DNA of 58,582 nucleotides from the IMG/VR virus record IMGVR_UViG_3300032828_000001, positions 1 through 58,582 of that record; one strand, 5' to 3'. The DNA is from a virus (taxonomy: Duplodnaviria > Caudoviricetes). Made by a program: the position numbers and the translations under genes. Of the stretch, positions 1 through 58,582 are shown one piece after another; within the stretch, counting starts at the first letter, position 1; every line of letters begins with the position of its first letter. The notes beneath the pieces were generated by a model. The model was not told the DNA's origin and did no database searches. It worked only from the letters and a program-made list of their open reading frames with translations.

Positions 1-99
1 CGAGGGGGCGGTGTTGAGGCTCCCGACCCCATTGGAATCGCCGTAGACGACGGTGGCGCCCGCCATCTGGAGGGTGCCGGGGGCGTTGACGGTGACGCC
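1..99. repeat. Copy of 57194-57292 joined to 58456 sequence (deletion-allele junction of tail fibre)
   Basis: 1-99 identical to 57194-57292; first mismatch at 100 (G vs C at 57293); 84-99 shared by both copies. Confidence 0.9.
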
Positions 100-210
100 G
101 GCCTTGCCGATCGCGATCGACGTTGCGTTCGTCCCACCGATCGTGAGCGCGCCCGCCGCCGCCGTGTCGTGATTCGGCGAGTAGAAATAGTTCACCGCCG
201 CGAGCGTGTT
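84..210. repeat. 127-nt direct repeat identical to contig end 58456-58582 (circular assembly overlap)
   Basis: Exact match by inspection; reading frame of 56633..58567 continues into 211-480. Confidence 0.95.
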
Positions 211-480
211 CGCGTGCAGCGTTCCCGCGTTGTCGAGCCAGGCGTATTCGGCACCGCCAATCTGGAACGAGATCTTCGTTCCTTCGGTCTCGACCACTAG
301 GAAAGTGTTCGTTCCGTCATACGTGATCCCGGTCGTCGTCGTCGGCGCGGTGAGTGACGTGGTGGTCTTCTGCGCGTAGAAGCCGCCCCCGACGAGCACC
401 TCCGGCGTCTGGTAGTTCGTCGGCTGCGCGTACTCGTAGGTCGCGTTGTGAACGAGCGGAAAAACCGGAACGAGCGCCAC
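211..480 (-). CDS. N-terminal part of long tail fibre (continues across circular junction to 56633; about 739 aa total)
   Basis: GTG at 480 gives MALVPVFPLVHNATYEYAQ...AAVNYFYSPNHD, in frame with ORF 56633..58567. Confidence 0.85.
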
Positions 481-496
481 GGCTTCGAGCCCCGCC

Positions 497-2242
497 CTAC
501 GGCGTCATCCCGTAGTCCTGTATCGACACGAGCAGATCGGTTGCATTCACCGCGACACCGAGCTGGATCGTGCGCGAGCGCGATGCGAGCGTGGTCGGGT
601 TGTTCGTGAGCGCACCCGCGGTGCCGAGGAAGATCTGCTGGCCGTAGGTCCAGCTTGAACCGACGCCCGCCAGGATCCCATCGCGCTGCGCGTACCCGCC
701 CGCGCCTTGTGAAATTGCCGCCGACGCGAGCCCGACCACGATCGACTTCACAGCCGAGGACGGGTCGGCGACGAGCGCGGTGTTGTTGGCGCTGAGATAA
801 AGCGGGTTCCCCTTGGCGAGCCCGCCCGTACCGGCCGTGATAGGCACGAGGACCGCCGACGACGACGCCGCGGCAAGGTTCGCGTGCGTGTGGAGCGCGC
901 TCGCGTCGGTCGCGCTTCCCGCGGTGAGCGTCCCGAGGTTTGCGGCGGTGACGTTCGCCGAGGTCGCGACGCCCCCGATCTGCCACGTTCCGGCGGCCGG
1001 CACACCCAGCACCGACAACCCCGCCCCGGCCGTAACGGCCAGGGTCGAGCCGTTGAGCTTCGCGCAGACGCCGTTCGCGTTCAGCGCCAGCCCGCCCGTG
1101 GTGGTGGCGTCGATGAGGACCGCGAGTGCGTTCCCCGATAGCGTGAGGCCCGGGGTCCCCGCGAGGGCGAGGCCGATCCCGGACGCCCCGGCGGTGATGC
1201 CGCGCGCGGGGTCGTACTTCACGTCGACATAGGTGCTTGTGAACGCGAGCCCAGGGTTCGTGCCGGCGAGCGTGAGGCCAACGCCCGAACCCGAGACGTT
1301 CACGCCCTGTGCGGTGTTGGGCGCGACCGAGATGGTGCTCGCACCGACCGCGATCCCGTTCCCGGCGCCGATGGCGAGGCCGGACGTGGTGTTCAGGCCC
1401 GAGCTCGCCGCGAGGGAGATCGCGACCCCGCCCGCACCGACCGCGATCCCCGCACCCGCGGTGACCGAGACGCCGCCCGATGCGACGGTGATCCCGCCGT
1501 TCGTGAGCGGCTGGACCGCGATCGATGCGCCGACCGCGATGCCGTTCCCGGCCACGGCCGACATGACGTTGCCGGCGAGCGACAGACCGTTTCCGGCGCT
1601 CACCTGCGAGGTCGAGCTGAACTGCGTCCAGGTCTGCGACGTCGTCCCGACCGTGATCGGGTTCGGCGTCGTGAGGATCCAGCCCGTTCCCGCGTTGGCC
1701 GTACCCTGAGTGACGAAGCAGGCATCGCCCGAGAAGACCTCGCCCGCGACCGCGTCCGAGGTGAGCGTCATCGCGCTGGCCGCGCCGTTGAACGCATAGA
1801 TCCCGTTTTGCGAGGCCGTGCTTTGATTCTTCAGCAACACCCGGTCGCCGTTACTGAGCGTCACGCCGTCGATCGCGGTCCCAGGCCCCGAGATGGTGAC
1901 GTTCGCGGTGGAAGCTGCGCGCACCGCGGCTTTCCACGTGAAGCCGGCGATGGCGGCGTCGACGTAACTTTTGTTCGCCGCGTCGGTCGCCCCTGTCGGC
2001 GTCGCGAGCGCCGTGATCCGGTACCCGCCGCAATCCTGCGCTACCCCCGTCCCATCGCCCGTGACGAGGTAGAGTTTCCGGACGTTCGTGACGTCGTTCG
2101 TGTTGACGTTGATGGCGGTGCCGCTATTCGCCGCCTGCGCGATGGTTATCGAATTGAACCGAACGTCATCGGTGTCTTCCGACGAGTCGAGAAACGACGT
2201 GGTCGACGAAAGCGACTGAAAGAGAAAGCGCCGTAATGCCAC
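497..2242 (-). CDS. Gly/Ala/Thr-rich fibre-like virion protein
   Basis: DAANKSYVD and IDGVTLSNGDRVLLKNQ...NGIY fibre motifs, AGNGI repeats; located among tail genes. Confidence 0.75.
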   Translation of the reverse strand: MALRRFLFQSLSSTTSFLDSSEDTDDVRFNSITIAQAANSGTAINVNTNDVTNVRKLYLVTGDGTGVAQDCGGYRITALATPTGATDAANKSYVDAAIAGFTWKAAVRAASTANVTISGPGTAIDGVTLSNGDRVLLKNQSTASQNGIYAFNGAASAMTLTSDAVAGEVFSGDACFVTQGTANAGTGWILTTPNPITVGTTSQTWTQFSSTSQVSAGNGLSLAGNVMSAVAGNGIAVGASIAVQPLTNGGITVASGGVSVTAGAGIAVGAGGVAISLAASSGLNTTSGLAIGAGNGIAVGASTISVAPNTAQGVNVSGSGVGLTLAGTNPGLAFTSTYVDVKYDPARGITAGASGIGLALAGTPGLTLSGNALAVLIDATTTGGLALNANGVCAKLNGSTLAVTAGAGLSVLGVPAAGTWQIGGVATSANVTAANLGTLTAGSATDASALHTHANLAAASSSAVLVPITAGTGGLAKGNPLYLSANNTALVADPSSAVKSIVVGLASAAISQGAGGYAQRDGILAGVGSSWTYGQQIFLGTAGALTNNPTTLASRSRTIQLGVAVNATDLLVSIQDYGMTP

Positions 2243-2245
2243 GGC

Positions 2246-2656
2246 CTACCCCCCCGGCCGCGGCGCGGGCCGCTTGTGAAGGACGCCGGTCTCGTCGTCG
2301 AACGAATATTCCCTCAGGTCCACGCCGAGGTCGGTTCCGATCTTGGCGATGAGATCCTGGTAGGTCTTCTCGGCCGCCTTCTGCTCCGCCTGCAAGGCTT
2401 TGATCTTGTCGTTCGCCTCGCGCGCCTGCGCGTTCTCCTGCATCCACTGCTGAAAAAGCGCGTTCAAAGCCCCGCTCGCGACGACGAGCTCCATCCGCGC
2501 CGCGCGCTCCTTTTCGATGGCGCGCGTCAAGCGCAAGAGGTCGAGCTCGTTTATCCGGAGGAGCTCGAGCGGGGGCGGCGGCTCAAGGGTTCCGTTCCGC
2601 GACTCGAACCCCGCGTCATGTAGCGTATCGTGTAAGGGCGTCAGATGCTTTTCCAT
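2246..2656 (-). CDS. Coiled-coil hypothetical protein (possible fibre chaperone)
   Basis: ATG at 2656 (MEKHL); heptad-like segment; tight gene packing. Confidence 0.6.
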   Translation of the reverse strand: MEKHLTPLHDTLHDAGFESRNGTLEPPPPLELLRINELDLLRLTRAIEKERAARMELVVASGALNALFQQWMQENAQAREANDKIKALQAEQKAAEKTYQDLIAKIGTDLGVDLREYSFDDETGVLHKRPAPRPGG

Positions 2657-2667
2657 GGTGCGTGCTC

Positions 2668-3258
2668 CTAACCGGGTTCGGCGCGGACACATGAGAGCTG
2701 CATGGATGGCAAGAGGAGCAGCGTCGCGTTATCGGTCGCGAACCCGATCGGTTGGATGTAGACCGGCACCCCCGGTGCGAGTAGGGCCGGCGGGCCCGAG
2801 CACGGCCGCCCGTTCGTCCCTACGAAGACCATTGCACCCTGCGTGAGTGCGTAGATGCCGGACACCACGCCGCCGAACTGCACCATGGCGCTTGTCGTGG
2901 TGGGTTTCTGCACGGCGCATCCGACGCACGGGAGGTGCGTGATATCGGTCGCGTTTGCCTGCACCGCCTGCCCGCCGACGACCGCGACGAGGTCGCCGAC
3001 GTTTAAGCTGGTAGCGCACGCGAGGGTGACGATCGGCGCGGTGGTGATGATGCCGCCGCTGTCGAGCGGCGCATCGGCCGCGATCTCGTCCGAAATCGCC
3101 TTCGCGATGGCGTAGCAGAGCGATTGCACCGAGGCGAGCCCGCTTCCACTGAGCGGAGAAATGAGCCCGTTACGCGAAGTGTCGTTCGTCCAGTCGCCGA
3201 AGATCCGACCGGAGAAACCCGACGTGCAGTCTGTCGCGCCTGGCGAGGGAAGCGGCAT
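2668..3258 (-). CDS. Putative virion structural protein (cement/DUF2190-like C-terminus)
   Basis: LNVGDLVAVVGG...CVGCAV...VFVGTNG pattern, similar to C-terminus of 497..2242. Confidence 0.55.
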   Translation of the reverse strand: MPLPSPGATDCTSGFSGRIFGDWTNDTSRNGLISPLSGSGLASVQSLCYAIAKAISDEIAADAPLDSGGIITTAPIVTLACATSLNVGDLVAVVGGQAVQANATDITHLPCVGCAVQKPTTTSAMVQFGGVVSGIYALTQGAMVFVGTNGRPCSGPPALLAPGVPVYIQPIGFATDNATLLLLPSMQLSCVRAEPG

Positions 3259-3259
3259 G

Positions 3260-3937
3260 TTACGGCACCTTCACGTTTTGTGACCCGGCACCGACGGCGA
3301 TGGTATCGGTGGTGAGCGGCTGCATGGCGGGGGATACCGTCACCGAGGCGGGCGAGATCGCGAACGGCCCCGCCGTGCCGACGATCTTGTGAAAGTGCCC
3401 GGCGGTGACGCTACCCTCCTTCGCGACCGGGGTCGAGCCGCCGTTGAAGATGGCGTCCTCGGTTGTGATCTTGATCTGCATGCCCTCATCCGCACCAACC
3501 GTCATCCCGTCCGAGGCTTGCCCCTGCCACGCGTGCGCAAAATCTCGGAGGCCCGGTATCGCAATGGCGTCGGACATTGCGTGCTGGCGCGGGTCGATGG
3601 GGTCAACCTCGCCGCCGCTTGCGAGCCAGACGTCGAGTGAACGGTCGGCGAAGACGAGCAAGACGGTATCCCCGGCCGCGACCGGGAACGTGATCCGCAT
3701 CCCGCCCGCGCCGGGCCAGACGATGGGTACGTTCGTGACCACCGGGAACGAGATCGGTGTCAGGGTTCCGTCGCCGAGGTCGACGTTGTCCTTCGTGAGC
3801 GGCTGCGCGTCGATGAGCCCCTGGGTGAGGTCGACGCGTTCGACGCGCGCCGGGAGCGCGACGTGGAGATCCGCGAGCGCCTCCTGATTGGCGCGGCGGA
3901 TTACGGATGCCAGGGTGGGAACGAGCGGCTCGGCCAC
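3260..3937 (-). CDS. Baseplate central spike (Gp138/gpV-like)
   Basis: LHVALPARVE, NVPIVWP, PVAAGDTVLLVFADRSLDVW, HAMSDAIAIPG; His-x-His near C-terminus. Confidence 0.85.
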   Translation of the reverse strand: MAEPLVPTLASVIRRANQEALADLHVALPARVERVDLTQGLIDAQPLTKDNVDLGDGTLTPISFPVVTNVPIVWPGAGGMRITFPVAAGDTVLLVFADRSLDVWLASGGEVDPIDPRQHAMSDAIAIPGLRDFAHAWQGQASDGMTVGADEGMQIKITTEDAIFNGGSTPVAKEGSVTAGHFHKIVGTAGPFAISPASVTVSPAMQPLTTDTIAVGAGSQNVKVP

Positions 3938-3968
3938 CCATCCTACCTATCGCGTCCCGCCCGGGTGG

Positions 3969-4211
3969 CTACAGGCCCCGGGACCTCTTGAAGGCCGCGA
4001 ACCACGCCTCGCGCTCGGCATCGCGCTTGGGGTCCGGTTCGTACTCGAGCGGCTCCCCGCAGTCGAAAACAAAGAGGCCGGGCAGGGTCACCTCGTGTTC
4101 GTCCTTCTCATACCCGAGCGCGAGGCCGAGCGGGTGGAGGATCTCGCGGTTGATCTTGTAAATGAGCCCCGCCTCATGGAGTAGCTTTGCCCCGTTCGGC
4201 ACCCGTTGCAT
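3969..4211 (-). CDS. Small conserved phage protein (INREILHPLGLAL), moron within tail operon
   Basis: ATG 4211 preceded by GCGATAGG motif; 80 aa. Confidence 0.65.
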   Translation of the reverse strand: MQRVPNGAKLLHEAGLIYKINREILHPLGLALGYEKDEHEVTLPGLFVFDCGEPLEYEPDPKRDAEREAWFAAFKRSRGL

Positions 4212-4233
4212 TCCCGCTCCTATCGCGCACGCA

Positions 4234-5091
4234 TCACCACGGCAGCATGTCCACTTCCGAGTACCAGTCCCCGCCGTCGAGCTGCCCGGAATGGACCACG
4301 CGCTCGCAGCGATAGTTCCCGGAGACCGAAACCGATTGCAGGATGATGGCGCGGCCGGGGCGGATCGTCGGGTCAAGCAGGCAGCGCACCCGGAGGTAGC
4401 TCGGCTTACCCTCCTTTTGGGGTTTCCCGTGGTCGGGCGAGCCGATCATTCCCGTTGCGGCAGAGATGACGCGGGCGCCCTCTTTCAGGACCATCCCCGC
4501 CGCCATGAGTTGCAGCGCGCCGTCTTGGATCGACCAATCGATCTGGGCCGCCTTGGTCACGCGGTCGAGCTCCCGAACCGTGCGGCCGTGTGCGGCGTAG
4601 CCTTGCCGGTAGGTGGAGATGGCCGGCGTGATCGCTTCGCGGCGAAGCTGGTTCACGGCGTTAGTGGCCGAGAGCCCGAGATCGGCCGCGAGGACCTCGA
4701 GGACCGTCTCGAGCCGCGTGCCCGCCTTCCACGAGTGGGCGCTGTGACAAGACTGGTAATTGTACTCGCCGTCACCGCCGCATATCCGCGTCACCCAGTC
4801 GGCGCCGTCCTTCGTGTGGTCGATCGTGCGCGCGGTGCCCATCCATACGAGCTTCGTGTCGCCCGTATACCCGGCGTAAAGTACCACGACCGACTTCGGG
4901 GCGTTCGGGTGCTGCGTCACGTCGACGGCCCCGATGAGGTTCCGCGACGCGTCCGAGAGATTGTACGCCTCGATCTCCGTCTTGTTCGGTTCCGAGTCGA
5001 GCCCCTTCGTCACGTGGAACCGAAAGTGCAGCCCCTTGAAAGCGGTGCCGCCGATCTGCACCCACCCGTCGCGTAGCCATTGCCGGCTCAT
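4234..5091 (-). CDS. Baseplate hub protein
   Basis: IEAYNLS, LYAGY, WSIQDGALQ, TGMIGSP, CLLDPTIRPG motifs. Confidence 0.85.
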   Translation of the reverse strand: MSRQWLRDGWVQIGGTAFKGLHFRFHVTKGLDSEPNKTEIEAYNLSDASRNLIGAVDVTQHPNAPKSVVVLYAGYTGDTKLVWMGTARTIDHTKDGADWVTRICGGDGEYNYQSCHSAHSWKAGTRLETVLEVLAADLGLSATNAVNQLRREAITPAISTYRQGYAAHGRTVRELDRVTKAAQIDWSIQDGALQLMAAGMVLKEGARVISAATGMIGSPDHGKPQKEGKPSYLRVRCLLDPTIRPGRAIILQSVSVSGNYRCERVVHSGQLDGGDWYSEVDMLPW

Positions 5092-5414
5092 GGCCCGGTC
5101 GATTCCACATAGGTGAGGAGCACTCGGCCGCCGAGGTCATCGTACCCGGCGTCGAGGTTTTGCCCCGACGTGTCGACGGCGAAGATGAACCCGGGCGGCA
5201 AGGCGGGATCGACGCCGCGTCCGAGCAGGTTCGCGCCGAGCACCACCTTGCGCCCGGCGACGAGCATGTTTTCGCTGCCGTCGTAGCACGATAGGAACCA
5301 ATACCCGACGCGGAAATTGAAGTAGAGCTCGATGCGGTACCAGGCGTTCTCCAGCTGCACCTGGAAATCGTAGGACGCCGAGCTGTTATCGACCGGAAGT
5401 ATGAGCGTCGCCAT
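5088..5414 (-). CDS. Baseplate plug protein (Pam3 gp18/DUF6983-like)
   Basis: FQVQL, FNFR..WFL, DDLG.RV.L.Y motifs; position between Dit-like gene and hub. Confidence 0.7.
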   Translation of the reverse strand: MATLILPVDNSSASYDFQVQLENAWYRIELYFNFRVGYWFLSCYDGSENMLVAGRKVVLGANLLGRGVDPALPPGFIFAVDTSGQNLDAGYDDLGGRVLLTYVESTGP

Positions 5415-5417
5415 GGC

Positions 5418-6125
5418 TCATCCCGCGGACACGGGCGCGGCGGGCTCAACCGGCGGTACCGGTTTCGGGGCGAAGATGCCTTTGACGAGCTCGGTGGCCC
5501 AGTTTCTAATCGAGACGACAATCGAACGCTTTGGGTCGGGCGGCGTGGCGGTGATCGTCCCTTGCAGCCCCTTGCTCTTTTTCCCGGTCTTGCCGTTCTT
5601 CACGTTGGGTATGGCGGCGGTCTGGCTATCGACGATCGTCACCTGCTTTAGCGCGGCGGTGAACCGCACCGCGTCACCCGTGTCGGCCGCGCGCGGGAAT
5701 TCGAGCGATTCGATCACCATGTCCGGGTACACATCCGTCCAGACGTTGGTCTGCCCGGCGGGCGCGATCCCAGTCGTGACGTCGATCGTCGTGCGGCTCG
5801 AGAACATCAGCCGCAATTGGTCGATGGCGGTTCGCGATCGGGTCGGATCGGGCTCCGTCCCCACCCGCGCATCGATCGTGATGAGCGGGTCGTCGAAGTA
5901 GTCCTGCGCGTAACTGCTATCGCCCGCCGGCAGCGGCGTCTCGGTCACGACGCCCTCGAGGCGCACCGCGAGGGGGCGCAGGAGCACGTTGTCGGAAACG
6001 ACCCCGCCCGATTCGATCGGGTGCTCGGTCACCTGCGCGGTGTTGGTTTCCCCGAACGTCACCGCGGCATCGAGCACCAGGGTGACGACGGCCGCACCGT
6101 TAGTCCAAGCGATCTGCGTGCTCAT
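5418..6125 (-). CDS. Dit-like baseplate/tube initiator protein
   Basis: LDAAV..E...VTEHPIESG..VSDN motif; follows tape measure. Confidence 0.8.
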   Translation of the reverse strand: MSTQIAWTNGAAVVTLVLDAAVTFGETNTAQVTEHPIESGGVVSDNVLLRPLAVRLEGVVTETPLPAGDSSYAQDYFDDPLITIDARVGTEPDPTRSRTAIDQLRLMFSSRTTIDVTTGIAPAGQTNVWTDVYPDMVIESLEFPRAADTGDAVRFTAALKQVTIVDSQTAAIPNVKNGKTGKKSKGLQGTITATPPDPKRSIVVSIRNWATELVKGIFAPKPVPPVEPAAPVSAG

Positions 6126-7825
6126 TTGACGACCGCCGCGAATGCCGCCCCTGTATCCTCGCCCTGTAGCCGCCGGATCTGGTCCAGGAAGTTGTCCGGG
6201 TCCGGGGTCACGATGTTACCGAACGTCATGTTGATGGTCCGGTTGTCACTTGTCGTCGTCGCGACGCTGGGGGTGGGAACCACCGTGGTCGGCGGGGCGA
6301 GAAACCCGGTCAAGTGCTGGATCGCGGGCGCGGCCGGCAGACCTTCGGGGGCGCTAGCAGCAACCGCCCCCGGCGCGACTGCGGGTGCGCCGCCCTTCCC
6401 AAACTCGCGCTGCAAGGCGGCGTAGTCTCCGGCCCGCGCCAGCTCCGTGAAGCGGGCGTTTTTGGCCAGTTCCCACTGCCGCTCCATCTGCCCAGGTCCA
6501 CCCGCCCCGGCTGCCTCGAACGCCTTTCCCATGGCGCCTTGGTCGGCCTTTTGCTCGGCGAAAAACTTCTCGTGCTCGCCCGCAAGCAAGTGATCGAGCT
6601 GCTCCCGCACGTCCAAAAAGTCTACGATCGCCTTGGTCGCAACCTTGAGCCCCTTCACGAACGCGCTATCGGCAGCGTTGACCTTCAGTAGATTTTGGAA
6701 TGTGCCGAGCCAGTTTCCCAGCAGTGTCTCGCGATCGCCCGTGATCCACCCGTACAGTTCCTCCATTCCCAGCACGACGAGGGCGATCCCGGCAATCACG
6801 GCAAGGCCCCACAGGAACGTCGATGCGGCGGCCGTAACCTGCGCGGCGGTGATGGCGCGGAGCGTGGTAAGCCACGCCCCGGCCTTTGCCACGGCGCCCG
6901 CGATGGCGAGGCCGAGTTGCGAGACGAGTACCAGCGAAAGCGCGGTCGCCGCGGCTTCCCATAGCCACGTCTGGCTGACGATCGCGCCCACCGCTTTCGT
7001 GAGCGGTTCCAGCGTGGCCTTCGCCCGCTTCCATGCCGCGATGAGCCGATCCACCCATTCGGTGACCTTCGTGCGCACGAGGTCCCGGTTTTTCTCGATC
7101 CACTCGGCGAGCGCCTTCTTTTGTTCGGCCACAACGTGGAGCAGCGGCACGCCGATCGCACGCTGCAACACCTCGAGTGACAGCGTCAGATCCATCGACG
7201 CGCGCTTGTAGTCCCGCGCGGCCTTGACGTCCTCATCCGCGAAGACCATCCCCGTCTTGTGTGCCTCTTCGCGGAGTGCTTTGAGTGCGGTTGACCCCTT
7301 GTTCAGCATCGGGAGCATTTCCGTCCCGAGTGCTCGGCCGAAGATCTTTGTTGCCAGGGCGATTTTTTCGTTACCCTCAGGCATCGCTGCGAACCGGTCG
7401 GCGAGCGCTACCAGCACCTCGTCGGCCGACGAGGCCCCGCGCTTGATGTGAACCCCCATTGCCGAAAACGCCTTGGCCGTGTCGCCGCTCCCTTTACCCG
7501 CGGCGTACATGGTGAGGTTGAGGTGCTTCAACCCCTGCTCGAACGCTTCCGCCGAAGTGCCCGAATGATGGGCGGCGAAGGCGAGCTCCTCGTAAGCCTC
7601 GCGCGTCACGCCGGTGCGCTGCGCCGCCTTGTTCGCCTCGACCGCGGCATTCGCCGTCTCGTCGACGATGTGCGCGAGCCCCTTCGCCGCTGCACCCGCC
7701 GCGAATGCGACGCCGAGTCCTATAAGAGCGTGCTTGAGGCCGCCGAGCAGCTCATCGGCGTGCTTGAACCCGGTCTCGTCGGTCTTGAGGCCGAGGGTGG
7801 CGAAGAGCTCGCGAACGACTGCCAT
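6122..7825 (-). CDS. Tape measure protein (short, 567 aa)
   Basis: VVRELFATLG start, Ala-rich helices, IFGR motif, TM-like segments; follows chaperone. Confidence 0.85.
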   Translation of the reverse strand: MAVVRELFATLGLKTDETGFKHADELLGGLKHALIGLGVAFAAGAAAKGLAHIVDETANAAVEANKAAQRTGVTREAYEELAFAAHHSGTSAEAFEQGLKHLNLTMYAAGKGSGDTAKAFSAMGVHIKRGASSADEVLVALADRFAAMPEGNEKIALATKIFGRALGTEMLPMLNKGSTALKALREEAHKTGMVFADEDVKAARDYKRASMDLTLSLEVLQRAIGVPLLHVVAEQKKALAEWIEKNRDLVRTKVTEWVDRLIAAWKRAKATLEPLTKAVGAIVSQTWLWEAAATALSLVLVSQLGLAIAGAVAKAGAWLTTLRAITAAQVTAAASTFLWGLAVIAGIALVVLGMEELYGWITGDRETLLGNWLGTFQNLLKVNAADSAFVKGLKVATKAIVDFLDVREQLDHLLAGEHEKFFAEQKADQGAMGKAFEAAGAGGPGQMERQWELAKNARFTELARAGDYAALQREFGKGGAPAVAPGAVAASAPEGLPAAPAIQHLTGFLAPPTTVVPTPSVATTTSDNRTINMTFGNIVTPDPDNFLDQIRRLQGEDTGAAFAAVVK

Positions 7826-7827
7826 TT

Positions 7828-8060
7828 TTATCTAGCCTTGGCCCTTTCGAGTGCTTCCGCCTGCGCCTCGGCGACCGCGTCGAGGACGTCGTTCGCGTCG
7901 AACACGTCCGCGAGTGTCCAGGCCCGGTCGATCTCCTCTAGTGTTGCGCACCGGGCCTCGACGAGGCGCCAGACGGGCCATTCGGGGGCGAGATGGTCGA
8001 GGTCGCGGAGTGCGACGGCGCCCCCGCCCGCGCGCCGATTGCGGCGAGGGCGAACCCAAA
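7828..8060 (-). CDS. Tail chaperone extension (gpT-like, -1 frame)
   Basis: PVWRLVEARCATLEEIDRAWTLADVFDANDVLD in -1 frame overlapping chaperone end; no own RBS/start evident. Confidence 0.6.
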
Positions 8061-8450
8061 ACTTGAGTAGTTGACTTTCAGTGCTTCCCACATGAGCTCG
8101 ACCGCGGCCGGAAGCCGCCCCACGAAGTGGAGATCGAATATGGGCATCACGGGGGTAAGCCGCTCGTTTTGCCGGACCTGCACCGTCGAAAAAAGCTCCG
8201 CCATGATCGCGTCTTGATCGTCCGGGGTGAGCTCCCGGAAAAGCGAGCGAACCGCCATGCCCAGCGCCGCGGCGTCGATGTCGTCGACGCTTTGCACGCC
8301 GCCCGCGGACAAGAGCGAGATGAGCCCCGGGCCCCCCGCGCGTGCGACGCGGTTGCCCAGTTTCAAGGCCCGGCGCGGTGGCAACGGCACGACGTGATAG
8401 GTCGCGCCGTCGATCTCGACCACCACCGGTTCCGCGCTCCGATCCGCCAT
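7938..8450 (-). CDS. Tail assembly chaperone
   Basis: VEIDGATY, FDLHFVG, ALKVNY motifs; between tube and tape measure. Confidence 0.8.
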   Translation of the reverse strand: MADRSAEPVVVEIDGATYHVVPLPPRRALKLGNRVARAGGPGLISLLSAGGVQSVDDIDAAALGMAVRSLFRELTPDDQDAIMAELFSTVQVRQNERLTPVMPIFDLHFVGRLPAAVELMWEALKVNYSSFGFALAAIGARAGAPSHSATSTISPPNGPSGASSRPGAQH

Positions 8451-8475
8451 CGCTCACCCCCGGTGTGCTGTTGCG

Positions 8476-8904
8476 CTACGTGAGGAGCAGCCCGCCCACG
8501 AACATGGTGAGGTTTCCGGTCTCGATCGTCCATACGGTGTTCGAGAGATCCTTGCCGAGCTCCGATTCCGCCATCTTTCGCACCCAGCTCTTCGCCGCAA
8601 CGTGAACGGTGGTCCCGTTGAGGTCCTTCACGAACGTCGGCACGACCCCGATGCCCGATGCTTCGTCCGAGAGTGCGAGCGCGGAAAGGCCGTCGTTCGA
8701 CGGCGAGCTGCGTTTCAAGGTGATCTCGAACGTCCCCGCCTGGTTTCGCGACCGCACGCGGGTCGCCTCGCCGTCGGCGCCCACCACCACCTTGAAGGTG
8801 TCTTCCGATCGGGTCACCTTCACAAAGGTCCCGTCGGCGTAGTCGACGATCGGCACCGGACCGACGGTGATGATGATCTGCCCCGGGTCGTGTGTCGCCA
8901 GCAT
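8476..8904 (-). CDS. Tail tube protein (DUF3277-like)
   Basis: HDP..I, VGADGE, GTFEITL..SSPSN..L, VKDLNG. Confidence 0.85.
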   Translation of the reverse strand: MLATHDPGQIIITVGPVPIVDYADGTFVKVTRSEDTFKVVVGADGEATRVRSRNQAGTFEITLKRSSPSNDGLSALALSDEASGIGVVPTFVKDLNGTTVHVAAKSWVRKMAESELGKDLSNTVWTIETGNLTMFVGGLLLT

Positions 8905-8921
8905 GTGCGCTCCCTACCCGG

Positions 8922-9164
8922 TTAGCCCCGGGTCTTCGTGCGGGCGTCCTTGGGAAGCCCGAGGCTAGGATACTTCGCGTGAACGGCGCGCCGAACCTCT
9001 GCTTCCACCGCGGGGCTCGCGTGCTGCGCCGCGCGCGCGAGGGCGTTGCGCGCGTGCGCGATGTCCGGGATGGGGAACGTCCGGTTTGGCCCGGCGAAGG
9101 TCTTGTCATGCAGCCGGTTCCGCTCGTCGCTCGAGAGTTCGTCGTCGCTCTTCGGCTTTCCCAT
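8922..9164 (-). CDS. Small DUF6582-like protein
   Basis: ERNRL..KTFAGPNRTFPIPDIAHARNALARAAQ motif. Confidence 0.7.
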   Translation of the reverse strand: MGKPKSDDELSSDERNRLHDKTFAGPNRTFPIPDIAHARNALARAAQHASPAVEAEVRRAVHAKYPSLGLPKDARTKTRG

Positions 9165-9175
9165 TCGCGCGCTCC

Positions 9176-10513
9176 CTAGACCGTGACGGTCCCCTGGATC
9201 TGCACCTTGTGTATGGCCCCCGCGAGGAGCGCCGTGAAACCGACGCCGGGCATGAACCGGTTCGCGACGTCGCTTGGCGCTTGCGATGCGACGAGCGGCA
9301 CCGTGACTTTGGATGACCCTTTGACGAGCCCGCCCACGTCCTCACCGCGCTGTAGCGAGGTCAAGACCGCGGCCTGTACCAGCGTCGCACCCGCGTCGGT
9401 GTACGGGATCTTCCCGCTCGCGTTTGCGAGCAGCAGGAACACCGCGCCCTGAATGTCCTGCGTCTGCCAGTCAAGGAAGCGGATGGTGTCGATAAACTCG
9501 GCGTCGCAGACCTTCCCCTGCATGGTGATGTTCCGCCCCGCCACGGTGTAGTAATACCCGCAGTTTTTCGACTGCATGTTGACGATCTGCGTCCCGGTGT
9601 ACGTCCGCGCCGGTACGCCCGCGATGCTTTTCAGCGCCCATGTCTCGCTTCCCGGTGTGAGCGGCAGGCAGGCGCCCAGCATGCCGGCGTCGAGAAACGC
9701 CCCGTTTGACGGATCGTACACAACCGCGGTCCGCTTGTAGCCGAGCTGCATCGCCTGATACGCAGCGGATACCGGACCGCTCGCGATGGTCGCCTCGTAG
9801 GCCGCGGTCGTGTTGATAGCCTGCGTTTCCTGCGTTTGCGCGAGGTACTGCTTCCCGTTCGCCTCCACCCAGTGTGCGGTCGCGAGGAGCTCGGCGGTGC
9901 TATTCCACGGGTTCACGACCGAGTACCAATCGGGCGATTCGAGCGCGATGGCATCGAGGTCGGTCGCGATGCCCGGATCGGCGTGGTCCTGCACGATCGA
10001 CAGATAGTTCACGTTGCCAACCTGCACCGATTGCCAGGCGCCGGGGGCGGCGGTGAGGGTGAGGGCGTTCGTGCCGGCCGCGGTGAGGCCGTGCGTGCCC
10101 GTTGCGGCATTCACAACGGCAATGAGGCCCGCCACGATCTGGGCCGCGGTCGGGCTCGTGTCGACCGTGTCCGTGAATGTGTAATCGATTCCGCCGATGG
10201 TGAGCACGTACGGGACGTTTTCGAGCGTGACGAGCGGTGTTACCGTCCAGTGCTGCGTGGGCGGCAGCGCGCAGCGGCCAACGCCCACCTGGGTGGGGGC
10301 CGGATCCTGGCCGAAAATTGCCGCCGCCGCCGCGTACTCGGGCGTCCCGGCCGGGAAATCGCTTGCCAGCGCGGTATCGCTTGCGTAGTACCGCACCCGC
10401 TCCGGGTATGACTTGGAATACCCGCCGAGAATGAGCGGCGTGCCGAAGCCCGCCAAGGTGAGACCGCCCGTCACGGCCGTGATCTGGACCTGCACGATAT
10501 CCGCGAGCGGCAT
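9176..10513 (-). CDS. Tail sheath protein (DUF3383-like)
   Basis: GFGTPLI, PGSETWALK, EFIDTIRFLDW, KIPYTDAG, LAGAIHKV. Confidence 0.92.
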   Translation of the reverse strand: MPLADIVQVQITAVTGGLTLAGFGTPLILGGYSKSYPERVRYYASDTALASDFPAGTPEYAAAAAIFGQDPAPTQVGVGRCALPPTQHWTVTPLVTLENVPYVLTIGGIDYTFTDTVDTSPTAAQIVAGLIAVVNAATGTHGLTAAGTNALTLTAAPGAWQSVQVGNVNYLSIVQDHADPGIATDLDAIALESPDWYSVVNPWNSTAELLATAHWVEANGKQYLAQTQETQAINTTAAYEATIASGPVSAAYQAMQLGYKRTAVVYDPSNGAFLDAGMLGACLPLTPGSETWALKSIAGVPARTYTGTQIVNMQSKNCGYYYTVAGRNITMQGKVCDAEFIDTIRFLDWQTQDIQGAVFLLLANASGKIPYTDAGATLVQAAVLTSLQRGEDVGGLVKGSSKVTVPLVASQAPSDVANRFMPGVGFTALLAGAIHKVQIQGTVTV

Positions 10514-10516
10514 GCG

Positions 10517-11047
10517 CTACCTCACGTTGTTCACGACGCCCACCGTGGCCACGTAGCCCGATCGCTCGGTGGCGTCCTCGGCGATTCCAAAAATGACATC
10601 CAGCGCGGCGCGCCCTTGCCAGGTGGTATCGAGCAGCGCCGACAGATCCTGAATATCACCGGGCGCCTGAACGGCGAGCCCGGCCGCCCGGAGCGCGAAA
10701 AGCACGGTATCGAGGCCGAGCGATGTCCGGACCTGACTCATGAGGGCGCGCGCCGACCCGGCCCCAAACGGCGACGCGGTGTAGACCTGCACCGAGCACG
10801 TCACCTCGCAATCGAACACGGCCTGGAAGGCGATCTCTTGGCCGGTCGGTTGCGCCGGATCGTAGCTCTGGTAGACCCGCGGCCACGGCGCGCCCCCGGT
10901 GCGCGGGCCCGAAAGACGGACCGTCGCGTAGGGCATCGGCGGCTGCGGCGCCGTCTGCTGCGCCATGAGCACGGCGCCGGCAAGGCCGGACCCGGTCTCG
11001 ACCCATGCGACGAGCGCGGCTTCCACGGTGGGCCAGGCGATGGGCAT
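10517..11047 (-). CDS. Neck/tail terminator protein
   Basis: Q..PQPPMPYATV, CSVQVY, WQGRAALDV; immediately upstream of sheath. Confidence 0.75.
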   Translation of the reverse strand: MPIAWPTVEAALVAWVETGSGLAGAVLMAQQTAPQPPMPYATVRLSGPRTGGAPWPRVYQSYDPAQPTGQEIAFQAVFDCEVTCSVQVYTASPFGAGSARALMSQVRTSLGLDTVLFALRAAGLAVQAPGDIQDLSALLDTTWQGRAALDVIFGIAEDATERSGYVATVGVVNNVR

Positions 11048-12723
11048 CACACGCTCGGTTCCTGGATCGGGTAGTCCGAAGTGATGGTGCCCCCATCGCC
11101 GATCGTGACATCGAGGTTCCACGGACCGGTGTTCATGAATGGGCTTGAACTAGCGCCGGGGCCCCATTGTGCATTGCAACCCGCTAGGAACGCTTGGTAG
11201 TCGATGACGAGCATGTTGGGCGCGGGCTTCGAGTAGATGGGGCATGACAGCTCTTGCGGCGCGCTCGCATCGGAACTCTGCGTGAGGTGCACATATGACG
11301 CTTGGTCGAATCGCGGACCGTTGAGAACGATCCATAGATCCGCATATCCCAAGCTATACACGCCGCTTTGAGGCGACTCCTGGTGGAGGCGCGTGTCGTC
11401 GAGCGCCGTCGGCGGCGTATTGGGGCTCGGATCGCGGTTATTGATCGTGAATATGAAGAATGGCACGATCGTGTACGAGCGCGCGATCGGCGCACTATCT
11501 GTGTAACCAGCCGCTTGCGCTATCGCGGTGACCGTCGTCGTTGTTGTGAGCGTGAACGCGCCTGTATAGACCGCGGAATTCGATGTGGGGGCCGTTCCAT
11601 CGAGCGTGAAGCGAATCAAAGGCAGGCCGGAAACACCGGGCGACATCGTTACCGTTACACTGCCGGGATACGGGTTCTCGTCGTCGGGCTCGATGTCGGG
11701 CTGGTCAAGTGGAAGTCCCGTGGACGCCGGCGGGATGACGTACCAGACGATGCAGAGGATAGTATCGACGCCGCCGATCGTGAGATGGAGTTCATACAGA
11801 TCCCGGTTGTTCCCCGGATCCCAAGGATACGTTACAAACACGTCGGGTGACGTTACGGTCACGGGCATCGGGGGCGGCGGATACGACAGATTCAGTGCAT
11901 ACGTGGTCCCAATCGGATCCCCCCCGCCCACGTCGGTCAACTTCTCGTAGTACCCTACCGTAACAGCATGGACGTTCGGGTAGACAAATGCACGATCGTT
12001 CCACTCGAACGGGGACGGCGCATAGACGAGCTGGCCAGCGTAGGCGCCGAATTGAGCGGGTGCCGCTTGCGAAGCTTCCGGGGTGATGGACGCAGGGCCG
12101 GAAATCTCGCCGCCGAAACACACACCGTAACACGCCTCGATGTATGTGAATCCGCCCGACAAGGTAGCGCTTTGACCGCTTCCGCTCCTCACCGTGACGT
12201 CGGCCGCACCCACGGTGCCAGCGCCAGTCACCACGACGAGCGAGGTCGCGTTAGCAGAGAGAAGCGACGCGGGGACGCCCCCGACGGTGACCGTGTCGTC
12301 GGACCCAAAGTGTGCGCCCGTCAACGTGACGGTCGTCCTTCCGCCCGCCGGACCCGTCGTAGGCGAGACGGATGCGATCGTTGGACCCGGGATCGGTATG
12401 CTCACGGTAACGGGCGCCGTGCTGCCCGCCGGGTTCGTGGCGATGACGCCGATGGTGTCGCCCGGCTGCGCCGCGATGGGGATGGTGAAATTTCCGCCCG
12501 CGCCCGCCTGCACGGACCCAACGGGCACGCCGTTGTCGGTGGCCGTCACGGTCGCGCCGGGATCGGCGGTTCCCGTTACTTGTGAAGTCGTTACCGTCAC
12601 GATGACGGGCACCGACGGCACCGCGCCCGCCGCGGCGGGATAGGTTCCCGCCGCATCGAACCCGAGGTCGGTCGTGACCGCGAACGCTACGGCAAGCTGG
12701 CGAAGTGGGCCGGTCATATTCAC
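11047..12723 (-). CDS. Multi-Ig virion protein (Ig-like, IPT/TIG, chitobiase-C/Fn3-associated domains); N-terminus resembles end of gp25-like fold
   Basis: VTGTADPGATV; PTIASVSPTTGPAGG..VTLTG; IRFTLDGTAPTSNSAVYTGAFTL. Confidence 0.8.
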   Translation of the reverse strand: MNMTGPLRQLAVAFAVTTDLGFDAAGTYPAAAGAVPSVPVIVTVTTSQVTGTADPGATVTATDNGVPVGSVQAGAGGNFTIPIAAQPGDTIGVIATNPAGSTAPVTVSIPIPGPTIASVSPTTGPAGGRTTVTLTGAHFGSDDTVTVGGVPASLLSANATSLVVVTGAGTVGAADVTVRSGSGQSATLSGGFTYIEACYGVCFGGEISGPASITPEASQAAPAQFGAYAGQLVYAPSPFEWNDRAFVYPNVHAVTVGYYEKLTDVGGGDPIGTTYALNLSYPPPPMPVTVTSPDVFVTYPWDPGNNRDLYELHLTIGGVDTILCIVWYVIPPASTGLPLDQPDIEPDDENPYPGSVTVTMSPGVSGLPLIRFTLDGTAPTSNSAVYTGAFTLTTTTTVTAIAQAAGYTDSAPIARSYTIVPFFIFTINNRDPSPNTPPTALDDTRLHQESPQSGVYSLGYADLWIVLNGPRFDQASYVHLTQSSDASAPQELSCPIYSKPAPNMLVIDYQAFLAGCNAQWGPGASSSPFMNTGPWNLDVTIGDGGTITSDYPIQEPSV

Positions 12724-12724
12724 G

Positions 12725-13024
12725 TCACGTCAACGTGATGTTGAGCGACGCGATCCCGGTCACGTGCGGCACCGCCAGGATCGCCTTCATGAGGATCGAC
12801 CTCACAAGCGGCATGTTCGGGTTCTTCACAAGGATCGAATCGAAGTAGGGTACACCCTGCGTCGGGTCGAGAAACCACTCGCCGAGAACGAGCGACAGAT
12901 GGCACTGCACGTTCTGTGCGACCCACGCCGCGCCGCCGACGAAGTTGAGCTGGCCGCCCGTGAGGTCGAGCTCGTTCCCGGGCCGAAGCGCCAGATCGTA
13001 TCCGCTCGCCGGGTTCGTCCTCAT
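12725..13024 (-). CDS. Baseplate wedge/sheath initiator (gp25/DUF2634-like), C-terminally short
   Basis: VAQNVQCHLSLVLGEWFLDPTQGVPYF motif. Confidence 0.8.
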   Translation of the reverse strand: MRTNPASGYDLALRPGNELDLTGGQLNFVGGAAWVAQNVQCHLSLVLGEWFLDPTQGVPYFDSILVKNPNMPLVRSILMKAILAVPHVTGIASLNITLT

Positions 13025-13026
13025 GG

Positions 13027-13383
13027 CTACTGGCCCATCTTCCGCGCGATGGCTTTGTAGTACCCGCCCTCGATCGCGAAGTCCTCGACCCCCTCGATCT
13101 CGTAGGCGTCGCCATCAAACGCGATCTGGTCGGATAGTGACCCGCCGGGGCCGGTCAGCACTTGAAGGCGCGTGGTGGTGTAGATCCGGACCCGCGCGCG
13201 CGCGCGCTCGAGCTCGGGCAGGCGCATGAGCTCGCGCGGGCCGAGCGGGTGTACCTGCGCCATGATCGTGAAAGATGCCGGCGGGCCCGCCTGGTAGACA
13301 CCGCCCGTGATCGTTCCCGGCGTCGGCCGGGTGATTGTGTACGTTTGCGCGCCGAGGCTCGCGATGGCATCCGATACACTCAC
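13027..13383 (-). CDS. Head-tail adaptor/closure protein
   Basis: QVHPL..REL..LPE.ER, IYT...L, D.I.FDG..YEI, GYYKAIA. Confidence 0.75.
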   Translation of the reverse strand: MSVSDAIASLGAQTYTITRPTPGTITGGVYQAGPPASFTIMAQVHPLGPRELMRLPELERARARVRIYTTTRLQVLTGPGGSLSDQIAFDGDAYEIEGVEDFAIEGGYYKAIARKMGQ

Positions 13384-13413
13384 GGTCGACGTTTCCGGCT
13401 CACTTTTCCCCGG

Positions 13414-14043
13414 TTACCCTTCCTCGGTCACGACGTGCGCGCTGCCGATCTGGGTGTCCCCGTCGCCGCCGCTTGGCTGCTCGCGATCCTGGGTCACCAC
13501 CACGTGATCGATGGCGCGCCACAGATGCCCGGTGTCGACGAGCGGCCGGGGCGGATCCTGCGCCTGCCCTTTCGCCGCCTTCGCCGCGCGCCCTTTTGTG
13601 TTCCAGGCGCCTTGGCGCATCTTCGCCTTGATGGTTGCGGGCGCAAGCGGCGGCGGGATCCCGGGTCCCTTTACGATCGCGTTCTTCATGTCCCATTCCG
13701 CCTTGTATCCCGCGATCTCGAGCACCGCCTTGGGCGTCGTCTTCCCCTCGTACACGGCGGGTAAGAGCTTCCGAAGGAGCGCCACGTACTGTTCTTTCTT
13801 GGCGTCGAAGGTGGAGCGCACGAAGGATCGTTCCGGTATGGTCGCGGTGCCGAACTCATGGTAGACGGCGAGTGCGACGTTGGTGAGCGGCTCTTTCGCG
13901 CCCGCACCGGAATGCGCCGGATCGACCGTGGCCGCCTTGGCACCCAGGATCCCGATCTTGACGTAGCTTTTGCCCTGCGCGAGCGACGCGATCATCTTCT
14001 TGATGGCCTCCCACCCCTTGTCAACGTCGGTGACCTTAGCCAT
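13414..14043 (-). CDS. Neck/tail completion protein
   Basis: VKIGI, HEFGTATIPERSFVR, PLAPATI, PLVDTG. Confidence 0.8.
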   Translation of the reverse strand: MAKVTDVDKGWEAIKKMIASLAQGKSYVKIGILGAKAATVDPAHSGAGAKEPLTNVALAVYHEFGTATIPERSFVRSTFDAKKEQYVALLRKLLPAVYEGKTTPKAVLEIAGYKAEWDMKNAIVKGPGIPPPLAPATIKAKMRQGAWNTKGRAAKAAKGQAQDPPRPLVDTGHLWRAIDHVVVTQDREQPSGGDGDTQIGSAHVVTEEG

Positions 14044-14455
14044 GCCATCCCCACGGGTCGAACCAGGGCGGCATGGGACCGGGGAAGGGTTGACCGGCCG
14101 TCACTATCGTCGCGCCGGGGACGGCGAAGGTGAGGCCGAGCTTGGTGCGCAGCCGCAGATATTCCATGCCGAAACGGGTGGCGGCATATTCGCTTCCCCC
14201 CGGCCGCACCGCCTGTATATAAGTCCGCCCGATGTCGCCCACCCGTTCGGAGACGACCGGGCGCACGTAGAGATTGGGGTATGCGATGGCGAGCGCGTGC
14301 GCGGCGAGCAACGTCACGACCCGATCGGCCTGAGGCCCCCATTTCGTCGGGTCAACCTCCGCCATGGCGTCGTCCAGAAACGGCTGAATGACGAGCACCG
14401 GATCGAGACTTGTGAAGTCGGGCGCTACCCGGAGCACGTCGGCCGGGGTGGCCAC
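14036..14455 (-). CDS. Head-tail connector (DUF4054-like)
   Basis: APDF, LLAAHAL, SERVGD, TRFGMEY. Confidence 0.8.
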   Translation of the reverse strand: MATPADVLRVAPDFTSLDPVLVIQPFLDDAMAEVDPTKWGPQADRVVTLLAAHALAIAYPNLYVRPVVSERVGDIGRTYIQAVRPGGSEYAATRFGMEYLRLRTKLGLTFAVPGATIVTAGQPFPGPMPPWFDPWGWHG

Positions 14456-14457
14456 GC

Positions 14458-14880
14458 CTACGCCCCTTCGGCCGGCTTCTCTTCCGCCGGTGACCGCGGG
14501 TCGATGGCTTTGAGCTGCTTGTCGATCGCGTCGCCGACGTCGCGCCGCGTCTCGGGCCGCTGCCAGGCGCGAAGGAGCCCGCGATCGAAGGTGCCCTTTA
14601 CGATCTGGACCGCCTTTTTGGACGGGATCTTCGAGATGTCCTTCAGTGAAACGTCCTTGTCGGGTTCCAAGATGGGCCGGTTAAACTCGGTCTCTTCTTC
14701 TAGGAGCCGCCGCACGCACTCGTTCTTCACGAGGGCATCCCAGACGGCGGGATCGACCTCGTTATTCCCCGGGATGAGCAGGATGGTTTGCAGGACCGGT
14801 TGGCGCCGGGCGGCCTCGTCGGCCGGTTTCAGCTGGAACGCGAACGCGCGCGGCTCGGTCGTGTTGTTGCGGACCAGCAT
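14458..14880 (-). CDS. Conserved protein following major capsid protein
   Basis: LIPGNNEVD..W, ETR..V..AI..QL; GAGG RBS. Confidence 0.7.
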   Translation of the reverse strand: MLVRNNTTEPRAFAFQLKPADEAARRQPVLQTILLIPGNNEVDPAVWDALVKNECVRRLLEEETEFNRPILEPDKDVSLKDISKIPSKKAVQIVKGTFDRGLLRAWQRPETRRDVGDAIDKQLKAIDPRSPAEEKPAEGA

Positions 14881-14898
14881 ATGTTACCTCAAGTGAAG

Positions 14899-14938
14899 GG
14901 CGCACCGGGCGAGGAGGCGGCCAGCGCCCCGGTGCGCC
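14899..14938. promoter_or_regulatory. GC-rich hairpin after capsid gene (attenuator or mRNA stabiliser)
   Basis: GGCGCACCGGG / CCCGGTGCGCC 11-bp stem; no U-tract. Confidence 0.45.
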
Positions 14939-14965
14939 GAAAGCATGCGCTGGCCTCCCTACGTG

Positions 14966-15904
14966 CTAGATCCCGTCCGCGTAGCAGATCGACATGGGGT
15001 AGTAGGTCACTACACCCGCGGTACGAGCATGAGCCGGAATCTTGAATGTGAAGTCCTTCGGCTGCGGCGGCAGAAACTCGGCCTCCAGCGGGATGACGGC
15101 TTCCAGTGCGTCCGGGTCGCGCCGGTAGGCGACCGCGCGATCGACCCCGCCCACGCCCTGGCCGGACGCCTTGTACCATTGCGCGATCGTGTCGATGTAC
15201 GGTGAGTTTTCGAGAAAAAACTTCTCGATCGTGACGTTGCTTCCCCCCACCGTGAACATGGGGGTTTCGGCAATGATCTGGCGCTGCGCGATGGGCAAAA
15301 TGAGCGTATCGGGCACCTCGATCTCGAACGTGGTGGAGACGATGATGTTCGTCATCCCGTTGAGATCGGCCAAAATCTCGAGCGGCGTCTTCGTGCTCCA
15401 CTGCGTGTGCGTGGACGCGCCCTGCGGCACCGTGTAGACGATCGTGTTCGAGAGCGAGAAAAGCCCCTTTAGCCCGGTGTCCGCGTCACCGGTAGCAATC
15501 ACCGCATCGAGCTTCTCCTCGATCGCGCGGCGCGCGGTGTTCGCCTTCCGCTGCTCGAGCGGGATGTTGGCGAACCGCGCATTCTGGATCTCTTGGATCG
15601 AGTACTGGAACCCGCTCGCGATGGCCTTGATGGCGACGCGGAATTCCTTGCCCTTGACGTCCGCCATGGGGTAGTCGTCGGCGTAGCTTGCCAGCACCTT
15701 CGCGACGCCCGCCATATCGTACTGATTGTATTTGTACGTCTCGGCGCCGCGGTCGACCCGGTTGTTGACCGGCACGAACTGCCGGCCCTTCAACTGCGGA
15801 TACTTGACGTCGTAGGACCGCGCGGCGACCTGTTCGAGCTCGCGCTCAAAGAACACGTTCTCGGCGGCGTCGAAGTGCGGATAGTTGAAATTGTGAAACC
15901 GCAT
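14966..15904 (-). CDS. Major capsid protein (DUF2184-type)
   Basis: FERELEQV..RSYDVKYP, YSIQEI, PDTLILP, ARTAGV..YYP; true start ATG 15904. Confidence 0.92.
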   Translation of the reverse strand: MRFHNFNYPHFDAAENVFFERELEQVAARSYDVKYPQLKGRQFVPVNNRVDRGAETYKYNQYDMAGVAKVLASYADDYPMADVKGKEFRVAIKAIASGFQYSIQEIQNARFANIPLEQRKANTARRAIEEKLDAVIATGDADTGLKGLFSLSNTIVYTVPQGASTHTQWSTKTPLEILADLNGMTNIIVSTTFEIEVPDTLILPIAQRQIIAETPMFTVGGSNVTIEKFFLENSPYIDTIAQWYKASGQGVGGVDRAVAYRRDPDALEAVIPLEAEFLPPQPKDFTFKIPAHARTAGVVTYYPMSICYADGI

Positions 15905-15921
15905 GTGGCTCTTCGCCCCTG

Positions 15922-16611
15922 TTAGATGTTGATTAGCTTGTCGAAGGCGATGATCGAGAGGCCGCCCGGCGCCGTCGACGGTGAGGCGAAGAGCGCGCCG
16001 GGTACCAGCACCGCCGATGCGCCGGCCGCCTGCGCGGCGATCCAGGCCCAGTTGGCGGTGCCGTCGACGATGCCGCTCCCGGTCCCGGTCGGGCCGCCCG
16101 AACCGGCCGTGGTGCCCGCCTTCGTGCACTGGTAGAGCTGGCCGCCGTTCACGACCTGTGTACCGGCGAGGACCCCCGTCGAGCTGGCCCACGACGCGAC
16201 CACGTCCGCATCGCCCCGGAACGCCCCCGGCTGCGCGTTCGCCGCCTGCGATCCGAACGCGAACCGGCAGTACACGGCCTGGTTTTCCACCACGCTCGTT
16301 TCGGGAATCACGTAGAGCCGGCCGTGCTCGTAGAGGTTCACGACGTCGCCCGGCGGGATTCCGGCGGTGGGAGGCCACATGGTGCTTCCGATGGTGTTCA
16401 CGCTCTGGGTGAAGCCCGAGATCCCCGAGATCTTGTCGGATGACGCGGCCGGCAGCCGGTAGTGCCGGTAGGTGCCGTTGTAGACCATGCCGAGGCCGAA
16501 CGGGATCGCGACCGTCATGTCGTTAAGGCCGGTCGTCACATCGTGCGGCCCGCCGTCGGCCGGCATGCCGGCGTAGGCTTGGGGGAGCTGTGTCAAGTAT
16601 TGGGTCTGCAT
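15922..16611 (-). CDS. Head decoration/cement protein with inserted CBM5/12-like module
   Basis: AYAGM.AD, IPFGLG, VYCRF, GAFRGDAD; position before capsid gene. Confidence 0.8.
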   Translation of the reverse strand: MQTQYLTQLPQAYAGMPADGGPHDVTTGLNDMTVAIPFGLGMVYNGTYRHYRLPAASSDKISGISGFTQSVNTIGSTMWPPTAGIPPGDVVNLYEHGRLYVIPETSVVENQAVYCRFAFGSQAANAQPGAFRGDADVVASWASSTGVLAGTQVVNGGQLYQCTKAGTTAGSGGPTGTGSGIVDGTANWAWIAAQAAGASAVLVPGALFASPSTAPGGLSIIAFDKLINI

Positions 16612-16639
16612 CTATACTCCCTGTGAAAGCGTTGGGCCA

Positions 16640-17386
16640 CTACTCCGCGTCATCGCCCGCGCGCACGATGCGCCCGCCCTTCATCCTCGCGCCGATGGGC
16701 TTTCGCCATGCGTTGGCTGCCTCCTCGCGAAACCGCTTCGCGGCCTCGTCGGCATCGGCGTGCGCTTCCCCCGGCGTGCCGTCGACCGGGGGCGGCGCGG
16801 TGGCCTCGCGCGCGCGTGCGATCCCCTTCTTGCCCGCCGCGTCGCGCGCCTCGGCCCGTTCCAGCTCGGCGTCGAAGCGTGCTTCCAAGTAGGCGTCGCC
16901 ACGCCCGGCCGGGTCGAACCCGGTAACGAGAGTCTTGAGGGCCGCAGTGCGCAGGTCCCCATCGGTCGCCCCGTCAACCTTGAAATCCTTGGGTAGGTGC
17001 GGGCGGGCGCGTTCGACGAGCGCGGCGTGCCTCGCGGCCTTGGCATCCGCGTCCGCCTTTGCCGCGGCGTCGGCGTGCGCTTTCCGCTCGTCGGCAAGCG
17101 CCTTTTCGGCCGCGTCGGCGCGCGCCTTCTCGGTGTCCGCCTTCGCCTTTTCCTGGTCCGCCTTGCCCTTCTCGGCGTCGCCCGCGCGCTGCGCCGCCGC
17201 TAGCGCGATGTCCTTTTCGGTCGCCTTTGCCCCGCATTTCGGGCATTCCAGCATCGCGTCGCACTTGTCGCAGCGGGCGTTCCGGAGCGCGTCCGCGCGC
17301 GCTGCCAGTGCGCGTTCCACGATCTGCGGCCCCTGCTCACTTGCGAACTCAACGTCAATTCCGTCGATTTTCAGCTTGGCGCCCAC
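16640..17386 (-). CDS. Nested in-frame scaffolding protein (internal start)
   Basis: GGAGGT 4 nt before in-frame GTG (MGAKLKIDGIDVEF); late motif copy at 17424-17437. Confidence 0.6.
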   Translation of the reverse strand: MGAKLKIDGIDVEFASEQGPQIVERALAARADALRNARCDKCDAMLECPKCGAKATEKDIALAAAQRAGDAEKGKADQEKAKADTEKARADAAEKALADERKAHADAAAKADADAKAARHAALVERARPHLPKDFKVDGATDGDLRTAALKTLVTGFDPAGRGDAYLEARFDAELERAEARDAAGKKGIARAREATAPPPVDGTPGEAHADADEAAKRFREEAANAWRKPIGARMKGGRIVRAGDDAE

Positions 17387-18130
17387 GCGTACCTCCGACG
17401 CATCGTCTGGCGCCTCCTCTACGATCCTGCCTATCGCCACGGTCCCGGCCGAGTCCAGTTTCAAGCGAACGTCGTCGCCGGCCCGGCCGCGGGGGACGAT
17501 CGCGACGTGGTTACCTTGGATGTTTCGCTGAACGTGCGTATAAGCCTTCCCGCGCCACTCCCCCTGCTCCGGAATCGTATCGGCCCGGTACCCGGCGGAG
17601 ACCTCCACCACCCCGGCCTTGATCTTGTCGATGAGCCCCTTGTCGGTGATGAGCATGGTGGGGACGTCGACGAAGGGTCCCACCGCACGGACTGTCTCAC
17701 CGACCGATCCGCGCGCGTAGCGCGACGCGTTCTCGGCCGATAGGAGCGGCGGCTGCTCGGCCCACGGGTGATCGTCGGTGACCGGGCGGAGCGCGAACGA
17801 TTCGAGCGCGCTCGCCTTGAAGACCTCGTCGGGCGAGCGGAACTCGCGGCGGACCGTGCCGTCCGGGTTGGAATACTCCTGTATCCCGACCCGCGCTATC
17901 CGTGCGCCTACCCGGAGCCAACCCTCGCGCGTCGTTTCCACCTTCGAGATGCGGCCGGCGTCGAAGTGAACGAGGCCGTCGACCCGTTCGTTCTTTGGGT
18001 TCGCGTTGGCGTAGAGCGCGGCGAGCTGCTTCTTGGCCGCCTCTTCCGTCTCGAACTCACCGTGTACGTTGCCCGAGTCCTTCGTCACCACCTGAAACTT
18101 GTCGCCCTTCTTGCGGATCTCGTACGGCAT
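16640..18130 (-). CDS. Prohead protease/scaffold (DUF2213)
   Basis: T.EGWL, ARVGIQEY, R..DEVF, PVTDDHP, EVSAGY, QRNI.GNHVAIV.RGRAG; Ala/Lys/Asp coiled coil C-terminus. Confidence 0.9.
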   Translation of the reverse strand: MPYEIRKKGDKFQVVTKDSGNVHGEFETEEAAKKQLAALYANANPKNERVDGLVHFDAGRISKVETTREGWLRVGARIARVGIQEYSNPDGTVRREFRSPDEVFKASALESFALRPVTDDHPWAEQPPLLSAENASRYARGSVGETVRAVGPFVDVPTMLITDKGLIDKIKAGVVEVSAGYRADTIPEQGEWRGKAYTHVQRNIQGNHVAIVPRGRAGDDVRLKLDSAGTVAIGRIVEEAPDDASEVRVGAKLKIDGIDVEFASEQGPQIVERALAARADALRNARCDKCDAMLECPKCGAKATEKDIALAAAQRAGDAEKGKADQEKAKADTEKARADAAEKALADERKAHADAAAKADADAKAARHAALVERARPHLPKDFKVDGATDGDLRTAALKTLVTGFDPAGRGDAYLEARFDAELERAEARDAAGKKGIARAREATAPPPVDGTPGEAHADADEAAKRFREEAANAWRKPIGARMKGGRIVRAGDDAE

Positions 18131-18185
18131 GAGATCCTGCCTATCACCCGGGCGCTAGTCCGGTAAGGGCGCGGCGCGGCGCGGT

Positions 18186-18446
18186 TCATTCCACCTTGTC
18201 GTCGGCGCGGTGCATGAGCGCGTGCTTTAGGAGCTCGAGCTCGTAGATGGTGCGCGGGACGTCGGGGCAGCCGCTTTGCCAGACGATCGTGCTCTCGGAA
18301 TCGGCGGGCGAGCAGACGAGCATGAGATAGTCGAGCTTCCCCGCCCGCGCGTCCGCGAGGAGCTCTTCCGCGCGCAGCACGATCTGCTCGCGAACACCGG
18401 CCGCAAATGTGGGCGGCGCGAGCTGTATGGGCGGTTTCGGATCCAT
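18186..18446 (-). CDS. Hypothetical protein
   Basis: TGATG coupling to upstream gene; EELLADARAGKL motif. Confidence 0.6.
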   Translation of the reverse strand: MDPKPPIQLAPPTFAAGVREQIVLRAEELLADARAGKLDYLMLVCSPADSESTIVWQSGCPDVPRTIYELELLKHALMHRADDKVE

Positions 18447-20248
18447 CAGTTGCCCGTGAGTGCGCGGTCCTGCACCCATATCCCGGGCGTCCCGGCGGCG
18501 ATGCAGATCCACCCCTTGACGACGTACTTCGCGCCAGCCGTCCCGAGTTCACACACGGTGGTGTTCCGCACGTAGTCGCCCGCCGTCCACGTGCCCGCTG
18601 CGGGCGGGCCGGCCGGGAAGCCCGTGACCGCGACGCGCCCCTTCGCCACCGTCGCGGGCGCCTGCCAATCGGCGGTGAATTCCTTCGCGTTGTTGTTCGC
18701 GTTCGCTTGCATGGGCGAGCGCAGTACGCCGTTCACGACCCCCACCCCCACGCCGTGGTAGCGGTTCCCGATCGAGACCACGTCAAGGTTATCGATCGAT
18801 AGATAACCTTGTGTATCGTTCGCTATGAGTACGCCCTGGTTCGCCTGCGCGCCGCTCGCGCCCACCCCGACGAGCGCGATGCTGGGAAACGCGGCCTGCC
18901 CGGTCGGCGCATTGTGGGTGACCGTATTCGCCTGGAAGAGGATGAAGCTCGCGTTGGGCGCGTTGACATAGGCGAACGGATGCGTCGACGCCGGATCCTG
19001 GTCCTCCGAGCGGCAGCCGATGATGGCCACGTTGCCGGCGTCGACCTCGATTTTGGCGTTGGCGTTCGGCGGCTTCGCGTTGCCGTTCAAGGCATCGCCC
19101 CACGGACCGAAGTAACTCCTCTCGAACCATAGGTCCGATCCGCGCCGCTGCAACGCCGCATGGTCGCGCATGTTCGCGATCCAGCACCCGCGCATGGGGT
19201 TGTGCAGGATGTTCTGCCCGTCCTCGAAGATCCCGACGTTCACGCTGTCGATGGAGAGGCGCTCGAAGGTGTTGGTCTCGATGTTGGGATCCTTCCCGTC
19301 CACATCCCAGTTCCCGAGCTCGAGGCCGGTCCCCACGCACCGAATGCGAAGGTCGTGGAAGTGGCAGGCGACGGTCCCCGTCGGGACCCCGGGCTGCGGA
19401 TAGCCCTGAACGCAGAGCCCGACGTTGGCCGCCCATCCCGACGCGGTCGCGGGACACGGCGCCGAGTCGATGCCGATGTGGCCGATCTCGAGCGAGAACC
19501 CGCTCACCGCGAGTACACAGTCGTGCTCCACGGCCCATGGCGGTTTTCGGATCTGCGCCCCGTAGGACGACGCGCCGATGAGCCGGAGCCCGGCCGCGTT
19601 TGCGACGATGAGGTCTTCGCACGCATAGTAGAGCCCGTCATTCACGCGGATTTCGAGCCCGCGCGCGGCGGTGTCGAGCGCCGCCTGGAGTGCCACGGAG
19701 TCGTCGTGGTGGACCGGCGCCCCGGCCACCGAGGTGGCGGCGGGGAGCGCGAGCGTGATGGCATTCGCGATGACGCCCGCGACGCGCGTGACGAGCGTTC
19801 CCCCGCTTGCGTCCGCGCCTTCGACCGCGATCCCGTGCCCGACGGTCCACCCGGCGGCGCTCGCGACGGTGAGCGCGGTCGAACCGGCGGCGATGGTGCC
19901 GGTAGTAGAGACCGGGTTCCCGGCCGCGCCCCACCATTGCGGGTAAAGCGGTGTTGCCGCCTGTGCGGCGCCGGCCCACAGCACGGGCGCGGCCCCCGTG
20001 AAAATGGGATAGGGCGGCGCGATGATCCCGCCCGCCCACGCGATCGGGAAGGCCGACCGGACGGACCCGCCCGCGAACGCGATCGAGACGTTACCCGGAA
20101 GTGACAGGCCGGCGGCGCCGAGATAGGTCGGGCCGGTCAAGGCGATCGTCGCCGGCGACGCTCCCGCCCACGTGAGCATGCGCGCCCACGCGTCGGAATC
20201 GTCGGTCACGCCGTCGCAGGCGAAGTCTACAAGGCTCACGGGGTCCAT
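18446..20248 (-). CDS. Tailspike-like beta-helix (pectin-lyase fold) protein
   Basis: SLVDF..DGVTDDS, DDSVALQAALD, beta-helix repeats, C-terminal PAAGTWTAGD...GWICIAAGTPG. Confidence 0.75.
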   Translation of the reverse strand: MDPVSLVDFACDGVTDDSDAWARMLTWAGASPATIALTGPTYLGAAGLSLPGNVSIAFAGGSVRSAFPIAWAGGIIAPPYPIFTGAAPVLWAGAAQAATPLYPQWWGAAGNPVSTTGTIAAGSTALTVASAAGWTVGHGIAVEGADASGGTLVTRVAGVIANAITLALPAATSVAGAPVHHDDSVALQAALDTAARGLEIRVNDGLYYACEDLIVANAAGLRLIGASSYGAQIRKPPWAVEHDCVLAVSGFSLEIGHIGIDSAPCPATASGWAANVGLCVQGYPQPGVPTGTVACHFHDLRIRCVGTGLELGNWDVDGKDPNIETNTFERLSIDSVNVGIFEDGQNILHNPMRGCWIANMRDHAALQRRGSDLWFERSYFGPWGDALNGNAKPPNANAKIEVDAGNVAIIGCRSEDQDPASTHPFAYVNAPNASFILFQANTVTHNAPTGQAAFPSIALVGVGASGAQANQGVLIANDTQGYLSIDNLDVVSIGNRYHGVGVGVVNGVLRSPMQANANNNAKEFTADWQAPATVAKGRVAVTGFPAGPPAAGTWTAGDYVRNTTVCELGTAGAKYVVKGWICIAAGTPGIWVQDRALTGN

Positions 20249-20265
20249 TGGCCGTCACCCTTAGT

Positions 20266-21048
20266 TCACTTCGCAATGCGCCGTATCGACCAGAAATCGT
20301 CGGCGAGGTCGCGGCTCGTCGCATAGGCGAAGGGCAGCGAGAAATACCCCGCCGCGCCCCATGCCGGCCCCCATGAGTTACGCACCTTGAGCATAGATGA
20401 CGCGCGGTCATACCCTACCGCGAGTAGCGCGTGGCCGCCGATCGCCACCTCGCCGTATCCCGGTAGGGGAAGGACACTTGCCGCCGCGGTGAGCCCGTCG
20501 AGGTCGCAGGCGCCGGTTCCGTTATCGGGCCCGTAGAGCGTGAGCCCCAAAGTGAACGGATACCCGGCGGCGAGGCATGCCATCATGTCGGCGATGGTCT
20601 CGAGCCGTGTGTAGAGGAGCCCCGGCGCGCGGTGCGCCGCCTCCCCCCATGCCGGCTCGGGCGGGCAGATCGCGAACGTGCGCGGATCGTAGGGCCACAG
20701 CGATTCGAGCGGGATTCCCTTCGCGGCGATCCCCTTTATCGCGTCGCGGATGGTCGACCCGGTATCGTGTTTCTTGTAGACGCCCGGGCCGCGCGCGTTC
20801 CAGTAGCAAAAGAGGCGCGACAAAAGCACGATGCCGTTCCCTTCTTTCGCTTCGAGAAACGTCATCGCGCCCGCGAGTGCATTCTCGACGCAGGCGCCGA
20901 GGTCGCCCTGGTCGAAGACCGGCGGCATGAACGGGTCACTACACAAATCGACGCTGTTCGGGATCGCCCCCGCCGGGCCGTGGATGGACCGATACTTGAG
21001 GTCGCGGTGGTCGGGAAGGTCGGGGATCCAGGTGAGTTTATGGGCCAT
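20266..21048 (-). CDS. Papain-like cysteine peptidase (C1A)
   Basis: W.PDLPDHRD, DQGDLGAC (Gln/Cys), GGHALLAVGYD (His), VRNSWG (Asn). Confidence 0.92.
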   Translation of the reverse strand: MAHKLTWIPDLPDHRDLKYRSIHGPAGAIPNSVDLCSDPFMPPVFDQGDLGACVENALAGAMTFLEAKEGNGIVLLSRLFCYWNARGPGVYKKHDTGSTIRDAIKGIAAKGIPLESLWPYDPRTFAICPPEPAWGEAAHRAPGLLYTRLETIADMMACLAAGYPFTLGLTLYGPDNGTGACDLDGLTAAASVLPLPGYGEVAIGGHALLAVGYDRASSMLKVRNSWGPAWGAAGYFSLPFAYATSRDLADDFWSIRRIAK

Positions 21049-21081
21049 GGATCCTGACTATCACCCGCGCGCGGGCGGTGC

Positions 21082-22104
21082 TCAGCGGCCCGTCATGGCG
21101 TCCACCAGCGCGATACGTCGCCCTATCCAGCGCATGACGGGCACCGCCATGCTATTCCCGATCGCGCGGTAGCGCGGCCCATCTTCGGCGCCCGGGATGG
21201 CGGTGTAGTCGTCGGGGAAGCCTTGCAGCCGCTCGCATTCACGAGGCGTCAACCGCCGCACCGCTGCGGCTGTGTGAACCGCGACGGACCCGCACCCGAG
21301 CGCGGAGCCGCACCCGAGCGCGGGTGACACCTCGCCCGAGATCGGGTCCTGTGTGGCGTGGAACGCGATCGGGCCGTCAAAGCTCCCTCCGCGCGTCACG
21401 AACGTTTCGGTTCCGGCATCCAAGCGTACCCCCCCCGTCAGGGTGCGTGCGACTACTTGGAGGTTGTCGGAGGCGTCGCCGCGCGGGCTACGCCCGCCGT
21501 GGTGTCCAAGGCTCGCTTCAGGGCAGGCGGCAATGTTAGTTCCCTCCGCTCGGCCCGGCGCAGGATCCCCCGACAAGCACGCGCGCTCAAATAGTACCGT
21601 AGCGGCACGTCGCCAATCTCCAAGATGTCCGACAACGAAGACGCGGCGCCGTCGCTGGGCCACTCCGAAATACTGAGCGTCAAGAACACGGTAGGCGAAC
21701 CCATACCCGCGTTCTGCCAAGCGCCCAAGGAAGGCTCCAAAGTCCCTGCCGCCGTTCGAGGACAACACGCCGGGGACGTTCTCCCATACCACCCAGCGGG
21801 CGCGTGTTCGGCCAGCAAGCGAAAGGAATTCAAGGGCCAGGTTACCGCGCGCGTCAGCCAATCCAGTTCTAGGTCCCGCGACCGAATACGATTGGCAGGG
21901 GGTTCCACCGACGAGAAGATCGATAGCTGGCCCGTCCGCTTTGATGGTTGTGAAATCGCCATGGTTGTGAACCTCGGGGTAGCGGTGCGCCAGCACGCGG
22001 GAAGGGAACTTGGCGATCTCGGCGAAGAACATGGGTTGCCACCCCAACGCATGCCATGCGACCGTCGCGGCTTCGATTCCGCTGCAAACGCTGCCGTACC
22101 GCAT
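21082..22104 (-). CDS. dcm: C5 cytosine DNA methyltransferase
   Basis: SVCSGIE, GGTPCQ, WENVPG, QRRRRVF, RRLTPRECERLQGFPD, GNSMAVPV. Confidence 0.95.
   Translation of the reverse strand: MRYGSVCSGIEAATVAWHALGWQPMFFAEIAKFPSRVLAHRYPEVHNHGDFTTIKADGPAIDLLVGGTPCQSYSVAGPRTGLADARGNLALEFLSLAGRTRARWVVWENVPGVLSSNGGRDFGAFLGRLAERGYGFAYRVLDAQYFGVAQRRRRVFVVGHLGDWRRAATVLFERACLSGDPAPGRAEGTNIAACPEASLGHHGGRSPRGDASDNLQVVARTLTGGVRLDAGTETFVTRGGSFDGPIAFHATQDPISGEVSPALGCGSALGCGSVAVHTAAAVRRLTPRECERLQGFPDDYTAIPGAEDGPRYRAIGNSMAVPVMRWIGRRIALVDAMTGR
21453..21962 (-). CDS. Overprinted alternative-frame protein resembling M.EcoHK31I beta subunit
   Basis: SSLSDILE..VPLRYYLSARACRGILRRAERR..LPPALKRAL within dcm in another frame; 169 aa. 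Confidence 0.7.
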   Translation of the reverse strand: MAISQPSKRTGQLSIFSSVEPPANRIRSRDLELDWLTRAVTWPLNSFRLLAEHAPAGWYGRTSPACCPRTAAGTLEPSLGAWQNAGMGSPTVFLTLSISEWPSDGAASSLSDILEIGDVPLRYYLSARACRGILRRAERRELTLPPALKRALDTTAGVARAATPPTTSK

Positions 22105-22143
22105 GCGCCCATTATGCGCCGCCCCCCTGACAACCCCACGGTT

Positions 22144-23112
22144 TTAGTCCGCGCCCTCGTCCCCGCTTGCGTCCTCGTCGGGCGTGGCCCCCTCCCCTGT
22201 GAGCTGCTCGATCACGTCGTCGAGCACCGGCTCTGCCTGACACCGGCAGTTGATAGGCTTGCCCGGGGTAACGTCCTCTTCGCCGTCCACCTCGGGCGGG
22301 TCGTCCCATGAGAACGTCTCGCCCTCGAGATCGGCGTGTGATGCGCGCACCCGGTTGTCGTTCGAGGTCCGCCACACGAACCGCGACACGCCGAGCTCGG
22401 TCTGCCGCTCCTCGTTCACTTGGCCGGTGAGCTTCCCAACTTGGTCGCGCGCTATGAGTGTGGCCCGGCTTTCCGCTACGCCGTACCGCTCGGTCATATC
22501 GTCGGCGAGCTCTTCCCAACGGACGCCCTCGCTCATGCCCTGCGTGACAATCTTTTCGATCTCCGTGAAGTAGCTTTCCGGCACGCTCTTCACAAGTGCC
22601 ACGTTGGCGCGCGCGAACGCCTCGATCCGGGGCACGAGCCACGGTTCGGCATTCACGACATCGACACCGAGTAACGAGCGCATCTGCCTATTCCACTGCT
22701 CTTTCTGAAAGTCGGCCGTGGCGCGGCCGATCCGCGCCGCGGTTTCGGATAGGTCGGCGTTTGTGAACTCGGCGAAGAGCTGGCGCGACAAATCGTCGAA
22801 GATCTCGTTTACCTCGTCGCCCTCGTCATCGTCCCACGCGTCGGTGCGGTGGTCGGGTGGCTGCGCGTCATGATGCGCCGCAAGCGCGTCGGCGTGGTGG
22901 TTCACGATGGATCGGAGTCGCCCGGCCTTGGCTTGGAAGAGCGCCCGCGCCGCCTTCACGACCCGCATGATCTGGCCGAGGTAGCTGAGCGCAACCCCGG
23001 TAGGGTGGAGCTGGCGCGGCATGGGCCCGCGGCGGCGATGGGGCCTGCCTACCGCGCGCATGAAGGCGCGCCGCGCGCGGATGTCCGCCTGTATACGGGC
23101 GGTACTTCTCAC
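22144..23112 (-). CDS. Head morphogenesis protein (SPP1 gp7 / Mu F)
   Basis: RATLIARDQ, WRTSNDNRVRASH, PGKPINCRC; start uncertain (GTG 23112 or ATG 23022). Confidence 0.9.
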   Translation of the reverse strand: MRSTARIQADIRARRAFMRAVGRPHRRRGPMPRQLHPTGVALSYLGQIMRVVKAARALFQAKAGRLRSIVNHHADALAAHHDAQPPDHRTDAWDDDEGDEVNEIFDDLSRQLFAEFTNADLSETAARIGRATADFQKEQWNRQMRSLLGVDVVNAEPWLVPRIEAFARANVALVKSVPESYFTEIEKIVTQGMSEGVRWEELADDMTERYGVAESRATLIARDQVGKLTGQVNEERQTELGVSRFVWRTSNDNRVRASHADLEGETFSWDDPPEVDGEEDVTPGKPINCRCQAEPVLDDVIEQLTGEGATPDEDASGDEGAD

Positions 23113-23423
23113 GCGACGACCCTGAGGAGCCGCCGCGGCTTGGGTGTAGGGTTCACGCGCCGTGCATTGCGAATGCGATCCCGCGCCATGGCGGCATAGG
23201 CGCGGCTGAGCTCTATCCCGATGAAACCCCGGCCATGACGGCCGGCTACTACACCAACCGTGCCGGTACCAGCGAACGGGTCGAGCACGGTTGAGCCGGG
23301 CGCACTGCCCGCAAGGACGCACCCCCTTTTGTGAGTGCCCGTCCCGTCCACGATGGCCAGCGCTCGCGGGTCGGAGCTTGAGGAAAGCAACCACCGTGGC
23401 ACGTCCGTACGGTAAGCGCTCAC
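23109..23423 (-). pseudogene. Chimeric remnant: unrelated N-terminus fused to C-terminus of N6A/N4C DNA methyltransferase
   Basis: VLDPFAGTGT...FIGIEL present but no DPPY/SPPY catalytic motif; 104 aa. Confidence 0.7.
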
Positions 23424-25045
23424 GGCGCCCCCGGTACCGGGTTCATGTTGTCGCTGGGTGGAAACTTGGCGCCGATGGGCGGCGTCTTGGCGGGCGCGGG
23501 TGCGAGCGGCGTGGGCTCCGGCTCGGTTCCGTCGGGCCCGTTGCCCTTGTTCGGGTCGTCGGCCGGCCCAGCGCCCGCGGGCGCAACCTCCATCTGCGCG
23601 CGCAAGCCGGTATCGAGGTTCATACCCTCGCCGTTGTACGAATCGCCGCCGAAGCGCGTCGCCGCCACCTCGGCCGGGGTGAGCGTCCCGTTCTGGATGT
23701 ATAAGTTGTCCGCCTGCGCGATGGCGAAACGGCGGGTTGCCTCCGCGCCATCGTCGAGTTGCCAAAGCGGCCGGAAATCGACCGACCACTTGGCGGGCAA
23801 GACACCGCCCGTCGGCCCGTCGCGCGCGAGAAAGAGGAGCCGCACTAACCGTTTCAGCTGCGGCTTCACTTTCTTCTGCTGCCCGGCGCGGACCTGGTCA
23901 TACCAGCGGCGAATATCGTTATCGCCGGTGGCGTTGAGCCCCGCCGGCTGCTGCCCCATGAGCCGCGTTATTGGCATGTCGACCGACGCGGCAAGTCGAA
24001 GCGCCATTCGATCGAGGATGTCGGTCAGCCCCGTGACCGGGGTGGGCTTGCGCTCGAAGTCTTCTCCGGTGTTATCGCCGTCCCCGGCGTCGAGCATCAC
24101 CATGCGCAAAACGCTGCGTTGCATCTGCATGAGCGACATGCGTTGCAGGACAACATTGTCTTGGTTGTTCGCGAGCAGCTCGGCGAGCCCGCGGATCTTG
24201 CAAATAGCCTGCGCGAAATCCTGTACCAAGGCGGCGGCGCTCGCGAACGAGGCGTCGAACTGCGCCAGCGCGTGCTGGGCGCGGACGAAGATGGACTCGC
24301 CCCACCCCCATGTCTCGCGCTGCTGGTAGCGGTTCGTAATGACCCCGCGGAAGGGCAGGATGCGGGTGGTGTGGATCTCCCGCCACGATCCCATCACCGC
24401 CGGGCGGTTTCGCTCCTCGGGCGCCACCCCGCCGGGCCCGCTACCCACCGTGTACGGCATGATCTTGTACGTCGAGGGCTCCCCGTAGCGCGGGCTCAAG
24501 GGATCGGTGTAATAGGTCCACGGCACGAGCTCGCGCGCATCGAGGACCGAGAGCCAATCGACCGATTGTATGTTCGCCTCGTCGAGCGGCGCGGCGATGT
24601 CGGCCACCCCGTCATTCACCCCGAGTATTACACCGGCACCGCCAAAGGCGCGAGCCCAGCAGAGGGCCTGATGAACGCGGGTGTCGGTTGCGAGATCCTC
24701 CAACTTCTGGTCGGCCGCCTCGGCCGTTTCCTTGTCGTTCTCCACCTCGATCTGCCACCCCTCGCGGCACATCTCGTTCGGCACTTCCTCGACTATGCGT
24801 GCGCCCATGTCGCTGCCGCGATAGAGCGCCTCGCACTGTTCGTATGCGAGCTTTTCGACGGTGACGCGGTGCCCGGTGGTCTTGTCTTGGGCCGTGCCGA
24901 GGCCCGTCATGATATTCATCCAACCGTCAACGAACGCCTGCGCGCTAGCGGCGATGTCGCCGTTGCGATGGGGCACGGTACCGTTCTTAGCGCTCTTTCC
25001 GCTCTTGCCGTTCTTGCCGCTGGCGTGACCGCGCGTATCGGACAT
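23420..25045 (-). CDS. Portal protein (DUF1073-like)
   Basis: DGWMN..TGLG, WARAFGG, IHTTRI, WGWGES, MPITRLMGQ.PAGLNATG..D, FRPLWQ. Confidence 0.92.
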   Translation of the reverse strand: MSDTRGHASGKNGKSGKSAKNGTVPHRNGDIAASAQAFVDGWMNIMTGLGTAQDKTTGHRVTVEKLAYEQCEALYRGSDMGARIVEEVPNEMCREGWQIEVENDKETAEAADQKLEDLATDTRVHQALCWARAFGGAGVILGVNDGVADIAAPLDEANIQSVDWLSVLDARELVPWTYYTDPLSPRYGEPSTYKIMPYTVGSGPGGVAPEERNRPAVMGSWREIHTTRILPFRGVITNRYQQRETWGWGESIFVRAQHALAQFDASFASAAALVQDFAQAICKIRGLAELLANNQDNVVLQRMSLMQMQRSVLRMVMLDAGDGDNTGEDFERKPTPVTGLTDILDRMALRLAASVDMPITRLMGQQPAGLNATGDNDIRRWYDQVRAGQQKKVKPQLKRLVRLLFLARDGPTGGVLPAKWSVDFRPLWQLDDGAEATRRFAIAQADNLYIQNGTLTPAEVAATRFGGDSYNGEGMNLDTGLRAQMEVAPAGAGPADDPNKGNGPDGTEPEPTPLAPAPAKTPPIGAKFPPSDNMNPVPGAP

Positions 25046-25112
25046 GGATCCTACCTATCGCGGTCGGCGGTGGGCCCCGAATGCGGGGCCCCAACACGCC
25101 GCGCCCCCGCAC

Positions 25113-25256
25113 ATGCGTCCGTACCGGCGCCGCACGATCGAGCGGATGGTAGCCGGCATGGCGGCGGCCGGGCTTGCCCCTACCATCGAACGGCGCGGGC
25201 GGGAAGCGTTCTACCGGCTGTCGCGCGACGATTTCCGCCGTGCACTGGGGGTGTGA
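25113..25256 (+). CDS. Small hypothetical protein
   Basis: First of overlapping-start/stop plus-strand ORFs inserted between terL and portal. Confidence 0.35.
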   Translation: MRPYRRRTIERMVAGMAAAGLAPTIERRGREAFYRLSRDDFRRALGV

Positions 25257-25636
25257 TGGCGCTTGACCACGAGGCGATGCGGCAATGGCGTGAAGGGCTC
25301 GCCGCCGTGAAGCTCGGGTACAGTGGCTCGAGGGTGTCGTCGCCGCGCTCGTCGGCCGGGTGGCCGTGCTCGAACGGGATGCCGCGCGCGAGAAAGGGGG
25401 CAAGACATGACCGACGTGACGATGTGCAGCTGCGGGAGACCCTTGCACTACACGGATCCGACGGTGCGCTCGGCGCCGCGCTCAAGATCTTGCGCGAGAT
25501 GGAATGGCGGCCGACGGAACGGCAGGGGCACTGGGATCGCGAGTGCCCGGTCTGCGGCGCGTCGGAGATGTACAGCGGCGGGAAACACAAATCCGGCTGC
25601 CGGCTCGCGCGGCTACTCGGAAAGAATGAGGGCTAG
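25256..25636 (+). CDS. Hypothetical, possibly mosaic, Zn-binding protein
   Basis: C-terminal CPVCG...HKSGC; a competing frame starts MTDVTMCSCG at 25407. Confidence 0.45.
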   Translation: MALDHEAMRQWREGLAAVKLGYSGSRVSSPRSSAGWPCSNGMPRARKGARHDRRDDVQLRETLALHGSDGALGAALKILREMEWRPTERQGHWDRECPVCGASEMYSGGKHKSGCRLARLLGKNEG

Positions 25637-25638
25637 CA

Positions 25639-25857
25639 ATGGAACGCGGTGATCTCGAGCAGGCCCGCCGCGACATCGCCGAGGCGCGCGCGTCGCTGAA
25701 AGCGTGCCTCGCCGCGCTCGCCGCCGCCCGCGAGATGTTGGGCGTCATGGAAGATCACGGCGGGCACGACGGCCTCGGCGGAAAGGGGTACCGCGCCGCC
25801 CTTGACCAGATCGACGAAAGCGTGGAGCGGGCGCGCGCCGCGCTCCTCACGGAGTGA
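25639..25857 (+). CDS. Hypothetical helical protein
   Basis: GAGG RBS, coupled to neighbours. Confidence 0.55.
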   Translation: MERGDLEQARRDIAEARASLKACLAALAAAREMLGVMEDHGGHDGLGGKGYRAALDQIDESVERARAALLTE

Positions 25858-26279
25858 CCATGCCCCTTGCACTCGACCCGGAGATCATAGGCCGATGGGT
25901 GGTACGGGCGGAGCGCGAGCATGCGCGGTTTCACCGCCCGGAGTGCCCGGCCGTGACCGGCAACGCGCCCGTCCTTGCGGACGCATGCACTTGCGGTGCG
26001 GCGTTCGTTGGCATGGCGCGGGAAGCGATCCCGGCGCTTGCCGCCGAGGTGGAGCGGCTGCGACTCGAATTTGAGGCGCGGCGGATCATGGCCGAGGCTC
26101 GCGCCTACGACGCCGAGCACGCGAAGCTAGCCGAGGCGCAGGTGCGGGCGCGGTTACGGACGGTGGAAGGGGATTGGGATCATCTCCGGCGGCAAAACAA
26201 CATGCTCATCGAGGCCAATGCGCGGCTCAAGAAGGGTCTCGCCGCCTGCGCGACCCCGCCTTGGGATGACGCATCGTGA
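25854..26279 (+). CDS. Hypothetical (Ead-like coiled coil)
   Basis: AFVGMAREAIPALAAEVERLR motif. Confidence 0.6.
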   Translation: MTMPLALDPEIIGRWVVRAEREHARFHRPECPAVTGNAPVLADACTCGAAFVGMAREAIPALAAEVERLRLEFEARRIMAEARAYDAEHAKLAEAQVRARLRTVEGDWDHLRRQNNMLIEANARLKKGLAACATPPWDDAS

Positions 26280-26340
26280 GGGGCAGCCGAGGCGTTCGCC
26301 GATGCGCCATGCGTGGTGGGTGGACGGTCCTGATTCCTAG

Positions 26341-27882
26341 CTACATCTTCACCATCGCCCGCGCGCGGTCGGCCGCGCTCGTGACCGGCTTTTCCTCTGC
26401 CAGTGCATAGACCGCGCTGTCGCCCTTGTCGGGGCTGCGCCCGATCCGCGCCTTCACATCGTCCTTGCGCTCGACCTGTATCCCCGCGGCGATGACCTTC
26501 CACGTCGGTGCGCATAGGTCGGCCTTGAGCTCCGGGTCGGGCGGTAGCGCGATGTCCTGCCCGCTCGTCGGCTCGAGCGCCTCGCGCATGCGCCACCACC
26601 ACTCGGCGCGCTTGTTCACAAAGCCAAGGCGCCCACTCTTGTCGCGCGCGTTCGAGTGCTCCGAGCTGTTCAGGGGCACGACCTTCACGCCGGGTAGATG
26701 GCGCAAATGGTCGTAGACCGATCCGCCTATGCCGATCACGTCCACGTTGATCACCGTCTTCGCGCCGGCCGCGTTCACCGCCAACGTTGCGACGGCCGGG
26801 CCGTCCGGGGTGTCCGCGCCGGGGTACGTGAGCTGTTCGCCGAACCAATTGTCATGGCGGGGGGTGAGCACCGTCCTGTCACTACCGCCGCGCGCGGGGT
26901 CTACACCCAGCGTAGTCATGGGCGTCGCCGGCGCCGGCCGCTCGCGCCACCGCTCCTGCGCAAGGCGCACCCATTCGGTGGGGATGACCTGATACGCATC
27001 GTCCTTGCGCCCGGCAAGGAAGTCTCCGTAAAGTAACTGCGAGCGAAGCGGTTCGGGCATCGCCTGTAACGTCGAGATGTAGCCCGACCTCACAAGCACC
27101 GGGTTATCCTGTACGCGGGCGCGGATGAATGTGCGCGACTTCGGGATGAGCCGCTCGCCGCCGATCATGACGGGGCTCCCGTCGGGCAGCTCGATGTCCT
27201 TACCCTTACTCGTCGTGAACCACCTGAGCTCGCCCGGCGCGGCCGGGTGCGGGTGGTTCGTATCGAGCCACGGCGCCCAATAGTGGATGATCCACTCCTC
27301 GTCATCCGTCTTGGGCGGGTTGGCGGTGCAGATGACGCGGCACCGCTGCCCGCGGCGTGCGGTCCGGTTCCAGCCGGTGACGAACCGGAACTGGCTTTCC
27401 GTGAACTCGGTCACCTCGTCGAACTCGTACAGGTCGTGCGCCTGGCCCTGCCAGTCGTAGGCGTCCTTTTCGTACTGCATCGAGCCGAAGCGCACCGTTC
27501 GCCCGTCGCGCAAGAGCCAGCGGTATAGCGACTCGTTGTATGCGTCCTTGGCGGTTGCGAGCCCGGCCGCGTTGTAAACCTCGCGCGAGCGGTCGATGAT
27601 GCCCCGCAAGGACGGAAAGACCCGGCGGAAGATGACGGTGCGCCAGTGCTGTGTGGCTGCGCCTAAGAGTAGATCGGTCTTCCCGCCTCCGGCTTGACCG
27701 CCATAGAGCAGGATGTCAGCCGGGCTCTCCAGCGCCGCCGTCTGCGGGCCCGGAAACGGGGACCAACGGGTCGGCGCTCGGAGGATCCTGTCGAGCTCTT
27801 CTTTCTCTTGCGGCCTCAAGTACGGCATCAACCGCAAGAGCTCGTTCGCTGTCGGTGTATCCGGTAAATTCAATGGGGCCAC
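26341..27882 (-). CDS. terL: Terminase large subunit
   Basis: YGGQAGGGKT Walker A, FDEVTEF Walker B, TANP, GVDPARGG.D nuclease, RSPDKGD. Confidence 0.95.
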   Translation of the reverse strand: MAPLNLPDTPTANELLRLMPYLRPQEKEELDRILRAPTRWSPFPGPQTAALESPADILLYGGQAGGGKTDLLLGAATQHWRTVIFRRVFPSLRGIIDRSREVYNAAGLATAKDAYNESLYRWLLRDGRTVRFGSMQYEKDAYDWQGQAHDLYEFDEVTEFTESQFRFVTGWNRTARRGQRCRVICTANPPKTDDEEWIIHYWAPWLDTNHPHPAAPGELRWFTTSKGKDIELPDGSPVMIGGERLIPKSRTFIRARVQDNPVLVRSGYISTLQAMPEPLRSQLLYGDFLAGRKDDAYQVIPTEWVRLAQERWRERPAPATPMTTLGVDPARGGSDRTVLTPRHDNWFGEQLTYPGADTPDGPAVATLAVNAAGAKTVINVDVIGIGGSVYDHLRHLPGVKVVPLNSSEHSNARDKSGRLGFVNKRAEWWWRMREALEPTSGQDIALPPDPELKADLCAPTWKVIAAGIQVERKDDVKARIGRSPDKGDSAVYALAEEKPVTSAADRARAMVKM

Positions 27883-28246
27883 CGCCTTTCCCGGTGACGT
27901 TCACTTGCGACGGCGCGTCAAGGCCGAGGTAGCGTGCGCGCCGCTCCATGCCCCGCATGATGGTGTCGGCCGCCCGCGGGTCGCCTTTCTTCGGCCATAG
28001 CGCGACTAGGAGTGTATCGAGGCGGCGCAGCTCCATCTCGCGGATGCGCTCGGCCGTGTCCGTTGCGTGCTTCGACGCTTCCGCGAGCGCGGCCTGGACG
28101 TGGCGCCATGCGCTGCGCTTCGAGATCTCGAGCGCACCGGCGATCCGCTCGTAGCTCGCGCCCGCGATCCGCAGGTCAAGCGCGCGCTGCCGCAGGTCGG
28201 CCGTGCGTGCCGTGCGCTTCCCCGCACGCTTGCCGGGTTCACCCAC
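27716..28246 (-). CDS. terS: Terminase small subunit (HTH)
   Basis: ALDLRIAGASYERIAGAL HTH, ERRARYLGLDAP, VTGKGGGPIE. Confidence 0.85.
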   Translation of the reverse strand: MGEPGKRAGKRTARTADLRQRALDLRIAGASYERIAGALEISKRSAWRHVQAALAEASKHATDTAERIREMELRRLDTLLVALWPKKGDPRAADTIMRGMERRARYLGLDAPSQVNVTGKGGGPIEFTGYTDSERALAVDAVLEAARERRARQDPPSADPLVPVSGPADGGAGEPG

Positions 28247-28758
28247 GGCGTAACCTTACGCGCGGGTTTACACGCAACCTTACAAGTGCCACGGCCCCCG
28301 GGTGCTCACACGCGCATTTGCCGCGCCGCCGCTCGGGATTTGCGCGCAATGAGCCGATCGATCGTGGCGCTTTGTTGTGGGGGGGCACTTTCGCGGCCTT
28401 TGATCCCTCCTATCACCGGCCCCGAAGAGGGAGCGAAGGCGATACCCGGCGGGGTCGCTTACCGCACCGCGGGCGCTAGGCCCGGCCGGGCCCCGGTCAA
28501 ATTCGCGTGTCGAGTGCGGGGAGCACCGCAAGCGGTGTGGGGGGCGAGGCGCGGCCTTGTTGCAAAAAGGTAGTAGGCGCGGACCGCGGCGATCGCTCCC
28601 CATAACCCCGCCGGGTCGCGAGGCGGCCGGGTGCGGGGCCCGCGCACTGCGTCGTTACCTCTTCCCGGCGCCCCGCACCTTGGCCCATCGCTCGAGCGGC
28701 GCCGCTCGGTTCGTGCGTCCTACTTGGCTGCCTTCAGGATCCAAGTCGACGACTCCGA

Positions 28759-29889
28759 TCATGCCCGTCCCAAGAGCTTCAAAGCATCGCACCTGGCCAT
28801 GGACGCGCCGCGGTACTCGAAGCTGGCAGTGAATCGTAACACGGACCGCGAACTTTTCCGCCTTGCGGCGAATTTGCCGCCGTCCCCCGGTCGGTGTTTG
28901 GGTGCTGTCACGCACAGCCAGTCACGGGAGCGAATGGCCCCCGCTATCACCGCGGGGTGCCCGCTGTTGAGAAAAACGCGATAGCCCAGACCGGCCCACA
29001 TGCTGGCGAGGTAGTCGCTAACCGCGTTTCCGATGCCAACGCCCTGGAAATCGGGCAAACAGACCGAGCGATGGACGCGCATCGCCGGTCGCGCGTCCAC
29101 GAGCTTTCCGACGAAATTCAGATAGGCGTGAAACGCCGCGGGCCGGTCGCCCAGGAACGCCACGAAGCAGGTAGCGGTACGGTGGAGGTCCGCGCTCAGA
29201 TAGTGATGCTTCTTGAACATAGCCCAAGACGAAGCCGGAACCCGCGCAATGGTGAGCGAGATCGGGGGGCGTCCTTGAAGTGACCTCCAACTGAATTTGT
29301 TCACTGCGGGCTCATAGACCCAGTCCGGATCCAGCCAGTCTTGGATGTCATAATGACAGCTCACCGCGATGAATCGGGCGCCGCGCCTGCGCACTGTCTT
29401 TGCTACGGCGGCGCTCCCTATCTGCGCGACCGTGCGGTCGACGACGGAGGTGAACTCGTCGATCACGGACAACTCCGGGTTCTCTGCTAGTGTGCGCGCG
29501 ATGCTGGCCCGGAACTGCTCGCCGTTCGAGAGCACGCGAAACGGGCGCAGCCAAGAGGGCGGCGAAGAAAACCCCACCGAGGAGAGCAAAAGGGCAATCT
29601 CCTTTATGCTTATACCTTCGGGAAATGCATCTAAGAGTGATCGATCCTCGGGCCACTCGTGACCGCCCACGACGTGGTCGCCAAAGAGCTCGCGCGCGAT
29701 GGTGCTCTTCCCGCACCCGGACGGTCCGACAATGAGTCCTATCGACCAAGGGCGCTCGTCGAGCGGCAGAGCAACGTCCCAAGTGAGCTCGCTTCGCTCG
29801 CTGGGTGGCACATCGAACATGCCTTGCAGTTGCAGAACCCGCGGAGATGCAACGATTTGGGACGCCCTTACGATATGAGCGCTCGGCAC
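28759..29889 (-). CDS. ABC-type ATPase fused to GNAT/Mom-like acyltransferase
   Basis: GPSGCGKST, LSNGEQFR, IDEFTS, SCHYD; then FKKHHYL and RSVCLPDFQGVGIG acetyl-CoA motif. Confidence 0.88.
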   Translation of the reverse strand: MPSAHIVRASQIVASPRVLQLQGMFDVPPSERSELTWDVALPLDERPWSIGLIVGPSGCGKSTIARELFGDHVVGGHEWPEDRSLLDAFPEGISIKEIALLLSSVGFSSPPSWLRPFRVLSNGEQFRASIARTLAENPELSVIDEFTSVVDRTVAQIGSAAVAKTVRRRGARFIAVSCHYDIQDWLDPDWVYEPAVNKFSWRSLQGRPPISLTIARVPASSWAMFKKHHYLSADLHRTATCFVAFLGDRPAAFHAYLNFVGKLVDARPAMRVHRSVCLPDFQGVGIGNAVSDYLASMWAGLGYRVFLNSGHPAVIAGAIRSRDWLCVTAPKHRPGDGGKFAARRKSSRSVLRFTASFEYRGASMARCDALKLLGRA

Positions 29890-30443
29890 GTCCGCCCCTC
29901 CGCGGTGAGCCGTTCCAACAGCTCGGTCTGTTCTGCCTCGGTTTCACAAATGACGATGATCTCGAAGTGGTCTGTTATCTCCGCACCCTCAGTGTCCTCG
30001 TCCACCGGCTTCTCTTTGCGGAGCTTATCTAAGAGTGCGTTTATCCCAGCGTCGTCGGTGGCGACGTCTTCAAGAAGGGCCTGAAGAGCCTCCTCGTCGT
30101 GCCGCGCCATCGCGGTGATCGGGTCAAGCACCGCGAGCGCGAGCCGCTCCTCTTCCTCGGACAGCTCAACTTGGGTCACCGGAATGGTCGCGAGCCCGGC
30201 GCGGATTGCCTCTTCTATCCGGGCGTGACCGTCGATGACGTGACCCGTGGTGTTGTTCACGACGACTGTCTTTACCCACCCGAGTTCCTTAATCGACCCC
30301 CTAAGCGCGTCCATCTGCGCGGCCGGGTGGCGCCGAAAGTTCTTCGGGTTCGCAACAAGCTCGCGCGGGGCGGCCTCCCCGTGGCCGACGATGCGCGAGC
30401 GTATGAGCGTTGCTGCCTCGGCCGCCGCTTTCTTCCTCGCCAT
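29868..30443 (-). CDS. ParB N-terminal (ParB/Srx) domain protein
   Basis: NPKNFRRH, SIKELGW, VIDGHAR. Confidence 0.88.
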   Translation of the reverse strand: MARKKAAAEAATLIRSRIVGHGEAAPRELVANPKNFRRHPAAQMDALRGSIKELGWVKTVVVNNTTGHVIDGHARIEEAIRAGLATIPVTQVELSEEEERLALAVLDPITAMARHDEEALQALLEDVATDDAGINALLDKLRKEKPVDEDTEGAEITDHFEIIVICETEAEQTELLERLTAEGRTCRALIS

Positions 30444-30454
30444 GTGTACGCCCC

Positions 30455-31429
30455 TCACTCGAAGTCGATCGAGTCCTCGTGTCTGCACCTAAAGTAGTCG
30501 CGCAGATCGTTCCGCATGCGGATGCCCTGGTCCGAGAAAATGAGCAACCCCTGCGCGTCGTGCTTCACGTCGACGAGCGGATCGTACCGGTGCTTTTCGA
30601 GTATCTTCCACCGGTCGATGTACCGCCGGTCAACCTTCTTTCCGTGCCAATGGTGTAACAGCGTCCCCGGCACATAGCCAAGATTCTGCCGGATGTGGCG
30701 CGTCGCCCGGTCCTGCCAGCGGTAGACCTCGTCGTGGTAGTGCGGGTGGAGCGTCGCCGGCACCGAGTAGTGGGCCATTCCGAGTAGCGCGAGTGCCATG
30801 TGGTGGTCGCCCGCGCCCAGGATCGCGTGCTCCATGAGTCCGCCGAGGTCGTCGTAAGCCTCGCGTCGCATGGCCCACGCATACCCGGGGTGACGGAAGA
30901 CGCCCACCGGCGCGTTCATCCCGGTGTACACATCCCGTGTCCACTTGATGGGCAGCCCGTGCGCGTGCGAGTAGCCGAACCCGTCGTAGACCCGGAACGA
31001 CTCGCCCCGCGGCCCTAAGTCAACCGCGGTCTGGAAGAGCTGGACGATCGCGAAATGTTGCAGCTGGTGAATGGTCTCGACCGCCCAATCGCGGTTGATT
31101 AGTTCCACGTCGGCATCGATCCACGCCACATACTGCCAGTCGCTAGGCAGCCGGCGCACGCCGATGTTGACGAGGTTCTCTTTGAGCCACAGCTCGTCCG
31201 TCTGCCGCAGCTGCACATGGTCGAAGTCCTCCGCCTCGGTCACCTCGTAATCGCGGGCGCCGAACGCGGCTTCCACAATGTGCAGGTTGACGCGGTCGCG
31301 GCGCATCCGGGCCGCAAACTCCTGAAAGAGGCGCAGGCGTGAGTTAAACCGCAACGGGTTGTTGATCACCGCGATGACGTGCAGTTGATTCGGCGTGAAG
31401 GACGGTTTCACTTGCGGTCCAGTCTGCAC
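30455..31429 (-). CDS. Putative GT-A glycosyltransferase
   Basis: LWLKENLVN, YVAWIDADV (DxD), HPGYAWA, ILGAGD, HHWHG. Confidence 0.7.
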   Translation of the reverse strand: MQTGPQVKPSFTPNQLHVIAVINNPLRFNSRLRLFQEFAARMRRDRVNLHIVEAAFGARDYEVTEAEDFDHVQLRQTDELWLKENLVNIGVRRLPSDWQYVAWIDADVELINRDWAVETIHQLQHFAIVQLFQTAVDLGPRGESFRVYDGFGYSHAHGLPIKWTRDVYTGMNAPVGVFRHPGYAWAMRREAYDDLGGLMEHAILGAGDHHMALALLGMAHYSVPATLHPHYHDEVYRWQDRATRHIRQNLGYVPGTLLHHWHGKKVDRRYIDRWKILEKHRYDPLVDVKHDAQGLLIFSDQGIRMRNDLRDYFRCRHEDSIDFE

Positions 31430-31448
31430 CCTGGTGCGTCGCTCATCG

Positions 31449-31649
31449 CTAACCCTCCCACCGTGTCACGTAGTCGAGAAACTCTTGTGCGACCCGCAGT
31501 AGCAGGCGCGCGTCATCGTGCGTCGCCGTAGCGACGGACGACTGCCGGTCGAGCAGGCGATGTTCGCGCGCGAGATCGCGCTCGAGCGCGCCCGCGAAGG
31601 CGTCTACCACCTCGCGTTTCACAAGCGCCACCGCGTCGCGCCGTAGCAT
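31449..31649 (-). CDS. Hypothetical protein
   Basis: Coupled ORF in operon. Confidence 0.5.
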   Translation of the reverse strand: MLRRDAVALVKREVVDAFAGALERDLAREHRLLDRQSSVATATHDDARLLLRVAQEFLDYVTRWEG

Positions 31650-32360
31650 TCAGCCCCCCAAGATCCCGTCCGCGTCCGGCTCGTCGGGATCGGGCGGCGT
31701 TTCCGTTCCGCGAACGTTGGTCGCGACGAGGTCATCGAGCCGCACGAAATCCTCCTCGGCGCGCCGCACCGAATGCGGCTCGCCCCATCCCGGCGGGTGG
31801 TCGATGTCGGGCGGCTCGCAGAGGTCCGGCCCGGTCCGCGACAGATACCAGGCGCGGCGCGCCACGTGCTGGTCATGCGCGTCGGTGCGGTAAAACATCC
31901 GGCCCGGGTTCGCCGCGAGTGTCGGTTCCCATCCCCGCGGCGTCGCCCGCCGGTAGGCGTTGCCTTCCGGGCAGAGGCCGGACCGGCAGTAATCATACAC
32001 AGCGGCGCGCTTGTCGCGCAGGGTTCCGTCGCCGAGCTTGTTCCGGCCCGGCCAGCGCGCCTCTTGCCGTTCCAGACAGGTGGTGAGCGGCATGCACCGC
32101 ACGTGAAAGTGCGGGCAGGCGACGTGGTCGGACGCCAAAAGCCGCGGGGGCAGGCCCTCGCGCGCATCCCATACCCGCAGCGCGGGCGCGCCCGGGACGC
32201 GCTTGCCGGCGCGGTGGGCTTGCCGGACGTGGATTACGACCGCCAAGGCGAGGGCGAGGCGTAGGAGCTCGCGCGCGGCGAGCTCGCGCGGGGCGGGCGC
32301 GGGTCTTCTGCGCAAGCGAGGCGTGGGAAGCGGATACGTCCCGCAGGCGGCCGGGCGCAA
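31650..32360 (-). CDS. Hypothetical Cys-containing protein (start uncertain)
   Basis: ACPHF...CLERQ...YCRSGLCPEG; N-terminal part low complexity. Confidence 0.5.
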   Translation of the reverse strand: MRPAACGTYPLPTPRLRRRPAPAPRELAARELLRLALALAVVIHVRQAHRAGKRVPGAPALRVWDAREGLPPRLLASDHVACPHFHVRCMPLTTCLERQEARWPGRNKLGDGTLRDKRAAVYDYCRSGLCPEGNAYRRATPRGWEPTLAANPGRMFYRTDAHDQHVARRAWYLSRTGPDLCEPPDIDHPPGWGEPHSVRRAEEDFVRLDDLVATNVRGTETPPDPDEPDADGILGG

Positions 32361-32478
32361 GCGGCGGGCAGGGCGCGACGCGCTTCACGGCCCGTGCGAC
32401 GCGGTGCCCGACGGGCGAGCGTACGCTCGCCCCATTCGCGCTCGTTCTCCGGCGCGTCACCCTGCGTAGAGGAGCGGC

Positions 32479-32517
32479 AAAAGAAACGGGGCCGCTCCGG
32501 ATGGAGAGCGGCCCCGT
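32479..32517 (-). terminator. Rho-independent terminator after recombination genes
   Basis: 12-bp stem ACGGGGCCGCTC/GAGCGGCCCCGT followed by TTCTTTT on minus strand. Confidence 0.8.
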
Positions 32518-32546
32518 GGAACCCGACTCGCAGACAGGTACAGGAA

Positions 32547-33326
32547 CTAACGACGTGCCCGGCGCGCTCTACCGGTGCGCCGTGCCGGTGAGCTCTTTAG
32601 CCCGCTCCCCTTCCCCGCACCGGTCCCGGACGGGGCGGGGGCGCGGCGCGGCTCGGCCCGCGTCTGTGCGCGCGGAGCGGGCACCCGGCGCGGCAAGGGG
32701 GGACGCGCGGGGATGCCGGGGGCGGGCACGGACGCCCTTCCCAATGGCGCGGCGGGCCTAGTCACCGCCTCGTGCGGGTCCAAAAACGGCGCGCCGCCCC
32801 CCGCGACCGGGGCGAGCGGGATCCGGCGCTGGGCAGGGGGCGCCTGAACCGCCGCGGCCGGCGGTTCGTCCCCGTCCACGTACTGCTCGAGCTCGTCGGG
32901 GACCTCGGGCGTATCCGAGGGGTCGCCGCTCGTCGGGAGCATGTGTTTCACTTTCCGTCCCCGCCCGGGCATCACGAGGGGCGTCGGGCGCGTCAACTCG
33001 GGCGAGCCCCGCACGCGGATCCCGCTGCCCGGGCTGCCGTCGCTCTTTTCGATGTCGACGCAATAGATCGTGACTTGATGTCCTATCCATTCCGAGGTGC
33101 GCCGGCCGAACATGGCGGCCACGCAGTGAACGGAGCCCTTGTTTAGGATCCACCCCTTTTCGAGCTCGGCCGACAAGATCATCGGCAGCGGGTCTTTTTG
33201 GCCCGCCATCGGCTCCATGCGAAAATCACTAATCGTGATTGTGTAGTCGGCCCCCCGGATGTCGTCGCCCTTCAGGTATTTCGATTCCAGCGGCGGAAAT
33301 AGCTCGTTGATGTCATAGTCGGTCAT
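32547..33326 (-). CDS. Putative ssDNA-binding/annealing protein
   Basis: SKYLK..DI, ILNK, FG..TSEWIG..VTI, GIRV; adjacent to exonuclease. Confidence 0.6.
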   Translation of the reverse strand: MTDYDINELFPPLESKYLKGDDIRGADYTITISDFRMEPMAGQKDPLPMILSAELEKGWILNKGSVHCVAAMFGRRTSEWIGHQVTIYCVDIEKSDGSPGSGIRVRGSPELTRPTPLVMPGRGRKVKHMLPTSGDPSDTPEVPDELEQYVDGDEPPAAAVQAPPAQRRIPLAPVAGGGAPFLDPHEAVTRPAAPLGRASVPAPGIPARPPLPRRVPAPRAQTRAEPRRAPAPSGTGAGKGSGLKSSPARRTGRARRARR

Positions 33327-33327
33327 G

Positions 33328-34218
33328 TCAGATCTCCACCCCGTCCACGATGATGCCCCATTTGTCAGCGCCCGCGCCCATCGCCCATTTCGGTAGGCTG
33401 AGCGTCGTTTCCGCTGCGCACCGGCCCGGCCAGGTGTTACTCGCCGTGCACTCAGCTACCTTGGCCAGGATGTCGGCCACCATGGCGTCGCCGGCATCGA
33501 GCGCCTCGGCATCGAGCGCGACCACGCCGACGTCATGGGGCGCGGTCACTTCGACGCAGATAAGCTTCGCCGGCAGATCGACCCCTAGTGCGGCCTTGAT
33601 GCCCCGCCGGTAGTACGCCATCTGCCCGTGATACCCGGCGCGCGCCACCGTGGCGGCGAGCAAGGACGGCTCGAGCGAGGGGACCCCTTTGAGGTCGTAC
33701 AACGCGGACTCGGGGTCAAGCCAGTCCATCTTGCACTTGCAGTGTATTCCGGTCGCCGCGTCCACCCACTGTATGACCTGCTCGGCCTTACCGCGCGCGA
33801 GCGTCTTGCCCGCAACCGGGTGCCCGCGCACCGCGTCGCGCACCGCCAGGCACTTCGTGTACTCGGCGACCTTCAGGATCGTCCTCCCCGCGTGCGCCGC
33901 CTCGAATGCTTCCCACGCTTTTCCGGCGCGGCGGTCGCCCTGCCACAGCACGTAGTCGAGGAGGAACCGATCGGGCTCGAAAACCGCGGTATGGTCCGCG
34001 CGGCCGAGCGCGCGCCCGGTAGTGTCGTCGGACGGATTGGCGAGCCTAAACGCATAGTGACGCGGGCTCGCGCGCATGGTCTTCGCGACCGTCCAGCGCA
34101 GCCCCGCCAGCGCGTCGTATGCCTCGTATCCCGCAGCGCTGGACGGACCCTTTGCGGCGGCCGGCGGCGCGGCTGCGGGTGGTACTGGTTTCACAACGGC
34201 CTTGCTGCGTGGCGCCAT
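33328..34218 (-). CDS. RecE-like (exonuclease VIII, DUF3799) PD-(D/E)XK nuclease
   Basis: GRADHTAVFEP, AEQVIQW, CKCKMDW, YDLK, YHGQMAYY. Confidence 0.85.
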   Translation of the reverse strand: MAPRSKAVVKPVPPAAAPPAAAKGPSSAAGYEAYDALAGLRWTVAKTMRASPRHYAFRLANPSDDTTGRALGRADHTAVFEPDRFLLDYVLWQGDRRAGKAWEAFEAAHAGRTILKVAEYTKCLAVRDAVRGHPVAGKTLARGKAEQVIQWVDAATGIHCKCKMDWLDPESALYDLKGVPSLEPSLLAATVARAGYHGQMAYYRRGIKAALGVDLPAKLICVEVTAPHDVGVVALDAEALDAGDAMVADILAKVAECTASNTWPGRCAAETTLSLPKWAMGAGADKWGIIVDGVEI

Positions 34219-34273
34219 GGTGTTGCCTCCCGGTGTTGGTTCGTGGCGTGACTGCCTGTGTACTTGATGCGTG

Positions 34274-34450
34274 CTATCTACGGTCCTCCCGCGCCGCGTC
34301 GTGGCGGTCTTCGTCGAGCGCGTCGAGGCACTCGCGGCAGATGGTCGGGCGCGGCGCCCATCGGGGCGCGCGCTCGGTTGCCAGGTGGTGCCCGCAGTAG
34401 GCGCAAATGCGAATGCCGGCGGGGTCCAGATCGGTGTTGGGGTCGCGCAT
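34274..34450 (-). CDS. 58-aa zinc-ribbon protein (not in ORF track)
   Basis: MRDPNTDLDPAGIRICAYCG...ICRECLDALDE; extended -10 TGcTAGCGT 6 nt before ATG. Confidence 0.6.
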   Translation of the reverse strand: MRDPNTDLDPAGIRICAYCGHHLATERAPRWAPRPTICRECLDALDEDRHDAAREDRR

Positions 34451-34455
34451 GCGGG

Positions 34456-34475
34456 CACGCTAGCATGCTAGCGTG
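34456..34475. promoter_or_regulatory. Perfect 20-bp palindrome, candidate operator in divergent promoter region
   Basis: CACGCTAGCATGCTAGCGTG overlapping leftward -10; further GCTAG/GCTAC copies 34517-34543. Confidence 0.65.
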
Positions 34476-34558
34476 GCTCGGGCAATAGGGGGGGGGCGCG
34501 CCCGCGCGCTTGTGCGTGCTACGCTAGCCAGGTACCTAGCTACTATAAGGAGGCAGCG

Positions 34559-34783
34559 ATGCGGCCACCGAAAAGAGTCGCGCCCGCGCGCCGGCCCGAA
34601 CGCGCGCGCCGCGGGCACTGGCAGATGCTCGTGCGCGTGACCGAGGCGCAGGCGCTCGCGCTACGTGAGGAGGCCACCCGGCGCGCCGAAGCCGCGGGCT
34701 CGATACGGCCGGACGTGAGCGCGCTCGTGCGCGAGGCGCTCGATGCGTGGATGGTCGCGGCGGCCAAAACCACGCGCAAATAG
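34559..34783 (+). CDS. Ribbon-helix-helix (CopG/Arc-like) regulator
   Basis: MLVRVTEAQ..AL...DVSALVREALDAW; AAGGAGG RBS. Confidence 0.8.
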   Translation: MRPPKRVAPARRPERARRGHWQMLVRVTEAQALALREEATRRAEAAGSIRPDVSALVREALDAWMVAAAKTTRK

Positions 34784-34812
34784 GCGGTGCGGCACGTACC
34801 CCGATCGTGGGA

Positions 34813-34853
34813 CACGCCGCACCGTTGACAGTGCGGCGTGCGCGCGGTAGGGT
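34813..34853 (+). promoter_or_regulatory. Sigma70 promoter with inverted-repeat operator around -35
   Basis: TTGACA(34825)-17nt-TAGGGT(34848); CACGCCGCAC(34813)/GTGCGGCGTG(34831). Confidence 0.8.
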
Positions 34854-34920
34854 ACGAGACATCAAGGGCGGCACGGAGCCACCCAGACGAAAAGGGGCAC
34901 GGAGCCTCGGGAGCAACACC

Positions 34921-35217
34921 ATGACGAACGCAACGCGGATCGCAGCCCCCCGCTACATCGTCCAGACCGCCACCGCGCATATGCCGACCTCGTGCTGGGG
35001 GCGCTACGGGCGCGTCGCGGTGCTCGAGGTCGAGGCCGGAATCACGGGTGTCGCGATGATCTCGCCGCGCGCCCGCGGGTGCGTGCGAGTGGTCCGGACC
35101 TGGGAAAAGCGGAACATCGGCACGACCAACCGCTGCGCCTACGCCCGCGCCCTCGCCGAGGCCAAGGCGCTCGCCGCGGAGCTGAACGCCTCCGCCACTC
35201 CCCCTCTCGCCGCCTGA
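34921..35217 (+). CDS. Early hypothetical protein
   Basis: GGGAG RBS, first gene after strong promoter. Confidence 0.7.
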   Translation: MTNATRIAAPRYIVQTATAHMPTSCWGRYGRVAVLEVEAGITGVAMISPRARGCVRVVRTWEKRNIGTTNRCAYARALAEAKALAAELNASATPPLAA

Positions 35218-35344
35218 GTCCCGGAGTCGGGCGCCCCATCGCGGGCGCCCGCCCGCGCGGCGTGCCGAGGCGACTCGGCGCACCGCGCGGGCCAAGGCCC
35301 GAACCGGCGCACGGAGCGCCGGACAACAACAGGGAGTGCACAGC

Positions 35345-36307
35345 ATGGACGCAACAGTCACGATCGAGGTTTACCCTGAGTATGCGGTGCCCAGCGAGGG
35401 GCGGGTGGAGTGGCTAGAGGCGCACGGGGCGCCCCCGAGCTCCGCAGAGGTAAGCGTCACGGCCCCACTCGCGCAGTGGGAGGCGGCCGGTATCGGCATC
35501 GCGGCGAACGGGGGATTGGAATGGTACGGCCGGGAGAAGGATGGTGTCGCGGATACGATCCGCGGCGCCATCACCCGGCGGATCCGCGCCACGGGCGAGG
35601 TCCCGGTCGAGTTCGATGCGACTGATGTGCTGGCGGGCCTGGCACGGGAGCGCGAGAAGGCGCTGCGCGCCGCCGCCATCGAGGCCGAACGGAAGGAGGC
35701 CGAGGAAAGGGCGGCCAAGGCACTCCACCGCCAGCGGGCCGAGGAGCAGCTCGCCGTGATGCGTGCCGGGGGCGATGATGCCATCGAGGCGTGGCGACGG
35801 CTAGATAGCCCGAAAATGTGGTGGAACAATTTGACCGACAGTGAAAAGGCGGAGGTGACCGCATGGGGAGAGGCGTACGAGGTGGCGAAGAAGGCCGCGC
35901 AGGAGCGCGCGAAGGACGAGATCCGCGCGTTCGCGGCGGATGGTCTCGCCGGTCCCGCGGCGCAGCGCGCGGCCAAGGAGGGATACGACGTGATAGGCGC
36001 CGTGCTCGATTCCGTTGCCGCGCAACAGCTCCCGGCGCCCCACGCCCGTAGCGTCCCCGACGACGACTACGAGTGGGAAGAGCGGCCCTCGCCGAATGAG
36101 GATGCGTTCGCGCTGCTCGATCGAATCGCGCAGGCGGTCGCGGCGGCAACGGTCCGGCCCGCCTGCGTGAACGTCGACTGCTCCCGGATCATGCGGATCA
36201 CTGAGCCCGAGGGAGAGGAGGAACACGGGCGGAAGCGCACCGGGGTCGTCGTGACCATCTCGAGCCCCATCACGCCCAATCGGTACCTCCTGTACTACGT
36301 CGAGTAA
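35345..36307 (+). CDS. Early hypothetical protein with central coiled coil
   Basis: GGGAG RBS, 320 aa, protein-like composition. Confidence 0.75.
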   Translation: MDATVTIEVYPEYAVPSEGRVEWLEAHGAPPSSAEVSVTAPLAQWEAAGIGIAANGGLEWYGREKDGVADTIRGAITRRIRATGEVPVEFDATDVLAGLAREREKALRAAAIEAERKEAEERAAKALHRQRAEEQLAVMRAGGDDAIEAWRRLDSPKMWWNNLTDSEKAEVTAWGEAYEVAKKAAQERAKDEIRAFAADGLAGPAAQRAAKEGYDVIGAVLDSVAAQQLPAPHARSVPDDDYEWEERPSPNEDAFALLDRIAQAVAAATVRPACVNVDCSRIMRITEPEGEEEHGRKRTGVVVTISSPITPNRYLLYYVE

Positions 36308-36316
36308 ACCACGTGT

Positions 36317-36345
36317 GAAGGGCGCCCCAAGATGGGGCGCCCTTC
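36317..36345. promoter_or_regulatory. Intergenic 13-bp hairpin
   Basis: GAAGGGCGCCCCA-aga-TGGGGCGCCCTTC, no U-tract. Confidence 0.55.
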
Positions 36346-36377
36346 CGGAGCCGCCGCATCGACCGAAAGGAATAGCC

Positions 36378-36593
36378 ATGATGCTCTACGACATATTTTA
36401 CCCATCGTGCAAGGGGTTCGACCGCGATGTGCCGATCGTCGGCCCCCCGTTGCACGACCTCGATTACGCCGTCAACACGAACTGGGACCGCCACCGTCTC
36501 TATGCCGATTACGCGGGCGGGAAACTCGTGTGGTGCGCCCCGGAAGCCCTCTCGCTCCGAGGTCAGCGTCGGCATGGGGTCGGCACCCCATGA
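36378..36593 (+). CDS. Small early protein
   Basis: AAAGGA RBS; ATGA overlap with next gene. Confidence 0.65.
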   Translation: MMLYDIFYPSCKGFDRDVPIVGPPLHDLDYAVNTNWDRHRLYADYAGGKLVWCAPEALSLRGQRRHGVGTP

Positions 36594-37633
36594 CACACAT
36601 ACCCACGGTGTACCTCACGCGAATGAAGGATATGATCCCAACGTGCTGGAAGGAGGTGGATCGCTTCCGGGCCATGCGCGGGAAAGGTCTCCCGAACTGG
36701 CCACCGTACTGTTTTCTGCCGCTGGCGGGCGCATACGCGATCCTCAGTCGGGGCGACTCCCTGTCGCCCGAAGAATGCGGGGCGATAGCGGCGTTCGGCG
36801 CGCTCGCTGCTTGGCGCGCGACGCAGGGGATCTATGAGATTCACCCGGCCATGCGCGCCGCCGTCGAGACAACGCCGATCGGGGCCATACCGGTCGAGGT
36901 GCTCCACCGCATGCCGGAATGGTGCATCTACATCCGTACTCCCGGTAACAGTTACCTGGGCGAAAAGGTTGAAGGGTTCTTCGCCTTTCTCGAGTACGAT
37001 GCGAACACCGGAAGTGAAGAGCTGCGCATCGTCATCGACTGCCCGCCCTGTCTGCTATCTGTCCTTTCGATCCATCTTGACCAGGGCGGACTGGAACTAG
37101 GTGTCGCAGCCGCCTATGCCGAGTGCCGGAAGCAGGCGCACAAGGCGGGCATGGATTTCGAGCGCGCGATCAGGATCATGGGCGTGGGCCCGAGCGAGTT
37201 GGCGGCGCTCCTCACACCCTACGTTAACCTCGTGCTTTACGTATCCGCCGAGAATGCCGAGATCTGCGATGCGAGTAACACCCGGACCCGCCCGGAGAAG
37301 CCGCGGCCAACGCGCACGAAAAAAGGGCTGCGCCTCTTTCCGCCCGATCACCCGACTACGTGGGACGTGGGAATGCGGTTAGGAGCTGCGCTGCAAGCCG
37401 CCGAGGTCGACGACGACAGCGAGCCGCGAGGCGGCACTCACGCGGGCCCGCGCCCGCATATCCGTCGCGCGCACTGGCACCATTATTGGTCCGGGCCGAA
37501 AAGCGCGCAGGAGATAAGTCTACGTTGGCTCGCCCCCATCGCCGTCAATGTCGACGACACCCACCCCCTCGTCCCCACGGTGCGGCCGATACCCGGTGAC
37601 ATCGAGGCACCGACACGGAAGGATCCCCCATGA
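36590..37633 (+). CDS. AcrVA2/FinQ-family protein
   Basis: AWRATQGIY, MPEWCIYI, NLVLYVSAEN.EI, WDVG.RLG, RPHIRRAHWHHYWSG, RWL.PI.VN match AcrVA2 motifs as recalled. Confidence 0.85.
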   Translation: MTHIPTVYLTRMKDMIPTCWKEVDRFRAMRGKGLPNWPPYCFLPLAGAYAILSRGDSLSPEECGAIAAFGALAAWRATQGIYEIHPAMRAAVETTPIGAIPVEVLHRMPEWCIYIRTPGNSYLGEKVEGFFAFLEYDANTGSEELRIVIDCPPCLLSVLSIHLDQGGLELGVAAAYAECRKQAHKAGMDFERAIRIMGVGPSELAALLTPYVNLVLYVSAENAEICDASNTRTRPEKPRPTRTKKGLRLFPPDHPTTWDVGMRLGAALQAAEVDDDSEPRGGTHAGPRPHIRRAHWHHYWSGPKSAQEISLRWLAPIAVNVDDTHPLVPTVRPIPGDIEAPTRKDPP

Positions 37634-37860
37634 CCACCTGCATATTCCTGGGCTGTGGCCTAGCCGCGCACGGCCACGGCCTCTGCCGCACGCACCTGTC
37701 CCAGCTCGCGCGCGGGCAGCCGCTCACCGCGCGCAAACCCAAGGCCGACGCCGCGCGGGTGGTCCTGTCACTGCGGGTATCGCGCGCGGCCAAGGAGGCC
37801 GCGCTCGACGACCCCGAACGGGCGCGCGCCGCGCTCGAGAAATTGGCGAGGGGCGCATGA
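37630..37860 (+). CDS. CCCH zinc finger plus RHH-like C-terminus (candidate Aca-type regulator)
   Basis: CIFLGC..GLCRTH then VVLSLRVS beta-strand and helices; ATGA coupled. Confidence 0.65.
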   Translation: MTTCIFLGCGLAAHGHGLCRTHLSQLARGQPLTARKPKADAARVVLSLRVSRAAKEAALDDPERARAALEKLARGA

Positions 37861-38402
37861 TTCGGCAAACACGAGTGCTCGCCTGCGGATGTACCGTCGC
37901 GCGCGAGCATCATACGCGCGGCGCGGTGAAGGCGGCGCGTGCGCGGGGAGTAACCGTGCGCGTCGCAACGTGGGCGCAGCTAGAGGAGGAGCATGCCGGC
38001 ACCTGCCGGAAGCTCCGCGCGATCTACGCTGCACGGGAGCGCGCCTCCGCGCGCGAGTCCCGTCAGCGCGAGGCCGATATCCGGCGCCGTATCGCGTCCG
38101 GAGAGCTCTGCCCGCTGTGTCAGGAGCCGGTCACGACCAGCGTGGCATGCATCACCGGGCAACACAAGTGCGTGTGGTCGCGCGCCGACGCGGCCCGCGA
38201 GCTAGCACTGCCCGCCACTTCACGCACGGTGCGATGGCTCGCCGATGGCGAGATCTCGCTTAGGGAAGCGCATCGCATCGCGGACGTCGTGTCGGATCGG
38301 CACGATGCGACCGATTATGATCGGCTGCTCCGCGCCGGGTACGATCGCGACGACGCACGCGAGATCATCCGCGAGCAGCTACCGCCGCCCAAAAGAGGGT
38401 AA
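37857..38402 (+). CDS. Hypothetical protein with Cys motifs
   Basis: LACGC, CPLC, RHDATDYDRLL..GYDRD.AR; ATGA coupled. Confidence 0.6.
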   Translation: MIRQTRVLACGCTVAREHHTRGAVKAARARGVTVRVATWAQLEEEHAGTCRKLRAIYAARERASARESRQREADIRRRIASGELCPLCQEPVTTSVACITGQHKCVWSRADAARELALPATSRTVRWLADGEISLREAHRIADVVSDRHDATDYDRLLRAGYDRDDAREIIREQLPPPKRG

Positions 38403-38458
38403 TGAGCCATGACCACCGCGAGGGGCGCATGATGCGCGTACGCACTTAGAGTCAACCG

Positions 38459-39127
38459 ATGGCACTCTTGGCGGACGAAGTGCGCCGGATGTACCGCGAG
38501 GCCGACGATGTGCTCGAGAAGCAGATCGTCCGCGACCAGCACGTGTCGTGCCGGAAGGGGTGCGCGCACTGTTGCCAGCTCCTCGCGCTCACCACCCTCC
38601 CCGAGGCGTATCTCCTCGCGCAGTGGGTGGCCCGGTCCCCCGATAGCGAGGTCTGGGTGTCGCGCCTGCTCGCCGTCGCGCGCGAGGTGGCGACCTGCAC
38701 CGACCGCGGCGACTGGTTCGATCGGCGCATCCCGTGCCTTTTTCTCGCGGCTGATAACACTTGTCGTGTGTATGACGATCGGCCCGGCTGTTGCCGCTGG
38801 CTCGCCGTCCGGACCCCACCCGAGCTGTGCGCCCCCGAGGCCCGGCGCGAAACGGTGGAGCGCTACGATACCCGCGGGCTCGAGCGCTACGCGATAGAGT
38901 GCGCGATCCGGTTCCACGACGAGCGCCCCGAGGCCGGCGCCGTCGGCGTGGGCCTCATTCCACTAGCTGTGTTATGGGCCCTGCATATCGGCCTGCGCGG
39001 CAAGGCGCGGCGCCGCCTCGAAAAGAAGATGTTTGGGCTCCCGACGCTCGCCGAATGGACCGCGCGCTATCGCGACGAGCCCGTGAATCGGACCCCGGCC
39101 TTCCGGGTCCTGAACGATGGCGCGTAG
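38459..39127 (+). CDS. YkgJ/UPF0153 (CxxCxxCC) cysteine-cluster protein
   Basis: SCRKGCAHCC, CLFL, CRVYDDRPGCCR. Confidence 0.85.
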   Translation: MALLADEVRRMYREADDVLEKQIVRDQHVSCRKGCAHCCQLLALTTLPEAYLLAQWVARSPDSEVWVSRLLAVAREVATCTDRGDWFDRRIPCLFLAADNTCRVYDDRPGCCRWLAVRTPPELCAPEARRETVERYDTRGLERYAIECAIRFHDERPEAGAVGVGLIPLAVLWALHIGLRGKARRRLEKKMFGLPTLAEWTARYRDEPVNRTPAFRVLNDGA

Positions 39128-39254
39128 CGCTTCGCCTGCATCTCACGCGGATCACGCGGATTCTGCCGGTTCTGCCGGCACCGTCCGGGGCGTGCCGGGC
39201 GTCACCCCTTAGGCCCGTCGCCCTTTTGTGCTATGACCGCGCGCGGGAGGGTCG

Positions 39255-39485
39255 ATGCCGATCGAGTCGATCGAATCGCGGCGATATGACGAGCTGTGCA
39301 GTTACGTGCGGGAACACGCGCGCGCGCACGGGGCGGTGATCCTCATCCTAGCGGGCCCCCACGGCAACGCCTTCCGGGCGCAGGCGCCCCTCGAACTCCA
39401 AGCGCGGATCCCGCGCCTCTTGCGGTGGGTCGCCGACCAAGTAGAGCGGGAGCTCAAAAACCCCGCCGGGCAGGCGAACGCGTGA
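39255..39485 (+). CDS. Small conserved phage protein
   Basis: YDELCSYVRE..A.GAVILI; GGAGG RBS. Confidence 0.65.
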   Translation: MPIESIESRRYDELCSYVREHARAHGAVILILAGPHGNAFRAQAPLELQARIPRLLRWVADQVERELKNPAGQANA

Positions 39486-39495
39486 GGCCGCGCGC

Positions 39496-39702
39496 GTGAT
39501 CATCGCCTACGATCTCGCGCACACGCACCGTGCGTGCATTGCGACCCACAACGCGATCACACTGAAACCGTGCCCGCACGGGTGCACGACGCAATGCCCG
39601 GAAGTGGTCGAGCAGTGCGTGTTCGTGACCACCTCGCTCGAGACGCTGCGAGCCGAGCTCGACCGGGACGAACCCGCGGCGGGGAGCCCCGGCGGGGACT
39701 AG
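39496..39702 (+). CDS. Hypothetical protein
   Basis: GAGG RBS, Cys-containing 68 aa. Confidence 0.45.
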   Translation: MIIAYDLAHTHRACIATHNAITLKPCPHGCTTQCPEVVEQCVFVTTSLETLRAELDRDEPAAGSPGGD

Positions 39703-39960
39703 GGGGCGACCCCGAGTCACGGCCGTTATCTCACGGTCACGACGGCGCCGGCCGGCGCATGCCGGGGTGAGCCACCGGCCCCCCCGATCCCGGCGGCCGG
39801 CGCCGTCGCGTTCCCGCGTGCGGATTCCGCCTGCCAGCGCCAAGCCGCGTCTCACCGCGCCATGTGCCGGCATGTCGCCATGTTTCGCGATTGGTCGCTG
39901 TCTGTCGCGTCCGGGCGCGGTCTGCGTGTTCGCGTCGCCTAGTGCCTAGCCGTGTCGCGC

Positions 39961-41490
39961 CTAGCCGCTCTGTGCGCCCTTGGGCGGAAGAAAGGATACG
40001 TTCGAGCTCGTGGGCTCCACGAGCCGGTAGACGTATTCCGTCCAGCGCTCGAGCGCGTCCCGCCGCTGGTCAAAATAGTCATCGTGGCTGTAGTACCCCT
40101 CCATCCCGCCCTCGACGTGACCGATACACCGCTCGGCGAAAAAGGGGAGAACGCCGCATTTCTTCGGGGCGAGCGTACGGAACGTGTGGCGAAGATCGTG
40201 CACCGTGACGTGCCCACCGGGGAGATCGAGCAAGGGCGGCACGCGGATCCTCTGCCCTTTCTGCCGGCGTTCGCCGGCCTGCATACGGCTGAGCGCCCGC
40301 ATAAGTGCCTTGTCGTTCAGCCGCCCCGATTCGGAGTCGCTGCTTGCCATCACAAACCGTGAATCCCCCGCCAGGCTTTTCAGCTCACGAAACATCGACA
40401 GCACTTGCGGTACGAGCGGTATCCTGCGGTCCTCCGCGTGGGCGATCTGTTTGGGCTGTAGCTTCTGATTTTCGATGGGGACGATCCAGATGGCCCCCTC
40501 GAGATCCAGCTCCTTCCATTCGGCCCTGAGTAATTCCCCCGTCCGATCCGGCACCAACAATAGGATGCGCAGGCCGAGCTGCACCGAACGCGACATCCCT
40601 TCAAGCGGAACGAGCGCGCGTCCACGCTTCATCTGCCGGTAATGGCCATAGCAGAGCCCTTTTGCTCTCGCGGCGCGCCCGCATGGGCTGAATGCGCACG
40701 ATGCCATTCCGGTCTCGATGACCTCATCACCCGTTCGCTTTTCTACCGCGCGCCAGAAAAGCGGGATCTCATGCTCCGAAAGGTAACGCCTGCGCCGGTT
40801 CTTCACGCAACCGAGGGCGTCCTTATCGAGTGCATCCATGGGGTTCACGGAGAGATCCTCCCCGTAGCTCCGGAGCCACCGAAAAAACTGGCGCAGGTGG
40901 CTAAAGACCATTCCGGCCTGCGTCGGGGAACCGCGCCGCACCACGCCAAGCACGATGTCTCGGCAGTCCTGCCGAGCTTGCGCCGTGTTCGCGGCCCAGG
41001 TGGCCAGGGGCTTCTTTCCGAGCGCCGGGAGAATGTCCGCATCGAGCGTCCGCCGAACCTCATGCGGAACCGACCGCTTCGGGACAATCCGCAACCGATA
41101 GAATTCTTCGGCGAGTTCGCCGATGGTCTTTCCGCCGCCGCCCATCGTGCGCGACTTGGAGCGGCGGCCCATCTTGGTCTCGAACTCGATGAGCTTCCCG
41201 GTGCTATGGGCTGCCTTGGCGCGTTCGAGAAGGGCGCGCGCGTCGTTCACCGTCAGTTGTTCATCCGTCTTGCCGCTCGGATGCCCCCATGGGCCCAGGA
41301 CCAATGATCGGTTTTCGCGGCTCCCATCTGCGTCCACCACCTGATAGTACCAGCGAAACATCTTGCTGCCGGTCGGGTACACGCGCAGGCAAAGGCCGCG
41401 GTCAAACCGATCGTACCGCCCGTCCGGCAAGTCTCGTATCCAAGCGTCCGTGAATCCGAACGGCGGCGTGCTAGTGTATCGGGGATCCAT
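39961..41490 (-). CDS. int: P4-type tyrosine integrase with arm-binding domain and inserted zinc finger
   Basis: AGGAGG before ATG 41490; GLCLRV..TGSK.F arm domain; R(TGE), HDLRHT, CIGH, YYSHDDY catalytic motifs. Confidence 0.95.
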   Translation of the reverse strand: MDPRYTSTPPFGFTDAWIRDLPDGRYDRFDRGLCLRVYPTGSKMFRWYYQVVDADGSRENRSLVLGPWGHPSGKTDEQLTVNDARALLERAKAAHSTGKLIEFETKMGRRSKSRTMGGGGKTIGELAEEFYRLRIVPKRSVPHEVRRTLDADILPALGKKPLATWAANTAQARQDCRDIVLGVVRRGSPTQAGMVFSHLRQFFRWLRSYGEDLSVNPMDALDKDALGCVKNRRRRYLSEHEIPLFWRAVEKRTGDEVIETGMASCAFSPCGRAARAKGLCYGHYRQMKRGRALVPLEGMSRSVQLGLRILLLVPDRTGELLRAEWKELDLEGAIWIVPIENQKLQPKQIAHAEDRRIPLVPQVLSMFRELKSLAGDSRFVMASSDSESGRLNDKALMRALSRMQAGERRQKGQRIRVPPLLDLPGGHVTVHDLRHTFRTLAPKKCGVLPFFAERCIGHVEGGMEGYYSHDDYFDQRRDALERWTEYVYRLVEPTSSNVSFLPPKGAQSG

Positions 41491-41859
41491 CGAACCTCCT
41501 TGACAGGTTCCGGTGGTGAGGGCTCCGCGGCGGCTGCGAACCGCTTTGGGGCCCGTTTTTTTGTGACAGGAGCGGGGTACGCCCCCACTGTTCGGACTAC
41601 GCCATGCGCCCGGGTCCGAGCAGCGCCGAAGTGCCTCCTGGGGTGAACACTGCGGCCCCTCTTGATGTGACAGGCAGAAAACCACATCGCCAGGCCCATG
41701 TGAAGCATCATTTTTGTTCACCCCGGGGTGAACACTGGGGAAACCTTCACAAATAGCGTTGATCCGCGTCAAACCGCGACACGGAAAAACGGTCCCAAGT
41801 ATAAGCGGTTACGCGCTCTGGCGCGTTTTGTCGCGGTACGCGTTGTGCGCGCAATATTC

Positions 41860-41904
<45 letters not shown>

Positions 41905-41907
41905 CAA

Positions 41908-41958
41908 AAGGCCGCGATGTTGTTCGGGAAACTCCGACACATCGCGGCCTTCTTTTTT
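41908..41958 (+). terminator. Replacement terminator for the reconstituted tRNA
   Basis: 13-bp stem AAGGCCGCGATGT/ACATCGCGGCCTT then CTTTTTT. Confidence 0.85.
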
Positions 41959-42045
41959 ACGCAGAGAGCGCGGGGGGCGGTTTGGGGTGAACAACGGGGT
42001 GAACATTGGGGGCGATCACGACAGAGCGCGACCAACCGCGACGCA

Positions 42046-42579
42046 CTACGGGTGTTCGTCGTTCCCCCCGGGGCGAACAAGCTCATTTGCCGCGAGCCAT
42101 GCCCTCACCTCGGCCGCCACCCAGATGCGCTTGCGGCTACGTCGGACGTAGTGCGGACGGGGGAAGCCGCGATCGAGAATCCATCGCTCGACCGAGCGCC
42201 GGCTGTAGCCGAGAAGGCTCTCGACCTGTCGCACGTCGAGTCGCTCCGCCCCGTCGAGATCCCGCAGGCGACGCTTCCGGATGCGCCGCGGCTTCTGCCC
42301 GTCGCCTTCCGTCGCACCATCCCCGCGCGAAGGGAGCACGGTCGTCCTCCGGGGCTTGTGTTCTTGGTCGCCCGGGACCGCCTTAGCGACAGCAGGCGGC
42401 GGCGGGGCGGGCGCGGGGCGATCCGCGAGGGCAAGCGGCGGCGGCGGGGCATGGCACCGCAGGCAGCCGCCCATCGGCGAGACATAGCCGGCGTCGGGGC
42501 ACGTGCACCCCGGCGGTTGCGGCATGCTCCATCCCCCGGGCGGCGTGATTCTGTTCTTTGCGGCGTGGTCCATGTTCAC
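42046..42579 (-). CDS. xis: AlpA-like excisionase/recombination directionality factor with Pro/Cys-rich N-extension
   Basis: LDVRQVESLLGYSRRSVERWI..GFPRP...W.AAEVRAWL. Confidence 0.8.
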   Translation of the reverse strand: MNMDHAAKNRITPPGGWSMPQPPGCTCPDAGYVSPMGGCLRCHAPPPPLALADRPAPAPPPPAVAKAVPGDQEHKPRRTTVLPSRGDGATEGDGQKPRRIRKRRLRDLDGAERLDVRQVESLLGYSRRSVERWILDRGFPRPHYVRRSRKRIWVAAEVRAWLAANELVRPGGNDEHP

Positions 42580-43157
42580 ACCTCCTCGCCGGGTTCGCGC
42601 CCGGGTTCATGCGTTTGTAGGGGTGCGTGTTCGCGCTCGTCGGGCACCGGCACCGGTACCGGCGTGCCGCGCGCGCGCGTGCACAGCGCGGCCGTGCACG
42701 CGCCGTCACGGGTGTGGTAGGTCGCGTGGTCGCAGGCGCAGCGTGCCCCGCAGTGACAGCGCGTCCCGGCCGGCCGGCGGCGGCTACCGAGGATCGCGAG
42801 GTTGGGCAGCCGGCAGAGGACGCACATGCGCGACCCCGGCAGCCGGTACTCGGGCCCGTGTTCGCAGGTCGCGGGTGGCGCGGGGGGCGCGGGTTCGCCT
42901 TCTACGGGCTCGGGCGCCGGCCCGTCGGGCCGCGTGAGCGGCGGCGGTGGGGGCGCGCCGTGCGTGGCGCATGCGCCGTCACCGCGCGTCCCGCCCGGGT
43001 GCGGATCGGGGCAGCCGCACCACAGCTCGGGCAGATCGGCACCCCATCCGTGCGCCTTGCAGCGCTCATCGGTCCCCCACCGTTTCCCGGCCGGGCACCC
43101 GCACCACAAGGCGGGCCCATCCGCGGCGCCCGCGGGCGCGCGTGTTCCGTCATCCAT
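42576..43157 (-). CDS. Cys/Pro-rich hypothetical protein
   Basis: Two LWCGCP...C..HG repeats plus other Cys clusters. Confidence 0.55.
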   Translation of the reverse strand: MDDGTRAPAGAADGPALWCGCPAGKRWGTDERCKAHGWGADLPELWCGCPDPHPGGTRGDGACATHGAPPPPPLTRPDGPAPEPVEGEPAPPAPPATCEHGPEYRLPGSRMCVLCRLPNLAILGSRRRPAGTRCHCGARCACDHATYHTRDGACTAALCTRARGTPVPVPVPDEREHAPLQTHEPGREPGEEV

Positions 43158-43169
43158 GCCGTTTGACTC

Positions 43170-43397
43170 TCAGTCTTTAGGGACCGATCGCAATCGCCGT
43201 TCCTTCGGCGCGCGGAACGCATCGCGAAGGCGCGCGCGCTCGGCCTTGAGCCGCCGCCAGCACCGCGGGCAGGTCGACGCGAGCGACCCCCACGGCCACT
43301 GGATCGTCTCGCCGTAGGACCAAGTGAGGATCTCGATCGAGTCGGGGTCGCGCCCGGCTTCCGCGGTCGCCCCGCAGTAGACGCAGTTATGTCCCAT
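43170..43397 (-). CDS. Zinc-ribbon protein
   Basis: CVYC...CPRC. Confidence 0.55.
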   Translation of the reverse strand: MGHNCVYCGATAEAGRDPDSIEILTWSYGETIQWPWGSLASTCPRCWRRLKAERARLRDAFRAPKERRLRSVPKD

Positions 43398-43590
43398 GGG
43401 TGACCTCGCGCGGTATGGGCGCGTCCTTGCCGTGGCTCCACCGGACGGCACGGGCGCGCCACGTCTCGGCGCGCGCACGCCACGTTTCCGCGTCGCGGCG
43501 CGCCAGGGCGGCGTCGCGCCGCGCGCGCAGGAACATGAGGGCGAGCGCGGCATCACCTACCGTCACTATCGTGAGCATAATCCCCAGCAT
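43387..43590 (-). CDS. Small membrane-anchored protein
   Basis: Hydrophobic N-terminus; tandem AETWRAR repeat. Confidence 0.5.
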   Translation of the reverse strand: MLGIMLTIVTVGDAALALMFLRARRDAALARRDAETWRARAETWRARAVRWSHGKDAPIPREVTHGT

Positions 43591-43877
43591 CACCGCGCCC
43601 CCTTCTTCGGGGTGCCGCCGCCGTTGTTGCCACCGTGGACGCCGCCGCAGGCGGGCGGGCGCGGCCCGCGCTCGACGTAGAGCCCCGCCTCGGAGGCCGC
43701 GCCGCAGTAACAGCACCGCTCGCTCGGCCATTCGGATGGCCACCCCGGCCAAACGCTCCGCACGGGCCGAAGGCTCGGCCGCAGCGTCTCCGGATCCGGC
43801 GGGCGGTCGACGAGCCGTTCGGCGCGCCCGTCGCGGTACCAGCAGTCGTAGCAGATGACGTGCGTCGGCCCGCTCAC
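43590..43877 (-). CDS. Zinc-binding hypothetical protein
   Basis: HVICYDCW...ERCCYCG...GLYV. Confidence 0.55.
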   Translation of the reverse strand: MSGPTHVICYDCWYRDGRAERLVDRPPDPETLRPSLRPVRSVWPGWPSEWPSERCCYCGAASEAGLYVERGPRPPACGGVHGGNNGGGTPKKGAR

Positions 43878-44191
43878 GGCTGCTGCTCCCGTATCGCGCG
43901 CAGGATCTGGGCGAGGACGCCGCTCTCGGACAGGTACCGGTAGTCGTCGATGGCCTCGACGGCCTCCTCGACCTCGCGCACGGTATGGGCGCTACAGATC
44001 CAGATGGGGCCACGCACGACCCAATGACAGCAGTCGCCCGGGGCGAGCAGCGCCGGATCGGTCACGATCCGGCAGATGGGATCCCCGGGCCATTCGGCGC
44101 CGCCGAGGCACGGGGATGACTCGGTACAGCCGCAGACCGCGCAAGCCATAGGACTCCGTCCCGCGATGGCACCCCCAAAGATGCACTTCAT
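43874..44191 (-). CDS. Zinc-binding hypothetical protein
   Basis: CAVCGCTE..PC...CHWV...ICSAH. Confidence 0.55.
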   Translation of the reverse strand: MKCIFGGAIAGRSPMACAVCGCTESSPCLGGAEWPGDPICRIVTDPALLAPGDCCHWVVRGPIWICSAHTVREVEEAVEAIDDYRYLSESGVLAQILRAIREQQP

Positions 44192-44277
44192 GCGTTGTGT
44201 CCTTTCCGTGAAATCAAGGCCGGCGGCGCCTTCGCATTCGCCGCCGGCCCCGCCGCCGGGCCTATCCCGGCCGACCC

Positions 44278-44910
44278 CTACGCCCATCGTACAACGAGAG
44301 CGAGCCGCGCACGGGCACGGCGGATCCCCTCACCAATCGCCAAAAGAATCTGCTCGAGCGGGTGCGCGCGTTTCATTTGCGTCTCGAGCGCCGCCGCCAG
44401 GCGGTCGCTCAAATCGACGAAGCCTTGGCGCATCTCCATGGGCTCGTGCAGGTGCGCGGAGCGCGTGAAAGCCGCCCCGAGCGCGAACGAAAGCGTCACC
44501 ATCTCGCCGGGCGAGAGCGTCACCGTTACGGGATCGCGCCCGTTGCCGGGCAGGATCCGCCGGGGCAACCGGTGCACCACATGCTGGTCGGATATCAAAT
44601 CTATGGCTCCTGTGCGGGATCCTGTATCCGTCCCGCCGCCTCGAGAATGTCCAACACTTCGCGTGAACGCGTGCGTCCGTTTAGTTCCGTCCCGGGGATC
44701 TCGATCTGCGAGCCTATGTGGCCTTTGAGCCGCAGGCGCCACCCGCCCGATCGCATCGGCGATGACTTTCCGCTCGGCCCGGAACATCGCGCGCACCGCA
44801 TGCGCCTTCGAGTCGAGGTCGTCTGCCTCGTCGAGCAGCCGCTCGAGCTCCGCCGACATCTCTGCGTGCGGATCGACGTCCGGCTGTGGCTGTAGCGTGG
44901 CACGCGCCAT
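44278..44910 (-). CDS. Hypothetical protein (possibly two genes joined by a frameshift)
   Basis: GGAGG RBS before ATG 44910; alternative frame ending 44601 looks more protein-like in the middle. Confidence 0.5.
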   Translation of the reverse strand: MARATLQPQPDVDPHAEMSAELERLLDEADDLDSKAHAVRAMFRAERKVIADAIGRVAPAAQRPHRLADRDPRDGTKRTHAFTRSVGHSRGGGTDTGSRTGAIDLISDQHVVHRLPRRILPGNGRDPVTVTLSPGEMVTLSFALGAAFTRSAHLHEPMEMRQGFVDLSDRLAAALETQMKRAHPLEQILLAIGEGIRRARARLALVVRWA

Positions 44911-45444
44911 CGTGCGACCTCCCTTGGTTTGCGCAAAGTGAACCCCGATCCGGCCCGGCCGGCGGTCGGCCCGCAAGGTGCGGGCGCGCCTTCCGCGCCG
45001 CGCACCTCCGCCGCACCGCTGGCGACCTAGCTATTTCGTGGGGGGGGGGGGGGTAGGTGCTTGGGCCGGTGCGACAGCGAGACCATTCGCGTGTGGCTGT
45101 CGAGCGGGCGGGCGGCGGCATCAAGAGTGCCCATGGTAGGCGACCGACCGCAGCGCGCAAAGGCTCGCATTGGGTTGGGGCCCTATTGCGGCGGATTGGC
45201 GGCGCGCGAGCGCGGCACATCTTGACGATGCGTGAATGCCAATTACCGCATTGAACAATGCCCGCAAGGCGAAACGCGCGCCCTGCCCGAAGTGCGGGCA
45301 TAACGCGGGCGGTCATACGCGCGCTTATTCACGCGCCCGGCCACATGATCACACCGCCACTCACAACACCGCCGGGGCGGTTTGACATACCCGATGTGCA
45401 GGGTGTTTGCTCCGCCGCTTTCCCGTCAATCGAAAGGTAACCCG

Positions 45445-46449
45445 ATGCGGAAGCAAAAAGAACGTCGGCGCTCACGCGGCTCGTTCATTGTCCACCCGCG
45501 AGCGCTCATTCGAGACGCGGCGCTCTGCCTCACGGAAGAGCAACGCGCCCTCATGTGGAAACTCATCGACGAGTGTACCTGGCAACCCGGATGGCAGCTG
45601 TCGACGCGAACCGGGGAGGAAGTGTGGCTGGATGCGGGCGAAACTTTCTTCGGCCTCAAGTCGTTTGCGCGGCGCCACCGGTGCGAGATCTGGGTGGTCC
45701 GCCGTTTTCGCGACCGCCTACTAAACCTTCACTGGCTGTCACTACGGACGCCCCGCGCGGGCGGCACCGCACAGATCACCCCGGCGCTTACCCCCCCGCT
45801 CACCCCCCAGATTCGGGGCGTCTCGGTTCTAAGATGGGGACGACACAGGGATATTATTTGGCCAAACGGGGAACCCAATCGCGGGGCGCTCACCCCCCCG
45901 CTCACCCCCCCGCTCACCCAATCGCTCACCGTTCTTACAAGTAACAATAAACAAGATCAAACAAGGGGGGGGGGCGCGCACGCGCAAGCGGTCGCGCCCA
46001 CGCGACCGCCGCTCGTGCTCGTCGACCTCCCGCCGCAGCTGTCGTTCCTTCCGCCCCCACCCCCCGTAGCGCCGCCGTCCGAGGCGGTGCGGCAGGTGCT
46101 CGCGGCATGGGGGGCGGTCCACGCCGAAATGCGCGGGGGCGCCGCGTATGTGCCCGGCGCGGCGGACGAAGGGCGCGACCGCGTCGCCGCCGAACGGCTC
46201 GCGCTGCGATTCCTTGGCATCGAAAACCAGCTCGACGATCGCATGCGGCGCGCCCTGGCGAGCACGCACTGGCCGCGCGTTAGCACGCTGTGGGAATTCG
46301 ATCGGTTCGCGGCACAGTTCGCGCCTTCGCCCGAGGAGGTGCGGGAGCAGAAAGTTGAAGCGAGGCGGGCGCGAGAGGAGCAGCGACGGCGCGAGGCGTC
46401 CGAGCAATTGCGCCAAGAGGCGCTGGCAAATCGCGGCAATGAAGGCTGA
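45445..46449 (+). CDS. Replication initiator protein
   Basis: N-terminal wHTH-like (V.L.AGE..F...FA..H), internal iterons, position before Ku. Confidence 0.75.
   Translation: MRKQKERRRSRGSFIVHPRALIRDAALCLTEEQRALMWKLIDECTWQPGWQLSTRTGEEVWLDAGETFFGLKSFARRHRCEIWVVRRFRDRLLNLHWLSLRTPRAGGTAQITPALTPPLTPQIRGVSVLRWGRHRDIIWPNGEPNRGALTPPLTPPLTQSLTVLTSNNKQDQTRGGGAHAQAVAPTRPPLVLVDLPPQLSFLPPPPPVAPPSEAVRQVLAAWGAVHAEMRGGAAYVPGAADEGRDRVAAERLALRFLGIENQLDDRMRRALASTHWPRVSTLWEFDRFAAQFAPSPEEVREQKVEARRAREEQRRREASEQLRQEALANRGNEG
45775..45965. repeat. Iterons (GCTCACCCCCCC, 12-bp period) plus A-rich tract: candidate origin
   Basis: About 7 copies encoding LTPP repeats, followed by ACAAGTAACAATAAACAAGATCAAACAA. Confidence 0.75.
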
Positions 46450-46556
46450 GACGGGCCAATCCGGCACCGGGCGCCTATCCGCCTGGCACCTCACCCGCGC
46501 CCCGCTATCTACCCCCGGACATGCACTACACAAGCGGGGCCCCTATCGTAGGGGGC

Positions 46557-47369
46557 ATGGCCAAGGCGATGGGGTCGGCGACGATATGGCTCGGCCGGGT
46601 CGCGATCCCGGTCCGGGTCTATCCGGCGATCCTCGACCCCCCGCGGGTCGCGTTTCATTACCTGCACTGGGCGTGCAATGGGCGCGTTCGGCAAGAGTAC
46701 CATTGCCCGCGCTGCGAGGAGAGGACGGCGCCGGCCGCGCTCCCACGCGATGCCCTGCACGCGGGCGTCGAGGTCGGCAAAGACCAATACGTCACGTTCA
46801 GTAAAGAGGAGCGGCAAGCGCTCACCGAGGAGCCGGATCCGGCGATCGAGATAGGCGAGTGCGTGCCGGCCGAGTCGATCGATCCCATCCATTGGGCGCG
46901 CCCGCACTACCTCGGGCCGGAACCGGGGCACGGGGACGGCTATGCACTGTTAGTCGACGCGCTCCATTTGTCCGGCCGCGTCGGCCTCGCGCACTGGCGC
47001 ACCCGCGGCGCGGATCTGTTCGTCGCGGTGCGCGAATCCGGGCGCCGGCTCGTCGTGCAGGAGCTCTTGCGCGCGGAAGAGGTGCGGCCCATTGCCGAGA
47101 TAGAGGCACCGCCCGCGCCTGCGGCCGGGCTCGCGAAACTCGGCCTCGCCCTCGTCACCCGGTACGCGGGCACGTTCGATCCGGCCGCATATCCCGACCG
47201 TGTATATGCACGCACCGTCGAAGCGGTCGAGGCGAAGAGGGCGGGGAAAGAGATCATCGCCGTTCCGGCGCCGGGGCGCGAGGCGCCGCTCCCGCTCGCG
47301 GCGGCGCTCAAAGCAAGCATCGAGGCGGGGAAGCCGCGGGGGGCGAAGACCAAGCGGGGGCGCACGTGA
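46557..47369 (+). CDS. ku: Ku DNA end-binding protein (no LigD in genome)
   Basis: I.LGRVAIPVRVYPA, FHYLH..C.GRV, G.EVGKDQYV, IDPIHW..PHYLGP, YALL..AL, FDP..YPD. Confidence 0.92.
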   Translation: MAKAMGSATIWLGRVAIPVRVYPAILDPPRVAFHYLHWACNGRVRQEYHCPRCEERTAPAALPRDALHAGVEVGKDQYVTFSKEERQALTEEPDPAIEIGECVPAESIDPIHWARPHYLGPEPGHGDGYALLVDALHLSGRVGLAHWRTRGADLFVAVRESGRRLVVQELLRAEEVRPIAEIEAPPAPAAGLAKLGLALVTRYAGTFDPAAYPDRVYARTVEAVEAKRAGKEIIAVPAPGREAPLPLAAALKASIEAGKPRGAKTKRGRT

Positions 47370-47599
47370 CCGCGACCCGGATCGAGCTGTCGCTCCCCGC
47401 CGCCCACGCGCTCGTCGCGGCCAAGGTGGTCGAGCAGGGTGCCCGCTCGCTCGCCCGGTTCGCGGACCTCCTCGACCGGCAGGGTTGCGAGTCGGGCGAC
47501 ATCCGGGCCCAGCATGGGGCGCTACTCGCGGTCGCCCGCCGCTTGCGCGCGGCGGCCGATGCGGATCCGGACCCGGCCACCGCCGCGGGGCGCGACTAA
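47366..47599 (+). CDS. Hypothetical protein
   Basis: GTGA overlap with ku. Confidence 0.55.
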   Translation: MTATRIELSLPAAHALVAAKVVEQGARSLARFADLLDRQGCESGDIRAQHGALLAVARRLRAAADADPDPATAAGRD

Positions 47600-47795
47600 C
47601 GCCGGCCGCACTTCGCCGTCCGCGGCCGATCCCCACCGTGCCCGGTGCCCGGCATCCCCCGGCGACCGATCGCGCGTCACGGGCGAAATTTGGCGGCATA
47701 AAGCGAGCAGCCCCTTGCGCCCCCCCCCGCGCGGCGCAATATCCTACGCGGGTAGTGTGGCCATACGTTGCCATACCGTACCCGGAGAGGATGCA

Positions 47796-48155
47796 ATGTC
47801 GACGATCGAAAAATTGACAACCGAGTTCGTGACCGGCCTCCACCGGCTGGGACGTGAAACGCTTGAGGCGAACCTGAAACGGGCGATGATGGCGGCCACC
47901 ATGCCGCCCACCGCGACCGAGGAAACGGCGGCCACCACCACGGTGTCGCGCTCGCGACGTCACCGCCGCGGGCGCGGTCCGGGACGGATCTGGATCCCCG
48001 ATAACCGGGCGCGGCGCGTGCCGACATGGGTAATGGCGGCGACCGGGCTCGGAACGAAAACGGCGATCGTGAACCGGTACGGCGTCGATGCACGGTTCGT
48101 GCGTGGGCAGGGGCTCCCGCCCGTAGTCGGCAAGGCCGCGAAGGCGGTGGCCTAA
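47796..48155 (+). CDS. Basic putative nucleoid-associated protein
   Basis: GGAGAGGA RBS; helical N-terminus, RRGRGPGR linker, compact C-domain (WIPDNRARRVP). Confidence 0.65.
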   Translation: MSTIEKLTTEFVTGLHRLGRETLEANLKRAMMAATMPPTATEETAATTTVSRSRRHRRGRGPGRIWIPDNRARRVPTWVMAATGLGTKTAIVNRYGVDARFVRGQGLPPVVGKAAKAVA

Positions 48156-48322
48156 TGGCGCCCGCCAAGAAGGCGAAGAAGCGCACGGCCAAAAGCGCGC
48201 CGCGCACCGCAACGCGGAAGGTCGCGAAGAAGCGGGGACGCAAGGCGGCCACCACGACAACGCCCGGAACCGCGGCGGCGAAGGGACGAAACGGAAAGGC
48301 GAGCCCGCGCGCGGAGGCGTGA
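48155..48322 (+). CDS. Histone H1-like Lys/Ala/Arg-rich peptide (55 aa)
   Basis: MAPAKKAKKRTAKSAPR...; TAATG coupling. Confidence 0.6.
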   Translation: MAPAKKAKKRTAKSAPRTATRKVAKKRGRKAATTTTPGTAAAKGRNGKASPRAEA

Positions 48323-48329
48323 TCGGGCG

Positions 48330-48977
48330 CTACAGCTCGAGCGTCGGGGCGGCGGCAATTAACCAACCGTCAACGGGGCCGGCGAACCGGTAGGAGGCAA
48401 TCACCGCCGGGCGAAGGCGAATGGAACCCCATTGCAGCGCCGGGCCGGCTACCAAAACCGCCGCCGCCGAGCCGATGGAGATGGTCTCGAACGAGATCCC
48501 GCCGCCGACCGCGATGAGGCGGCGCCAATCGAGCGCGTAGAGACCCGAGAAGGCGACGAGCCCTACCCCCTGCCCGCGCGCGAGATCGTACCCGTAGCCG
48601 CCCATGGACAGGTTCAGATGCAGCGACAGATCCGGGGTGAGCCGCACGCAGAGCGGCGATTCTCCGGTGACTACCGGTGCGGGTTCGGGTGCGGGTTCGA
48701 CAACGGGCACGGCGGGCGGCGGGGTAGCCGGCGCGTCCGCCCTCACCGCACCCGCGGCAAGGGCGAGCGCCAGCGCTACGGCAAGCGCGCCCGCACGCGC
48801 GATCGTGCGGTGCGCCTGCGATGGCAACGTCGGCCTCCTTTCGCATAGCTCACACTCGGGGTCGCCACACGGATCCTCCGCCCATCGGTCGCAGCGCGGG
48901 CAAAAGTAAGCGTCGTGGCGCCAATGGTAGAAGAGCGGCGTTCGGCAGTGGGTGCACAGCCAGGTGCGTCGGGCCAT
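48330..48977 (-). CDS. Zn-finger N-terminus fused to signal peptide and beta-strand-rich (outer membrane-like) domain
   Basis: CTHC...CPRC...C.D.ECELC; ALAVALALALAAGAVRA; amphipathic strands. Confidence 0.55.
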   Translation of the reverse strand: MARRTWLCTHCRTPLFYHWRHDAYFCPRCDRWAEDPCGDPECELCERRPTLPSQAHRTIARAGALAVALALALAAGAVRADAPATPPPAVPVVEPAPEPAPVVTGESPLCVRLTPDLSLHLNLSMGGYGYDLARGQGVGLVAFSGLYALDWRRLIAVGGGISFETISIGSAAAVLVAGPALQWGSIRLRPAVIASYRFAGPVDGWLIAAAPTLEL

Positions 48978-49160
48978 AATGGGCGCGTGCCTCACGGTGA
49001 TACCCGATCAAGTCACCCGCCCGGGGGCGCTGTCATGGGCCGGTGTAAGCGCGCCGGCCGCACGCCCGGCGGCGGTCGGGACGGCAAGCCACGCCGTAAC
49101 TACTTGTCACGCCCCAAAAAGACAAACGCACTGCCAGGCACGTGCGCGTAGGGTGAACGA

Positions 49161-49379
49161 ATGGCACTTGCAAAGACATTCGCATCGAACGTGCGGCGGC
49201 TACGCGAAAAGAAGAACCTCACCCAGCGCGACATCGCCGAGCGCGCGCGGATCTCGGTTTCCTACGTCTCGATGCTCGAGCGCGGGCAGCGCACCCCGCC
49301 CCTCGAGATGGTCGAGACCATGGCCAAAGCGATGGGAACGACTCCGATGGCGCTCCTCGGGAAGGGCACGCCGGGCTAA
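49161..49379 (+). CDS. XRE-family HTH repressor
   Basis: NVRRLREKKNLTQRDIAER..IS.SYVS.LERG.R.P; TAGGGT 6 nt before ATG (leaderless). Confidence 0.92.
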   Translation: MALAKTFASNVRRLREKKNLTQRDIAERARISVSYVSMLERGQRTPPLEMVETMAKAMGTTPMALLGKGTPG

Positions 49380-49586
49380 GTGAGCCGTGAAGCTCACGGT
49401 GGTGGGGGCCGCGCACTCGCCCGCTTCCAAGCGATCGGCGGCGGTGCGCAGGGCGAGCGCGGTCGCACGCGTCAGCGCCTCGCCGCGCGACTTTCCGTAG
49501 ACCATCACCCCCGGTAACTCGGGCACCGCGGCGAGCCACCGTTCGTCGGGCTTCTCTTCCTCGGCGAGCTCGATGGTGAGTTCCAC
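49200..49586 (-). CDS. hicB: HicB-like antitoxin domain (orphan), reading on antisense into XRE gene
   Basis: IEL..E..DERWLAAVPELPGVMVYG.SR.EA. Confidence 0.75.
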   Translation of the reverse strand: MELTIELAEEEKPDERWLAAVPELPGVMVYGKSRGEALTRATALALRTAADRLEAGECAAPTTVSFTAHLARRALPEERHRSRSHRFGHGLDHLEGRGALPALEHRDVGNRDPRALGDVALGEVLLFA

Positions 49587-49595
49587 GCTGGCCCC

Positions 49596-49802
49596 CTAGT
49601 CCGTATCGCCCGGATCCTTGTCGTATTTCACGGCGCGTGCTTCCGCCTGCTCGCCGCGCAGCGCCTTCGCCGCCGCCCGCTCGTACCACTCGGCGGCGGC
49701 GATCCACAGGTGGTGAGCGATCCCGTGGGGCGAGCGCGCGGCCCTTTGCCGGCATCTTTCCGCCGATGCCCGCAGCGCCTTCTCTTGCGGGTGCTCAACC
49801 AT
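49596..49802 (-). CDS. Hypothetical protein
   Basis: Coupled ORF. Confidence 0.5.
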   Translation of the reverse strand: MVEHPQEKALRASAERCRQRAARSPHGIAHHLWIAAAEWYERAAAKALRGEQAEARAVKYDKDPGDTD

Positions 49803-50082
49803 TGCGCCCCGCTTGCGCCCGTTCGGGGCCGCTCTCGAGGGCATCGAGCCGCTTCTCGATCCGCTCAATCCGCTCGCCGTGCTCGGCGTAGCGGCCGGCG
49901 AGGAGCGACGAGAGCCTTTTCGAGTCGGCGATCCCGTTGAGCGTCTCCACGTGCCGGCGTTCCTGCGCCGCCGAGCGCTCGCCGTTCCAGCGCTGCTCTT
50001 TCGCCTCGTGCAGTCGGATGGCGAACCAGACGGCGAAGCCCGTCGCGAACACCCCCAACCAAAAGTCAACGCGGCCGATCAC
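49795..50082 (-). CDS. Single-TM coiled-coil protein (possible lysis accessory)
   Basis: FWLGVFATGFAVWFAI then RIERIEKRLD; GTGA overlap. Confidence 0.55.
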   Translation of the reverse strand: MIGRVDFWLGVFATGFAVWFAIRLHEAKEQRWNGERSAAQERRHVETLNGIADSKRLSSLLAGRYAEHGERIERIEKRLDALESGPERAQAGRNG

Positions 50083-50558
50083 GGCCACCACCGGTGCGGC
50101 GCCGGCTTCGGCTGCTCCGGTTTCGGCTCCGGGGCCGGCGTGGCGCCGTTCCCGCTCGGCTGCACGATGACGGTCGTCGTCGTCGGCCGATCGCGCACCG
50201 CGCGAATAACCACCCGGGTGCGGTCGAGCATGACCGCGTTCAATTTTTCCTGCTGCGTAATATGCACGGTGAGTGCATTCGTCTGAGCGCGTAGCGCGGC
50301 CGTCTCCTCCCGCACCGCGTCGCGCACCGCGTCGGCCTGCTCTTGGCGGAGCTCCCGATCGCGCTCGAGCACATGATCGAGCCGCGCCGGAAGGGCCGCC
50401 AAAAGGTACCAGGCCACGGCGATGGGGAATCCGAGATCGCGCACCACGCGGACCCCCCATCCGAGCCGGTCGGCGCGGCGGCGGCCGAGGATGCCGGGTA
50501 GGAACGCGCGCCAGAATCCCGGCCGCCATGCGCGCGTCTCAGCGTCGGCCGGCGCCAT
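50079..50558 (-). CDS. TM plus coiled-coil protein (YvrJ/holin- or i-spanin-like)
   Basis: DLGFPIAVAWYLL then heptads. Confidence 0.5.
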   Translation of the reverse strand: MAPADAETRAWRPGFWRAFLPGILGRRRADRLGWGVRVVRDLGFPIAVAWYLLAALPARLDHVLERDRELRQEQADAVRDAVREETAALRAQTNALTVHITQQEKLNAVMLDRTRVVIRAVRDRPTTTTVIVQPSGNGATPAPEPKPEQPKPAPHRWWP

Positions 50559-50976
50559 ATGGGCAGCGCCCGCCCTCGTGCGCCGGGCGCCCGCAGATCA
50601 CGCAGTGCCGCGCCCCGATCCGGGTGCCCTGCCCGTCGCCGAATGCATGCGCGACCGGCCGAACGTCTTGATAGGCGAGCGGCCCGGATGACGGCGCGCG
50701 CTGTTCCGACGGCACCGCGAGCTCGCGGATCGCGCTCGCCTCGGTCTCCGGGCCGCGTTCCGCCCACGTTTGGGCGGACCACACGGTCCGCACCGGCACC
50801 TCCGCCGCCCGAGCCGAGAGCACGATCGCCTCGTCGGACCGCACGTGGCGACTACACGGTTGGCAAAATGCGAACGCGACCGCGCCGAACGCGGCCGGCG
50901 CCACCATCTCGGGGAGCGCCGCCCCGCACCGCGGGCATACGAGCGTCGTCACATCGCGTGTCTGGGTTTCATCCAT
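50539..50976 (-). CDS. Zinc-ribbon protein
   Basis: CPRC, CQPC, CVIC..H...C. Confidence 0.5.
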   Translation of the reverse strand: MDETQTRDVTTLVCPRCGAALPEMVAPAAFGAVAFAFCQPCSRHVRSDEAIVLSARAAEVPVRTVWSAQTWAERGPETEASAIRELAVPSEQRAPSSGPLAYQDVRPVAHAFGDGQGTRIGARHCVICGRPAHEGGRCPYGAGRR

Positions 50977-51557
50977 AGGGCACCTCCGTCCGATCCACCG
51001 ATCGGAATGGGGAACTGTAACAAAATCGTGGTCGCCGGGTCGCCCTGCGCCCGGCATGGCACGGTGATGGTCGTCGCGCCGGGCACCTCGGAGGCGCACA
51101 CGCTGTCACATTCTAGGTTCGTGCCGGGCAGGGCGAGCCAGTGCGTATCGGAGACGCACTCGGTGCCGTTCCCCGCACTCACCGTCACCTGCGCGCCGCT
51201 TGCGGTGGTGACCGTTGCGGTGCCGCTCGCGCCCTGCAAGGTCTTGCAGGCGGCGACCGCGCCGGCAAGCCCGATCGCGATGGCGAGCAGCATGCGCAGT
51301 AACCGGCGGTCGACGAACCCGTGTGGCGGCGGCGTCGCCGTGGTGGTGACCGCCGGGTGCTCGGCGCGTGCGGCCTTGGCCGGTTGCGATCCCGACGTCC
51401 CGCCCGAGACGATTCCGAGCGAGCTTACGATTGCGAAGATGGTCGCGGCGACGGTTCTCACGGCCCCGTCGGGCATGTGCGCGGCGAGTAAACCCGCGCA
51501 GAGTGAAACGGCGGTGAGCGCCTGCTTGACCGCGTCGCTTGTGAAGAGCGCGCCCAT
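50949..51557 (-). CDS. Two-TM holin-like region joined to lipobox-containing domain
   Basis: Two hydrophobic helices; RRLLRMLLAIAIGLAGAVAA-C internal lipoprotein signal. Confidence 0.55.
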   Translation of the reverse strand: MGALFTSDAVKQALTAVSLCAGLLAAHMPDGAVRTVAATIFAIVSSLGIVSGGTSGSQPAKAARAEHPAVTTTATPPPHGFVDRRLLRMLLAIAIGLAGAVAACKTLQGASGTATVTTASGAQVTVSAGNGTECVSDTHWLALPGTNLECDSVCASEVPGATTITVPCRAQGDPATTILLQFPIPIGGSDGGALWMKPRHAM

Positions 51558-51564
51558 GGGGTGG

Positions 51565-52044
51565 TTATGTTCCCGGCGTTGGCGTCGCGGCCGGTTCGGC
51601 GACCGGCGTTCCGGGGACGATCGAAAGGGTCGTTGCCGCGTCCGCCACCACGCTCACGCTCAGCACGCCCGTCACCGAGGCGCCGCCGAGGCTAGCACTC
51701 ACCGTCACCTGCGCGGTGCCGAGCGCGCCCACCGCCGCGACCACCGCGGAAAGCCCGGTCGGATCGGCCGCCACCGAGAGGATGGTCGGATCCGACACCG
51801 ACCATGCCGGCGCCGACGGAAAGCTCGTCGTCGGGTTGCCGCGCGCATCGACGGCCTGAACGGTTACCGGTACTTGCTGTGCGTCCGTGATCGTCACGCT
51901 TGCCATGATCTTCTCCCATTGTGCATTTGCGGTGATGCTGGAACCACTACCCGGGGTGTACGCGTAAAACACGATGCCGGACGGCATCGCTTGCTGCCTG
52001 AGCCAAGTCCATAGGTACTGAAAGTCATCGAGGAATGTGCTCAC
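51565..52044 (-). CDS. Stand-alone Ig-like (Big_2-type) protein
   Basis: VDARGNP, WSVSDPTILSV, GTAQVTVSA; alternative start 51906. Confidence 0.7.
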   Translation of the reverse strand: MSTFLDDFQYLWTWLRQQAMPSGIVFYAYTPGSGSSITANAQWEKIMASVTITDAQQVPVTVQAVDARGNPTTSFPSAPAWSVSDPTILSVAADPTGLSAVVAAVGALGTAQVTVSASLGGASVTGVLSVSVVADAATTLSIVPGTPVAEPAATPTPGT

Positions 52045-52190
52045 GGTGCGGCCTCGCCTGTATCCGGCCGAGCGCGACCGGGCCGAGGCCGCGACATCAT
52101 GGCGCTTGCATTTGCGCGCGCTTCGGGGGTGCGGTTGGCGGGCGACATCACGCCTACCTATCGCGACCCGGACGCGCTACGCTCGCCCCC

Positions 52191-52532
52191 GTGCCGGTCG
52201 TCTGCCCCCGCTGCGCGCGCGCGCTCGTCATCGGGTCGCTCCGATGCGCCCGATGCGGTGCCGACGCGCGGGGGGCGCGCCCCCACCCCGCCCCCCGCCT
52301 ATCGCTCGCCGATGCGATCGGGCACGAGTCCCTCGAGGCCCACGCCCTGCGCGTCATGGGGTGGCGGTGGCTGCGGCGGCAGAAGCTCGTCGACGCGCTG
52401 CGCGGCTTCGCGCCCGCCTACCTCGCGTGGGCCCGGCTGCCCGCCCGGACCCGCGGCCCGGCGCCGCGCCTCCCCGGGTGCGCGGGCGCGCTCGCGCGTG
52501 CGCTCCTCACCGAGTACCGGGTCCTGCTGTAA
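52191..52532 (+). CDS. Zinc-ribbon hypothetical protein
   Basis: CPRC...CARC N-terminus. Confidence 0.5.
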   Translation: MPVVCPRCARALVIGSLRCARCGADARGARPHPAPRLSLADAIGHESLEAHALRVMGWRWLRRQKLVDALRGFAPAYLAWARLPARTRGPAPRLPGCAGALARALLTEYRVLL

Positions 52533-52920
52533 GCCGGACCGCCTCTCGGGGCGGCCCCACCTGTTGTTCACGGTGCGTGCTTGTTCACGTAGGTCATGGC
52601 ATCGGGCAGGTCGCGAACGAGGCGCAGGAGCAGATCCATGGCCGCGGTCTGCACGTTCCGCCCCGACGCAAGGGCCGCCTTCGTGTCAATCCCACGTCGC
52701 CACGACACGCGCGCGCGAGGCGCCGGGCCACGCCGCTCACCCATGGGGCCGCGCCGCCCCGCCCCGGCGCGCCGGAAATCGTAGTGATCGCGCGCCCGCG
52801 GGGGTGGCCGGGATGATGCACTACCGTCTCCCCGGGTGCGGGGCTAGGCCGGCCGGCCGAAACCCGCGCATCTCAGGCACGGATGCCCCGCGCCTACAGC
52901 CCACTGAGAGGGCCACCATC

Positions 52921-53226
52921 ATGACTACGACAACTCGGATCGCAGCGGTTTTTGCAGCACTCGCACTGACGGCGTGTGGCGGAAGCAACCCGGCGACGAA
53001 CGAGGCGACCGCCAACGGATGGACGCACACCACGGTCATCTATCCGAAGGGGAATCCGCCTAGCGCCATCTGCAACTACTACAACAAGGCGGGCGCGTGG
53101 GTGGCATGGTGTTTCCAGTTTGCCGACGGTAGCGGCACGTGCCAGCCCTACGGCAATGATTGCTATCAGTCAAACCTGCCCTGCACGAACGACTCGCCGA
53201 TGCCGGCGGGATGCACGGCTCAGTAG
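52921..53226 (+). CDS. Cys-rich lipoprotein moron
   Basis: MTTTTRIAAVFAALALTA-C lipobox; six further Cys; convergent with tail fibre; lower GC. Confidence 0.8.
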   Translation: MTTTTRIAAVFAALALTACGGSNPATNEATANGWTHTTVIYPKGNPPSAICNYYNKAGAWVAWCFQFADGSGTCQPYGNDCYQSNLPCTNDSPMPAGCTAQ

Positions 53227-53231
53227 GTTCC

Positions 53232-54287
53232 TCAGTAAATGATCGCGACGTTGAACGCCAGTCCAGTGGAGTAGAACTGGTCTGTACCCAGGTGGAGGTC
53301 GTTCGGGTCCTCTCCGAGTCTGCCTTGGTTCACTGCAAAAGTCGCCCCCGTACCAGACGCAACAGTGGCCAACACGATGAAATTGGCCGGTGGGGTGGTA
53401 GATAGCTTCACGCAGATCGTAAGGTTGTCGCCGCTGCCCCATGCGCTCGCTATCCCGAAGCCCTGCACGCTTACGTAATACATCCCTGGGTTGTTCGTGG
53501 GGTTTTGTGCTCCGACGGTCAAGAGGCCCCACGCTCGGATCCTACCGCTCGCATCGACATAGTTCTTCGTCGCGGCATCCTGCGCGCTCGTCGGGTCGGT
53601 GAGGTTATGGATCGCGTTCGCCCCGATCGCGGACAGACTCCCATCCGCGTTCCAGACCCACCTCTCAAGACCGTTTTGCCATAGCGACACAAGGCTCGCG
53701 TCCCATGTGCCGAGCAGTAACGCGCCGCCGCGCTTGACAAGGTTGCCGTTCTGGTCGACGTCCAACTGCCACGCCACGCCGGAGCTTACGCCCGTGAATT
53801 TTTGGTCCGCTGTGAACACGTTGGTTGCACTGAATGTGTTCTGTCCGCTGAACGCGTTGTTCCGCGCCGGCAGGCCGTCGACATAGTTCTTCGACGCGGG
53901 ATCCGTCCCGTGGACGGGCGGGTCGATGACCGTTGCACCGCCCGTGAACGTCTGGTCTTCTGTCCACGTGTTGGCGCTCCCGAGCAGCTGGGACCCGCCG
54001 TTCACATCCACGTAGTTCTTGCTTGCCGCATCCGTCCCGTTGACGGGCGGGTCAACCACCGTCGCACCGCCCGAGAACGTTTGCCGCGCGGTCCAGGTGA
54101 GCACCTCCGCCGTCAACCCCGCCACATACCCGCACCAGCGGTACACAAGATTCATCCACCAGTTGAAGTAGTTGTGCGGCGGCTGTTCTACGACCCAACC
54201 CGCGCCCTTCTTGGTCTCGTTCGGCTCGACCACGTCGCCCGTCGCGGCCTGGTCCGCCCAGCGTGGTAGCTCCGTCGGTTGCGGCAT
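53232..54287 (-). CDS. Baseplate-anchored tail fibre
   Basis: P.WA...EP...GW..EQPP..YFNW anchor; three D(A/P)A(S/T)KNYVD repeats; ~90-bp imperfect DNA repeats 129 bp apart. Confidence 0.85.
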   Translation of the reverse strand: MPQPTELPRWADQAATGDVVEPNETKKGAGWVVEQPPHNYFNWWMNLVYRWCGYVAGLTAEVLTWTARQTFSGGATVVDPPVNGTDAASKNYVDVNGGSQLLGSANTWTEDQTFTGGATVIDPPVHGTDPASKNYVDGLPARNNAFSGQNTFSATNVFTADQKFTGVSSGVAWQLDVDQNGNLVKRGGALLLGTWDASLVSLWQNGLERWVWNADGSLSAIGANAIHNLTDPTSAQDAATKNYVDASGRIRAWGLLTVGAQNPTNNPGMYYVSVQGFGIASAWGSGDNLTICVKLSTTPPANFIVLATVASGTGATFAVNQGRLGEDPNDLHLGTDQFYSTGLAFNVAIIY

Positions 54288-54317
54288 GGTGCGGCTCCTA
54301 TCCCAAGGGGTGCCGGT

Positions 54318-54878
54318 TCACACGGTGACCACCGACGCCCACGTCCCTTCATCGAACCCGAGCCCGCCACCGCCCGCGAAGCTGAACGCCTGCGCTCCGG
54401 GGGTGGCGAGCGTCTCGAGATACCCGTTCGTCGTCGCCTCCGTAGCGGCCGACAAAAGCTCCGACAGGATCCCGGCGTCGACGGCCGCGCCGCCCACCTT
54501 GAGCGTGAACGCCTTGGGATAGTAGGGAATGAGCGTCAGCGTCGCGCTGCTCGGGACCACACACCGCATGATGGCAAGGATCTGCGGCCCGGTACCAGAC
54601 GAGCGGTTTAGGAGCACCCGCGCGGCGATCCAAAGCCGGTAGGTCGCGTCATCCATCCCCTCGCGCGCCTGGCCGACGAGCGAGCCGAGGAGGTCGAGCT
54701 GTTCACCCACCGCGGTGGGCAGGGTTATCCCGTAGTCTGCCCAAAGTGTATTCTCGAGCGCCTGATTCTCGGCCGTGGCGAGCGCGACGAGCGCGTTCAC
54801 GGTGACCGACTCGCGGTACTGCTCCACTAACCGCGAACACGCGATGGCTTGATGGTCGGTGATCTGGGTAAGCGCCAC
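54318..54878 (-). CDS. Baseplate wedge protein (DUF2612/P2 gpI-like)
   Basis: RLVEQYR, TAVGEQLDLLGSLVG..R..MDD.TYR, NRSSGT. Confidence 0.85.
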   Translation of the reverse strand: MALTQITDHQAIACSRLVEQYRESVTVNALVALATAENQALENTLWADYGITLPTAVGEQLDLLGSLVGQAREGMDDATYRLWIAARVLLNRSSGTGPQILAIMRCVVPSSATLTLIPYYPKAFTLKVGGAAVDAGILSELLSAATEATTNGYLETLATPGAQAFSFAGGGGLGFDEGTWASVVTV

Positions 54879-54887
54879 GGTGAACCC

Positions 54888-56285
54888 TCACGGTGTGAAC
54901 GGCGCGACGGTGACGGTGATGTTGGTCGACTGGAACTCCGCGATCTCGGTGGTGGCGATGGTGATATTGGCCTCCGACGAGGGCACCGGGCTCGCCGTTG
55001 TCCCGACGTAGCAGTGGGTGATGTCGACGACGCCCGGGACCGACAGGATCGCGGGGAAGAGCGCGCGGGTGACGACGTCATTGCCCGCGGAAAGGTTGGC
55101 CTGCGCCCATTCGATGATGGCGGTTTGTACTTCCACCGTCCCATCGGCGGGCCACGCCGCGTTGTCGATCGCGAGGAGCACGCTCACATAGATGGGCTGC
55201 GACGTCGGCCGCGAAAAGTAGACGCTTTGTACGACCCCTTCGCTGTCGGTCACCTGCCCTTGGGTGGTCCCGTATGTCTGGGTTCCGGCCGCGACCGCGT
55301 TCCAGGCCGCGGTCAGGATGTCCGCATCGGCGCCGCCGGTGACGAGCGCTTCGACCGAGTACGGGGGCATGCCGAGCGCGTTCGGGGCGTTCGTCATGTT
55401 CCGGAACACCGTACAGGCGGTGACGCCCGAAACCGCCATGATGCGGGCCCGGATTGCATCCGGCGTTGCGCTTCCGGCCACCTCGAGCTCGACGACGCGG
55501 CGCACCCTCAGTGACGCATCGGTGTCGGCGTCGAGTCCCGGCACCGCGTCGAACGGGTTCACAACCGCGGACCAACCGGCGACCGGGGTCACGATCGTGT
55601 TGATGGTCCCCGCGAGCGCCTCGATGGGCCCCGTATCGGCCGCCTGAAAGGTAGCGACCGCGCACGCGCTGCCAGGCGCGACCCAGTTCCAAGTCACGCC
55701 GCCGTCCACGATGCCGGCCCCGGTTCCGGTCGGCCCGCCCGAGGCCGCGCTCGGCCCGGTTTCTGCCGCGCAGACGTACAGGTTCGTGACCGCGGCGCCC
55801 GCTACCGTCGCGGTGTTCGCGGTGACCGCACCCACCGCGAAGCTCGTCGACCCGGTCCAGGCCGTGGCCGCCGCGATGGTCGCCGCCGCGCTACTTGTGA
55901 AGGCCGCGCCGTTCTGCCCGGCGGAAACGCTCGAGCCCGCCGGGATGACGGTGGCCACCGTGCCGAGTAGGACGCAGGTGACGGTGGAGGCCGTCGCTTC
56001 CTGCGCGAACGTCCCGGTGATGGCGGCGAGCGCCTGCAAGCCCGCCCCGGTCGCCTGGTCCGGGTCGCGCGAGGCATAGACCTCCTGCGCCATGTCCCAG
56101 ATCTCGGACTCGCGGTCGGCGAGGATGCCGCAGAGCTGCCCCCACGGGCCGGCGGGGTCGGCTACTTGCTGGTTTTGCCCGAATGTCGCCTGGACGGCCG
56201 CCTGTATTTCCGACAGGCACTCGGAAAGCGGCTTCACCACGAAGCCGGCCGGCGTTACACCGTAGGTGACCGAACCGTTCGACAC
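54888..56285 (-). CDS. Baseplate J-like protein with inserted CBM5/12-like module
   Basis: YGVTPAGF, DPDQATG..L, TGPI.A, I.TPV.GW..V.N, ..LR.RR, PPYSVEA.V.GG, FSRP. Confidence 0.92.
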   Translation of the reverse strand: MSNGSVTYGVTPAGFVVKPLSECLSEIQAAVQATFGQNQQVADPAGPWGQLCGILADRESEIWDMAQEVYASRDPDQATGAGLQALAAITGTFAQEATASTVTCVLLGTVATVIPAGSSVSAGQNGAAFTSSAAATIAAATAWTGSTSFAVGAVTANTATVAGAAVTNLYVCAAETGPSAASGGPTGTGAGIVDGGVTWNWVAPGSACAVATFQAADTGPIEALAGTINTIVTPVAGWSAVVNPFDAVPGLDADTDASLRVRRVVELEVAGSATPDAIRARIMAVSGVTACTVFRNMTNAPNALGMPPYSVEALVTGGADADILTAAWNAVAAGTQTYGTTQGQVTDSEGVVQSVYFSRPTSQPIYVSVLLAIDNAAWPADGTVEVQTAIIEWAQANLSAGNDVVTRALFPAILSVPGVVDITHCYVGTTASPVPSSEANITIATTEIAEFQSTNITVTVAPFTP

Positions 56286-56326
56286 CGTTCCTACCTATCG
56301 CAGGCGCGACTGGGCACCTAGCGCGC

Positions 56327-56605
56327 CTAGTACACGATGCCGAGGTAGGAGGTCATGTTCAGGACCACCGATCCTTGCAGCGCGGTATTGAGCGCGACGA
56401 CGGTCGCGTAGACCTCCGAGCCGGTCCCCGTCGGAAGGCCGAACTGCGCCTCTATTATCGAATAGTCAACCTGGTCCGTCATCTGGTCCATGTTGAGTTT
56501 GATCTGAAGGCAGTGGTCGCGAAGCGCCGCGAGGTTGGCGGTGAGTTGAACGAGCGCGACACCGCGCGCCTTGGTCTGGTCAACGGAAATGAAGTTCTTG
56601 GGCAT
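56327..56605 (-). CDS. Small protein after tail fibre (putative fibre chaperone)
   Basis: GGGAG RBS; position. Confidence 0.6.
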   Translation of the reverse strand: MPKNFISVDQTKARGVALVQLTANLAALRDHCLQIKLNMDQMTDQVDYSIIEAQFGLPTGTGSEVYATVVALNTALQGSVVLNMTSYLGIVY

Positions 56606-56632
56606 TTACAAGCTCCCGCGTGTGTTGAGCTG

Positions 56633-58582
56633 CTATCCATCTGCGTAAAATGAAATCGTCGACAGATCGAGGTACGCCGTGTTGGTAGGCGGCGCGATAG
56701 CGATGTTGCCGTTGGCATAGACCACTGCCGTCCCAAAAGCATTCGACCCACAGTTGATGGGAAACGACTGTGCATAACCCGGTCGATACCCCGCCACGAG
56801 CTGGTAGCAGTCGGTATTGACCGACCCGCCGCAGATCGCGCCCCGCACATAGACCCGTCCGGTAGGGTCCTTGTAATAGCCGAACGGCGGCCACCCACCC
56901 CCGTAATTCGTCCATGGCGATATGAGCGCGGGCGTGATCCAAGGCGACGATGACGGTTGGTGACAGCCCGAGTTGTAGTTGCCGGTGCCGAAGAGATATG
57001 TGGTCCCTCCCCATGTGCCGCTCTGCTTCGCCCGCGCCATCCATGTGATGCCGTCGTATCCGAGGCAGGCGAACTGGGCCTGATAGCCACTCGCGGTCGG
57101 ATGTTGGATGTTCACTCCGAGCGCGCCGAACTGCTCGTTGTTGTCACGGTAGAAGCAGCTGCGCGGAATGGCGTTCGCGCCGACCCCGCCGACCGAGGGG
57201 GCGGTGTTGAGGCTCCCGACCCCATTGGAATCGCCGTAGACGACGGTGGCGCCCGCCATCTGGAGGGTGCCGGGGGCGTTGACGGTGACGCCCGCCTTGC
57301 CGATGGTGACCGTTGTCGCGTTGGCGCCGGCAATGGCGAGCGTGCTGGTGCCGGCGGGCGTGTCGATTGAGGGCACATAGACCCCGCAATTTGGCCCGCC
57401 AAGGTTGACCGATCCGGTCACTCCCGAAACTCCGATGTTGACGATGCTATTAGGCACGATGTTGACGGTCGCGGCATTTCCCGCGCTGCCGATTGAAAGC
57501 GTTCCACCGCCCGCGGGGGTGTCAACGGTTGAAGTGTGTAGCGTGCCCGGGACGTTCACCACCACGCCCGAACGGCCGAGCGCGATCGACGTCGCGTTGC
57601 CCGCGCCGATGTTGAGCGCTACCGCACTCGCGGTGTCGAGCGAGGGCGTGACCACGTTCGTGCTTGCCGTGACGGTCGCGAAGGACGGCGAGGCGCCCGA
57701 GGCATAGTAGCCGCTCGGATTTGATGCATTGTACGGAGTGAAACCGAGCGCGCCCGTGACGTTACCCGAGGTGAGGGAGACAACGCCCCCCGAGACGGTG
57801 AGGTTCGCACCGACTTTCAGGATCCCTTCCTGCGACGCGGACCCTACCGGGAGTGTTGCGCCGGTAAGATAACCCGGACCGTTCGTGAGCTGCGACAGGT
57901 TCGTGAGTGACTGGTTCGTCCATGCCGTACACCACGCCGACCAGCCGCTTCCGTTGATATTGCTTCGCCACGTCATCGACGGTGGGTTGTCGGTCGAGAT
58001 CCCCCACTCATAGACCCAGTTGCCGGACGTGAGAGCCATGCTCGTGCCGGTGAAGGGCCAGGCAAGCATGGTTCCGTAGCCAAAGGGTGGACTATTGGTT
58101 GTGGAGGTATCCCAGTATTGCCAGCCGTAGGTGGGCGAGTTGATGTTCGCGAGGTGGGGCGCACTGTTGGGTGTGTAGTTGGGTAGCGTAACGGCGGTCC
58201 ACACGCGGCTGCCCGCCTCCTGAAGCTGAACGGCTGCATTCGCGATACCGGTGGACCCTGTGATCGCGAACAGACTGCCGCCTTTGCCGCTGTAGACGTT
58301 GAGGTTCCGATAGTAGGTTCCGGCGCCGTTGTAGCCGTAGTAGTTGATGGCCGTCTCGCCGCTATCACTAGCGTCGGCGCGATTCTCCAGCGAGTTATCG
58401 CGCAGTGTAGCGCGACCAGTGCCCACGATGTTGCCTGCGGTGATACTGCCCGGCACGTTGACGGTGACGCCGGCCTTGCCGATCGCGATCGACGTTGCGT
58501 TCGTCCCACCGATCGTGAGCGCGCCCGCCGCCGCCGTGTCGTGATTCGGCGAGTAGAAATAGTTCACCGCCGCGAGCGTGTT
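56633..58582 (-). CDS. Long tail fibre, C-terminal part (two knob-like domains plus tip)
   Basis: DT(A/P)..L.IG..NAT shaft repeats; WRSN..SGWSAW and ARAKQSGTWG knob motifs; C-terminal YYKD..GRVYVRGAI, GYRP, LDLSTISF. Confidence 0.9.
   Translation of the reverse strand, partial: NTLAAVNYFYSPNHDTAAAGALTIGGTNATSIAIGKAGVTVNVPGSITAGNIVGTGRATLRDNSLENRADASDSGETAINYYGYNGAGTYYRNLNVYSGKGGSLFAITGSTGIANAAVQLQEAGSRVWTAVTLPNYTPNSAPHLANINSPTYGWQYWDTSTTNSPPFGYGTMLAWPFTGTSMALTSGNWVYEWGISTDNPPSMTWRSNINGSGWSAWCTAWTNQSLTNLSQLTNGPGYLTGATLPVGSASQEGILKVGANLTVSGGVVSLTSGNVTGALGFTPYNASNPSGYYASGASPSFATVTASTNVVTPSLDTASAVALNIGAGNATSIALGRSGVVVNVPGTLHTSTVDTPAGGGTLSIGSAGNAATVNIVPNSIVNIGVSGVTGSVNLGGPNCGVYVPSIDTPAGTSTLAIAGANATTVTIGKAGVTVNAPGTLQMAGATVVYGDSNGVGSLNTAPSVGGVGANAIPRSCFYRDNNEQFGALGVNIQHPTASGYQAQFACLGYDGITWMARAKQSGTWGGTTYLFGTGNYNSGCHQPSSSPWITPALISPWTNYGGGWPPFGYYKDPTGRVYVRGAICGGSVNTDCYQLVAGYRPGYAQSFPINCGSNAFGTAVVYANGNIAIAPPTNTAYLDLSTISFYADG

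Follow-up and report, generated by a model that had tools for sequence, protein, structure and literature searches.

What does a relative of AcrVA2 do on a phage recovered from wetland, which protein would it act on, and is it controlled as the genes of acr-aca operons are? The locus that raises these questions lies in a 58,582-bp IMG/VR virus record (IMGVR_UViG_3300032828_000001, from wetland metagenomes, CheckV 100% complete), which we analysed over its whole length and call the window. Its GC content is about 67% overall and ranges from 62 to 73% in 2-kb windows. The genome encodes tail sheath, portal, protease, major head, tape-measure and baseplate proteins as well as a tyrosine integrase, and because of this integrase (39961-41475) we take the phage to be temperate. 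It is a temperate, myovirus-like phage whose AcrVA2-family gene lies in an accessory array flanked by the recombination/replication module and the integrase. The array is a plus-strand run of about 4.9 kb with ten genes, and all ten ORFs look coding because their GC3 (0.76-0.90) exceeds their own GC1 and GC2. The features that we refer to are these:

34456..34475 (no strand): perfect 20-bp palindrome CACGCTAGCATGCTAGCGTG in a divergent intergenic region, candidate operator of the switch region
34559..34783 (+): RHH-like gene, 74 aa, GC3 0.85, identified through Atlas leads
34795..34856 (no strand): extended imperfect dyad with a perfect 10-bp inverted repeat as its core, candidate operator or RNA hairpin
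34825..34853 (+): promoter-like site TTGACA-17 nt-TAGGGT, with its -35 at the dyad centre and its -10 inside the outer arm
34921..35217 (+): ORF of 98 aa, GC3 0.90, no match in Pfam, PHROGs, NCBIfam or PADLOC
35345..36307 (+): ORF of 320 aa, no family in Pfam, PHROGs, NCBIfam or PADLOC
36317..36345 (+): T-tract-free hairpin (GC-rich stem of 13 bp, loop of 3 nt) that separates ORF 35345-36307 from the AcrVA2 cassette
36378..36593 (+): ORF of 71 aa, GC3 0.78, no family in Pfam, PHROGs, NCBIfam or PADLOC
36590..37633 (+): AcrVA2/FinQ-family protein by sequence, fold and key motif, 347 aa, central to the finding
37630..37860 (+): CCCH zinc-finger protein, 76 aa, candidate DNA-binding regulator, its start overlapping the stop of the AcrVA2 homologue
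37857..38402 (+): DUF2293-domain protein, 181 aa (PF10056, E 5.5e-8, above cut-off), its start overlapping the previous stop
38459..39127 (+): protein with a CxxCxxCC putative metal-chelating domain, 222 aa (PF03692, E 1.7e-6, above cut-off)
39255..39485 (+): small ORF of 76 aa, GC3 0.84, no family in Pfam, PHROGs, NCBIfam or PADLOC
39496..39702 (+): small Cys-rich ORF of 68 aa, GC3 0.87, no family in Pfam, PHROGs, NCBIfam or PADLOC, ending the array
39961..41475 (-): tyrosine integrase (Arm-DNA-bind_3 E 1.7e-7, Phage_integrase E 8.8e-7), convergent with the plus-strand array

We begin with the identity of the 347-residue protein. Against the PDB, phmmer matches it to the AcrVA2 chain 7ci1_A (PDB 7CI1) with E 2.6e-18, aligning residues 24-118 and 231-320 to residues 21-122 and 228-317 of the chain, with 18 bits for the N-terminal part and 49 for the C-terminal part. 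The match to phrog_6160 covers residues 16-322 (E 2.2e-51), and of 739 homologues the 120 that are listed all carry a precomputed PF26125 assignment. The protein itself has no Pfam or NCBIfam match, in a search whose Pfam models did not include PF26125 (a family that we know by accession and not by name). Its AlphaFold (AF2) model has a pLDDT of 89.7 and a pTM of 0.86, and Foldseek against the PDB returns 7ci1_A at E 9.1e-17 (TM 0.63/0.73, 343 columns); three matches reach E <= 0.001, all of them AcrVA2 chains (7CI1/7CI2), and the next stands at E 0.12. Identity to AcrVA2 is 19-21%. On the plasmid side, tblastn finds homologues in 557 plasmid records, 515 of them conjugative, and it matches residues 78-334 of the query to a Serratia plasmid gene annotated as 'protein finQ' (AP028508.1; 26.1% identity, E 1e-14). 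The closest plasmid relatives share about 40% identity and are environmental proteobacterial proteins without a name, not enterobacterial FinQ. The AcrVA2/FinQ homology asserted in the preliminary description is thus borne out, with sequence, fold, key motif and the finQ-annotated gene in agreement. Judged from sequence and model, the ORF almost certainly encodes a member of the AcrVA2/FinQ family that is intact but diverged. It is a distant relative of AcrVA2 and an ordinary addition to a known family, not a new system, because earlier work had shown this family to be common on mobile elements whose hosts lack Cas12a.

The residues on which AcrVA2 depends are kept in this distant relative. 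In AcrVA2, W79, H286, R288 and H291 are needed for activity (10.1101/2022.11.29.518452); their equivalents here, W75, H290, R292 and H295, are invariant in all 120 listed relatives, and the last three, which align with the HIRRGH stretch of AcrVA2, are invariant also in a broad set of 47 sequences. Mutation of D89 leads to a moderate loss of AcrVA2 function (10.1101/2022.11.29.518452). The equivalent position holds H85 in our protein, and the listed relatives have D in 101 of 120 cases and H in 19, including the seven closest; going by these alignments, H85 is a lineage trait. Over 46 non-redundant distant homologues plus the query, conservation averages 0.68 across residues 286-320 and 0.25 across residues 1-60, and the N-terminus reaches 0.62 among the 120 close relatives. 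A conserved C-terminus together with an N-terminus kept only among close relatives fits a constant effector module joined to a lineage-specific recognition part. Set beside AcrVA2 of Moraxella bovoculi prophages (PDB 7CI1/7CI2), the protein shares family and fold over the whole length, the tryptophan and the HxRxxH motif, and it too is encoded on a temperate phage; it differs in its low identity, in its poorly similar N-terminal part, in the histidine that replaces D89, and in its setting, a high-GC environmental phage where no AcrVA1-like partner is evident. FinQ, which acts in fertility inhibition on conjugative plasmids, is homologous to it but plasmid-borne.

Do the surrounding genes indicate a function? 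The small coupled ORFs described around the gene are there: starts and stops overlap as ATGA at 36590/36593, 37630/37633 and 37857/37860 (from the ORF coordinates), and at the first of these the stop of 36378-36593 meets the start of the AcrVA2 homologue. The further proposal, that the five neighbours starting at 34921, 35345, 36378, 37857 and 38459 are anti-defence candidates, is one that we do not uphold, as it draws on adjacency and none of them matches PADLOC or an informative family. ORF 35345-36307 has no usable Atlas match and no relative among viral contigs, and ORF 36378-36593 is absent beside all 164 related loci. More generally, none of the nine neighbouring ORFs is found in the 164 loci that hold a family member, and when 110 adjacent proteins are clustered (101 from 59 non-redundant loci and the nine here), 102 are singletons and four pairs form, none of which includes an ORF of the window. 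Since no neighbour recurs and none is paired, the AcrVA2-family gene would be a stand-alone module without a conserved partner gene.

Two small genes of the array are putative regulators. The product of 34559-34783, which has an AAGGAGG ribosome-binding site 7 nt upstream, shows a basic N-terminal arm followed by a strand-helix-helix pattern. Atlas relates it to a CopG-like RHH cluster (score 0.93, 170 shared features, TM 0.67) and to MetJ, RHH_1, RHH_4 and NikA rows, with TM 0.62-0.71 to RHH-type clusters, and searches of Pfam, NCBIfam and PDB sequences give no match; what was called an RHH gene is, on these leads, RHH-like. The gene directly downstream of the AcrVA2 homologue had been described as a finger-RHH gene, and of this the finger stands. 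Its product has an N-terminal CCCH finger (C4, C9, C19, H22), then an extended segment and two helices (AF2 pLDDT 88); the finger is supported by invariant residues, 338 representatives match the protein at E <= 1e-3, the N-terminal part of phrog_19978 matches at E 3.8e-7, and Zf_WRKY19 matches in 5 of 14 relatives. The RHH part found no counterpart, as Pfam, the relatives and a fold search returned no HTH or RHH family or fold. In a Pfam scan of 99 neighbours of the 59 non-redundant family loci, HTH families are the commonest (HTH_3 in just 5 of the 99) and RHH is absent from the 25 commonest families.

How might the array be controlled? Between the RHH-like gene and ORF 34921-35217 lies the inverted repeat CACGCCGCAC (34813-34822) / GTGCGGCGTG (34831-34840), perfect over 10 bp and 92% identical over 13 nt; a count of inverted repeats that are perfect over 10 bp or more yields 9 hits (7 sites) for the window, compared with 2.3 +/- 1.7 in 30 simulations. 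Further upstream, the half-site ACGCTAGC occurs a third time at 34521, next to the palindrome at 34456-34475, and its three occurrences in the whole window are all in that divergent intergenic region. At the centre of the inverted repeat is TTGACA (34825-34830), followed after a 17-nt spacer by TAGGGT (34848-34853). The -35 centred in a perfect 10-bp repeat is therefore as described, but to call the site a near-consensus sigma70 promoter is generous, because the -10 matches 3 of 6 consensus positions and a promoter scan of 33000-42000 called 0 sites. A tentative model drawn from these sequences is that expression starts at TTGACA-17-TAGGGT and that the dyad is bound by either of the two small proteins with a putative DNA-binding role. 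A doubtful but possible alternative is that 34795-34856 forms a stem-loop in RNA and so terminates or stabilises the upstream RHH transcript, with TTGACA incidental and the array not under Aca control. The dyad begins 12 nt after the stop codon of the RHH-like gene and folds as RNA at -45.7 kcal/mol (z -3.9; none of 200 shuffles reaches this stability), which together with the poor -10 and the empty promoter scan points to a stem-loop, as does the similar T-less hairpin 3' of ORF 35345-36307; since that hairpin follows a gene in the same way, hairpins may simply punctuate genes here. Against this, TTGACA-N16-18-TANNNT occurs once in the window where 0.08 is expected (at least one match in 8 of 100 shuffles), the site is correctly oriented 68 nt upstream of the next gene, and the genes of two small proteins that may bind DNA lie nearby. 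The operator role and the RNA-hairpin role of the dyad are compatible with each other.

Aca repressors act on inverted repeats in acr promoters. The array resembles acr-aca operons in the dyad symmetry of a promoter-like site ahead of genes on the same strand, one of them from an Acr family, and in the small putative DNA-binding gene directly downstream of that Acr-family gene. It differs in that Aca proteins are described, in the literature available to us, as HTH proteins whereas this array has no HTH gene and its zinc-finger gene no RHH fold match, and in being long, with an internal hairpin: the structure at 36317-36345 (-30.1 kcal/mol, z -3.7; none of 200 shuffles is as stable), which may serve to terminate or process transcripts or may mark a cassette border, separates the promoter-like site from the AcrVA2 cassette. 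With this hairpin ahead of the cassette and a dyad that is itself a stable RNA hairpin, the acr-aca-like early operon of the preliminary description is not established. An AcrVA2-family gene has also been reported in Shewanella phage vB_SbaS_Y11 (ORF43), where a putative DNA-binding protein gene (ORF47) is annotated; function is putative in both phages. That phage has 46.9% GC and, in the available part of its description, no integrase, unlike the high-GC, temperate wetland phage, and its authors point to a type I-E CRISPR-Cas locus known from a different Shewanella genome.

We now consider what the protein may do. AcrVA2 lowers the mRNA of its target, Cas12a, in a translation-dependent manner. 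It recognises a short conserved N-terminal peptide and is active against Cas12a orthologues with as little as 35% identity to one another, and its homologue FinQ inhibits F-plasmid transfer and lowers transfer-gene mRNA (10.1101/2022.11.29.518452). By homology, the product of 36590-37633 would work in the manner of AcrVA2, with its variable N-terminal and middle part recognising one particular nascent polypeptide and its conserved C-terminal module (H290-x-R292-x-x-H295) acting at the ribosome so that a host enzyme destroys the mRNA of the target protein. By analogy we lean towards such a mechanism, and family membership and mechanism taken together are somewhat probable. If the mechanism holds, the target is quite likely not Cas12a; a host defence-system protein or a protein of a competing mobile element is the more likely one.

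Could the protein still be a working anti-CRISPR against Cas12a, with an uncultured host that has a type V-A system and a cas12a mRNA silenced as by AcrVA2? Family, fold and key C-terminal residues are the same, and AcrVA2 itself acts across divergent Cas12a orthologues. We nevertheless consider this improbable, because identity to AcrVA2 is low and N-terminal similarity weak, and because AcrVA2 homologues are as a rule found where Cas12a is absent and may be directed at something else (Marino et al., 10.1101/2022.11.29.518452). Among our own data, the Cas12a model TIGR04330 finds nothing in 10 genomes holding family members, genomes whose completeness is unknown; for a control family, the same model did detect Cas12a, in 5 of 251 genomes. 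The protein might instead be a FinQ-like weapon between elements, expressed from the prophage to silence a gene that a plasmid or phage brings in, so that exclusion benefits the lysogen and no immunity is inhibited. The activity of FinQ, the many conjugative plasmids with a homologue and the position next to an integrase in the accessory array of a temperate phage all speak for it, and GC3 of 0.76-0.78 in the AcrVA2 cassette, against 0.83-0.90 in most neighbours, fits later acquisition. However, the one family member whose mechanism has been worked out counteracts defence, and the promoter-like site with its dyad equally fits early lytic expression; we regard this reading as rather unlikely.

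The preferred reading, an AcrVA2-like protein with a target other than Cas12a, takes up an idea that is already published for AcrVA2 homologues (Marino et al.). The protein belongs to a subfamily of hundreds of members (40-63% identity, environmental metagenomes) in which the N-terminal part is well conserved. It is conceivable, at a speculative level, that this subfamily recognises one conserved non-Cas12a target and silences it during translation, and that the zinc-finger regulator might control the phage gene. If so, the target would be, for example, a defence protein common among hosts or a protein of mobile elements, and the zinc-finger regulator would be of a type not among the Aca proteins described in the literature available to us.

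We find that the plus-strand ORF at 36590-37633 (347 aa) is a secure member of the AcrVA2/FinQ family, a conclusion that draws on sequence match, on the key residues it keeps, on its fold and on its link to finQ and wide distribution. The AcrVA2 homologue named in the preliminary description is borne out both by sequence and by modelled fold. The protein matches the prototype AcrVA2 structure (7ci1_A) with E 2.6e-18, in two stretches jointly spanning residues 24-320, and phrog_6160, whose function is not known, with E 2.2e-51; the local Pfam, NCBIfam and PADLOC sets give no match. A large protein collection holds 739 homologues at E <= 1e-5 (top identity 63%), and the precomputed Pfam family PF26125 is found on all 120 of the homologues listed. 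The model built by AlphaFold from the alignment of these 120 (pLDDT 89.7, pTM 0.86) finds 7ci1_A in the PDB with E 9.1e-17, TM 0.63/0.73 over 343 columns, and its remaining matches are again AcrVA2 only (7ci2_A, 7ci1_B), the next one having E 0.12.

The residues that matter in the prototype can be followed into this protein. AcrVA2 is reported to be weakened by W79A and D89A and to lose its activity with H286A, R288A and H291A, and H286 and R288 are described as kept in divergent orthologues including FinQ (10.1101/2022.11.29.518452). These five positions align to W75, H85, H290, R292 and H295 here, and W75 and the HxRxxH residues H290, R292 and H295 are invariant in the alignment of 120 homologues. 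The AcrVA2 mutant that corresponds to an H290A change in this protein binds its target stably. At position 85, 101 of the 120 have D and 19 have H, the H group including our protein and its seven closest relatives; the change from D to H is therefore a trait of the lineage and not decay.

AcrVA2 and FinQ are the closest known entities to this ORF. By tblastn it matches 557 plasmid records, 515 of them conjugative, among which one gene, on a plasmid of Serratia and annotated 'protein finQ', has 26.1% identity (E 1e-14), and the nearest matches, at ~40% identity, lie on plasmids of environmental Proteobacteria. A further 58 phage records match, including phages of Moraxella, Leptospira, Erwinia and Shewanella. 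No homologue closer than 42% is found in three collections, where the relatives at 57-63% identity are absent. An AcrVA2-like gene has been reported from a phage before, as ORF43 of a Shewanella phage, and the report on it refers to a type I-E CRISPR-Cas locus of a different Shewanella genome.

Now we consider what the protein might act on. Prototype AcrVA2 is reported to bind the N-terminal part of Cas12a as a nascent polypeptide and to cause a translation-dependent loss of Cas12a mRNA (10.1101/2022.11.29.518452; also a 2026 review), and a 2026 editorial on the published version states that it associates with ribosomes via its C-terminal part and that the RNA is cut not by AcrVA2 itself, a cellular enzyme being recruited by it. 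Across 46 non-redundant distant homologues and our ORF, the alignment columns of residues 286-320 have a mean conservation of 0.68 and those of residues 1-60 one of 0.25, a pattern that fits a two-part design; from this contrast we infer that a constant effector module would be joined to a lineage-specific recognition part. Residues 1-60 reach a conservation of 0.62 when the 120 close relatives are compared, from which this close subfamily may be supposed to have a common target.

Several points argue against that target being Cas12a. Identity to AcrVA2 is 19-21%, and the match of the N-terminal part is weak (18 bits vs 49 bits for the C-terminal part); moreover, AcrVA2 homologues are reported typically to occur without Cas12a (10.1101/2022.11.29.518452). 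The Cas12a model TIGR04330 matches none of ten genomes holding family members, the completeness of the ten not being known, and for a control family the same model matches 5 of 251 genomes.

The ORF sits in an array of ten plus-strand ORFs running from 34559 to 39702, all with GC3 of 0.76-0.90, far exceeding GC2, and most with a recognisable ribosome-binding site. The small coupled ORFs described around the homologue are present: at 36590, 37630 and 37857 adjoining genes share the four bases ATGA. Four genes that overlap or abut form a cassette at 36378-38402, in which three have GC3 of 0.76-0.78 vs 0.83-0.90 in the other plus-strand ORFs; the 2-kb window 36001-38000 has 66% GC and its flanking windows 71% and 69%. 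A hairpin at 36317-36345 (-30.1 kcal/mol, z -3.7) separates these genes from the ORF at 35345-36307. Because of this internal hairpin and the lower GC3, the cassette may be a separately acquired unit, and its composition hints at a more recent acquisition. The two neighbours with a domain match are:

37857-38402, plus strand: DUF2293 domain (role unknown), Pfam match
38459-39127, plus strand: CxxCxxCC domain (role unknown), Pfam match

Five of the neighbours had been put forward as anti-defence candidates, a proposal for which adjacency is the sole support and which our comparisons do not sustain. PADLOC matches none of the ten array ORFs, a literature search on the name DUF2293 returned no publication, and none of the other nine array ORFs is found by tblastn in 164 loci holding a family member. 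We reduced these loci to 59 non-redundant ones and took the genes directly beside the family member on its strand together with the nine window ORFs; the resulting 110 proteins fall into 102 singletons and four pairs, no pair including a window ORF. Since its neighbours do not recur, the family gene moves alone, without a conserved partner. In the 99 neighbours that reach 40 aa, HTH types lead the Pfam families (HTH_3 in 5, HTH_26 in 4, HTH_31 in 4), and the 25 commonest families include no RHH. A DNA-binding gene thus adjoins the family gene in a minority of loci.

How the array might be controlled is a related question, the gene group having been read as an acr-aca-like operon behind a near-consensus sigma70 promoter. 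The perfect 10-bp inverted repeat of that reading, CACGCCGCAC / GTGCGGCGTG, is present with the -35 hexamer TTGACA at its centre, followed by a 17-nt spacer and TAGGGT. The window has one match to TTGACA-N16-18-TANNNT vs 0.08 expected, and perfect inverted repeats of that size occur at 7, mostly intergenic, sites (9 hits) vs 2.3 +/- 1.7 simulated. The -10 hexamer matches only 3/6 consensus positions and a promoter scan of 33000-42000 calls no promoter, so that near-consensus is a generous term. Around the repeat extends a longer dyad (34795-34856), which spans both hexamers, begins 12 nt past the stop codon of the upstream RHH-like gene and folds as RNA with -45.7 kcal/mol (z -3.9); this dyad may act as an operator, may terminate or stabilise the transcript of the upstream gene, or may do several of these at once. 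The cassette might be read from the promoter-like site, which is 1.7 kb upstream of it. The weak -10, the dyad's second character as an RNA hairpin, the hairpin inside the array and the lower GC3 of three cassette genes count against the operon reading.

Other sequence signals lie nearby. Where the leftward DUF3799 operon and the RHH-like gene diverge, the intergenic region holds a perfect 20-bp palindrome, CACGCTAGCATGCTAGCGTG, at 34456-34475 and a third ACGCTAGC half-site at 34521-34528, ACGCTAGC being found nowhere else in the window; together they are probably the main switch operator. A direct repeat, GGCACGGAGCC, stands twice with 26-nt spacing at 34870-34906 in the presumed 5' leader of the ORF at 34921-35217. 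The leftward operon is headed by a 58-aa ORF (34274-34450, minus strand; two CxxC pairs, GC3 0.86), which immediately precedes the DUF3799 PDDEXK-like gene at 33328-34203.

The array encodes two small putative regulators. One, the 74-aa protein encoded at 34559-34783, is patterned like a ribbon-helix-helix protein, and its nearest Atlas clusters are CopG-like RHH, MetJ, RHH_1, RHH_4 and NikA-like (score 0.93; TM 0.62-0.71), which are leads, not proof, while sequence searches of Pfam and the PDB give no match. The 76-aa finger protein directly downstream of the AcrVA2 homologue (37630-37860, plus strand) does have an N-terminal zinc finger, with C4, C9, C19 and H22 invariant. Its C-terminal half, predicted as an extended segment and then two helices (AlphaFold, pLDDT 88), is compatible with an RHH whose strand would form only in the dimer, but no fold search supports this: Foldseek returns nothing at E <= 0.001, and the best VIA-align match is an A20 zinc finger (Z 2.6). 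A homodimer prediction (score 0.20, mark 0.42) speaks for neither side. The finger module is widespread, with up to 14 copies per protein (in one of 886 aa), and 5 of 14 relatives of the finger protein match Pfam Zf_WRKY19. An inserted copy of the CCCH module is also seen in residues 257-304 of the integrase (41% identity to the finger protein over 51 residues, E 2e-7). We considered the finger protein as a CasPR DNA-binding anti-CRISPR, described as proteins with CapR and AP2 domains, and rejected this since neither domain was found.

The record that carries the array is rated complete by CheckV (58,582 bp), with GC of 62-73% in 2-kb windows. Its landmarks are:

497-25045 (within), minus strand: tail sheath, tape measure, portal, head protease, major head protein and head morphogenesis genes
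21082-22104, minus strand: DNA methyltransferase (phrog_116, E 4e-88), among the head genes
39961-41475, minus strand: tyrosine integrase
46521-47369, plus strand: Ku homologue (PF02735, E 8e-27)
54318-56285: Baseplate_J-domain gene and DUF2612 gene

From the structural genes, the baseplate gene and the integrase, we conclude that the phage is temperate and myovirus-like. The methyltransferase may protect the phage from restriction, and the nearest relatives of the phage-encoded Ku are metagenomic proteins at 48-50% identity. Between the array end and the integrase stop codon, an inverted repeat at 39740-39808 (18 nt, 94% complementary, arms 33 nt apart) could terminate transcription from both sides or belong to attP; no tRNA gene or fragment is detected near the integrase. 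The segment 34500-39700 is almost wholly held by four public runs labelled wetland metagenome (word share 0.99-1.00), and contigs of two runs, possibly the source of the window DNA, cover 33000-41000 unbroken with zero differences; we treat the listed contig joints as noise, their sides being only 21-23 letters. No RNA run is among the sequencing runs listed as holding this DNA. There is no close known phage, the best portal match having 32.6% identity. A sample of 401 genomes from the phylum of G004 has no match to the tail sheath protein at E <= 1e-20, and the sheath search gives a single related phage (43% sheath identity), which is without an AcrVA2 homologue. Viral contigs hold no relatives of the ORF at 35345-36307 or of the DUF3799 gene.

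According to a 2026 review, AcrVA2 is the first documented case in prokaryotes of inhibition by recognising a nascent polypeptide and setting off decay of the mRNA that encodes it. The central idea here, that a homologue without Cas12a would have a new target, is already published: both the abstract and the results of 10.1101/2022.11.29.518452 state it. That work also raises the many homologues on mobile elements without Cas12a as an open question, and the subfamily of our ORF may already be in its tree of about 1,800 orthologues. The finding alone alters nothing in principle. The phage adds one more intact, well-supported family member, from a high-GC temperate wetland phage, and with it three small additions (C-terminal conservation across the family, an N-terminus common to the close subfamily, and a gene without a conserved partner) that could help in picking homologues for a target hunt.

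Follow-up and report, generated by a model that had tools for sequence, protein, structure and literature searches.

A predicted zinc-finger module inserted in the catalytic domain of a lambda/P4-type integrase from a temperate myxobacterial phage

The stretch of viral DNA analysed here (58,582 nucleotides, hereafter the window) belongs to a temperate phage that infects myxobacteria and is myovirus-like; its tyrosine integrase carries a C-x4-C-x9-C-x2-H finger inside the catalytic domain. As far as literature searches reach, an integrase of the lambda/P4 type with a zinc-finger insert is previously undescribed: these searches found no description of an integrase insert of such kind, their best matches being on unrelated subjects, and in the main text of a large survey of tyrosine recombinases (PMC8138268) the word 'zinc' is absent. 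Judging from the DNA-handling partners of related fingers and from its charge, the insert is on balance, if only just, probably a selected accessory DNA-binding module placed in an insertion-tolerant loop.

The integrase and its attachment site

39961 to 41490, minus strand: tyrosine integrase P0001, heterobivalent (lambda/P4-type), 509 aa (Pfam, catalytic residues, AF2, Foldseek)
41860 to 41904, plus strand: attP core, the 3' part of a tRNA-Pro(CGG) gene from anticodon loop to CCA, then a terminator hairpin (sequence, tRNA alignment)
41640 to 42079, no strand assigned: candidate arm-type sites, six GGGGTGAACA repeats that flank the core to the left and right, of which five are exact and the sixth has a single mismatch (repeat count)
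42046 to 42579, minus strand: AlpA/excisionase-like HTH protein, 177 aa, candidate directionality factor (phrog_66, Phage_AlpA)

The integrase lies in a reading frame of the minus strand (39961 to 41772) whose translation includes GMASCAFSPCGRAARAKGLCYGHYRQMKRGRALVPLEG; the start of the protein was taken at 41490. Both its N-terminal arm-binding domain (Pfam Arm-DNA-bind_3, PF13356; 31.7 bits against a cut-off of 27) and its catalytic domain (Phage_integrase, PF00589; 29.2 bits against 27.1) are recognised. R316, H431, R434, H458 and Y467 are invariant in 11 aligned integrases and K343 is nearly so; in an 85-sequence alignment R316, R434, H458 and Y467 are invariant, and K343 and H431 nearly invariant. 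The AF2 model of the whole protein has a mean pLDDT of 88.5, and its top Foldseek matches are lambda Int structures (1z1b, 1z1g and 5j0n; E 1.4e-8 for 1z1b_A), with a TM of 0.76 by target for 1z19_A and, further among the matches, 3ju0 (the arm-type binding domain of HAI7 integrase). The closest GenBank phage integrases are merely 22-27% identical to P0001.

The likeness to lambda Int and P4-type enzymes (1z1b, 1z1g, 5j0n) thus covers the arm-binding, core-binding and catalytic domains with a complete set of catalytic residues, and extends to an attP with a tRNA 3' fragment, flanking arm-type repeats and an excisionase-like neighbour. The differences are the 44-residue zinc-finger module before the Arg-I helix and the Arg box, which reads VPDR instead of TGxR. 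This latter change had been pointed out in an earlier note on this DNA and is present in the translation; a link between VPDR and the insert was ruled out, since the finger-less integrase P0003 carries VPER, which makes the altered box a clade trait independent of the insert.

The attP core aligns to Cystobacter and Archangium tRNA genes, and ARAGORN finds no whole tRNA. A 42-nt stretch of the core recurs exactly in 23 genome stretches, of which 20 carry a myxobacterial label; a finger integrase was found at none of these 23 tRNA-Pro loci, one of which has a 33% identical integrase without finger. All five exact GGGGTGAACA copies of the window fall in 41640 to 42079, and matches at up to one mismatch number 10, versus 2.8 expected. 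The AlpA-like protein matches phrog_66 ('excisionase and transcriptional regulator') at E 2.6e-8, scores 18.8 bits on Pfam Phage_AlpA (below the cut-off of 21) and shares 63% identity over 59 aa with a gene of G001, another myxophage. With its catalytic residues, attP core, arm repeats and excisionase-like neighbour in place, the integrase looks functional, and it would seem, apart from the insert, to be an ordinary lambda/P4-type enzyme with predicted recombination activity.

The insert: position, rarity and conservation

40597 to 40737, minus strand: inserted segment, aa 252-298, made up of an acidic/Gly linker, the finger, a helix and a VPLEG linker (alignment, loop length)
40612 to 40698, minus strand: finger core C265-x4-C270-x9-C280-x2-H283 and basic helix HYRQMKRGRAL (motif scan, PHROG 19978)

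The insert amounts to about 44 extra residues, which separate helix 1 of the catalytic domain from the Arg-I helix. Its 29-residue finger stretch (aa 265-293, counted from the start at 41490; nt 40612 to 40698) has a net charge of +7, and the intact motif falls inside the span (40601 to 40710) for which the earlier note had claimed an inserted CCCH finger. That note also held that P4-type integrases are normally short in this loop, and the distance from W246 to the catalytic R316 is indeed a median of 27 residues in 85 aligned homologues versus 71 in P0001 and P0002 only (P0002 being the integrase of G001, 63% identical to P0001); the alignment to homologues that it had proposed as a check thus identifies a true domain insertion. 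The insert is missing from nine of 11 aligned integrases, among these P0003 (57-58% identical), and of 148 integrase-like representatives (from the best 150 of 11,045 library matches) only P0002 has the motif. Other homologues have Cys-free inserts at the same site, finger-less loops spanning 24 to 50 residues.

Related-locus searches with P0001, A2 and P0002 found nothing in three collections, those with A4 and with the finger protein of G005 returned already known records only, and a word-index search with the finger region matched solely the query itself. Since only two known integrases carry the insert, the family can do without it. Scanning the window for the motif in all six frames gave three matches, i.e. 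the integrase, the 76-aa ORF76 described below and 22323 to 22388, the last of which lies in a frame with non-coding composition. A lead from the ESM Atlas for the finger is a 593-aa Phage_integrase cluster of Actinomycetota (TM 0.41); a second Atlas search yielded no usable match.

Between P0001 and P0002 the finger core has 21 of 27 residues identical (78%) and a dN/dS of 0.17, compared to 63% identity and 0.26 for the whole protein and 60% identity and 0.30 for the catalytic domain, while the linker just N-terminal of the finger (aa 251-261) evolves freely, with a dN/dS of 0.70. All 14 aligned fingers agree in the four ligand columns, and P0002 keeps every one of the ligands; the first ligand spacer is 4 residues, but 8 to 9 in two free proteins. 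From this comparison of coding sequences the finger insert is shown as apparently conserved under purifying selection, with a dN/dS contrast that is weak because the core comprises merely 27 codons and dS is close to 1.

Modelled alone as a 43-aa piece the insert reaches a pLDDT of 82, with a helix (24-32) that begins at C23/H26, and in this model the finger appears treble-clef-like. In the full-length model, the AlphaFold check suggested earlier, the same segment has a pLDDT of 44-57, too low to place it on the enzyme or relative to DNA. A20-type fingers bind ubiquitin and GATA fingers bind DNA; by VIA, the isolated finger model is closest to A20 ZF7 (Z 4.0, rmsd 1.4 over 31 residues) and scores Z 2.3-2.4 against GATA fingers, both below the level that the tool calls meaningful. 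Foldseek gave no match to the isolated model at E <= 0.001. That the A20 neighbours, weak as they are, outscore GATA would count against DNA binding by the finger as far as the model can be followed.

The finger family and ORF76

36590 to 37633, plus strand: AcrVA2/FinQ-family gene, start uncertain, frame open from 36332 (PDB 7ci1, phrog_6160)
37630 to 37860, plus strand: ORF76, free finger (ligands aa 4-22) and shortened RHH-like tail, 76 aa (PHROG 19978, alignment)
37857 to 38402, plus strand: DUF2293 protein, 181 aa, translationally coupled to ORF76 (Pfam DUF2293, 33.3 bits against 25)

The integrase (aa 260-303) and ORF76 (aa 1-44) match PHROG 19978 at profile positions 3-46 of 111 (E 7e-8) and 5-48 (E 3.8e-7), respectively, and because this is the same part of the profile the similarity between them is beyond chance. 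Three PHROG HNH families (19978, 5351 and 1271) match the integrase finger via their N-terminal parts, which, together with finger-HNH fusions, bears out the earlier statement that similar fingers occur at the N-termini of phage HNH proteins. Such an N-terminal zinc ribbon is known from site-specific HNH nickases, where free zinc-ribbon proteins are also found beside the nuclease, and it has been suggested that the free protein might regulate transcription or serve as a mini-specificity subunit (Xu and Gupta 2013, PMC3592412). The fingers described here share with this ribbon the CxxxxC and CxxH knuckles and the N-terminal profile similarity; they differ in that neither the integrase nor ORF76 has a Pfam match for an HNH domain (their PHROG 19978 matches end by profile position 48) and in that the integrase finger is internal to a recombinase domain.

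The ligand spacing is identical to that of Pfam Zf_WRKY19 (PF24906), on which P0038 (13 fingers and HNH_3; 40.9 bits), L057 (28.6 bits) and the ORF76 relative L054 (46% identical; 30.1 bits) pass the gathering cut-off of 27 and other finger relatives score a sub-threshold 15-21 bits. This family is, in contrast, named for a plant protein, and the window's two fingers have no Pfam match at E <= 0.1; no paper on its bacterial or phage members was found under the Pfam name or accession.

In the host group the finger was matched in 159 of 201 Myxococcales genomes, and 19 of the 30 best loci from these genomes encode a small basic, Lys/Ala-rich protein with two tandem fingers that matches the same PHROG regions (E 1.4e-10) and is 50-57% identical to the integrase finger over 27-31 aa. 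This small two-finger protein, which occurs in most of the Myxococcales genomes sampled, may be the VegA of the earlier note, a putative histone-like protein of Myxococcus. NCBIfam gives it no name, and literature searches found no paper on vegA among the matches listed, in which 'Vega' appears to be a surname.

The domains seen as partners of the finger are HNH, XRE HTH, RHH_1 and a large serine recombinase, and every named domain fused to it in this analysis is DNA-handling. The large serine recombinase (620 aa; L084, 10262-12124) has the finger at its C-terminus, as does a second such enzyme that is 83% identical. Among site-specific recombinases, zinc-binding modules for DNA recognition do have a precedent in the large serine integrases (Pfam Zn_ribbon_recom), but these enzymes belong to another catalytic superfamily and their canonical zinc ribbon is a different module from this finger. 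Taken together, the finger is a mobile module that is very common in Myxococcales and their phages. Leads from the ESM Atlas for finger partners are EndoVII, LAGLIDADG and ROS/MucR. Ten finger matches in open frames of 305 to 1065 aa were considered as further fusions and none was confirmed: the four that pass a composition and motif filter are the small two-finger gene after stop-free GC-rich sequence, and the other six yielded nothing by this filter.

ORF76, whose translation begins MTTCIFLGCGLAAHGHGLCRTH and whose GC3 is 0.87, has ATGA overlaps at both ends (the TGA of the AcrVA2-like gene with its ATG, and 37857-37860 at the 3' side). That it follows an AcrVA2 gene, as had been stated, agrees with matches of the upstream product to PDB 7ci1_A (AcrVA2; E 2.6e-18) and to phrog_6160 (E 2.2e-51 over protein 16-322). 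The C-terminal part of this product has, by eye, an H-x-R-x-x-H string with the same spacing as the residues H286, R288 and H291 named in a preprint. Its neighbour ORF76 aligns with eight finger-plus-RHH-like proteins; of these L057 passes Pfam RHH_1 (24.6 against 20.5) and L059 falls just short (19.1), and ORF76 itself has no Pfam RHH match, its helix A being ~8 residues shorter than in the RHH_1-positive relatives. The predicted complex of two ORF76 copies scores 0.22 versus a mark of 0.42. A tblastn search of 50,697 phage records with ORF76 gave no match, and a word-index search only the query itself. Small DNA-binding 'Aca' genes follow anti-CRISPR genes, and ORF76 resembles these, and RHH regulators, in that it stands directly after and is translationally coupled to an AcrVA2-family gene and in that its tail aligns with RHH_1-positive relatives, whereas the lack of a Pfam RHH match and the position of the G001 orthologue, which does not adjoin an AcrVA2 gene, set it apart. 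On these sequence features, ORF76 most likely encodes a small regulator that binds DNA and is translated together with the AcrVA2-like gene.

The gapless match between ORF76 and the integrase finger reported earlier (14 of 29 identities) was reproduced by a hand count on both strings, and BLASTP (a single comparison) aligns ORF76 aa 1-50 to integrase aa 262-309 with 21 of 51 identities (41%, E 2e-7). A special partnership of ORF76 with the integrase finger is nevertheless unsupported, since 41% over 51 aa compares with 50-57% over 27-31 aa for the host two-finger proteins, and the idea that either of the two fingers arose as a duplicate of the other was rejected because these host proteins are at least as similar to the integrase finger. 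ORF76 is a separate member of the finger family, and no link to the integrase could be demonstrated for it. When free finger proteins are compared with the integrase by BLAST, the similarity extends beyond the finger to the start of the Arg-I helix (V.L.LR[VI]), which could be chance or could mark the 3' junction of the insertion.

Role of the inserted finger

In the favoured reading, the integrase would recombine at the 3' part of the tRNA-Pro gene, carrying a module of ~44 residues that is spliced into the surface loop joining helix 1 of the catalytic domain to the Arg-I helix and that consists of two flexible linkers, the C-x4-C-x9-C-x2-H finger and a very basic helix. The finger would bind zinc and act as a tethered extra element that touches the DNA flanking the core site, or a different segment of DNA within the intasome, and this extra contact may raise the affinity or specificity of the integrase.

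Alternatively, the finger could be a protein-docking or control module: free finger proteins such as ORF76 would act on the recombinase through it, or beside it on the DNA, so as to set the direction of recombination or to regulate it. Both of the two finger-integrase phages do encode a free protein of the finger plus RHH-like kind, and they have few other genes in common (6 of 92 window ORFs match the compared parts of G001, the integrase ORF lying outside the 92). In G005 a free finger gene overlaps the start of a tyrosine recombinase gene, in L054 and L085 one lies upstream of a resolvase and in L079 one adjoins a tyrosine integrase; the same finger moreover terminates the two large serine recombinases, and the top structural neighbours are, weakly, the protein-binding A20 fingers. 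Yet the recombinases that accompany free fingers in G005 (P0004 and a second one) and in L054 (the resolvase) are themselves finger-less, so that a pairing of free and fused fingers is not required. ORF76 is convergent with int at a distance of 2.1 kb, the G001 copy lies 12 kb from int, and an excisionase-like gene already flanks attP. A recombinase was found within ~3 kb at only two of nine free-finger loci, recombinases being common on mobile elements, and the integrase finger is no nearer to ORF76 than to the host two-finger proteins. Docking is thus unlikely, if still worth keeping in mind.

The same observations bear on the earlier interpretation, in which the finger may couple integration and excision to the anti-defence operon. 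Its domain insertion and mobile finger have held up; the link to the operon and the special pairing with ORF76 have not. G001, the sole other finger-integrase phage, has a free finger protein and no AcrVA2 match, which speaks against the coupling, the presence of an AlpA/excisionase-like gene next to attP leaves the need for an extra directionality factor unsupported, and free finger genes also accompany finger-less recombinases, contrary to the proposed pairing of free and fused fingers.

The finger could also simply be a passenger, i.e. the neutral insertion of a common local module in a tolerant loop with no role in recombination. The loops of finger-less homologues vary (24 to 50 residues), the insert is found in only one of the 148 other representatives and is missing in the next closest homologues (P0003 and P0004), and with the module in 159 of 201 genomes of the host group donors are plentiful. 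A neutral passenger would, in contrast, hardly be expected to keep all four ligands and the basic helix between integrases at 63% identity and a dS of ~1, or to be more conserved than the catalytic domain (dN/dS 0.17 vs 0.30) next to a preceding linker (aa 251-261) that evolves freely (0.70), and this makes it a less likely explanation still. Least probable is a zinc-stabilised structural arm that would touch other integrase subunits in the tetramer or synapse instead of DNA. In its favour, it is the catalytic domain that holds the insert, and in the tetramers of lambda Int and Cre the subunits bind one another cyclically through this domain; zinc modules are frequent mediators of protein binding, and the weak structural neighbours are A20 fingers. 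Against it, the module recurs in many proteins for which no such tetramer is known, and its strong positive charge suits nucleic acid better.

A wider proposal, which has to be regarded as speculative and quite improbable, is that site-specific recombination in the mobile elements of myxobacteria uses the finger as a common control handle, gained by unrelated recombinases or encoded beside them: the tyrosine integrase would have gained it by internal insertion and the large serine integrase by C-terminal fusion. If true, the small proteins of finger plus RHH type, ORF76 included, would be its cognate factors, reading the handle or competing with it on DNA and so setting the direction or timing of recombination, and in this phage excision would be tied to expression of the AcrVA2-like operon.

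Returning to the accessory DNA-binding module, the usual picture of a tyrosine integrase is one of three fixed domains, and a selected zinc finger inside the catalytic domain, if true, would be a new way to extend the DNA footprint or to control the enzyme, which is of relevance to the engineering of integrase site choice. Besides correcting the suggested link of the finger to anti-CRISPR genes, the analysis brings out an uncharacterised finger family that is very common in Myxococcales as well as in their phages and that has repeatedly been joined to DNA-cutting or DNA-rearranging enzymes.

The inserted finger of the integrase

The integrase of this phage carries a C-x4-C-x9-C-x2-H finger that recurs in a small free protein, ORF76.

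39961..41490 (−): integrase (P0001), 509 aa
40612..40698: finger of the integrase, aa 265-293, CAFSPCGRAARAKGLCYGHYRQMKRGRAL
37630..37860 (+): ORF76, 76 aa, starting MTTCIFLGCGLAAHGHGLCRTH

The gapless alignment of the two fingers at 14 of 29 identities, reported in the earlier note, is correct by hand count on both strings, and BLASTP aligns aa 1-50 of ORF76 with aa 262-309 of the integrase (21/51 identities, E 2e-7 for this single pair). Both the integrase finger (E 7e-8) and ORF76 (E 3.8e-7) match the N-terminal part of PHROG 19978 (annotated as HNH endonuclease) and, more weakly, PHROGs 5351 and 1271; neither finger has a Pfam match at E ≤ 0.1 or an NCBIfam match at E ≤ 1. In a six-frame scan of the window these are the only two copies; a third match, in a frame of non-coding composition, is put down to chance.

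The finger segment is a true insertion, as had been proposed, since it is present in P0001 and one homologous integrase, P0002 (62-63% identical to each other), and absent from the other nine of 11 aligned word-index proteins, including P0003 (57-58%) and P0004 (46%). An exhaustive HMMER search gave 11,045 matches at E ≤ 0.001; among the best 150, P0038 and P0111 are finger arrays (13 and 8 copies) instead of integrases and were matched via the finger alone, and in the 148 other rows the motif occurs in P0002 only. When P0001 was aligned with 84 near-full-length homologues (from about the best hundred rows of the word-index and HMMER searches), the distance from W246 to R316 had a median of 27 residues (n = 85), being 71 in P0001 and P0002 and 24-50 in the others. 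Because of this spread, and because several of the other homologues carry unrelated, Cys-free inserts at the same loop, the site is a variable loop that tolerates insertions, in which insertion of a finger is rare.

P0002 is located on IMGVR_UViG_3300037483_001430 (G001; 56,080 bp, CheckV 100%), in which (regions 1-8000 and 31929-56080) 6 of 92 window ORFs have a tblastn match, the integrase ORF being excluded from these 92 as it fell below the composition filter. All four finger ligands are retained between the two integrases.

Identity and dN/dS between P0001 and P0002 (dN/dS figures are indicative only, because dS is ~1 and the finger core is short)
Finger core, 27 codons: 78% identity, dN/dS 0.17
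Whole integrase: 63% identity, dN/dS 0.26
Catalytic domain: 60% identity, dN/dS 0.30
Linker ahead of the finger, aa 251-261: 45% identity, dN/dS 0.70

The finger insertion is therefore real, rare and conserved. In the full-length AF2 model, which is good overall (mean pLDDT 88.5) and similar to lambda Int (1z1b, E 1.4e-8), the pLDDT of the insert is 44-57, so that its placement is not fixed by the model. Folded alone, from a 14-row finger alignment, it reaches a pLDDT of 82, with a hairpin-like N-terminal part and a helix starting at the third Cys and the His. Foldseek returned nothing significant for this lone model, and in the wide VIA search A20-type fingers come first (Z 4.0; 31 residues at an rmsd of 1.4 Å), with GATA fingers reaching Z 2.3-2.4; this would fit a treble-clef-like finger, but all these scores are below the tool's meaningful level.

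The finger family and ORF76

The inserted module belongs to a finger family that is very common in myxobacteria and phages and is attached to proteins that handle DNA. A four-row profile of phage fingers (E ≤ 1e-4) matches 159 of 201 sampled Myxococcales genomes (the unpublished genome G167 is counted in this tally only), and three relatives exceed the 27-bit cut-off of Pfam Zf_WRKY19 (PF24906), namely P0038 (40.9), L054 (30.1) and L057 (28.6). The commonest bearer (L064-L078, L080-L083, L035-L037), encoded by 19 of the 30 best loci of the profile search, is a small protein rich in Lys and Ala in which two fingers stand in tandem; it may be Myxococcus VegA, and it matches the HNH PHROGs at E 1.4e-10. 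The finger is further found at the C-terminus of an XRE-type HTH regulator, in proteins with RGRP-type basic tracts, and, in three copies, ahead of RHH_1 in one protein. Its occurrence at the N-termini of phage HNH proteins, stated in the earlier note, is borne out by PHROG 19978 and by an HNH endonuclease encoded next to the terminase genes in phage G005. For site-specific phage HNH nickases, Xu and Gupta (2013, PMC3592412) describe N-terminal 'zinc ribbons' of the CxxxxC and CxxH type, and also free zinc-ribbon proteins adjoining the nickases.

The module also terminates a large serine recombinase of the myxobacterial genome G051, of which an 83% identical enzyme, likewise with a C-terminal finger, occurs in another genome (L058); the latter copy is apparently split across two frames.

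L084 10262..12124 (−): 620-aa serine recombinase with Resolvase, Recombinase and Zn_ribbon_recom domains and a C-terminal C-x4-C-x9-C-x2-H finger

The ESM Atlas adds EndoVII, LAGLIDADG, ROS/MucR and a Phage_integrase cluster of Actinomycetota as finger partners, as leads only. The metagenomic P0038 (886 aa) and P0111 (534 aa) have their fingers in tandem at ~40-residue spacing, and P0038 also has an HNH_3 domain in its middle.

ORF76 follows an AcrVA2 homologue (7ci1, E 2.6e-18) and precedes a DUF2293 gene, with a stop-start overlap of sequence ATGA on either side. The position directly after an anti-CRISPR-family gene is one in which an operon regulator would be expected. ORF76 aligns over its full length with eight other small proteins: one from G001 (83 aa, 42% identical, encoded near the record end after an HNH-like and an unknown gene) and seven from myxobacterial genomes, the closest being L054 (46% identical over 71 aa, E 1.5e-13). 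They share a finger, a helix and an RG..L.P.R stretch, and then a tail made up of V.L.[VL]R[VL], which is strand-like, and a pair of helices, the first of which is ~8 residues shorter in ORF76, the G001 protein, L054 and L056. The tail of L057 lies above the Pfam RHH_1 cut-off (20.5 bits) and that of L059, at 19.1 bits, a little below it. ORF76 can thus be read as a predicted small DNA-binding protein, composed of a finger and an RHH-like part.

The same operon-like run contains a putative zinc- or iron-binding CxxCxxCC (YkgJ-type) protein (38459-39127, +). Between integrase aa 262-321 and the free finger proteins L056, ORF76 and the G001 83-aa protein, the similarity does not end with the finger but reaches the first part of the Arg-I helix (V.L.LR[VI], then P.R..E.L in L056), which could be chance or a trace of the insertion's 3' junction.

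The recombination module and the host

~41860..41904: attP core upstream of int, with the same sequence as host tRNA-Pro(CGG) genes (anticodon loop to CCA)
42046..42579: AlpA/excisionase-like gene, candidate directionality factor

The attP core is followed by a hairpin terminator and flanked by a total of six GGGGTGAACA repeats, with all five exact window copies located here. Given this core, the arm repeats and the excisionase-like gene, the integrase appears to be functional and to have a candidate directionality factor of its own. G001 has a tRNA-Pro(GGG)-like fragment in place of the tRNA-Pro(CGG) one. The hairpin terminator (window 41905-41960) is near-identical in G001 (L001 ~9560-9640), despite the few genes common to the compared parts, and differs from the host sequence 3' of the tRNA gene. 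A tentative gene (42576-43157, −; ORF of 193 aa, Cys-rich, GC3 0.84, two WCGCP...C..HG repeats, no PHROG match) overlaps with its 3' end the start of the excisionase-like gene.

Next to int, 42 nt correspond to the 3' part of a tRNA-Pro gene, and exact copies of them are present in 23 sequence stretches from the genome collection. Twenty of these stretches are myxobacterial by name (Archangium, Cystobacter, Anaeromyxobacteraceae, Myxococcaceae, Myxococcota), while two bear the label 'uncultured delta proteobacterium' and one comes from a 'Rickettsiales' MAG, so that a myxobacterial host is very probable. The window spans the entire record (58,582 bp, one contig, classed as virus; GC ~0.62-0.73) and has a myovirus-like structural module, with PHROG matches on the minus strand to large terminase, portal, head protease, tail sheath, tape measure and baseplate wedge. 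A further PHROG match is a Ku-like DNA-end-binding gene (46521-47369, +), which G001 shares at 49% identity. The integrase gene (39961-41490), the AcrVA2-like gene (36590-37633) and the DUF2293 gene (37857-38402) have a GC3 of 0.76 versus 0.81-0.87 in neighbours, and the lowest GC of the record (0.62) is at 40-42 kb, which hints at more recent acquisition.

The role of the finger

The earlier note had proposed that the finger may couple integration or excision to the AcrVA2 operon, but the evidence counts against this: G001, the second finger-integrase phage, has no AcrVA2 match, the integrase finger has closer relatives than ORF76, and free finger genes also accompany finger-less recombinases. 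A link between the finger family and recombination is favoured by the presence of a free finger protein in both finger-integrase phages, by free finger genes that directly adjoin recombinase genes (in G005, L054/L085 and L079), and by the fusion of the finger to recombinases of two unrelated superfamilies. However, a recombinase lies within ~3 kb in only two of nine free-finger loci (tblastn, five queries) and recombinases are frequent on mobile elements in general, so that an enrichment of recombinases near free finger genes is no more than a possibility.

In G005 (L052, + strand) the gene of a 123-aa finger protein (4800-5171) runs into the start of that of a divergent tyrosine recombinase (5159-6331), where an excisionase gene is usually situated; next come an HNH endonuclease with a finger and the terminase genes, and the same record encodes the finger-less integrase P0004.

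That the inserted finger acts as a control or docking module is conceivable but doubtful. It is somewhat less probable again that the insertion is a passenger, and contacts between integrase subunits are the least probable role. The role that we consider most likely, with moderate confidence, is that the inserted finger provides the integrase with an added DNA contact.
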